Source: Solirubrobacterales bacterium
GTDB taxonomy: Bacteria > Actinomycetota > Thermoleophilia > Solirubrobacterales > 70-9
Assembly: GCA_050996575.1 (NCBI GenBank)
Contig: JBPCRS010000134.1
Span: 1-40,729 of the forward strand
Reading direction: 5' to 3'
Length of the DNA: 40,729 nucleotides
Every line of letters starts with the position of its first letter. Positions within the stretch are counted from its first letter, which is position 1. The notes beneath the pieces are model-generated. The model did no database searches. It worked only from the letters and a program-made list of their open reading frames with translations, and was not told where the DNA came from. The position numbers and the translations under genes are program-made. Shown here piece after piece: positions 1 to 40,729 of this stretch.

Positions 1-8319: not shown

Positions 8320-9018
8320 ATGGCGCCGACGCTGACACGCGCCGACATCGACCCCGAGGCGGTCGAGGCCGAGCTCGATGACGCCTCTCCCGAGGAGGCG
8401 CTGGGCTGGGCGGCCGAGCATTTCCCCAACCTCTCGATCGCCTGCTCGTTTCAGAAGACGACCTCGGTGACGATCGATATGGCGAGCCGCGTCGCCCCCG
8501 ACGCGCGCTTCTTCTACCTCGACACCGATGTCCTCTTCCCCGAGACCTCCGAGACCCGCGACCGCCTCGCCGAGCGCTACGGGATCGAGTTCGAGCGTGT
8601 CGCCGGGATCTCGCTCGACGAGCAGGCGCGCCTCTACGGCGACGCGCTCTGGGCGCGCCAGCCCGACGCCTGCTGCGGGATCCGCAAGGTCGAGCCGATG
8701 CGCGAAGCGCTGACCGGCGAGGTCGACTGCTGGGTCTCGGGCATCCGCCGCGCCGACTCGGTCAGCCGCGCCGGCGCGAAGAAGTTCGGCTGGGACGTCC
8801 GCTTCGGCCTCTGGAAGCTGAACCCGCTCGCCGATTGGACCGAGCGCGACGTCTGGAACCACATCTCCGAGCACCAGGTCCCCTACAACCCCCTGCACGA
8901 CCAGGGCTACCCGTCGATCGGCTGCACGCACTGCACGCGGCCACCGTCGGCGAACGGTGGCCCGCGCTCGGGGCGGTGGGCGAACGCCGACAAGAACGAG
9001 TGCGGGTTGAACGGCTGA
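8320..9018 (+). CDS. cysH: adenylylsulfate (APS) reductase, thioredoxin-dependent, Fe-S type CysH
   Basis: PAPS_reduct fold with Cys pair DACCGIRKVEP plus CTHCT (4Fe-4S ligand pattern of APS-type CysH) and C-terminal ECGLNG catalytic Cys motif. SD GAGGTGGAG lies just upstream of ATG 8320 (GTG 8311 is possible). Confidence 0.9.
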   Translation: MAPTLTRADIDPEAVEAELDDASPEEALGWAAEHFPNLSIACSFQKTTSVTIDMASRVAPDARFFYLDTDVLFPETSETRDRLAERYGIEFERVAGISLDEQARLYGDALWARQPDACCGIRKVEPMREALTGEVDCWVSGIRRADSVSRAGAKKFGWDVRFGLWKLNPLADWTERDVWNHISEHQVPYNPLHDQGYPSIGCTHCTRPPSANGGPRSGRWANADKNECGLNG

Positions 9019-9097
9019 GGGCTTTCCGGATCGCTACCCTTCCCGCCTTCGCTTTCCCAACCTCTTCGATCAAGAACCCCCTGACTGGAGCCGAACC

Positions 9098-10183
9098 TTG
9101 CCTGAGACCGACACCGCCCTCTCCCTCACCCTGAGCGCCCGCCAGACGGCGGACTTCGAGCTGCTCGCCAACGACGGCTTCGCGCCGCTCGAGGGCTTCA
9201 TGGGCTCCGACGACTGGCGGTCGACGGTCGAGGACATGACCCTCGCCGACGGCAGCGAGGTCTGGCCGATCCCGGTAACGCTCGCCACCGACCTCGACTG
9301 CGCCGAAGGTGACGTTGTCGAGCTCGCCGCCGACAACGGCAAGGCGCTCGGCCGGCTCACCGTCTCCGAGATCTTCGAGCGCGATGTCGAACGCGAGGCC
9401 GAGCAGGTCTACCGCACGACCGATTCAGAGCACCCGGGAGTCGCCGCGATCCGCGAAGAGGGCAACCGCTGCGTCGCCGGCAAGATCGAGGCCGACGCCG
9501 CTCCCGACCACGAAGAAGCGTTCATGCGCCGCTACCTGACCCCGGCCGAGTCGCGCAAGGAGTTCGCCGACCGCGGCTGGAACCGGATCGTCGCCTTCCA
9601 GACGCGCAACCCGATCCACCGCGCCCACGAGTACCTGACCAAGGCCGCGCTCGAGGTCTCCGACGGGCTCTTCCTGCACCCGCTGATCGGCGAGACGAAG
9701 AAGGGCGACATCCCCGCCGACGTGCGGATGCGCTGCTACGAGATCCTGATGGAGAACTACTACCCGAACGACAGGGTCGTGCTCGGCGTCAACCCGGCGG
9801 CGATGCGCTACGCCGGCCCGCGCGAGGCCGTCTTCCACGCCGTCGTCCGCCGCAACTATGGCGCGACGCACTTCATCGTCGGCCGCGACCACGCCGGCGT
9901 CGGCGACTACTACGGGACCTACGACGCGCAGAAGATCTTCGACGACATCGACATCTCGAAGCTCGGGATTGAGCCGCTGATGTTCGAGCACACCTTCTGG
10001 TGTCACGAGTGCGAGGGCATGGGCTCGGGCAAGACCTGTCCGCACGACGCCGAGTCGCGCCTCTTCCTCTCCGGGACCAAGGTCCGCGAGATGCTCGAAA
10101 AGGGCGAGAAGCCCCCGCACGAGTTCACCCGCGAAGAGGTTGCCGACATCCTGATCGACGCTTACTCAAAGGAGAACGACTGA
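9098..10183 (+). CDS. sat: sulfate adenylyltransferase (homo-oligomeric ATP sulfurylase)
   Basis: Motifs FQTRNPIHRAHEYL and GRDHAGVG. TTG start. Confidence 0.9.
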   Translation: MPETDTALSLTLSARQTADFELLANDGFAPLEGFMGSDDWRSTVEDMTLADGSEVWPIPVTLATDLDCAEGDVVELAADNGKALGRLTVSEIFERDVEREAEQVYRTTDSEHPGVAAIREEGNRCVAGKIEADAAPDHEEAFMRRYLTPAESRKEFADRGWNRIVAFQTRNPIHRAHEYLTKAALEVSDGLFLHPLIGETKKGDIPADVRMRCYEILMENYYPNDRVVLGVNPAAMRYAGPREAVFHAVVRRNYGATHFIVGRDHAGVGDYYGTYDAQKIFDDIDISKLGIEPLMFEHTFWCHECEGMGSGKTCPHDAESRLFLSGTKVREMLEKGEKPPHEFTREEVADILIDAYSKEND

Positions 10184-10184
10184 C

Positions 10185-10727
10185 ATGGGAGATTGGAAGG
10201 GCTTCACCCTCTGGATGACCGGGCTCTCGGGAGCCGGCAAGTCGACGATCTCCGACGTCGTCGTCGCCGACTTCGAAAAGCGCGGCATCCCGGTCGAGGT
10301 GCTCGACGGTGACGTCGTTCGCGAGAACCTCTCGAAGGGCCTCGGCTTCTCGAAGGAGGACCGCGACACCAACATCCGCCGGATCGCCTTCGTCGCCGAC
10401 CTGCTCTCGAAGAACGGCACGCCGGTGATCACCGCCGCGATCTCCCCCTATCGCGAGATCCGCGACGAGGCCCGCGAGCTGCACGGCGACCGCTTCGTCG
10501 AAGTCTTCATCGCGACCTCACTCGAGGACTGCGAGGCCCGCGACACCAAGGGCCTCTACGCGAAGGCGCGCTCGGGCGAGATCCCCGAGTTCACCGGCGT
10601 CTCCGACCCCTATGAGCCGCCGGAGAACGCCGAGCTCAACGTCGAGACCGCGGGCAAGACGCCCGAGGAGTCGGCACAGCAGATCCTCGATTACCTCGAG
10701 GAGAAGGGCTTGATCCCGGCTTCATAG
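10185..10727 (+). CDS. cysC: adenylylsulfate kinase
   Basis: P-loop GLSGAGKSTI, with LDGDVVRENL and ISPY motifs. The ATG is 1 nt after the sat stop. Confidence 0.92.
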   Translation: MGDWKGFTLWMTGLSGAGKSTISDVVVADFEKRGIPVEVLDGDVVRENLSKGLGFSKEDRDTNIRRIAFVADLLSKNGTPVITAAISPYREIRDEARELHGDRFVEVFIATSLEDCEARDTKGLYAKARSGEIPEFTGVSDPYEPPENAELNVETAGKTPEESAQQILDYLEEKGLIPAS

Positions 10728-10804
10728 CCGGGCCGCACTCGGCTTGCCGCTTCCGGCGAGCGCGAGGGTGGTCTACCGTTTCCCGTAGTGAACCGGGGAC
10801 GCGC

Positions 10805-10835
10805 AGGCGCATAGACAGAAATGTCTAGGCAGCGC
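10805..10835. terminator. hairpin with GAAA tetraloop in an AT-richer patch between convergent cysC and the nucleotidyltransferase gene
   Basis: GGCGC-a-TAGACA-GAAA-TGTCTA-ggca-GCGCC. No U-tract on either strand, so a terminator role is only a guess. Confidence 0.3.
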
Positions 10836-10860
10836 CAAAGGTAGGCCGCGCCGACCTGAG

Positions 10861-11364
10861 TCAGCTGTCGAGACCGGGGATCGGGTCGACTGGAAGCTCG
10901 CCATGGATCTCCTCGAGCGCGATGAGGTCGTTTCGATCGCGCGGGCGATCGGCAAGTCGTTTGAAGCCGACGATCGAGCGCAGACCGGCCACACGGAACT
11001 CGACTCCCCCGTAGTCAGCCGACATCGCCTGCTCCTCGACCGTTGCGTAATCGAGCGGAGGCAATCCGCCGCGCATGACGTCGACAAGGCCGGCATCGGT
11101 TCTCGCACGAAGGTGCGCGCGACCGATCAGGTGATCGTCGAGAAGTGGCGAGTCGTCCTGATGGCGGACGCCCCCGAGGTCGCTGAGCGCGGCGATCACT
11201 CGACGGTCGTTCTCGGAGTTGTCTGGGACCAACAGGTCGATGTCCTCGGTCGCACGAACAAAGCGGTTGGCGATCACCGAGAAGCCACCGACCACCACAA
11301 AGCGGGAGCCCTTTGCGACCAGTGCCTCGGCTGCGCGGTCGAGCTCAGGGTCGAGTGCGCTCAT
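10861..11364 (-). CDS. minimal nucleotidyltransferase (Pol-beta superfamily, MNT/AbiEii-like)
   Basis: 167 aa with the NTase signature VVGGFSVIANRFVRATEDIDLLV (G[GS]-x(9-13)-D-x-D). The start ATG overlaps the upstream small ORF by 20 nt. Confidence 0.65.
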   Translation of the reverse strand: MSALDPELDRAAEALVAKGSRFVVVGGFSVIANRFVRATEDIDLLVPDNSENDRRVIAALSDLGGVRHQDDSPLLDDHLIGRAHLRARTDAGLVDVMRGGLPPLDYATVEEQAMSADYGGVEFRVAGLRSIVGFKRLADRPRDRNDLIALEEIHGELPVDPIPGLDS

Positions 11365-11569
11365 CCGCCCGCTCGACGGCTCGCAGCAGCCCGGATGCCT
11401 GGGCAGAGAGGCGTTGTCCCCGGCGCAGCAACTCGCCGACCGGCGTATCCGCGGAAGGCGTCAATTGCCGTCGCTTTTCCACGTTGAGCCGGGCCCATTC
11501 GGCTTCGTGGCCGCGTTCCATCAGGGTGTGACGCTCGGAGCCGCTCACTCGACGAATGGTAGGCGGCAT
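11345..11569 (-). CDS. small hypothetical protein, candidate partner (antitoxin/regulator-like) of the nucleotidyltransferase
   Basis: 74-aa charged ORF with an ATG start. It overlaps the NTase start by 20 nt and begins 12 nt after the PHP gene stop. No family recognised. Confidence 0.4.
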   Translation of the reverse strand: MPPTIRRVSGSERHTLMERGHEAEWARLNVEKRRQLTPSADTPVGELLRRGQRLSAQASGLLRAVERADERTRP

Positions 11570-11581
11570 GGCGGCCTGAAT

Positions 11582-12406
11582 CTACGGCTTCACCGGGACC
11601 CGCGGCTGACCGAGCCCGTAGGTCTCGTAATCGCCCCAGACTGAAAACGTCTTATGGTCGGGGCCGTGGAAGTCGGCCGAGGCCGTCGGGACGAGGCCGA
11701 ACTCCTCGCAGAGCTCGAGGCAGTGGCGAGTCTGCTCTTAGGTGTGGGGCGGGTAGAAGGTCTCGATCCCGTCGAGGCCGACGTCGCGGACGAGGCTTTC
11801 GACCAGGTCTCGGACCTGCTCGGGCTCGGAAACGTCCCAGTAGGGGTGGGCGACGACGGCGACGCCGCCGGCCTCGTGGATCAGGTCGACCGCCTGCTCG
11901 GCGGTGGGCCACTTGCGCGAGACGAACGCCTTCGCGCCAGGGACGAGGTACTCCTCGAAGAAGGGGCTGAGGTCGGGGCCGGCGCCGGCCGCCTTGGCGA
12001 TGTGCGGGCGGCCGATCGCGTCGGCGGCGCCGGCCTTGGCGACTGCCTGCTCGAAAGTGACCTCCACCCCATGCTCGTTGAGCCGGGAGATGATCTCCTT
12101 TGCGCGGTCGACCCGCTCTTGCTGGGCTCGGTCGCATGCGGGCTGGATTTTCTCGAGGTCGATCCAGTAACCACAAATGTGGAGGTCCTCCGAGTACTTG
12201 TGTACGCACGACATCTCGACCCCGGGCACACATTCGATCCCGAGCTCGACCGCAGTCGCGATCGCCTCGGGAACGCCGGCAACACCGTCATGGTCGGTCA
12301 GCGACATCGTCGTCACCCCGGCCTTGGCGGCCGCGCGGACGACATCGGCGGGATCGAGCTCTCCGTCGGAGACCTTCGAGTGCGATTGCAGATCGATCAG
12401 GGTCAT
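11582..12406 (-). pseudogene. PHP-domain phosphoesterase (TrpH/YciV, COG0613-like) interrupted by an in-frame TAA
   Basis: ATG 12406 gives MTLIDLQSHSKVSDG...TDHDGV...GVEMS...VVAHP...GIETFYPPHT, then TAA at 11738-11740. The same frame continues EQTRHCLELCEEFGLVPTASADFHGPDHK... (last PHP metal motif) to TAG 11582-11584. Confidence 0.7.
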
Positions 12407-12491
12407 TGAAAAGGGGCTCGCGTTCGCCTCGCGGCGGCCGGATGCTAGCGATCGTCCGCACTTCTTGACCGCGATAGGCAAGAATGGGCGA

Positions 12492-12950
12492 ATGAGGATC
12501 ACAGCCAAAGCCGACTACGCGGTCAGGGCGACGCTCGAGCTCGCCGCCGCACCGAACGGCGAGCCGGTCAAGGGCGAGCGCCTCGCCGACGCCCAGGCGA
12601 TCCCGCTGCAGTTCCTCGAGCACATCCTGCTCGACCTCAAGCACCACGAGCTGGTCAAGGCCAAGCGCGGCATCCGGGGCGGCTACTGGCTCGCTCGCAA
12701 GCCCGAGGAGATTACGATCGCCGACGTGATCCGGGCGGTCGAGGGCCCGCTCGCGAACATCCACGACGTCTCCCCCGAGGCGACCGAGTACCCGGGGAAC
12801 GCGGCGCGCCTTCGCGACGTCTGGGTCGCGGTCCGGGTGAACCTGCGTGGCGTGCTCGAGAACGTCACCCTGGCCGACGTGAGCACGGGCGATCTGCCGG
12901 AATCGATCACCCGGATGCTCGACTCAGAAGACGCCTGGGAGCCGCGCTAA
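12492..12950 (+). CDS. Rrf2 family transcriptional regulator
   Basis: MRITAKADYAVRATLELA...IPLQFLEHILLDLKHHELVKAKRGIRGGYWLARKPEEITIADVIRAVEG is a typical Rrf2 wHTH. It is divergent from the PHP gene. The listed ORF start 12177 is an extension. Confidence 0.85.
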   Translation: MRITAKADYAVRATLELAAAPNGEPVKGERLADAQAIPLQFLEHILLDLKHHELVKAKRGIRGGYWLARKPEEITIADVIRAVEGPLANIHDVSPEATEYPGNAARLRDVWVAVRVNLRGVLENVTLADVSTGDLPESITRMLDSEDAWEPR

Positions 12951-13060
12951 CCGCTGCTACCCTTGCCTGCTCACTCTCTCGACTAACAAGGTCAAGAAGT
13001 GGCCTGACGCCCCGACCACCGCCCGCCGCGCGAACCGCCGCGGGCCGCAGACAAAGCGCG

Positions 13061-13978
13061 ATGGATCCAGCACTCATCTTCTTCGGCCTCGGCATCGGCA
13101 TGCTCGTCGGCATGACCGGTATGGGCGGTGCATCGCTGATGACGCCGCTCTTGATCCTCGTCTTCGGGATCTCACCGGTGACCGCGATCGGCACCGACAT
13201 CTTCTACGCGGCGGTGACGAAGACCGTCGGCGGCTATCAGCACCTGAAGCTGAAGACGGTCCACCGCGGCCTCGCCTTCTGGCTCGCCGTCGGCAGCGTG
13301 CCGTCGGCAATTCTCGGCGTTTACGTGATCGAGCTCCTGCAGCGCAACTACGGCGAGGAGGGCCTCGACAAGCTGGTCCTCGGAATGCTCGGCGGGGCGC
13401 TGCTCGTCGTCGGAGTCGCGACCTTGCTGCGCGCAGTCTTCTTCAAGGACGTGATCCAGGAGCGCTCGTCGATGCACCTCTACCGGCGCCACATCATCGC
13501 CGCGGTGATCACCGGCATGGTGACCGGTTTCGTCATCGGCCTGACCTCTGCCGGCAGTGGCACGCTGATCGCGATCGCCCTGATCGCGATCTTCAGGCTG
13601 ACGCCGCGACGGGTGGTCGGCACCGACATATTTCACGCCGCCGTCCTGCTTTGGGCCGCAGGGATCGCCCACTGGGTCGGCGGCAACATCGACTTCGTCC
13701 TTGCCGGCAACATCCTGCTCGGCTCGGTGCCCGGCGTGCTGATCGGCGGGATGCTCTCGGTGAAGGCGCCGCAGGCATTTCTGCGCCGCGCCCTCGCCGT
13801 CGTCCTGATCGCATCGGGCACCACCCTGGTGGTCAAGGAGGGGGAGCCCAGCGTCGTAATCCCGGCGATCCTGATCGCCTCGGTGATCGTCGGCTCGCTC
13901 TTCGGCGCTCAGGTGATCTCGCAGCGGCGGTTGAAACGGGGCGGGCGGGCGGGGCCGCCGGCCGCCGCGGCGCCGTAG
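13061..13978 (+). CDS. TauE/SafE (TSUP) family sulfite/sulfonate exporter-like membrane protein
   Basis: Multi-TM protein with [26 protein letters not shown] and the second half-repeat [16 protein letters not shown]...VGTDIFH, typical of DUF81/TauE. Confidence 0.85.
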
Positions 13979-14000
13979 GGACGAAAGCGGATCACATACG

Positions 14001-14108
14001 ATGGCGTTCAACTGCGCCGCTCCGGACGCCGGCAACATGGAGATCCTCGTCGACCACGCCACCAACGAGCAAAAGGAAAGGTGGCTGGAGCGCCTAGTCC
14101 GAGCTCGA
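14001..14108 (+). pseudogene. orphan internal fragment of an acyl-CoA dehydrogenase gene
   Basis: ATGGCGTTCAACTGCGCCGCTCC...GGCAACATGGAGATCCTCGTCGACCACG...GAGCGCCT closely matches 15429-15533 of the intact ACAD ([18 protein letters not shown]...QKERWLERL). It is fused directly to the TauE downstream spacer. Confidence 0.7.
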
Positions 14109-14836
14109 TGACCACCGTTCCCGGCGCCCCCCTGCCGGGGCGCTTCAACCGAGACCGGCCCGCCGTGCAGGACCTGTCTCGGCGCTCGCATCCGCTCTGG
14201 TACATCCTGCGCCGGCTGCCCGCGGCGATCGAGGCGCTCGCCCCGATGCTCGAGCTGCGGCCGGGATCCCGGGTTCTCGACTACGGGTGCGGAGCCGCCC
14301 AGTACCGCTCGCTCGCGCCCGAAGGATGTCAGTACGTCGGCGCCGACCTCCCCGGCAACCCCGAGGCGAGCGTCGAGCTCTCGCCCGACGGCCGGCTCCC
14401 CGTCGAGGACGCGAGCTTCGACGCGCTGCTCTCGACCCAGGTGCTCGAGCACGTCACCGACCCCGAGCTCTATCTGGCCGAGAGCGCCCGAGCATTGCGG
14501 CCTGGAGGCCGGATGCTGCTCTCCACCCACGGGATCATGGTCTTTCACCCCGACCCCGCCGACCACTGGCGCTGGACCTGTACCGGGCTACAGCGCGTCG
14601 TCGCCGACGCGGGGTTCGAGGTCGAGCGCTTCGAGGGCGTCGTCGGGCTGACCGCGACCGGCCTGCAGCTCTTCCAGGACGGGCTCCTCGGCCGGGTGCC
14701 GGCAGCCGCGCACGGGCCGGTGGCATTCGTGCTCCAGCGCCTCGTCGCGCTCGCCGACCGCTTCGACAGCGAGGAAAGCCGCCGCTACAACGCGCACGTC
14801 TTCGCCCTCGTCGCCAGGCGCTGCTCGTCGTCATAG
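14108..14836 (+). CDS. class I SAM-dependent methyltransferase
   Basis: Motif [12 protein letters not shown], then [12 protein letters not shown] and [10 protein letters not shown]. Start ATG 14108 (GTG 14081 lies in the ACAD fragment). The last codons and the stop lie inside the TauE-derived repeat. Confidence 0.75.
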
Positions 14837-15143
14837 TCGCGACCCTGCTGCGCGCCGTCGTCTTCAAGGACGTGATCCGAGCGGCTCGGCGATGCACCTC
14901 TACCGGCGCCACATCACCGCCGCGGTCCTGCTTTTCGGTGCACGGGGTGCTGCTCGGTGTGCTGCTCTCGGTGAAGGCAGCGCAGGCTTCCCTCGCCGTC
15001 GTCCTGATCGCCTCGGTGATCGTCGGCTCGCTGTTCGCCGCCCAGGTGATCTCGCAGCGGCGGTTAAAACGCGGCGGGCGGGCGGTGCCGCCGGCCGCCG
15101 CGGCGCCGTGGGGACGACGGCGGATCACGTAGGCTGAGGGCCG
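14818..15143 (+). pseudogene. degenerate remnant of the TauE/SafE 3' half plus downstream spacer
   Basis: Long identical runs with 13397-14000 (e.g. GATGCACCTCTACCGGCGCCACATCA, CTCGGTGATCGTCGGCTCGCT, CAGGTGATCTCGCAGCGGCGGTT, GGCCGCCGCGGCGCCGT) with internal deletions and a broken frame. Confidence 0.75.
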
Positions 15144-16412
15144 ATGGACTTCGATCTCAGCCCGCGCTGCGAGGAGCTACTCGAGCGGATCCGCGCCTTC
15201 CAGGATGAGCACGTCTATCCGATCGAGGCGGAGGCGATGCGGGCGCTTGACGATGAGGTCAAACCTGGAGTCGCCTATCCGGAGATCCTCGTCGACGTCC
15301 GCGAGCGTGCCAAGTCCGAGGGCCTTTGGAACCTCTTCCTCGCCGAGGAGGAGCACGGCGCCGGCCTGACCAACTGGGAGTACGGCGCCCTCTGCGAGGA
15401 GATGGGCCGCAGCCCCGCAATCGCGCCGATGGCGTTCAACTGCGCCGCTCCCGACACCGGCAACATGGAGATCCTCGTCGACCACGGCACCGACGAACAA
15501 AAGGAGCGTTGGCTCGAGCGCCTGCTCGAGGGTGAGATCCGCTCCTGCTTCTCGATGACCGAGCCCGAGGTCTCGGGTTCGGACCCGACGACGCTTCAGA
15601 CCCGCGCCGAGCTCGACGGCGACGAGTGGGTACTGAACGGCCACAAGTGGTTCACCTCGGGCGCGGTCGGCGCCTCGCTCGCGATCGTGATGTGCGTTAC
15701 CGATCCCGACGCCCACCCCTACGCGCGGGCGAGCATGATCCTCGTCGGAGTCGACAACCCCGGCTTCAACCTGATCCGCCCGGTCCCGGTGATGGGCCAC
15801 GACGGGGGACCCGGTCACTGCGAGATTCGCTACGAGGACTGCCGCGTCCCAGCCTCCAGCCTGCTCGGCGAGCGCGGCACCGCCTTCGTCATCGCCCAGG
15901 ACCGCCTCGGGCCCGGACGCATCCACCACTGCATGCGCGCGATCGGCACCGCCGAGCGGGCGATCGAGATGATGTGCGAGCGCGCCAACTCACGCGAGGC
16001 GTTCGGCGGCAAGCTCGCCGAGAAGCAGTTCATCCAGGACTTCATCGCGCTCAGCCGGATGGAGGTCGACCAGGCCCGACTGCTGACTTTCTCGGCGGCG
16101 TGGACGATGGACACCGCCGGCAAGCGCGCCGCGCGGCAGCAGATCTCGATGATCAAGGTCGTCGCGGCGAACATGGTCATGGACGTGCTCGACCGCGCGA
16201 TCCAGACTCATGGTGCGCTGGGCATGTCGGACGACACGCCGCTGGCGAGCATGTGGCGGTACAGCCGGATGTTGAAGGTCGCGGACGGGCCGGATGAGGT
16301 GCACAAGATGGTGATTGCGCGACGAGAGTTGAACCGCTCCGCAAAGAAGCTGCAAGGCGAGGGCGAGTCCGCCGAGCCCTCCGCGCTGACCCCGGCGGCG
16401 ACGGCGAGCTAG
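15144..16412 (+). CDS. acyl-CoA dehydrogenase (ACAD10/11-like FadE)
   Basis: 422 aa with ACAD N, middle and C domains: CFSMTEPEVSGSDP, WFTSGA, QTHGALGMSDDTPLA. Confidence 0.9.
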   Translation: MDFDLSPRCEELLERIRAFQDEHVYPIEAEAMRALDDEVKPGVAYPEILVDVRERAKSEGLWNLFLAEEEHGAGLTNWEYGALCEEMGRSPAIAPMAFNCAAPDTGNMEILVDHGTDEQKERWLERLLEGEIRSCFSMTEPEVSGSDPTTLQTRAELDGDEWVLNGHKWFTSGAVGASLAIVMCVTDPDAHPYARASMILVGVDNPGFNLIRPVPVMGHDGGPGHCEIRYEDCRVPASSLLGERGTAFVIAQDRLGPGRIHHCMRAIGTAERAIEMMCERANSREAFGGKLAEKQFIQDFIALSRMEVDQARLLTFSAAWTMDTAGKRAARQQISMIKVVAANMVMDVLDRAIQTHGALGMSDDTPLASMWRYSRMLKVADGPDEVHKMVIARRELNRSAKKLQGEGESAEPSALTPAATAS

Positions 16413-16470
16413 CCAGAGCTCGGTGAGCGTTCTGGCGCCCTCCGCCGGGGCGATTCCGTGCGTCCGGCGC

Positions 16471-17613
16471 CTAGGAGAGCAAGTTCGCAGGGCAGCTGTC
16501 GAGTCGGAGCCAGGCGATCGCGAGAGCGCAGCCGGCCGGTTTTGGAGTGAAATCGTGGCGAAGGACTCCGAATCCGGTCTGGGAATGAGTCGGTCCGTAG
16601 GACGCCGGTTCGATCAGCGTGTGGAAGAGCACCATCTCCACGTCGGCCTCCGAACTGAGACGGTGCTGGAGCGTTTCCACCATTTCGGCCTGGATCGCCT
16701 CGGAGACGCCGCGGCTTCCGGTCGTCGTCGTGCCCGTCTCGGTGATCCAGATCGGCGTTGAGGGATCGCCCCACCAATCGCGGCTGGTGCGGACCGAGTC
16801 AACTTCGCGCACCGCCAGGTCACCCGAGACGTCGGTAGGGGCGTAGGCGTGCATCGAGATCACGTCCATTGCGTCCGCCGCTCCGGCATCGAAGACTCCC
16901 TTTAGAAACCAAGGGATCCCGATCGAGCCCCCGTCCGAGTCCGTGTTGACGACCGCGCCGCCAGCCACGGTCATCGACGGATCGACGGCCTTGACCGCAG
17001 CGTAAGCCGCCTCTAGCAAGGCGGCATAGGCGGCAGGGTCGGGCGCCGGGCGCCAGAAGTACGCCGAGTTGGGCTCATTCCAGACCTCGACGCCCGCGGC
17101 GCCGGGGTAACGGTCGGCGATCGCCGCGAGGGCACGGGCGAATTCGTCGTAGAACGCCGGGGCGGGCCCGGCGTGGCAGGTACCCGAGACCGCCGCGCAG
17201 GCGTCGCCCCGGGCCCATGCGGGGGCGAAGGCGAGAATGAACAACGGCCGCACCCCGTGGGCGAGATCGGCCGCATAGATCCGGTCGTAGACGTCGAAGC
17301 GATACTCACCGGGCGTTGGCTCAAACGCCTTCCAGTCGATCTGCACGCGATCGACTTCCGCCCCAACCGTCTCCAGCAGCCCAGCCGCCTGCTCGGCGGT
17401 CGCAATGCCCTGGGTGACCGAATTGTTGTTAAACCCGGTGCGCGCCTGACTCTGATTCGGCGCCGGCGGGTTCGCGGCCGCAGGAGGGCCAGCGTCACCC
17501 CCCGCCGGTGGGCACTGGCTCGTCGGCCGAACGGTCGGGTACCGAGACGGACGCGGAGACGATGTTGCGCATCTTGTTGCGCATTTGCAGATGGGCGCGA
17601 AGCAGAACCTCAT
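16471..17613 (-). CDS. clan GH-A glycoside hydrolase (GH39/GH5-like), copy 1, probably 5'-frameshifted
   Basis: Acid/base motif VEVWNEPN and nucleophile motif IWITETG, paralogous to 20800..21864. The listed N terminus (MRFCFAPICKCATRC...) has no signal peptide. The upstream ORF 17495..17899 would fuse in frame if the G6 run at 17498-17503 were G5. Confidence 0.7.
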   Translation of the reverse strand: MRFCFAPICKCATRCATSSPRPSRYPTVRPTSQCPPAGGDAGPPAAANPPAPNQSQARTGFNNNSVTQGIATAEQAAGLLETVGAEVDRVQIDWKAFEPTPGEYRFDVYDRIYAADLAHGVRPLFILAFAPAWARGDACAAVSGTCHAGPAPAFYDEFARALAAIADRYPGAAGVEVWNEPNSAYFWRPAPDPAAYAALLEAAYAAVKAVDPSMTVAGGAVVNTDSDGGSIGIPWFLKGVFDAGAADAMDVISMHAYAPTDVSGDLAVREVDSVRTSRDWWGDPSTPIWITETGTTTTGSRGVSEAIQAEMVETLQHRLSSEADVEMVLFHTLIEPASYGPTHSQTGFGVLRHDFTPKPAGCALAIAWLRLDSCPANLLS

Positions 17614-17899
17614 CGTCTGAGGTGAGCGGCTCGACTGAAACGATCACGGCCCGGCGCCTGCGCGCCACAACCTTCGCCAACCCTGTCCATCGCCCGCCGA
17701 GCGATTGCTCGATCCTCACCTTCCCGGACCAGGCGCTCTTCAGGTGCAGAGCGATGGACGCGGCGTCAGCGGGGGATTCGGCGACATGGAGGCTCAGCCT
17801 GCCGTTTTCCCGCGGTGCCGTTGCCGCCGAACCGGGCGCCGGCAGGAACAGAAGCATCATCCCCACGAGGCTGAGTGCGCGTCGAAGTCCTTTCGCCAT
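17495..17899 (-). CDS. secreted N-terminal segment (signal peptide + ~100 aa), likely the true 5' part of the GH gene
   Basis: ATG 17899 gives MAKGLRRALSLVGMMLLFLPAPGSAATA (signal peptide). It ends ...DEPVPTGGG-stop inside a G6 run. The listed 222-aa ORF (to 18163) is a read-through into the IS fragment. Confidence 0.5.
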   Translation of the reverse strand: MAKGLRRALSLVGMMLLFLPAPGSAATAPRENGRLSLHVAESPADAASIALHLKSAWSGKVRIEQSLGGRWTGLAKVVARRRRAVIVSVEPLTSDDEVLLRAHLQMRNKMRNIVSASVSVPDRSADEPVPTGGG

Positions 17900-17916
17900 A
17901 CCAAGCTTTTCGGGTA

Positions 17917-18200
17917 AGGGGGGTATCCACTTCGTTGCAGTAATGGCGTAGCGGTGGGGAGCGCCACACATCCACCACCGCCCGGCGCTGACGCGCCAGC
18001 CGCCGGGGTGCCCGCATGCCGGACAGACGAACTCCTCAGGCCAGCGCAGGCGCTCCAAGAACGCCGCGCACGCCGCATCGTCAGGGAACCATCCCCGGAA
18101 CGCTGGCCAGGTGCCCGGGTAGTCCACGCCCGCCCGTGGGTGACTCTCGGTCGGTCTCTCCACCTACGAGCACGCTACTGCAACGAAGTGGATACCCCCT
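17917..18200 (-). mobile_element. 284-bp miniature/internally deleted IS1595-family element with 8-bp target site duplication
   Basis: Terminal inverted repeats are AGGGGG(G)TATCCACTTCGTTGCAGTA at 17917-17942 and its reverse complement at 18176-18200. Direct repeats TTCGGGTA sit at 17909-17916 and 18201-18208. Inside, only the N-terminal ~70 codons of a transposase remain (FPDDAACAAFLERLRWPEEFVCPACG, zinc-ribbon type). Confidence 0.75.
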
Positions 18201-18360
18201 TTCGGGTATAGCGCGACCGCTCTCGTCAGCCCGGGAACTACCGTCGGGGTTGAGAGGCATCCGTATTTCACCGCAACCGCTCGCCCAGCCACGCCTGCGT
18301 TTTCTCGTCAGGCGCAGCCGGGGGAGCTCGCAGTGGCGCCGCTTGAAATAGTGCGCACCG

Positions 18361-19080
18361 ATGGCCGACGCTTCGATGAGCGAGTTCTGGGACGCCCGCG
18401 CCGAGGAGGACGCGTACTTCTACGTAGACAACCGGCTCCGCTACGGCGACCCGGATCTCGACCGCTTCTGGGCCGGCGGCATCGAGGTCGTCGACGTGAC
18501 GCTGGGGCTGCTCGGCGTAGCGATCGAGCCCGGCGACGAGCTCGTCGAGATCGGCTGTGGGGTGGGCAGGCTAACCCGCACGCTAGCCGAGCGCGGTGCG
18601 TCGGTGAGGGCGCTCGATGTCTCCGCTCGAATGCTCGAGCAGGCGCGGGATCTCAACTCCGGACTTAACAACGTCGAGTGGATCCTCGGCGACGGCCGGA
18701 CGTTGTCGTCAGTCGATTCCGAGAGCGTCGATGCCTGCTTCTCCTATGTCGTCTTTCAGCACATCCCCGACCCCGGGATCACACTTGACTACGTGCGCGA
18801 GATGGGCCGAGTTCTGCGCCCCGGGGGCTGGTCAGCGTTTCAGATCTCGAACCTCGAAGCGGTACACGCCCCGCGCTCGCTGCGGCACCGATTCACCGAC
18901 ACGGTCCGTTCGCAAAGAGGCCGCGGGCCGAGCGGGCAGCACCACCCGGCCTGGCTCGGCTCACCGATCGATCTAGGCCGGCTCCGCGATACGGCGGCCG
19001 AGGCGGGAATGGACACGGAGCGGATCGTCGGCGAGGGAACCCAGCATTGCATTGCGTTGCTAAGGAGGCGGGGATCCTGA
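18361..19080 (+). CDS. class I SAM-dependent methyltransferase
   Basis: Motif I LVEIGCGVGRLT, then ALDVSARML, VVFQHIPDP and LRPGGWSAFQIS. Confidence 0.75.
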   Translation: MADASMSEFWDARAEEDAYFYVDNRLRYGDPDLDRFWAGGIEVVDVTLGLLGVAIEPGDELVEIGCGVGRLTRTLAERGASVRALDVSARMLEQARDLNSGLNNVEWILGDGRTLSSVDSESVDACFSYVVFQHIPDPGITLDYVREMGRVLRPGGWSAFQISNLEAVHAPRSLRHRFTDTVRSQRGRGPSGQHHPAWLGSPIDLGRLRDTAAEAGMDTERIVGEGTQHCIALLRRRGS

Positions 19081-19099
19081 CCCGCTGGCAGCGGCCAGC

Positions 19100-20149
19100 T
19101 CATCCCAGCCTGCGCTCGGCCGCGTCGGCGGCCTTAGCGAGGCGCTCGACCACGCTCGCGAACTCGCTGAACCCCTCATCCGTTTTGCCGTACTGGCCGG
19201 CCGAGTAACGGGCGAAGACCCCCTCGAGGATCACCGCCAGCTTCCAGTAACCGAGGGCGATGTAGAAGTCGAGCCCGGAGAGGTCGCGACCCGAGCGCTC
19301 GGCATAGCGATCGCGGAGCTCGTCACGGAGGGGAAAGCCTTCGGCGAGCGTCGGCGCCTCGAAAAGCGGCGCGAACTCGTCGCCGGGCTGAGACCAATAG
19401 ACCATCAACAGTCCGACATCGGCGAGCGGATCTCCGAGCGTGCAGAGCTCCCAGTCGACAACCGCCGCAACCGCGCCGTCGGCGGCGAGGATCATGTTGT
19501 CGAGCCGGTAGTCGCCGTGGACGACCGTCGCCGGCCCTTGCTCGGGGATGCCGGCCTCGAGCCGCCGGTGCACATCGTCGACTAGCGGAAGATCGCGAGT
19601 CTTCGACTTTTGCCACTGCCCCGACCAGCGGTGCAATTGGCGGGCGACATAGTCCTCCTTCTTGCCCAGCTCGCCGAGACCCGCCTCGTCGGGGACCACC
19701 GCATGCAGGTCGACGAGCGTGTCCACCACCCGCTCGCCGATCGCGCGACGCTGGCCGGCGTCGAAGGCGTTCTCGGCGTCGGCCTTCGTCCGCAAGACCG
19801 GCCCTTCGACGAACTCCATGACGTAGAACGGCGCGCCGTTGACGGCATCGTCCTCGCAGAGCCCGGCGAGCGGCGGGACTGGAACGGCGGTCCTCTGAAG
19901 GCCCGCGATTACGCGATGCTCGCGCGACATGTCGTGGGCCGAGCCGAGCCGCTTGCCCAGGGGCGGCCGGCGCAGCGCCCAGCGCCGGCAGTTCGCATCG
20001 CTGACCGCAAACGTGAGATTCGAGCGGCCACCGGATACACGGTCGAACTTGAGCGGCGGCTCGGAACCTTCGACGTTGGCGCGGAACCACGCCTCGACCG
20101 CGCCTGGCTCGATCCCTTCGGGCGCCGTCCCGTTAGCCTCCTCATCCAT
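19100..20149 (-). CDS. APH/choline-kinase-like phosphotransferase (ACAD10/11 N-terminal-domain type)
   Basis: Catalytic HGDYRLDNMI and VVDWELCTLGDPLAD motifs. Start ATG 20149 (MDEEANG...). The listed upstream extension is Arg/Ser-rich. Confidence 0.85.
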   Translation of the reverse strand: MDEEANGTAPEGIEPGAVEAWFRANVEGSEPPLKFDRVSGGRSNLTFAVSDANCRRWALRRPPLGKRLGSAHDMSREHRVIAGLQRTAVPVPPLAGLCEDDAVNGAPFYVMEFVEGPVLRTKADAENAFDAGQRRAIGERVVDTLVDLHAVVPDEAGLGELGKKEDYVARQLHRWSGQWQKSKTRDLPLVDDVHRRLEAGIPEQGPATVVHGDYRLDNMILAADGAVAAVVDWELCTLGDPLADVGLLMVYWSQPGDEFAPLFEAPTLAEGFPLRDELRDRYAERSGRDLSGLDFYIALGYWKLAVILEGVFARYSAGQYGKTDEGFSEFASVVERLAKAADAAERRLG

Positions 20150-20162
20150 CGGCCCGCAGCAT

Positions 20163-20861
20163 ATGGACAGCGACCAGCCCAAGGCCTTGATCGTCGACTT
20201 CGGCGGAGTCTTGACGACCAGCATCTGGCCCGCGTTCGAGGCGTTCAGTCGCTCCGAGGGACTAGAGCACAACGCGGTGCGCGAGCTCTTCAAGTGCGAC
20301 TCCGCGGCGCTGGCCGATCTCCGCGAGCTCGAAACCGGCACCTGCGAGCCGGAGGAGTTCGAGCGCCGCTTCGCTGGGCACCTCGGCATCCCGGATCGAG
20401 CCGAGGGCCTGATCGGCCGGCTCTTCGGCGGTCTCGCGCCCGACGAGCAGATGATCGCCGCGGTGCGCGCCGCCCGAGCAGCAGGCATCCGGACCGGTTT
20501 GATCTCCAACTCCTGGGGCCGGACGATCTACGACGAGGAGCTGATCGGATCGCTTTTCGACGCGGTCGTCATCTCGGGAGACGTTGGCCTGCACAAGCCT
20601 CAGCCGGAGATCTTCCTGCTCGCCTGCGAGCGGCTCGGCGTCGAGTCCGCCGATGCAGTCTTCGTCGACGACCTGCGCGAGAACTGCGCCGGCGCCGAGG
20701 AGGTCGGGATGACCGCCGTCCTGCACCGTGATACGCCGCACACCATGGAGCTCCTTGCTGCGTTGCTCGAGGTCGACGTCTCAGGGGAGCCCGCCGACCT
20801 TACGGACAGGCCTCGCCGCCCCACGCCCGAGCCACCGCGCAGAACGCCGGCTTCGGGCTGA
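20163..20861 (+). CDS. HAD-superfamily hydrolase, subfamily IA
   Basis: Motif I LIVDFGGVL, motif II LISNS, motif III/IV HKPQPEIF...VFVDDL. The 3' tail overlaps the convergent GH gene by 62 nt, so the true C terminus is uncertain. Confidence 0.8.
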   Translation: MDSDQPKALIVDFGGVLTTSIWPAFEAFSRSEGLEHNAVRELFKCDSAALADLRELETGTCEPEEFERRFAGHLGIPDRAEGLIGRLFGGLAPDEQMIAAVRAARAAGIRTGLISNSWGRTIYDEELIGSLFDAVVISGDVGLHKPQPEIFLLACERLGVESADAVFVDDLRENCAGAEEVGMTAVLHRDTPHTMELLAALLEVDVSGEPADLTDRPRRPTPEPPRRTPASG

Positions 20862-21864
20862 GATCGGGGGCGACGACGCCATAACCGGTCTCCGGATGGG
20901 TTGGGCCGTAGTTGCTCGCATCGACCAGGGTGTGGATGAGGACCATCTCCACACCCGGTATCTCCGGCAGGCGCTCACTCAGATTTATCGCCGCAAGGCC
21001 CTGGCCCGCAGGTGAGATCGCACGCTCGCCGGTCGTCGTAATCCCGGTCTCCGTCACCCAGAGCGGCAGATCGCCGCCCGAAGGGAGGGCCTCCCGCACC
21101 TCCTCGACATCGAGCACAGCCGTCCCCGCGGTCGGATCGTGCTGCTCGAGCGGAGCGTGCAGCGAAACCGCGTCCATCGCATCGAGAGCGCCGTTGCGCT
21201 CGATCTCGCGCAGGAACTCGACGTCGAGAAACTGGCCCGGACGCTCGATCTCGGAGCTGGCTGTGGCGCCTCCTGCCACCGTCATCTTCGGCGCGGCCGC
21301 TTTCACCGCCCGGTAGGTGACTTCGAGCAGCTCGGAGTAGGCCGCCGGATCCGGCTGTGGATTCCAGAAGTACGGCAAGTTCGGCTCGTTCCACACCTCT
21401 ATTCCGACGGCCTCCGGATACCGGCGGGCAAGCGCCGCAGCGGTGCGAGCGTAGTCGCCAAAGTGTTCGGCCGTCGGTGCAGCGTGGCAACCGGGCACTC
21501 CTTCCGGGCAGACTCCCCCGTTCGCCCACTCCGGTGCGAACGCGAGGTTGAACAGCGGCTGGATCCCGTGCTCTCGATCCGCGGCGTAGATCGCGTCCGG
21601 AAGTGACCAGTCGTGGTCTCCGCGGCGCGGTTCGAGCCTGTCCCAGCCGAGCTGGACGCGGTCGATCCGGCCGCCAAGCGAAGCGATCAGCGCGGCCGTC
21701 TGCTCGGGCGACGCGATGCCCTCTGCAACCGCGTTGTTGTTGAACCCGAAACGGACCGGGGGCGGCGCGTCCTCGGAATCGCTTCTCAGCAGCAGGGCGC
21801 CGGCGACAGCTGCCGCTGCAAGCACGGCCAGCGCTCCGAGCCAGGTCCAGCGCGTGGACGTCAT
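20800..21864 (-). CDS. clan GH-A glycoside hydrolase (GH39/GH5-like, PslG-like), copy 2, membrane-anchored/secreted
   Basis: N-terminal anchor WTWLGALAVLAAAAVAGALLL, with IEVWNEPN and LWVTETG catalytic motifs. Its ATG overlaps the stop of the upstream GT4 gene (ATGA at 21861-21864). Confidence 0.8.
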   Translation of the reverse strand: MTSTRWTWLGALAVLAAAAVAGALLLRSDSEDAPPPVRFGFNNNAVAEGIASPEQTAALIASLGGRIDRVQLGWDRLEPRRGDHDWSLPDAIYAADREHGIQPLFNLAFAPEWANGGVCPEGVPGCHAAPTAEHFGDYARTAAALARRYPEAVGIEVWNEPNLPYFWNPQPDPAAYSELLEVTYRAVKAAAPKMTVAGGATASSEIERPGQFLDVEFLREIERNGALDAMDAVSLHAPLEQHDPTAGTAVLDVEEVREALPSGGDLPLWVTETGITTTGERAISPAGQGLAAINLSERLPEIPGVEMVLIHTLVDASNYGPTHPETGYGVVAPDLSPKPAFCAVARAWGGEACP

Positions 21865-23045
21865 CGCCCCTTCACGCCGCTCAGAACACGACCGTAGAGG
21901 CCGAGAACGCGCTCGACCTGCGTCTCGACCCCGTACTCGTGGATCGCACGGGTACGTCCGTTGCCGCCCATCGCGACACGCAGCTCGGCGTCGGCCAACA
22001 GGGTACTTATGGCGTCCGCCCAGGCCTTCGGGTCACCGGGCGCGAGCACAAGCCCGTCGACGCCGTCGCGCACCACTTCGGCCGGACCGCCGGCGCTCGT
22101 CGCTACGACCGGTACGGACATCGCCATCGCCTCGACGGCAACACGACCGAAACCCTCGCGACGGGAGGGCAGGAGGACGACGTCCGCCGCGCGCAGCAGC
22201 TCCGGTATGTCCTCTCGCTCGCCGAGAAAGCGAACCTCATCCTCGACGCCGAGCGATCGGGCGAGGCGGTGCAGGCCGAGAGTGTAGGCCGCGTTGTCCT
22301 CGCGCGCCGCTGACCCTGCAAACCGGGCGCTACCGGCGATCAGCAGACGGACGCGCGGGTGATGGGGCTTCAGCTCCGCCAGGACCTGGATCGCGTCGTC
22401 CTGAGCCTTGACCGGAGCGAGGTAGCCGACCGTGACGAGCGCGAGATCCTCCGGTCCGAGTCCGAGGCCGGATCGTGCGATCACTCGATCGATCCGGGCG
22501 GGGTCGAAGCGATCCGTCGCAATCGAGTTCGGGATCACCTCGACGAGCCGATCATCGCCCGAGAACTGCTGGGCCGTGTAGCGGGAATTGGCGACGATTG
22601 CCGCCGCGGCGCGCGCGAAGAGTAGCCGGGTGATCCCGGCGACTGCCCCCTCGGGCATCAGCGTCCGAACGTGGACGACGGCCGGGATCCGAACCGCGAA
22701 CGCGGCGAGCGACACCGCGATCCCGGCGCGCTCGGTGTTCGCGTGAATCAGGCTCAATCGGCGCCGCCGCGCGAATCGGGCGACCTGGATCGCGGAAGCG
22801 GCGATCGCTGCTATCCCCATCGGCGTCTGTACGGGGTCGAGCCGAAAGCTCGCATCGATCGCCGGGATCGCGAGAACCGAGATACCGCGCGAGCGAAGGG
22901 CGTCCAAGAGCTCGCCTTCCGGGCAGGCGACCGACACCGGGATGCGGCGCGATAGGCCGTCTAGGAGATCGAGCAGCGAGCGCTCGGCGCCCGCGATCTC
23001 GGCCGTGTGATTGACGAATAAGACCGACGTATTGGTAGCGCTCAT
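21861..23045 (-). CDS. glycosyltransferase family 4 (GT-B, retaining type)
   Basis: Has LFVNHTAEIAGAERSLLDL and the C-terminal E-x7-E region PSRREGFGRVAVEAMAMSVPVVATSAGGPAEVV. ATGA overlap with the upstream GT4 at 23042-23045. Confidence 0.85.
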   Translation of the reverse strand: MSATNTSVLFVNHTAEIAGAERSLLDLLDGLSRRIPVSVACPEGELLDALRSRGISVLAIPAIDASFRLDPVQTPMGIAAIAASAIQVARFARRRRLSLIHANTERAGIAVSLAAFAVRIPAVVHVRTLMPEGAVAGITRLLFARAAAAIVANSRYTAQQFSGDDRLVEVIPNSIATDRFDPARIDRVIARSGLGLGPEDLALVTVGYLAPVKAQDDAIQVLAELKPHHPRVRLLIAGSARFAGSAAREDNAAYTLGLHRLARSLGVEDEVRFLGEREDIPELLRAADVVLLPSRREGFGRVAVEAMAMSVPVVATSAGGPAEVVRDGVDGLVLAPGDPKAWADAISTLLADAELRVAMGGNGRTRAIHEYGVETQVERVLGLYGRVLSGVKGR

Positions 23046-24145
23046 CGGTGTCCGGTCACCTCTCTGATCAGCGCCTCGACCTCGGCGGCATGTCGCGCCC
23101 AGGTCCGCCCTCGCGCTCGCCTCGCCCCCTCATCCCCGAGAGCCGCGGCCAAGCCGGGGTCGAGAAGCAAGCGCGCGATCGCCTCCGCGACCGCCGCCGG
23201 ATCGGTGGGATCGACCAGCAGTCCGGTCTCGCCGTCGGCGACCGCGTCGACGGCTCCACCGACGTTTCCGGCCACGGCCGGCAGTCCGTGGCTCGCGGCT
23301 TCGAGGAAGACGATGCCAAATCCCTCTCCGCCGACCCCGCCGTCCGGGAGGCGGCTGGGCATCGCGAATACGTGGGAACGCTCCAGCCAGCGATCGCGCT
23401 CTGCGTCGTCGATCCGGCCAAGGAACCTGGCGGAGTCCGAGACGCCGAGGTCTCGGGCGAGCGCCTCGAGCGAGGAGCGCAGTCGTCCGTCGCCGATCGA
23501 AACCCACTCGACGTCGGGGACACGCTCCCTGATTTCTGGCAGCGCGCGGATCAGCACGTCATGGCCCTTGTACGGCTCCTGCATGCGGGCGACCGTGACC
23601 ACGGTCGGCTGGCCGAGGCGGCTCAGCCCTGTGATCCGAGGCGCGTCGACGCCATTGCAAATCACCCTGACCTTCTGCGGATCGCAGCCGGCCAGCAGTG
23701 CCATCTCCCTGGCGTGTGCGCTGACGGCGACAACGGCGGTTGCCCGGTGTAGCGCGAAGCGAACGAGCCGGGGCCGCTTGCGGACCTCATCGGCGTGCAG
23801 GTACTGGATCGTCGGCACGCCGCGGATCCGGCCGAGCGCCGCCGCCGCGGGCGCGCCGACGACATGGCCCGAGATGACGACGTCGGGGCGGAATCGCAGG
23901 CCCCGCCACAGCGCAGCCACGTTCAACTGCACGACGGCGAGCTTGTTTCCGGCGATCCGCTGCCGACCCACCCTGCGCACGTCGACGTCCCCTCGACGCT
24001 CCGTCGGTGGTGCCTCGGGGGGGCCGAGCGTGACGACCAGCGGCTCGGCGTCGCCGAGGTTGTCGACAAGGCCACGCATCACGACCTGGATCCCGCCACT
24101 TGCGGGCGGGAAGTCTGGGGTCACGACGAGCGGCCGCAGATTCAT
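23042..24145 (-). CDS. glycosyltransferase family 4
   Basis: Has PPASGGIQVV and MPSRLPDGGVGGEGFGIVFLEAASHGLPAVAGNVGGAVDAV. Confidence 0.85.
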   Translation of the reverse strand: MNLRPLVVTPDFPPASGGIQVVMRGLVDNLGDAEPLVVTLGPPEAPPTERRGDVDVRRVGRQRIAGNKLAVVQLNVAALWRGLRFRPDVVISGHVVGAPAAAALGRIRGVPTIQYLHADEVRKRPRLVRFALHRATAVVAVSAHAREMALLAGCDPQKVRVICNGVDAPRITGLSRLGQPTVVTVARMQEPYKGHDVLIRALPEIRERVPDVEWVSIGDGRLRSSLEALARDLGVSDSARFLGRIDDAERDRWLERSHVFAMPSRLPDGGVGGEGFGIVFLEAASHGLPAVAGNVGGAVDAVADGETGLLVDPTDPAAVAEAIARLLLDPGLAAALGDEGARRARGRTWARHAAEVEALIREVTGHR

Positions 24146-24196
24146 CGAGCTGCGGATCGCACGACCGCGGGGAGGATGCGCGCGCGGGCCGGCCGC

Positions 24197-26205
24197 TCAG
24201 GGAATGGCGGCCTCGACGGCATCTCGTAGCCGGCTGCGGAAAGAATCTCGATCCCAGTTCGTCGCATGGGTGCGAATCCGATCGGGATCGTAGGCGCTGG
24301 AATCGAACGCGCTCACCGCCTCGGCGATCGCGGCTGCGCTCTGAGCCTGAAAGAACTCGCCGGTCACGCCGGGGACGACCGTGTACTTGGCGCCACCGCC
24401 GGCGAAGGCGAGGACCGGGCGGGCGCAGGCCATTACCTCGAGCGGAAGCAGCCCGAAGTCGTCCTGACTCGGGAAGATAAGCGCCTGGCAGCGCTGCATC
24501 AGCGGCACCAGGTCGCGATCCTGCAGCGCCCCGGTGAACTCGACGTTTGCGGGTGCGCCGGCCTCGAGCTTCTCCCTGGCCGGCCCGTCGCCCACGACCA
24601 TGAGGCGGTATGGAAGGGACTGAAAAGCCTCGATCGCGATGTCAGCGCGCTTGTACGGCTCGACCAGCCGGCCGCAGAAGAGGAAGAAATCGTCGGGATC
24701 TTCGGGTCGATCGCGCGGCACGAACAGGTCACAATCGACCGGCGCGCCGACCACAGTCGCCTGACGGCCGTAGAAGCGGTCGATCTGCTCCGCGACGTAA
24801 TCGGATTGGGTGAGGTAGCTGCTGACCCTTGACGCGGCCTGCCGATCGGCGAGGCGCATCGTCCCTGCCAGCGCCCGGAACGCTGCCGACCTGATCTTGC
24901 CCGAGGCCCACTCGCCTTCGTAGTTGTCGGTCATCGACCAGGCGAACCGCAGCGGCCCGTGGCAGAAGCAGACCTGAGGCGCGTCGTTCCGCGTCCTGAG
25001 GTGATGGGCGAACGCGTAGCTGGACGTGAGCAGGACATCGGCCTCGGGCAGGCGCCTGAAGCGAAGCAGGGCGGGCAGCAGCGGTGCCGTCAGCCGGTAG
25101 TGCTTTAGCAGCAGTCGAGTCGGCGTAAGCAAGCTCGTGAACCTGGCGGCAACTCCCATCCGCTCCGCCACTTCCCGACTTCCGAGGATCGCGTAAACGG
25201 GCGCGTCGGGGAACACCGCCGCCATCTCCGCGGTGCCGCGCTCCGCACCTCCGGAGGTCTCCATGAAGTCATGCGCGATCACGACGCGGAGATTTCGCCC
25301 TCCCGGGGCCTGGGCTCCCGCGGGAACCCCGGGGCGGTGGGCCCGGGCCGCGGCGGCGAGCGCCCGAAGCTGCGGCAGATCGGCCGCGAACGCCCTGTGG
25401 CCTCGCCACCAGGCACGCATCACCGCCGCGGCCCCACGCGGCGAGCGGCCCCAGCGTTTTAGCTCGGAAGCGAGACAGAGCGCTTCGAAGTACACGAGCC
25501 GCTTCAGGCTTCGGCTCGCGAAAAGCGCGTCAAAGAGGTTCGCGTAGTAGCGATCGGCCTCGTTCTCGACCGGGTAGACGTTGTGCCTCTCGTCGTGCCG
25601 CGCGCGGGCGTCGGGGGCGTAACAGAGCTCGGCGCCCGCGAGCCGCCACACCATCGTCACCCAGCGATCGTCGAACGGCCAGAGGCGCTCGTTCCACGGG
25701 AAGGCATGCGCAAGCTCGCGCGGATAGAGCAACAATGCGCTGACGAGGAGCTCTGGTCGCTCGCCCGGCCCGGCCGCCCTGCCGACGCCGATCCGCCTCA
25801 TTACCAATGGCCGCGAGGTCCAGTCCGGCCATTCGACGGCGCCGGCCACAACTCGCGGCGTCCTGACCCGCCGATAGGCGTCGACCAGAGCCGATATGGC
25901 TCCGGGCTCGACGTAGACGTCGTCGTCGACGCTGACGACCAGGCGGGCGCGGCAGGCTCGTGTACCGACGTTGCGCGCCGCCGCCGCGCCGACCCGGTCG
26001 TGGGCTACCCGTGTCGCGAACGGATGTCGCGCGCAGATCTCGGCGACGCGTTCGGCGTCGGCGCCGGTCGAGGAATCGCAGACCCAAACCCGGAACTCGA
26101 GCTTCTCCCTCGCGGCCGCCAGTGCCTCGAGACACCCGGCCAGGCGCTCGGGCCGGTTGCGGGTGGGGACGATGACCCCTCACAGGTCGAGATCGTCCGC
26201 CCCAT
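24197..26205 (-). CDS. two-domain glycosyltransferase (N-terminal GT2 fused to C-terminal GT4), 5' end frameshifted
   Basis: One continuous frame from 26179 carries VIVPTRNRPERL...VCDSSTGAD...SVDDDV (GT2), then a linker, then VVIAHDFMETSGGAERG...IFPSQDDFGLLPLEVMACARPVLAF (GT4). That frame has no start before GTG 25849. An SD GGAGGGGGAG + ATG at 26205 is in the adjacent frame, 8 codons upstream of a G4 run (26176-26179). Confidence 0.7.
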
Positions 26206-26317
26206 TCTCCCCCTCCGCTCGCGGCGGCGCGGGGAACGGCGCTTGCTCAAGCATCGAATCTGAGCGTCGTCATCGTCTGACAACGTAACCTGGGCCTGGC
26301 AGCGTTCGCGGCGCGGG

Positions 26318-27838
26318 ATGGAAACGGGATTACTGACACGGAGAGCGGGATCGGCGATCCGCCATGGTTCGTGGACTCCATCGCCCGGCGCCGGAGGCGC
26401 CTGGCCGGTCGCCGCGGGAATCGGCGTCGCCGGTGTCGCCGGGGTCCTCGCCGGCGGCGGCGACTGGCAGCTTGCGATCGCGGCGGCGTTCGGACCCGCG
26501 TTCGTGGTGCTCGCCACGGCGGTGCCGGAGCGCACGGCGCTAGCGCTGATCGTGGCGTTGCCCTTTCTTTTCTATCCGGCAACGATCGGCGAGTTCTCCC
26601 TGTTTCTCGCGGTACCGCTGTTCGGCTACACATCGGTGGTCCTGCTGACCAGGCAGACGGCTTCGTTTCACCGGCTTGGCAGGGTCCTGCCGGCGATCGC
26701 CTTCGGGATCCTGCTCGCGATCACCGTGGTGGTGGCACTGCTTTCGGCCGACCAGGCGGCCGGGCTGAGCCGTTCTCTTTACCTAACCCTGTTCGGCCTC
26801 TTCGCCTGGTCATTGGCGGCGACGCTTGCTGACGGCCGCCTTTCTCGAACCGACGTGGCGAAGGCAATCGTGTTCAGCGGTGCCCTTGCGGCCGCCGCCG
26901 TGTCGATCCAGTTCCTGGCTCAATTCGCGACCAGCACCGGATCGGTTCGAACCTGGCTCTTCGACACCGCACCGCTGTTCGCGGGCGAGGGGAACGTTGG
27001 CGGCAGCAACTGGATCATCACCGACCTCGAGGTCATCCGCGGCCTCTTCCCCTTCCTCGCTCCAGCCGGTGCCGGGCAGTTCCTGATGCTGACGCTGATT
27101 GCCGGTGTCTGGCTGCGGCGTGAGAACGCGTTTCGCACTCAGTTCGGGCCGGGGATCGAGCTCGCGCTCTTGATCCTGATCGGCGCCGCGCTCCTGTTCA
27201 CCTTCTCGCGCCAGTCGTGGGTCGGCGCCGTGGTGGGGATAGTCGCCCTCGGGATGCGGTCCAGGGCCGCTGGAACGCTCGGAGCGATGGTGATCGCCGC
27301 GATCATGGTCATGGTCTTGCCGATCCCGGGCGGGAGTGGCTCGTTCGGGGACTATCTGCTCACCGCCGGCGACACGTCGACGATCTCCACATCGAATCGG
27401 ATCGACATCTGGGAAAACGCGATCGAACAGATCCCCGATCACGCGATTATTGGAGTCGGTCCGGGGCTGATCGAGACCGAAACGATCAGCGCAGATCCGA
27501 GCCGTCGCACCTACGCGCACAACATTTTCCTCGATGCCGCGCTCGAGCTTGGGGTGCCGGGGGCCTTCGCCCTGGCTGCCGTGCTCGTCCTCGCAATCGC
27601 GGCTGCCCTGCGGCGGAGAGCCGAGCTCGCCTTTGCAATGCTCGCCGCCTACACCGTCGCCGGGATCTTCGACGACGTCTTCTACTTCCCCAAGAACGGC
27701 TTGCTGCTGGCCGCAGGGTTCGCGCTGATCGCCGGATCGGACGCGGTCTCGGGATCGATCAGCCCGAACCGCTCAAACGCCGCGACCAATCCGAGCGCGG
27801 CGAGGACGACGAAGAACGGTTCGAGCGGCACTCGGTAG
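26318..27838 (+). CDS. O-antigen ligase/polymerase-like (Wzy_C domain) polytopic membrane protein
   Basis: 10+ hydrophobic segments, with LLFTFSRQSWVGAVVGIV and YAHNIFLDAALELGVPGAF, both typical of the O-antigen ligase/Wzy family. Start is uncertain. Confidence 0.75.
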   Translation: METGLLTRRAGSAIRHGSWTPSPGAGGAWPVAAGIGVAGVAGVLAGGGDWQLAIAAAFGPAFVVLATAVPERTALALIVALPFLFYPATIGEFSLFLAVPLFGYTSVVLLTRQTASFHRLGRVLPAIAFGILLAITVVVALLSADQAAGLSRSLYLTLFGLFAWSLAATLADGRLSRTDVAKAIVFSGALAAAAVSIQFLAQFATSTGSVRTWLFDTAPLFAGEGNVGGSNWIITDLEVIRGLFPFLAPAGAGQFLMLTLIAGVWLRRENAFRTQFGPGIELALLILIGAALLFTFSRQSWVGAVVGIVALGMRSRAAGTLGAMVIAAIMVMVLPIPGGSGSFGDYLLTAGDTSTISTSNRIDIWENAIEQIPDHAIIGVGPGLIETETISADPSRRTYAHNIFLDAALELGVPGAFALAAVLVLAIAAALRRRAELAFAMLAAYTVAGIFDDVFYFPKNGLLLAAGFALIAGSDAVSGSISPNRSNAATNPSAARTTKNGSSGTR

Positions 27839-27981
27839 CGACTCGTCCCCGAGACGAAGACCACGCTGAGAAACAGCAACTGGACGAATAGCCATACGCC
27901 CCAGGTAACCCGTCGCGCGGCGCGGGTGAAGGCTCCGATCACCGCGAGCGCGGCGGCGACGTAGAACGACAGCGTCCAGCT
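27682..27981 (-). pseudogene. possible C-terminal remnant of a polytopic (GT39/ArnT-like) glycosyltransferase
   Basis: Only the last ~99 codons of the listed 234-aa ORF look protein-like (FYVAAALAVIGAF...WLFVQLLFLSVVFVSGTSRYRVPLEPFFVVLAALGL). There is no canonical start, and the rest of the ORF is Arg-rich and overlaps the GtrA-like ORF. Confidence 0.25.
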
Positions 27982-28001
27982 TTTTCGCCTATCGCGCGTT
28001 C

Positions 28002-28253
28002 GTGTTCTACGTCGAGGGGAAGGTTTTCCGCGATCTCGTGCGCTTCTCGTCCGTCTACGGCGTCGGGCTGCTCCTGCAAGCTGCACTCCTCTCGCTTCTC
28101 GTCGAGGTAGTCGAGGACCCCGTTCTCGCCGCACAACCACTCGCGATCGGAATGATGGCGATCTACGGATTCTTCGCCAACCGATATTTCTCTTTCCGTA
28201 GAAACGACACGGAACCCGTTCCGCCGCTGGCGTCGGCAGGCCCGCGCGACTAA
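28002..28253 (+). CDS. GtrA-family protein, half-size (first two TM segments only)
   Basis: LVRFSSVYGVGLLLQAALLSLL... and GFFANRYFSFRRN match the GtrA TM1-TM2 region and its NRxW/F-F motif. The TM3-TM4 half is missing. Confidence 0.5.
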   Translation: MFYVEGKVFRDLVRFSSVYGVGLLLQAALLSLLVEVVEDPVLAAQPLAIGMMAIYGFFANRYFSFRRNDTEPVPPLASAGPRD

Positions 28254-28303
28254 AGACTCCGCGACTTCGACCGAGATCAGCAGATCCACCTATCGTTTGC
28301 CCT

Positions 28304-28774
28304 ATGAGCCGACTCGCGAAAGCCACCGTGACTGTCGCAATATTGGTTGCGGTCTGGCCAGCGCTCGCGCCGGCGCAAACCACCACGGGACCCAGCCGCG
28401 AGGACTTCGCCGCCGCGGCAGATCAGATCTGCGAGCAGCCCTACCGGAAAGCATTCCGGCGGCTCAATCGTGCCGGGCGCCTCAAAGACCGTGGCTTCGA
28501 GGTGAAGGCGGGCAAGACGCTCGTCGGCGCCGGGAGCGTGACTCTATTGGCCCTTAAACGGGTCGGTCGACTGGACCGGCCCGTGGAGGATGCGGACAGA
28601 ATTGCCCGGTGGCTCGACGAGATGCGCCCCGGCGTTCGCTTTCTCAACAAGAGCGGAAGGGCCCTCGCCGACCACCACCCGGAGCGCTCCAAGCGGCTAT
28701 TGAAGAAGTCGAACCGCAAGGTGCGCAGGGCAAAACGCATCGTGAGCGACCTCGGCATGGAGATCTGCGCGTAG
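28304..28774 (+). CDS. secreted hypothetical protein
   Basis: Signal peptide MSRLAKATVTVAILVAVWPALAPAQ followed by a basic 130-aa mature part. No family recognised. Confidence 0.5.
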   Translation: MSRLAKATVTVAILVAVWPALAPAQTTTGPSREDFAAAADQICEQPYRKAFRRLNRAGRLKDRGFEVKAGKTLVGAGSVTLLALKRVGRLDRPVEDADRIARWLDEMRPGVRFLNKSGRALADHHPERSKRLLKKSNRKVRRAKRIVSDLGMEICA

Positions 28775-28787
28775 CCTTGCACGCATC

Positions 28788-29717
28788 GTGCCGCACGATC
28801 CAGCGATTCATCTTTCGGTCGTCATTCCGACGCGGGATCGGCCTGCACTAGTCGCCGACTGCCTGGCGACGCTGCTCTCACAGGAGGAACCCCCAGGTGG
28901 GATGGAGATCCTGCTAATCGACGACGGCTCTGCGGAACCATTGACGATGGAGGGCGCCGGTCATGGGTCCCGCGTGCGCTGCGTGCGGCAGGACGCCCAA
29001 GGATTGAACGTTGCTCGCAATCGCGGTGTGGCCGAGGCTCGGGGAAAATTGCTCGCCTTCCTCGATGACGACACCCTCGTACGACCTGGATGGGCAAGCG
29101 CTGTGGCCGAGGGGTTCGCGGTGACGGGGTGTGATGCGCTCGGCGGCCGCATCACCCTGCAGTTCGAGAGCGATCCGCCACCGTGGCTGACACCCAGGCA
29201 GTTCAGTTTCCTCTCCCACTACGACCTCGGACCGGAACCGCAGGAGGTGAGCACACGCGTACGCCTTCCCTTCGGCGCCAATTTCGCGGTCAGGCGCGAG
29301 ACCCTCGAGCGACTTGGTGGCTTCCGTCCCGACCTCGACCGTATCGGCTCGACTTTGATCTCGAACGGCGAGACAGAGCTACTGCTTCGTATCGTCGACG
29401 AGAACGGCAAGATCGCCTACTGGCCCGCCGCCGACGTCGCTCACCGCGTGCCGGCGGAGCGCCTGACGAAATCCTGGTTTCAGGAGCGCGCCCTCGCGCA
29501 GGGGGTGAGCGATGTCCGCACGATCCCGCCCGGCAAACGCACCGATTCGATCATCCGGACCCTGCTCGTGGCCCGTCAACTGATCTTCATCGCGGGCAGC
29601 CTCCCTGGCGTCGCGAGTCGGTTGGCTCGCGAGCGGAGCCGCTTCGACCAGGCGCTGTGGTGGACCTATTGCCGTGGCCGCATCGATGAGGCGAAACGGT
29701 TCCGCCTGCGCCCGTGA
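28788..29717 (+). CDS. glycosyltransferase family 2
   Basis: LSVVIPTRDRPALVADCL, LLIDDGS, FLDDDT. GTG start. Confidence 0.85.
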   Translation: MPHDPAIHLSVVIPTRDRPALVADCLATLLSQEEPPGGMEILLIDDGSAEPLTMEGAGHGSRVRCVRQDAQGLNVARNRGVAEARGKLLAFLDDDTLVRPGWASAVAEGFAVTGCDALGGRITLQFESDPPPWLTPRQFSFLSHYDLGPEPQEVSTRVRLPFGANFAVRRETLERLGGFRPDLDRIGSTLISNGETELLLRIVDENGKIAYWPAADVAHRVPAERLTKSWFQERALAQGVSDVRTIPPGKRTDSIIRTLLVARQLIFIAGSLPGVASRLARERSRFDQALWWTYCRGRIDEAKRFRLRP

Positions 29718-30913
29718 CGGCGTCCGAAGTTCTCGATCGCGAGCTCGTAGGCACTCATGGTCTCGGCGGCGATTCGATCCGGATCGCAGCGGTGCGCAAT
29801 GTCGTTGGCCGCCGCCGCCCCCATTCGGCGGCGATCATCGGGCGATTCGAGCAGGTCCGCGATCGCGTCCGCGAGAGCCGCCGGCTCCTCGGGGGGCACG
29901 AGACGACCGGTTACGCCGTCGTCGACAACGTCGTCGAGACCCGCGATCCGCGAGGCGACCACGGGGCGACCCAGTGCCGCCGCCTCGGCGGCGACGAGGC
30001 CAAAGCTCTCCCACCGCGAGGGCACCGCACACACCGCGGCGCGGCGTAGCTCCGCCACGACCGCGTCCGGATGCCAGTCGTCGATCAACTCGACGGCATG
30101 CGCGATTCCGAGCTCGGCTATCTGCCGGCGGAGATCCTCGAGAAAGGACCCGTGCCCGAGCACGGGCGTATCCCTGCCGCGCAGGACGACTCGGGCCTCT
30201 GGGACCCGCTCGAGTAATCGAGGTACGGCGCGGACGAGCACGTCGGGCCCCTTCCGCGCCTCAAAGCGACCGACGAATGCGACCGTGGCCTTGGCATCGC
30301 CGCCCCCCCGCTCGTCGGCCGGCGGAGGTAGTGGCTGCACCCGCGCGACCGGATATCGGATCGTGCGGACACGGTCGGGATCGACGCCGAGCTCGACTGG
30401 CACCGTTGACGTCAGCGCGCGAGTGCCGGTGACCACATCTGCGCGCCGTATCAACGCCTCCTCAAACTTGATCACCTGGCGACGGTCGCGCTGGATCGGG
30501 CCGATGAACGGCAGCACCTGGGCTCCGCCCGAGTGAAGCCTAACCACCGACGGAACGGCACGGCGCAGGGCGAGCACCAAGCCCTCGGCCCCCCACTCGG
30601 GTGACTCCCAGACGTCGAAGCCGAGCCCGAGGCGCCGGTGCTCGAGCGCGAGCGTGGCCGCACCACAGAGGCGCTGCCAGGCGATCGGCGTGCCCAGTGC
30701 CCTGCCCACCCCGCGCGGTCGGCGCAGCGGAGCGCGGTGCACGTGCACGCCTTCTCCTGTTCGCGTACTGCGAGCCTGTCCCTCGATCACCGAGAGGACG
30801 TGGACCTCGGCCCCGGCACGGACGAGCGCGGGAGCGATGATCCCGGCGTAGGTACCGATCCCGCCCCAGCCGGTCTCGGGCGGAAATTCCTGCGAAATCA
30901 GAAGTACACGCAT
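29666..30913 (-). CDS. glycosyltransferase family 4
   Basis: MRVLLISQEFPPETGWGGIGTYA and VPSRWESFGLVAAEAAALGRPVVASRIAGLDDVV. Confidence 0.88.
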   Translation of the reverse strand: MRVLLISQEFPPETGWGGIGTYAGIIAPALVRAGAEVHVLSVIEGQARSTRTGEGVHVHRAPLRRPRGVGRALGTPIAWQRLCGAATLALEHRRLGLGFDVWESPEWGAEGLVLALRRAVPSVVRLHSGGAQVLPFIGPIQRDRRQVIKFEEALIRRADVVTGTRALTSTVPVELGVDPDRVRTIRYPVARVQPLPPPADERGGGDAKATVAFVGRFEARKGPDVLVRAVPRLLERVPEARVVLRGRDTPVLGHGSFLEDLRRQIAELGIAHAVELIDDWHPDAVVAELRRAAVCAVPSRWESFGLVAAEAAALGRPVVASRIAGLDDVVDDGVTGRLVPPEEPAALADAIADLLESPDDRRRMGAAAANDIAHRCDPDRIAAETMSAYELAIENFGRRHGRRRNRFASSMRPRQ

Positions 30914-30943
30914 CGGAGGAGGAGCCTGCCAGAATCCGCCGTC

Positions 30944-31924
30944 TTGGAGCTCTCCTATTGCATCGTCAACACGAACGGGCGGGACTACCTGCTGGAATGC
31001 CTGGAGTCAATCCGCGAAACCCATCCCGCCGGGGTGGAGCACGAGATCGTCGTTCTCAACAACGCCGTCGATGACGGCTCGCTCAAGGCCGTTCGCGAGC
31101 GGTTCCCGCAGGTGCGCCTGTTCACGCGCGACGACCGCGCGGGCGCGTCGGAGAACAACAGCTTCGTCCTGCGTGAGGCTCGCGGGCGATTTTGCATGCT
31201 CCTGGACGAGGACGCGGTCCTGCTCGAGGGCTGCATGGAAGCGCTGCTCAATGCCGTGAGGTCCGATCCGCGTACAGCGGTGGCCGGCGCACAACTCTTC
31301 TACCCGGACGGTCGCGGGATCGGTTGCGCTTGGCGCATGCCCGGTATCGGGACGGCTCTCGCCGAGGCCCTCTTCCTGACCAGATGGCTTGCCGTCCAGA
31401 CGTCGAAGACCACACGCGAGGCGGGCTGGGTCCAATCCGCAGCGATGCTCGTGCGACGCGATGCCGCCGAGCAGGTCGGCTTTTACGACGAGTCGTTCTT
31501 CCTCTACTACGACGAAGTCGATCTCCAGAAGAAGCTGCACGACGCCGGCTGGCGGGTCCTCCACGTGCCCGACGCGCGCGCGATCCACAACCAGCAGATC
31601 TCGACCGATCGCGCCGTCGGCGCGCGGCGCGTAGTCGAGCTGCATCGAATGCACGACAAGTACCTGCGAAAGCATCATTCCGCCACCGTGGCGATGGTCG
31701 TCCGCCCGCTGGTCGCCTGGAAATACGCGCGCCGCGCGGCGATCGCGCGGGTCATACCCGGGCGAGAGGTCGGCGACTTCTGGCTCAACGCGAAACAGGC
31801 CCTGCGCCCGCACCGCGGCGAGGGGATGCACGAAAGGGCGGTGGAATTCAACGAGGAGCGCGGGGCGCAGGTCGGGCCGCGAAGCGTCCAGGAGCCGGTC
31901 AGCGAGGCCGCTGGAAGCACCTGA
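30944..31924 (+). CDS. glycosyltransferase family 2 (rhamnosyltransferase-like)
   Basis: SYCIVNTNGRDYLLECL, VVLNNAVDDGS, LLDEDA, FLYYDEVDL. Start is uncertain (TTG 30944 or CTG 30926 behind GGAGGAGGAG). Confidence 0.8.
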   Translation: MELSYCIVNTNGRDYLLECLESIRETHPAGVEHEIVVLNNAVDDGSLKAVRERFPQVRLFTRDDRAGASENNSFVLREARGRFCMLLDEDAVLLEGCMEALLNAVRSDPRTAVAGAQLFYPDGRGIGCAWRMPGIGTALAEALFLTRWLAVQTSKTTREAGWVQSAAMLVRRDAAEQVGFYDESFFLYYDEVDLQKKLHDAGWRVLHVPDARAIHNQQISTDRAVGARRVVELHRMHDKYLRKHHSATVAMVVRPLVAWKYARRAAIARVIPGREVGDFWLNAKQALRPHRGEGMHERAVEFNEERGAQVGPRSVQEPVSEAAGST

Positions 31925-31954
31925 GCCGCCCCGCGCTCCGACTGGGCCAGCGGC

Positions 31955-32911
31955 TCAGTGGTGACGTTCAAGAGTCGCTCGCGGCGCCAGGCCGGTGCAG
32001 TGAGCACGGACCGCGCCCAAAGCCGCGTGGCGGGCCGTCCTCCAACGGCCGCCGCGTGCGAGCGCGAGCGGAGTCAGCAGAGCGGCCCGAACCGCGTAGG
32101 CGATCACGTTGATGAGAGCAACAGTCCGCGTGATCGCGAGCCCGCGCCGTCTCAGCATCCAGGCGTAGGTGCTGCGATGCCATCGGTCGTAGCGCTGCCC
32201 CTCCTCCCACAGCTTGGTAGTCGCCGACGACTCGTCGTGATGAAACACGGCGTCGGCCGCGTAGATCGTGTGCCAACCCCCCCGCCGGGCCCGCCAGCCG
32301 AGATCGAGGTCCTCGGCGAACATCCACTGGCTCGGATCGAACCCGCCGATCGCGTCCCAGGCGCTTCGTCTGACGAGCAGAAAAGCCCCGACCGCCCAAG
32401 GAACAGGCCCGGAGCGCGCGCCATCCCATCCGCCGGGAACCGGCCACCGACGTCGGAGGCGTCGGCTTAGGCGAAACGCACCGAGCCCGTGAAGGATCGT
32501 GAACGGAACCGTGGGAAACGAGAAAATCGAATGCTGCACGGTGCCGTCCGGCAACACCAGCCGGGGCGCGACGATCCCCGCGGCGGGATCGGCGCGACCG
32601 GCCGCAAGAAGGCGCTCGAGCGCGCCGGGCTCGAGCCGGACGTCGGCATTGGCCGGCGCGATCCACTCGCTTCGCGTGCGCTCGCTGACGAGGTTCACGG
32701 CCGCGCCGAATCCGAGGTTCTCATCAACGGCGACGAGTTCGGCCCACGGATAACTCTCGCGAACCAGGTCAGCCGAGCCGTCGCTTGAGGCGTTGTCGAC
32801 CACCCAGACTTCGGCGCGCCCACCTTCGTGCTCAATGGCCAGCGAGTCGAGGCACTCGCGCAGCTGCTCGCGAGTGTTCCAGGAGACGACCGCGACGGCG
32901 ACGGTGGCCAT
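31955..32911 (-). CDS. glycosyltransferase family 2 (rhamnosyltransferase-like)
   Basis: VAVVSWNTREQLRECL, VVDNASSDGS, GFGAAVN, PANADV, MFAEDLDL. Confidence 0.88.
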   Translation of the reverse strand: MATVAVAVVSWNTREQLRECLDSLAIEHEGGRAEVWVVDNASSDGSADLVRESYPWAELVAVDENLGFGAAVNLVSERTRSEWIAPANADVRLEPGALERLLAAGRADPAAGIVAPRLVLPDGTVQHSIFSFPTVPFTILHGLGAFRLSRRLRRRWPVPGGWDGARSGPVPWAVGAFLLVRRSAWDAIGGFDPSQWMFAEDLDLGWRARRGGWHTIYAADAVFHHDESSATTKLWEEGQRYDRWHRSTYAWMLRRRGLAITRTVALINVIAYAVRAALLTPLALARGGRWRTARHAALGAVRAHCTGLAPRATLERHH

Positions 32912-32931
32912 GCGGCAACAATACGCAGCCG

Positions 32932-34491
32932 ATGACTGAGCTCCAGTTCCCGGACGCCGATCCGACCCCGGACGAGGTCGCGGTAGAAGCCCAGCCCTAC
33001 CAGGGGCGATTTGGAGCGATCCGGAGCCTGCGTCAGCACGCCGCGCGGGGCATGATCGTCAATTCGATCTACCAGATCGGCCTAGCGGGCCTGGCACTGG
33101 TCCGCGGATTGGGCGCGGCAGCGTTCCTGACCACGAGCGAGTACGGGATCTGGGGCCTGCTTGGGCTCTCGATATTCACCGTCATCGCGATGAAGAGCAT
33201 CGGCGTGAATCAGAAGTACGTCCAGCAGTCCGAGGACGACCAGGAGCTCGCATTCCAGCGCGGATTCACGATCGAGCTGATCTTCTCGTCCATCTCGCTG
33301 CCCACGGTTGCGGCGGTCGTTTGCGGCGTAGCGCTGGTCACGGGGCATTCGGAATTGATCGTCCCCGGGCTCATCCTCACGCTGCTCGTACCTGGCCTTG
33401 CGCTGCAATTCCCGCTCATGGCCTACTACCGACGCATGGATTTCCGTCGGCAACGTACTCTCCAGGCGGTGGACCCGGTAGTGGCGACGGTGGTCACGAT
33501 CCTGCTCGCCGCATTGGACTTCGGCTACTGGGCTCTCGTCGTAGGAGCCGTCACGGGTGCCCTCGTGGGCGGCATCGTCGCGATCTTCAACTCGCCGTAT
33601 CCACTGCGAGTTCGCTACGACCACGGAACGCTTCGCCGGTACATTTCCTTTTCGGGGCCCATGGCGGTCGCGGGGGTCGCTGTGCTGTTCAGTTTCTACG
33701 CGATCTTTCTCACCGGCAACGTGGCGATCGGCTTGGTTGGTCTCGGCGCTTTCACCATGGTCGGAAACCTGGTTCGCTTTACCGACAAGGCGGACGCGGT
33801 GATCATGGAAACGTTGTACCCGGCGATCTGCGCAGTTCAGGATCGTGTCGCCACTCTCTACGACGCCTTCACAAAATCGAATCGTTTGGCGCTTATGTGG
33901 GCCGCCCCGTTTGGGATCGGCGTGAGCCTCTTCGCTTCCGACCTCGTCCATTTCGTCATCGGCGATCAGTGGACGGAGGCAATCCCTCTGCTCGAGGTGA
34001 TCGGCGTAATCACCGCCGTTCACCACGTCGGGTTCAATTGGTCGGCCTTCTATCTCGCTCGCGGCGAGACCAAGCCGATCGCGGTAGCCGCCGTGCTGGG
34101 TGGGGCCGCAACGGTCGCCGCTGGGGTGCCGCTGATGTTCGCGGCCGGCATTAGCGGCTTGGCGTGGGGGTACGCATTCGGAGAGATCGTCGCTCTTGCA
34201 AACCGCGGGCGCTACATCACTCGGCTGTTCCCCGACTTCAAGCCGCTGCGACACCTGATGCGAGCGTTCTGGCCGACGGCCATCGCGGCCGGCGCCGTCC
34301 TCGTCGTGGACGCAGTCGCAGAGCCCGGGGACACAGCCGCGGCGGCAGCACTCGAACTGGGCATGTTCCTCGCGATCGTCGCCGTCGCCACATGGTCGTT
34401 CGAACGTGCGCTCCTGCGTGAGGCGTTCGGTTACTTCTCTCGCCGGTCCGACACCTCAGGCCCAGAGGAGGCATCGGCCCCGGCGGTTTGA
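32932..34491 (+). CDS. MOP-superfamily polysaccharide/oligosaccharide flippase (Wzx-like)
   Basis: ~12-14 TM segments. The N-terminal region GMIVNSIYQIGLAGLALVRGLGAAAFLTTSEYGIWGLL is typical of Polysacc_synt proteins. ATG 32932 is only 20 nt from the divergent GT2 start. Confidence 0.8.
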   Translation: MTELQFPDADPTPDEVAVEAQPYQGRFGAIRSLRQHAARGMIVNSIYQIGLAGLALVRGLGAAAFLTTSEYGIWGLLGLSIFTVIAMKSIGVNQKYVQQSEDDQELAFQRGFTIELIFSSISLPTVAAVVCGVALVTGHSELIVPGLILTLLVPGLALQFPLMAYYRRMDFRRQRTLQAVDPVVATVVTILLAALDFGYWALVVGAVTGALVGGIVAIFNSPYPLRVRYDHGTLRRYISFSGPMAVAGVAVLFSFYAIFLTGNVAIGLVGLGAFTMVGNLVRFTDKADAVIMETLYPAICAVQDRVATLYDAFTKSNRLALMWAAPFGIGVSLFASDLVHFVIGDQWTEAIPLLEVIGVITAVHHVGFNWSAFYLARGETKPIAVAAVLGGAATVAAGVPLMFAAGISGLAWGYAFGEIVALANRGRYITRLFPDFKPLRHLMRAFWPTAIAAGAVLVVDAVAEPGDTAAAAALELGMFLAIVAVATWSFERALLREAFGYFSRRSDTSGPEEASAPAV

Positions 34492-35375
34492 CCGTCACCG
34501 GTCCGGCGACCGACCACGAGGCGCATGTTGGAGCAGCCTTGGGCATACCGATCCCAGACGTCGTCCGGATAGTCGGAGTTGTAATTCAGATAGTCGACGC
34601 TGCGGATCACCTCGCAGCCTCCCGCCCGAAGTCGTTCCTCAACGCGGTCCCATTCGATTCGGTCGGACTCCCAGACGTGGATGTCACCCTCGACGTTCCA
34701 CGGGTATGCGGGGTCGAACTTCTGCCGAATCCGTGCGTAGTACTTGGCGGGAACGAGGTAGCGCTGCCAGCGACGTCGCTCCGGGTTCCACCAGCCTGGC
34801 TGATTGATCCGATGGGCCTCCCAGGCCCGCATCAAATCCCAGAAACAGCTCGACTTGTCGTAGAAGTTGTCGTTCGCTTCGTGGTCGAGATAGACCACCC
34901 CTCCGGGGCGCAGGACCCGACACGCCTCGTCGACGATGGCGAGGTAGTCGGGAATGTGGTGAAGAACCGAATATGCGCAAACCATGTCCATCGAGCGGGC
35001 ATCGAGGCCGCTCAGGTCCCGGCCGTTCAGCAGCAGGGTGCGAAGGCGGGCCGACGTTCCGAACCGTCGCTCGACGAGTCGAAGGAAATGCGGGCTGACA
35101 TCCGCAGCCGTCACCTCGAGACCTAGGTCCAGGAGGTGTCGCGTGAGGTTCCCGGAGCCACAGCCGATGTCGAGCACGCGCACCGGGGCCGCACTCGTGC
35201 GGATCTCCGCGGCTGCGTGCGCCACCTCCTCTCGGAGCCTTGCTTGTTCGATCTCGTTGAATATCTCCGGGTGCTTGCGCTCGTAGCGGCGATGGCCGCG
35301 CCGGTACTTGCGCACCGAGAACTCAACAAGCTCCGCGGCGTCGGGCGATCTGCTCACTTTCCCCGCGTCCGTCAT
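34431..35375 (-). CDS. class I SAM-dependent methyltransferase with C-terminal extension
   Basis: VLDIGCGSGNLTRHLL, AADVSPHFL, VCAYSVLHHIPD, LRPGGVVYL. ATGA overlap with the upstream ORF at 35372-35375. Confidence 0.8.
   Translation of the reverse strand: MTDAGKVSRSPDAAELVEFSVRKYRRGHRRYERKHPEIFNEIEQARLREEVAHAAAEIRTSAAPVRVLDIGCGSGNLTRHLLDLGLEVTAADVSPHFLRLVERRFGTSARLRTLLLNGRDLSGLDARSMDMVCAYSVLHHIPDYLAIVDEACRVLRPGGVVYLDHEANDNFYDKSSCFWDLMRAWEAHRINQPGWWNPERRRWQRYLVPAKYYARIRQKFDPAYPWNVEGDIHVWESDRIEWDRVEERLRAGGCEVIRSVDYLNYNSDYPDDVWDRYAQGCSNMRLVVGRRTGDGQTAGADASSGPEVSDRREK

Positions 35376-40729: not shown

Follow-up and report, generated by a model that had tools for sequence, protein, structure and literature searches.

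A sulfate activation and reduction operon with a probable branch point at APS in an uncultured Solirubrobacterales genome, and an APS kinase that probably supplies sulfotransferases

The window analysed here is a whole contig of 40,729 nucleotides from a MAG of the Solirubrobacterales (class Thermoleophilia), an uncultured soil actinobacterium. It carries four sulfur genes in the order sir-cysH-sat-cysC, all on the forward strand, followed by a PHP-family phosphoesterase, a regulator and an anion permease (Table 1). The start of sir is uncertain: the open reading frame begins at a GTG at 6210, and two ATG codons follow, at 6360 and 6423. The best NCBIfam match of Sir is the NirA family, under the cut-off, and the synteny of the gene is kept in about 70 of 80 related loci. 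For cysH we use the ATG at 8320, with a GTG at 8311 as the alternative start. Between cysC and the PHP gene, the 80 related loci hold a variable interval of 0 to 5 kb. In the window, this interval contains an AbiEii/DUF6036-like gene, for which tblastn found a homologue in none of the 80 loci; it is a lineage-specific insert that lies outside the pathway. The Rrf2-family regulator is divergent from the PHP gene, and synteny shows this pairing to be kept across related loci, while TauE/SafE permeases are also found within the cysH clusters of other families of the class. An Rfam scan of the whole window gave no family at the gathering score, and thus no SAM or other riboswitch ahead of the operon.

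Table 1. Features of the sulfur locus and of the contig edge (positions are those of the window)
Feature	Position	Strand	Evidence
sir: ferredoxin-type sulfite reductase (NirA/SirA-like)	6360..8297	+	PF01077 E 2e-45, PF03460 E 1.5e-34
cysH: thioredoxin-dependent sulfonucleotide reductase, Fe-S (APS reductase) type	8320..9018	+	PF01507, motifs, solved relatives
sat: homo-oligomeric ATP sulfurylase (PUA_2 + ATP-sulfurylase domains)	9098..10183	+	NF003166
cysC: APS kinase	10185..10727	+	PF01583 E 2e-62, profile positions 1-151 of 152
AbiEii/DUF6036-like nucleotidyltransferase	10861..11364	-	weak PF08843 match, E 8e-6
PHP-family (COG0613; Cv1693 / RNase AM-like) phosphoesterase, candidate pAp phosphatase	11582..12406	-	2yb1 E 1e-28
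Rrf2-family regulator (CymR/IscR-like)	12492..12950	+	PF02082 E 7e-34; TIGR00738 above cut-off
TauE/SafE-family anion permease (sulfite or sulfate transport)	13061..13978	+	PF01925 E 3e-41
Sulfotransferase (PAPS-dependent), N-terminal 33 codons, cut by contig end	40630..40729	+	PRSGTTW loop; PF13469

Sat and CysC both score above curated cut-offs (Sat, NF003166 501.2 vs 387 and TIGR00339 401 vs 323; CysC, NF002059 249.3 vs 244 and TIGR00455 224.8 vs 138.7), and the CysC translation holds an intact P-loop (GLSGAGKST) as well as LDGD and ISPY. The two genes nearly touch: sat ends in ...AAGGAGAACGAC TGA, a single C separates this stop from the cysC ATG, and the sat 3' end contains a Shine-Dalgarno-like AAGGAG ahead of cysC. 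The 1-nt spacer and the AAGGAG are consistent with translational coupling, which a preliminary description of this DNA had taken as given, but they are not proof of it. No other ATP sulfurylase accompanies sat in this genome, which has one PF01747 match, and a search of the genome for CysD found none. Because it is the sole ATP sulfurylase found, Sat would be common to both branches of the pathway. The earlier idea of sat-cysC as a dedicated PAPS supply therefore holds for cysC, which appears dedicated to sulfation, but not for sat, which would feed both branches.

The substrate of CysH is central to this argument. CysH is the sole PAPS_reduct-family gene product found in the genome, and it matches PF01507 over profile positions 2-175 of 175 (E 6.9e-46), so that the PAPS_reduct fold is present. 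Its cysteines, in GTG-start numbering, are C121 and C122 (DACCGIRK), C205 and C208 (GCTHCT) and C231 (NECGLNG), giving a CC-X82-CxxC motif plus the C-terminal catalytic Cys (ECGL) and bearing out the Fe-S ligands read in the preliminary description (DACCGIRK, CTHCT). Both motifs are conserved in 76-77 of 77 relatives. In the C-terminal KNECGLNG the Cys is kept and the final His of ECG(L/I)H is replaced by Asn, as in about 40 of the 77. The Fe-S cysteines align with those of 7lhr and 2goy and are absent from the aligned PAPS reductases 7rge and 6vpu. Among solved structures, the APS reductases 7lhr (E 2e-44, 155 bits) and 2goy (E 4e-34, 122 bits) are nearer to CysH than the PAPS reductases 2o8v (E 2e-26) and 1sur (E 1e-23), E. 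coli PAPS reductase scoring 96 and 87 bits. The nearest, 7lhr, we take to be the M. tuberculosis enzyme. Among family models, CysH passes the generic cysH models (NF002537, 231.9 vs 154; TIGR00434, 200.9 vs 165.1) and falls under the trusted cut-off of TIGR02055 (APS_reductase; 200.3 vs 235.3 bits), as it does under that of the PAPS_reductase model TIGR02057 (171.5 vs 254.2). A CC-X~80-CXXC motif is a published marker of APS reductases that is absent from PAPS reductases (PMC1175818). The CysH of B. subtilis has the same Fe-S motif and yet reduces both APS and PAPS (PMC1175818), which means that this motif by itself is compatible with PAPS use. The CysH studied here would prefer APS over PAPS, for which the class genomes described below with a CysH homologue and no APS kinase are indirect evidence.

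The other branch of the pathway would lead to sulfotransferases, and this genome has many. The preliminary description placed the start of one at about position 40630, at the edge of a large glycan locus, and we find both. The gene, a 33-codon fragment, reads (M)SLPAPLRHLAAPPLFIVGVPRSGTTWLFDILT, with the 5'-PSB loop (PxxGTT) present as VPRSGTTW; its match to PF13469 covers 20 residues only (27 bits, E 4.3e-5). The fragment and the final GT2 gene of the glycan locus are divergently oriented. This locus spans 20800-40729 and holds five GT4 genes, five GT2 genes, a Wzy, a flippase and methyltransferases. A search by k-mer overlaps of 20-55 nt found no contig that continues the fragment. With the neighbouring GT2 as an anchor, homologues were found in 4 of 30 genomes of the family, in one of which a sulfotransferase adjoins the GT2 homologue by its coordinates.

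The inventory of the whole genome comes to at least 10 sulfotransferase genes (12 domains in 10 ORFs), mostly adjoining glycosyltransferases, with GT4 and GT2 genes and a flippase as neighbours. Two of them encode two-domain proteins that keep xRSGTT and IHLIRDGRD in both halves. The sulfotransferases match NoeE weakly, and the genome also has eight sulfatase-family genes. The search for Stf0-type enzymes (PF09037) found none in this genome, a weak negative since the control search was empty everywhere too, and the Sulfotransfer_2 (PF03567) search of the genome returned nothing usable. Relatives in the window's family have up to at least 18 sulfotransferase matches per 2-3.5 Mb genome. Since most of the sulfotransferase genes have glycosyltransferase, flippase and sulfatase genes around them, their products are likely sulfated glycans or glycoconjugates; it is from the gene neighbours only that we infer a glycan as the sulfate acceptor. 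The literature searched gave no paper naming both sulfotransferases and Thermoleophilia, and no sulfated product known from the class.

Sulfotransferases release pAp, and the PHP phosphoesterase next to the operon was proposed in the preliminary description to remove it. The PHP fold is common to this protein, Cv1693 (2yb1, its nearest solved relative) and RNase AM (7ug9), and most metal ligands align along with an Arg triad (PMC9410882). R107, R110 and R141 of RNase AM, in which three Arg bind the 5'-phosphate (PMC9410882), have aligned counterparts in the Arg residues of ER, VDR and GRPH, and FFEEY aligns with the Phe region of RNase AM, the site of its base-stacking aromatic residue. Unlike in Cv1693 and RNase AM, Gln replaces the first His of HxH (DLQSHS) both in the window and throughout the order, and the Arg that follows AHP lacks conservation. 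The protein also scores far below the curated cut-off of NF041577 (400; the truncated ORF reaches 163.4 bits, and 188.6 when read through the stop), and its 138 on the RNase Rnm model comes close to that score. An in-frame TAA that the preliminary description does not mention breaks the gene at codon 223 of 274 (11738-11740), ahead of the last metal motif, DFHG; with the Gln replacement, this leaves the metal-ligand set (HxH, D, H, E, H, H, D/H) incomplete. Recoding of the TAA was considered and is unsupported: codon 223 encodes A, K, E, R or P in 67 relatives (E in the nearest) and is a stop in none of them, and a single base change from GAA or AAA suffices to produce it. Searches of the genome for other pAp phosphatases gave two Inositol_P-family genes, which at about 21 bits each on the CysQ model TIGR01331 (cut-off 228.8) may or may not be CysQ, and, for DHH/NrnA, one long RecJ-like frame and one contig-edge fragment.

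The PHP could instead be a general 5'-3' nanoRNase of the RNase AM kind, syntenic by descent and a pseudogene here, rather than the pAp phosphatase of the sulfation branch; we rate this as a serious possibility, if somewhat short of an even chance. The stop codon, the NF041577 score far under its cut-off and an RNase Rnm score nearly as high fit such a reading, and pAp is also a substrate of the exonuclease RNase AM of E. coli (PMC11528712). So does the distribution: PHP homologues occur in 22 of 25 genomes of family f6, where cysC is present in 2 of 25, and none were found in the 23 genomes of family f7, though 20 of these have cysC. A quick tree of the PHPs, with SH-aLRT support only, follows taxonomy, as expected of vertical inheritance. 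In this tree the cysC-adjacent and non-adjacent PHPs of family f5 intermix, and we rejected the idea that the adjacent ones form a separate paralogous clade. Against a general nanoRNase stand the pAp phosphatase Cv1693 as best solved relative, the conserved phosphate-binding Arg triad, and gene position. The PHP lies within 0-5 kb of cysC in about 60 of 80 related loci, and in f5, ten genomes belonging to seven genera have a co-directional cysH-cysC-PHP whose genes are 18-69 nt apart. In addition, CoA metabolism also yields pAp (PMC8268124), and a pAp phosphatase is therefore expected in genomes without cysC as well. On balance, sequence and context make a pAp role for the PHP plausible, though not one specific to sulfation.

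If CysC serves sulfotransferases, the two should occur together, and they do. In one set of 151 genomes of the class, cysC is present in 56, a Sulfotransfer_3 match at E <= 1e-6 in 44 and both in 43, counts that overstate the number of independent events because related genomes are not independent. Put differently, cysC is found in 43 of the 44 sulfotransferase genomes, and a sulfotransferase in a single one of the 95 genomes that lack cysC; 13 cysC genomes have no Sulfotransfer_3 match at this threshold. The pattern recurs within families. The same 4 of 12 genomes in family f2 have cysC and a sulfotransferase, all 8 sulfotransferase genomes of f5 are among its 14 with cysC, and the one cysC genome of f8 is also its one sulfotransferase genome. 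A fully annotated f7 locus reads cysH-cysC-sat-TauE-x-sulfotransferase in a same-strand run, apparently one operon, and match coordinates indicate similar clusters in other f7 genomes. This supports the earlier suggestion that cysC feeds PAPS to sulfotransferases, of which the genome studied here has at least ten. The companion claim, that assimilation through this type of CysH can do without cysC, is supported as well: a CysH homologue occurs without cysC in 33 of 151 genomes, and 20 of these 33 have CysD above the curated cut-off, often adjoining cysH. The Fe-S motif is kept in 15 of 16 inspected CysH from cysC-less genomes, and this CysH type therefore works without APS kinase.

A different role for CysC would be as a partner of Sat. 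The equilibrium of ATP sulfurylase is unfavourable, and CysC might mainly pull or buffer APS formation, with PAPS as a reservoir, a role that is compatible with PAPS supply to sulfotransferases. All 36 Sat genomes in families f1, f5 and f7 also carry cysC, so that sat-cysC may travel as one module, and the cysH genomes without cysC mostly use CysD. We nevertheless consider this improbable as the main role. PAPS could serve as a reservoir only if it can be turned back into APS, and three f6 genomes combine Sat and cysH but lack cysC. Moreover, in four f2 genomes cysC is fused or adjacent to CysDN, and these are exactly the f2 genomes with sulfotransferases; because of them, the link between cysC and sulfotransferases holds without Sat. 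It is very improbable that CysC works in plain assimilation, with a bispecific or PAPS-preferring CysH, a flow from Sat through CysC to CysH and sulfotransferases as incidental PAPS users: the B. subtilis precedent (PMC1175818), the common operon of cysH, sat and cysC and the model scores of CysH, under the TIGR02055 cut-off and with matches to the generic cysH models, speak for it, whereas Fe-S-type CysH without APS kinase in 33 genomes of the class (20 with CysD), a cysC distribution that follows sulfotransferases and not cysH, and APS reductases as nearest solved relatives of CysH speak against it.

Sequence matches place an APS-type reductase, an APS kinase and PAPS-dependent sulfotransferases together in this genome. 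The gene identities, motifs and gene order observed here, with the co-occurrence observed across 151 genomes, are best explained by a sulfate activation and reduction operon with a branch point at APS, in which CysC quite probably makes PAPS for sulfotransferases. Sat would make APS, which Fe-S CysH would reduce directly to sulfite, and Sir would carry the reduction on to sulfide, the source of cysteine sulfur. CysC, translated directly after Sat, would phosphorylate part of the APS to PAPS, with flux presumably passing through CysC to that extent. PAPS would then be the donor for the sulfotransferases, most of them encoded among glycosyltransferase, flippase and sulfatase genes. The by-product pAp would have to be removed, and the neighbouring PHP is the best candidate in the lineage, with a premature TAA in this genome.

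The concept of APS as a branch point is established in M. tuberculosis (PMC4373884). The logic is the same in mycobacteria, where Fe-S CysH reduces APS directly and the PAPS made by APS kinase goes to sulfotransferases alone (PMC4373884; PMC1175818). The genes differ, however. The mycobacterial system uses CysDN and a fused CysC domain, while here a GTP-independent Sat is followed directly by the gene for a separate CysC, with sir, cysH, sat and cysC together in one operon. In comparison with mycobacterial Stf, no Stf0-type enzyme was found here, the control search being likewise empty, and the number of sulfotransferase genes per Mb is far higher, with the genes in glycan-type clusters. In rhizobia and Xanthomonas, extra sulfate-activation genes (NodPQ and RaxPQ) provide PAPS for NodH, NoeE or RaxST. 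The weak NoeE matches recall these systems, but NodPQ and RaxPQ are a second, dedicated CysDN-CysC copy, in contrast to the single shared Sat here. The operon order in B. subtilis is cysH-cysP-sat-cysC, cysC is dispensable there, and the species is, to our knowledge, not rich in sulfotransferases. That operon resembles ours in combining an Fe-S CysH, sat and cysC; its CysH is bispecific (PMC1175818), whereas throughout the Thermoleophilia cysC goes together with sulfotransferases.

For mycobacteria this pathway logic is textbook knowledge, and the operon itself adds nothing new. The useful result is that, across 151 Thermoleophilia genomes, APS kinase marks the possession of sulfotransferases and not sulfate assimilation. 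In the window's family, the many sulfotransferases and sulfatases point to sulfated glycoconjugates in an abundant, almost uncultured soil lineage, from which the searched literature describes none. There is also a testable, context-based lead: in actinobacteria that use PAPS but have no clear CysQ, PHP (COG0613) enzymes may be what removes pAp. A joint reading, in which organosulfate metabolism takes an unusually large share of the 2-3.5 Mb genomes of this family and a QxH-variant PHP replaces CysQ, is tentative and we think it rather doubtful. If it is true, these bacteria would carry heavily sulfated surface or secreted glycans, made with 18 or more sulfotransferase domains in the richest genomes, two-domain enzymes included, and clustered type-I sulfatases would remodel them. 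The PHP with Gln in place of His would then be the pAp phosphatase of the sulfation branch in this class, as the cysH-cysC-PHP operon of a sister family would suggest.

The sir-cysH-sat-cysC operon is confirmed in the window, which makes up the whole of contig C62 (40,729 bases, G+C ~68%) of a MAG of 2.46 Mb (230 contigs, completeness 87.6%). Gene identities were taken from an ORF listing together with Pfam and NCBIfam scans. The nearest relatives of Sat (77-95% identity) come from MAGs labelled Thermoleophilia, Solirubrobacterales and Conexibacteraceae, with soil surveys as the source of many. The sat gene ends in AAGGAGAACGAC-TGA, and a single base separates this stop codon from the ATG of cysC, which fits the translational coupling proposed in the preliminary description. 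Searches of the source genome found one PF01747 match, one gene of the PAPS_reduct family and no CysD. As the only ATP sulfurylase found there, Sat feeds reduction and sulfation alike, which leaves cysC as the one gene specific to sulfation. The idea of a dedicated PAPS supply thus stands for cysC and not for Sat: in place of a separate PAPS module, the window has an assimilation operon from which a side-arm leads to sulfation.

Features of the window, with coordinates, strand and basis or content
Feature	Coordinates	Strand	Basis or content
dodecin	5949-6197	+	ORF and profile scans
sir	about 6360-8297	+	ORF and profile scans
cysH	8320-9018	+	ORF and profile scans
sat	9098-10183	+	ORF and profile scans
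cysC	10185-10727	+	ORF and profile scans
AbiEii/DUF6036-like nucleotidyltransferase	10861-11364	-	between cysC and PHP
PHP phosphoesterase	11582-12406	-	ORF and profile scans
Rrf2 regulator	12492-12950	+	ORF and profile scans
TauE/SafE permease	13061-13978	+	ORF and profile scans
Wzx/Wzy-type glycan locus	20800 to contig end		five GT4, five GT2, Wzy, flippase, several methyltransferases

The window CysH has a CC-X82-CxxC pattern and a catalytic C-terminal cysteine: C121 and C122 (DACCGIRK), C205 and C208 (GCTHCT), and C231 (NECGLNG), numbered from the GTG start. Its top match among all solved structures is 7lhr (E 2.1e-44), the M. tuberculosis enzyme; 2goy, an adenosine phosphosulfate reductase, matches at 4e-34, and the cysteines of both align one-to-one with those of the window protein. 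The PAPS reductases of E. coli, Vibrio and yeast match at 1e-23 to 7e-27, and 7rge and 6vpu lack cysteines at the Fe-S positions. Generic NCBIfam cysH models are passed, and the trusted cut-off of the APS_reductase model TIGR02055 is missed (200.3 vs 235.3 bits). Carroll et al. found that the CC...CxxC motif marks APS reductases and is absent from PAPS reductases (PMC1175818), and the alignment sides with the APS type, as first proposed.

If such a CysH uses APS directly, is cysC needed for assimilation at all? A single, constant set of 151 genomes from the class Thermoleophilia was searched for five genes, giving APS kinase in 56, Sulfotransfer_3 in 44, CysH homologues in 86, Sat in 65 and CysD in 40. 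In plain counts, with no statistical test and with related genomes that are not independent, cysC was present in 43 of the 44 sulfotransferase genomes, and a sulfotransferase in one of the 95 cysC-less genomes (G075). The link recurs within families (f1 being the window's own): the same 4 of 12 f2 genomes carry both genes, two of them from a genus represented by four genomes; all eight sulfotransferase genomes of f5 fall within its 14 cysC genomes; and the sole cysC genome of f8 is its sole sulfotransferase genome. In 33 genomes, a CysH homologue is present without APS kinase, and Sulfotransfer_3 matches occur in none of them. CysD scores above its curated cut-off in 20 of these 33, often adjoining cysH, and CC...CxxC and ECGL are kept in 15 of 16 fetched CysH loci from cysC-less genomes. 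Since CysH occurs without cysC in these genomes and cysC tracks sulfotransferases, an Fe-S CysH with an ATP sulfurylase would be a complete PAPS-free route in the class, with cysC appearing where sulfotransferases do. Both earlier proposals, that cysC is unneeded for assimilation and that its PAPS goes to sulfotransferases, are supported by these counts. In one cysC-less genome, a CysH homologue beside CysD (L124, on contig C4 of G147) lacks both CC and CxxC, an exception to the Fe-S rule of the class.

Sulfate activation in the class comes as two alternative modules, Sat, always with cysC in f1, f5 and f7, and CysD(N), typical of cysC-less genomes. In f9, Sat is present in 19 of 24 genomes, and cysH and cysC in none. 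It may be that cysC travels with Sat because its product draws an unfavourable sulfurylase reaction forward; in f1, f5 and f7, each of the 36 genomes with Sat also carries cysC. However, CysDN-using f2 genomes show the same link between cysC and sulfotransferases, and this explanation is compatible with PAPS supply for sulfation. The operon of B. subtilis is similar to the window's. Because the CysH of that organism is bispecific (PMC1175818), a role for cysC in assimilation itself is kept alive, at low probability beside the 33 cysC-less CysH genomes.

PAPS supply for sulfation has a known parallel in mycobacteria, where APS either goes to an Fe-S CysH or is converted, through a CysC domain, into the PAPS used by sulfolipid sulfotransferases (PMC4373884). 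The analogy drawn in the preliminary description holds for the branching logic, whereas the component parts differ: the window's system has Sat in place of CysDN, its CysC stands alone and is coupled to sat, the four genes sir, cysH, sat and cysC all lie within one operon, and the genome has many sulfotransferases, located in glycan-type clusters. In a fully annotated locus of the f7 genome G039, a same-strand run of fumarase-C-like, ComA, cysH, cysC, sat and TauE genes, then one of unknown type and a sulfotransferase (L127:1843-7970), is apparently one operon, and match coordinates show similar clusters in several other f7 genomes. ComA is phosphosulfolactate synthase, and here CysH sulfite may enter sulfolactate synthesis while PAPS goes to the sulfotransferase.

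The neighbouring PHP phosphoesterase had been suggested to remove the by-product pAp. Its best solved relative is 2yb1 (E 1e-28), the characterised 3',5'-nucleotide bisphosphate phosphatase Cv1693, followed by RNase AM (7ug9), and the three arginines gripping the 5'-phosphate in both (residues listed in PMC9410882) align. The top NCBIfam model, nucleoside bisphosphate phosphatase, is far under its cut-off (163-189 vs 400), with RNase Rnm a close second. The order OCD, dodecin-sir-cysH-sat-cysC, 0-5 kb of variable DNA, PHP (opposite strand) and Rrf2-TauE-ACAD recurs in ~60 of 80 related loci. The spacer between cysC and PHP ranges from 0 to about 5 kb across the 80, in which tblastn found no homologue of the window's nucleotidyltransferase, which suggests a site open to insertions. 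In ten f5 genomes of seven genera (L139-L148), cysH, cysC and PHP are co-directional with cysC-PHP gaps of 18-69 nt, which ties COG0613 PHP enzymes to APS kinase by gene context. Given that pAp also arises from coenzyme A metabolism and that three classes of pAp phosphatase are known, PHP enzymes among them (PMC8268124), a general pAp phosphatase recruited next to cysC would be a coherent reading. No clear CysQ was found in a search of the source genome, and a DHH search there gave a long RecJ-like frame and a partial one at the edge of a contig.

A pAp role would nonetheless not be specific to sulfation, and the gene is broken in the assembly. Of 25 f6 genomes, nearly all without cysC, 22 have a PHP homologue; none were found among 23 f7 genomes, mostly with cysC and sulfotransferases; and the PHP tree follows taxonomy. 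An in-frame TAA stands at 11738-11740, beyond which family-typical sequence resumes, including the last DFHG metal motif. None of 67 relatives has a stop there (A, K, E, R or P instead); the nearest, at 90% identity, has E, and GAA or AAA to TAA is a single base change. The TAA may mark a pseudogene, reflect variation within the population or be an error of the consensus. An orthologue in G181 (L181:1503-2319) is frameshifted at about codon 220, beside a CCGCCCCAC run and at nearly the same spot, which may be a long-read homopolymer error. The first HxH histidine is a glutamine (DLQSHS, window 12374-12391) in the window and all sampled members of the order (f1, f2 and f3; L151-L158, L176-L178), and HxH is intact in f5 and f6. 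Because PHP identity is still 75-88% across the majority of related loci, with a few at 62-66%, and mostly above that of CysH (53-93%), the QxH variant is probably functional.

Does the genome have a use for PAPS? The final 100 bases of the window encode (M)SLPAPLRHLAAPPLFIVGVPRSGTTWLFDILT, including the PAPS 5'-phosphosulfate-binding loop, in line with the sulfotransferase start described at about 40630; the fragment runs for 33 codons to the contig end, and a search for a continuing contig found none. Further features of the window, at 397-1455 (+) and 17495-18163 (-), are a pair of RTX calcium-binding repeat proteins at the contig start and a zinc-ribbon ORF of an IS1595-type transposase shortly before the glycan locus. 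Whole-genome Sulfotransfer_3 and Sulfotransfer_1 searches found 12 domains in 10 open frames, pointing to a PAPS demand, with the sulfated product itself putative. Contig C68 has five sulfotransferase genes interleaved with GT4 and GT2 genes, two of them two-domain proteins (682 and 637 aa) that keep xRSGTT and IHLIRDGRD in both halves. Five tandem type-I sulfatases, each with the CCPSR formylglycine motif, directly precede them in a ~18 kb island flanked by purL and purC (C68:4946-23375; L103, L104). Elsewhere, two sulfotransferases adjoin a GT28-like gene (C86) and one a flippase-like gene (C142), and the genome has 8 sulfatase-family matches and one FGE. Sulfotransferase density is very high in f1, where 6 of 11 sampled genomes (2.1-3.5 Mb each) have at least 17-18 Sulfotransfer_3 matches apiece. 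No paper in the literature searched names sulfotransferases together with Thermoleophilia, which makes the sulfotransferase and sulfatase enrichment of the window's family the more interesting by-product.
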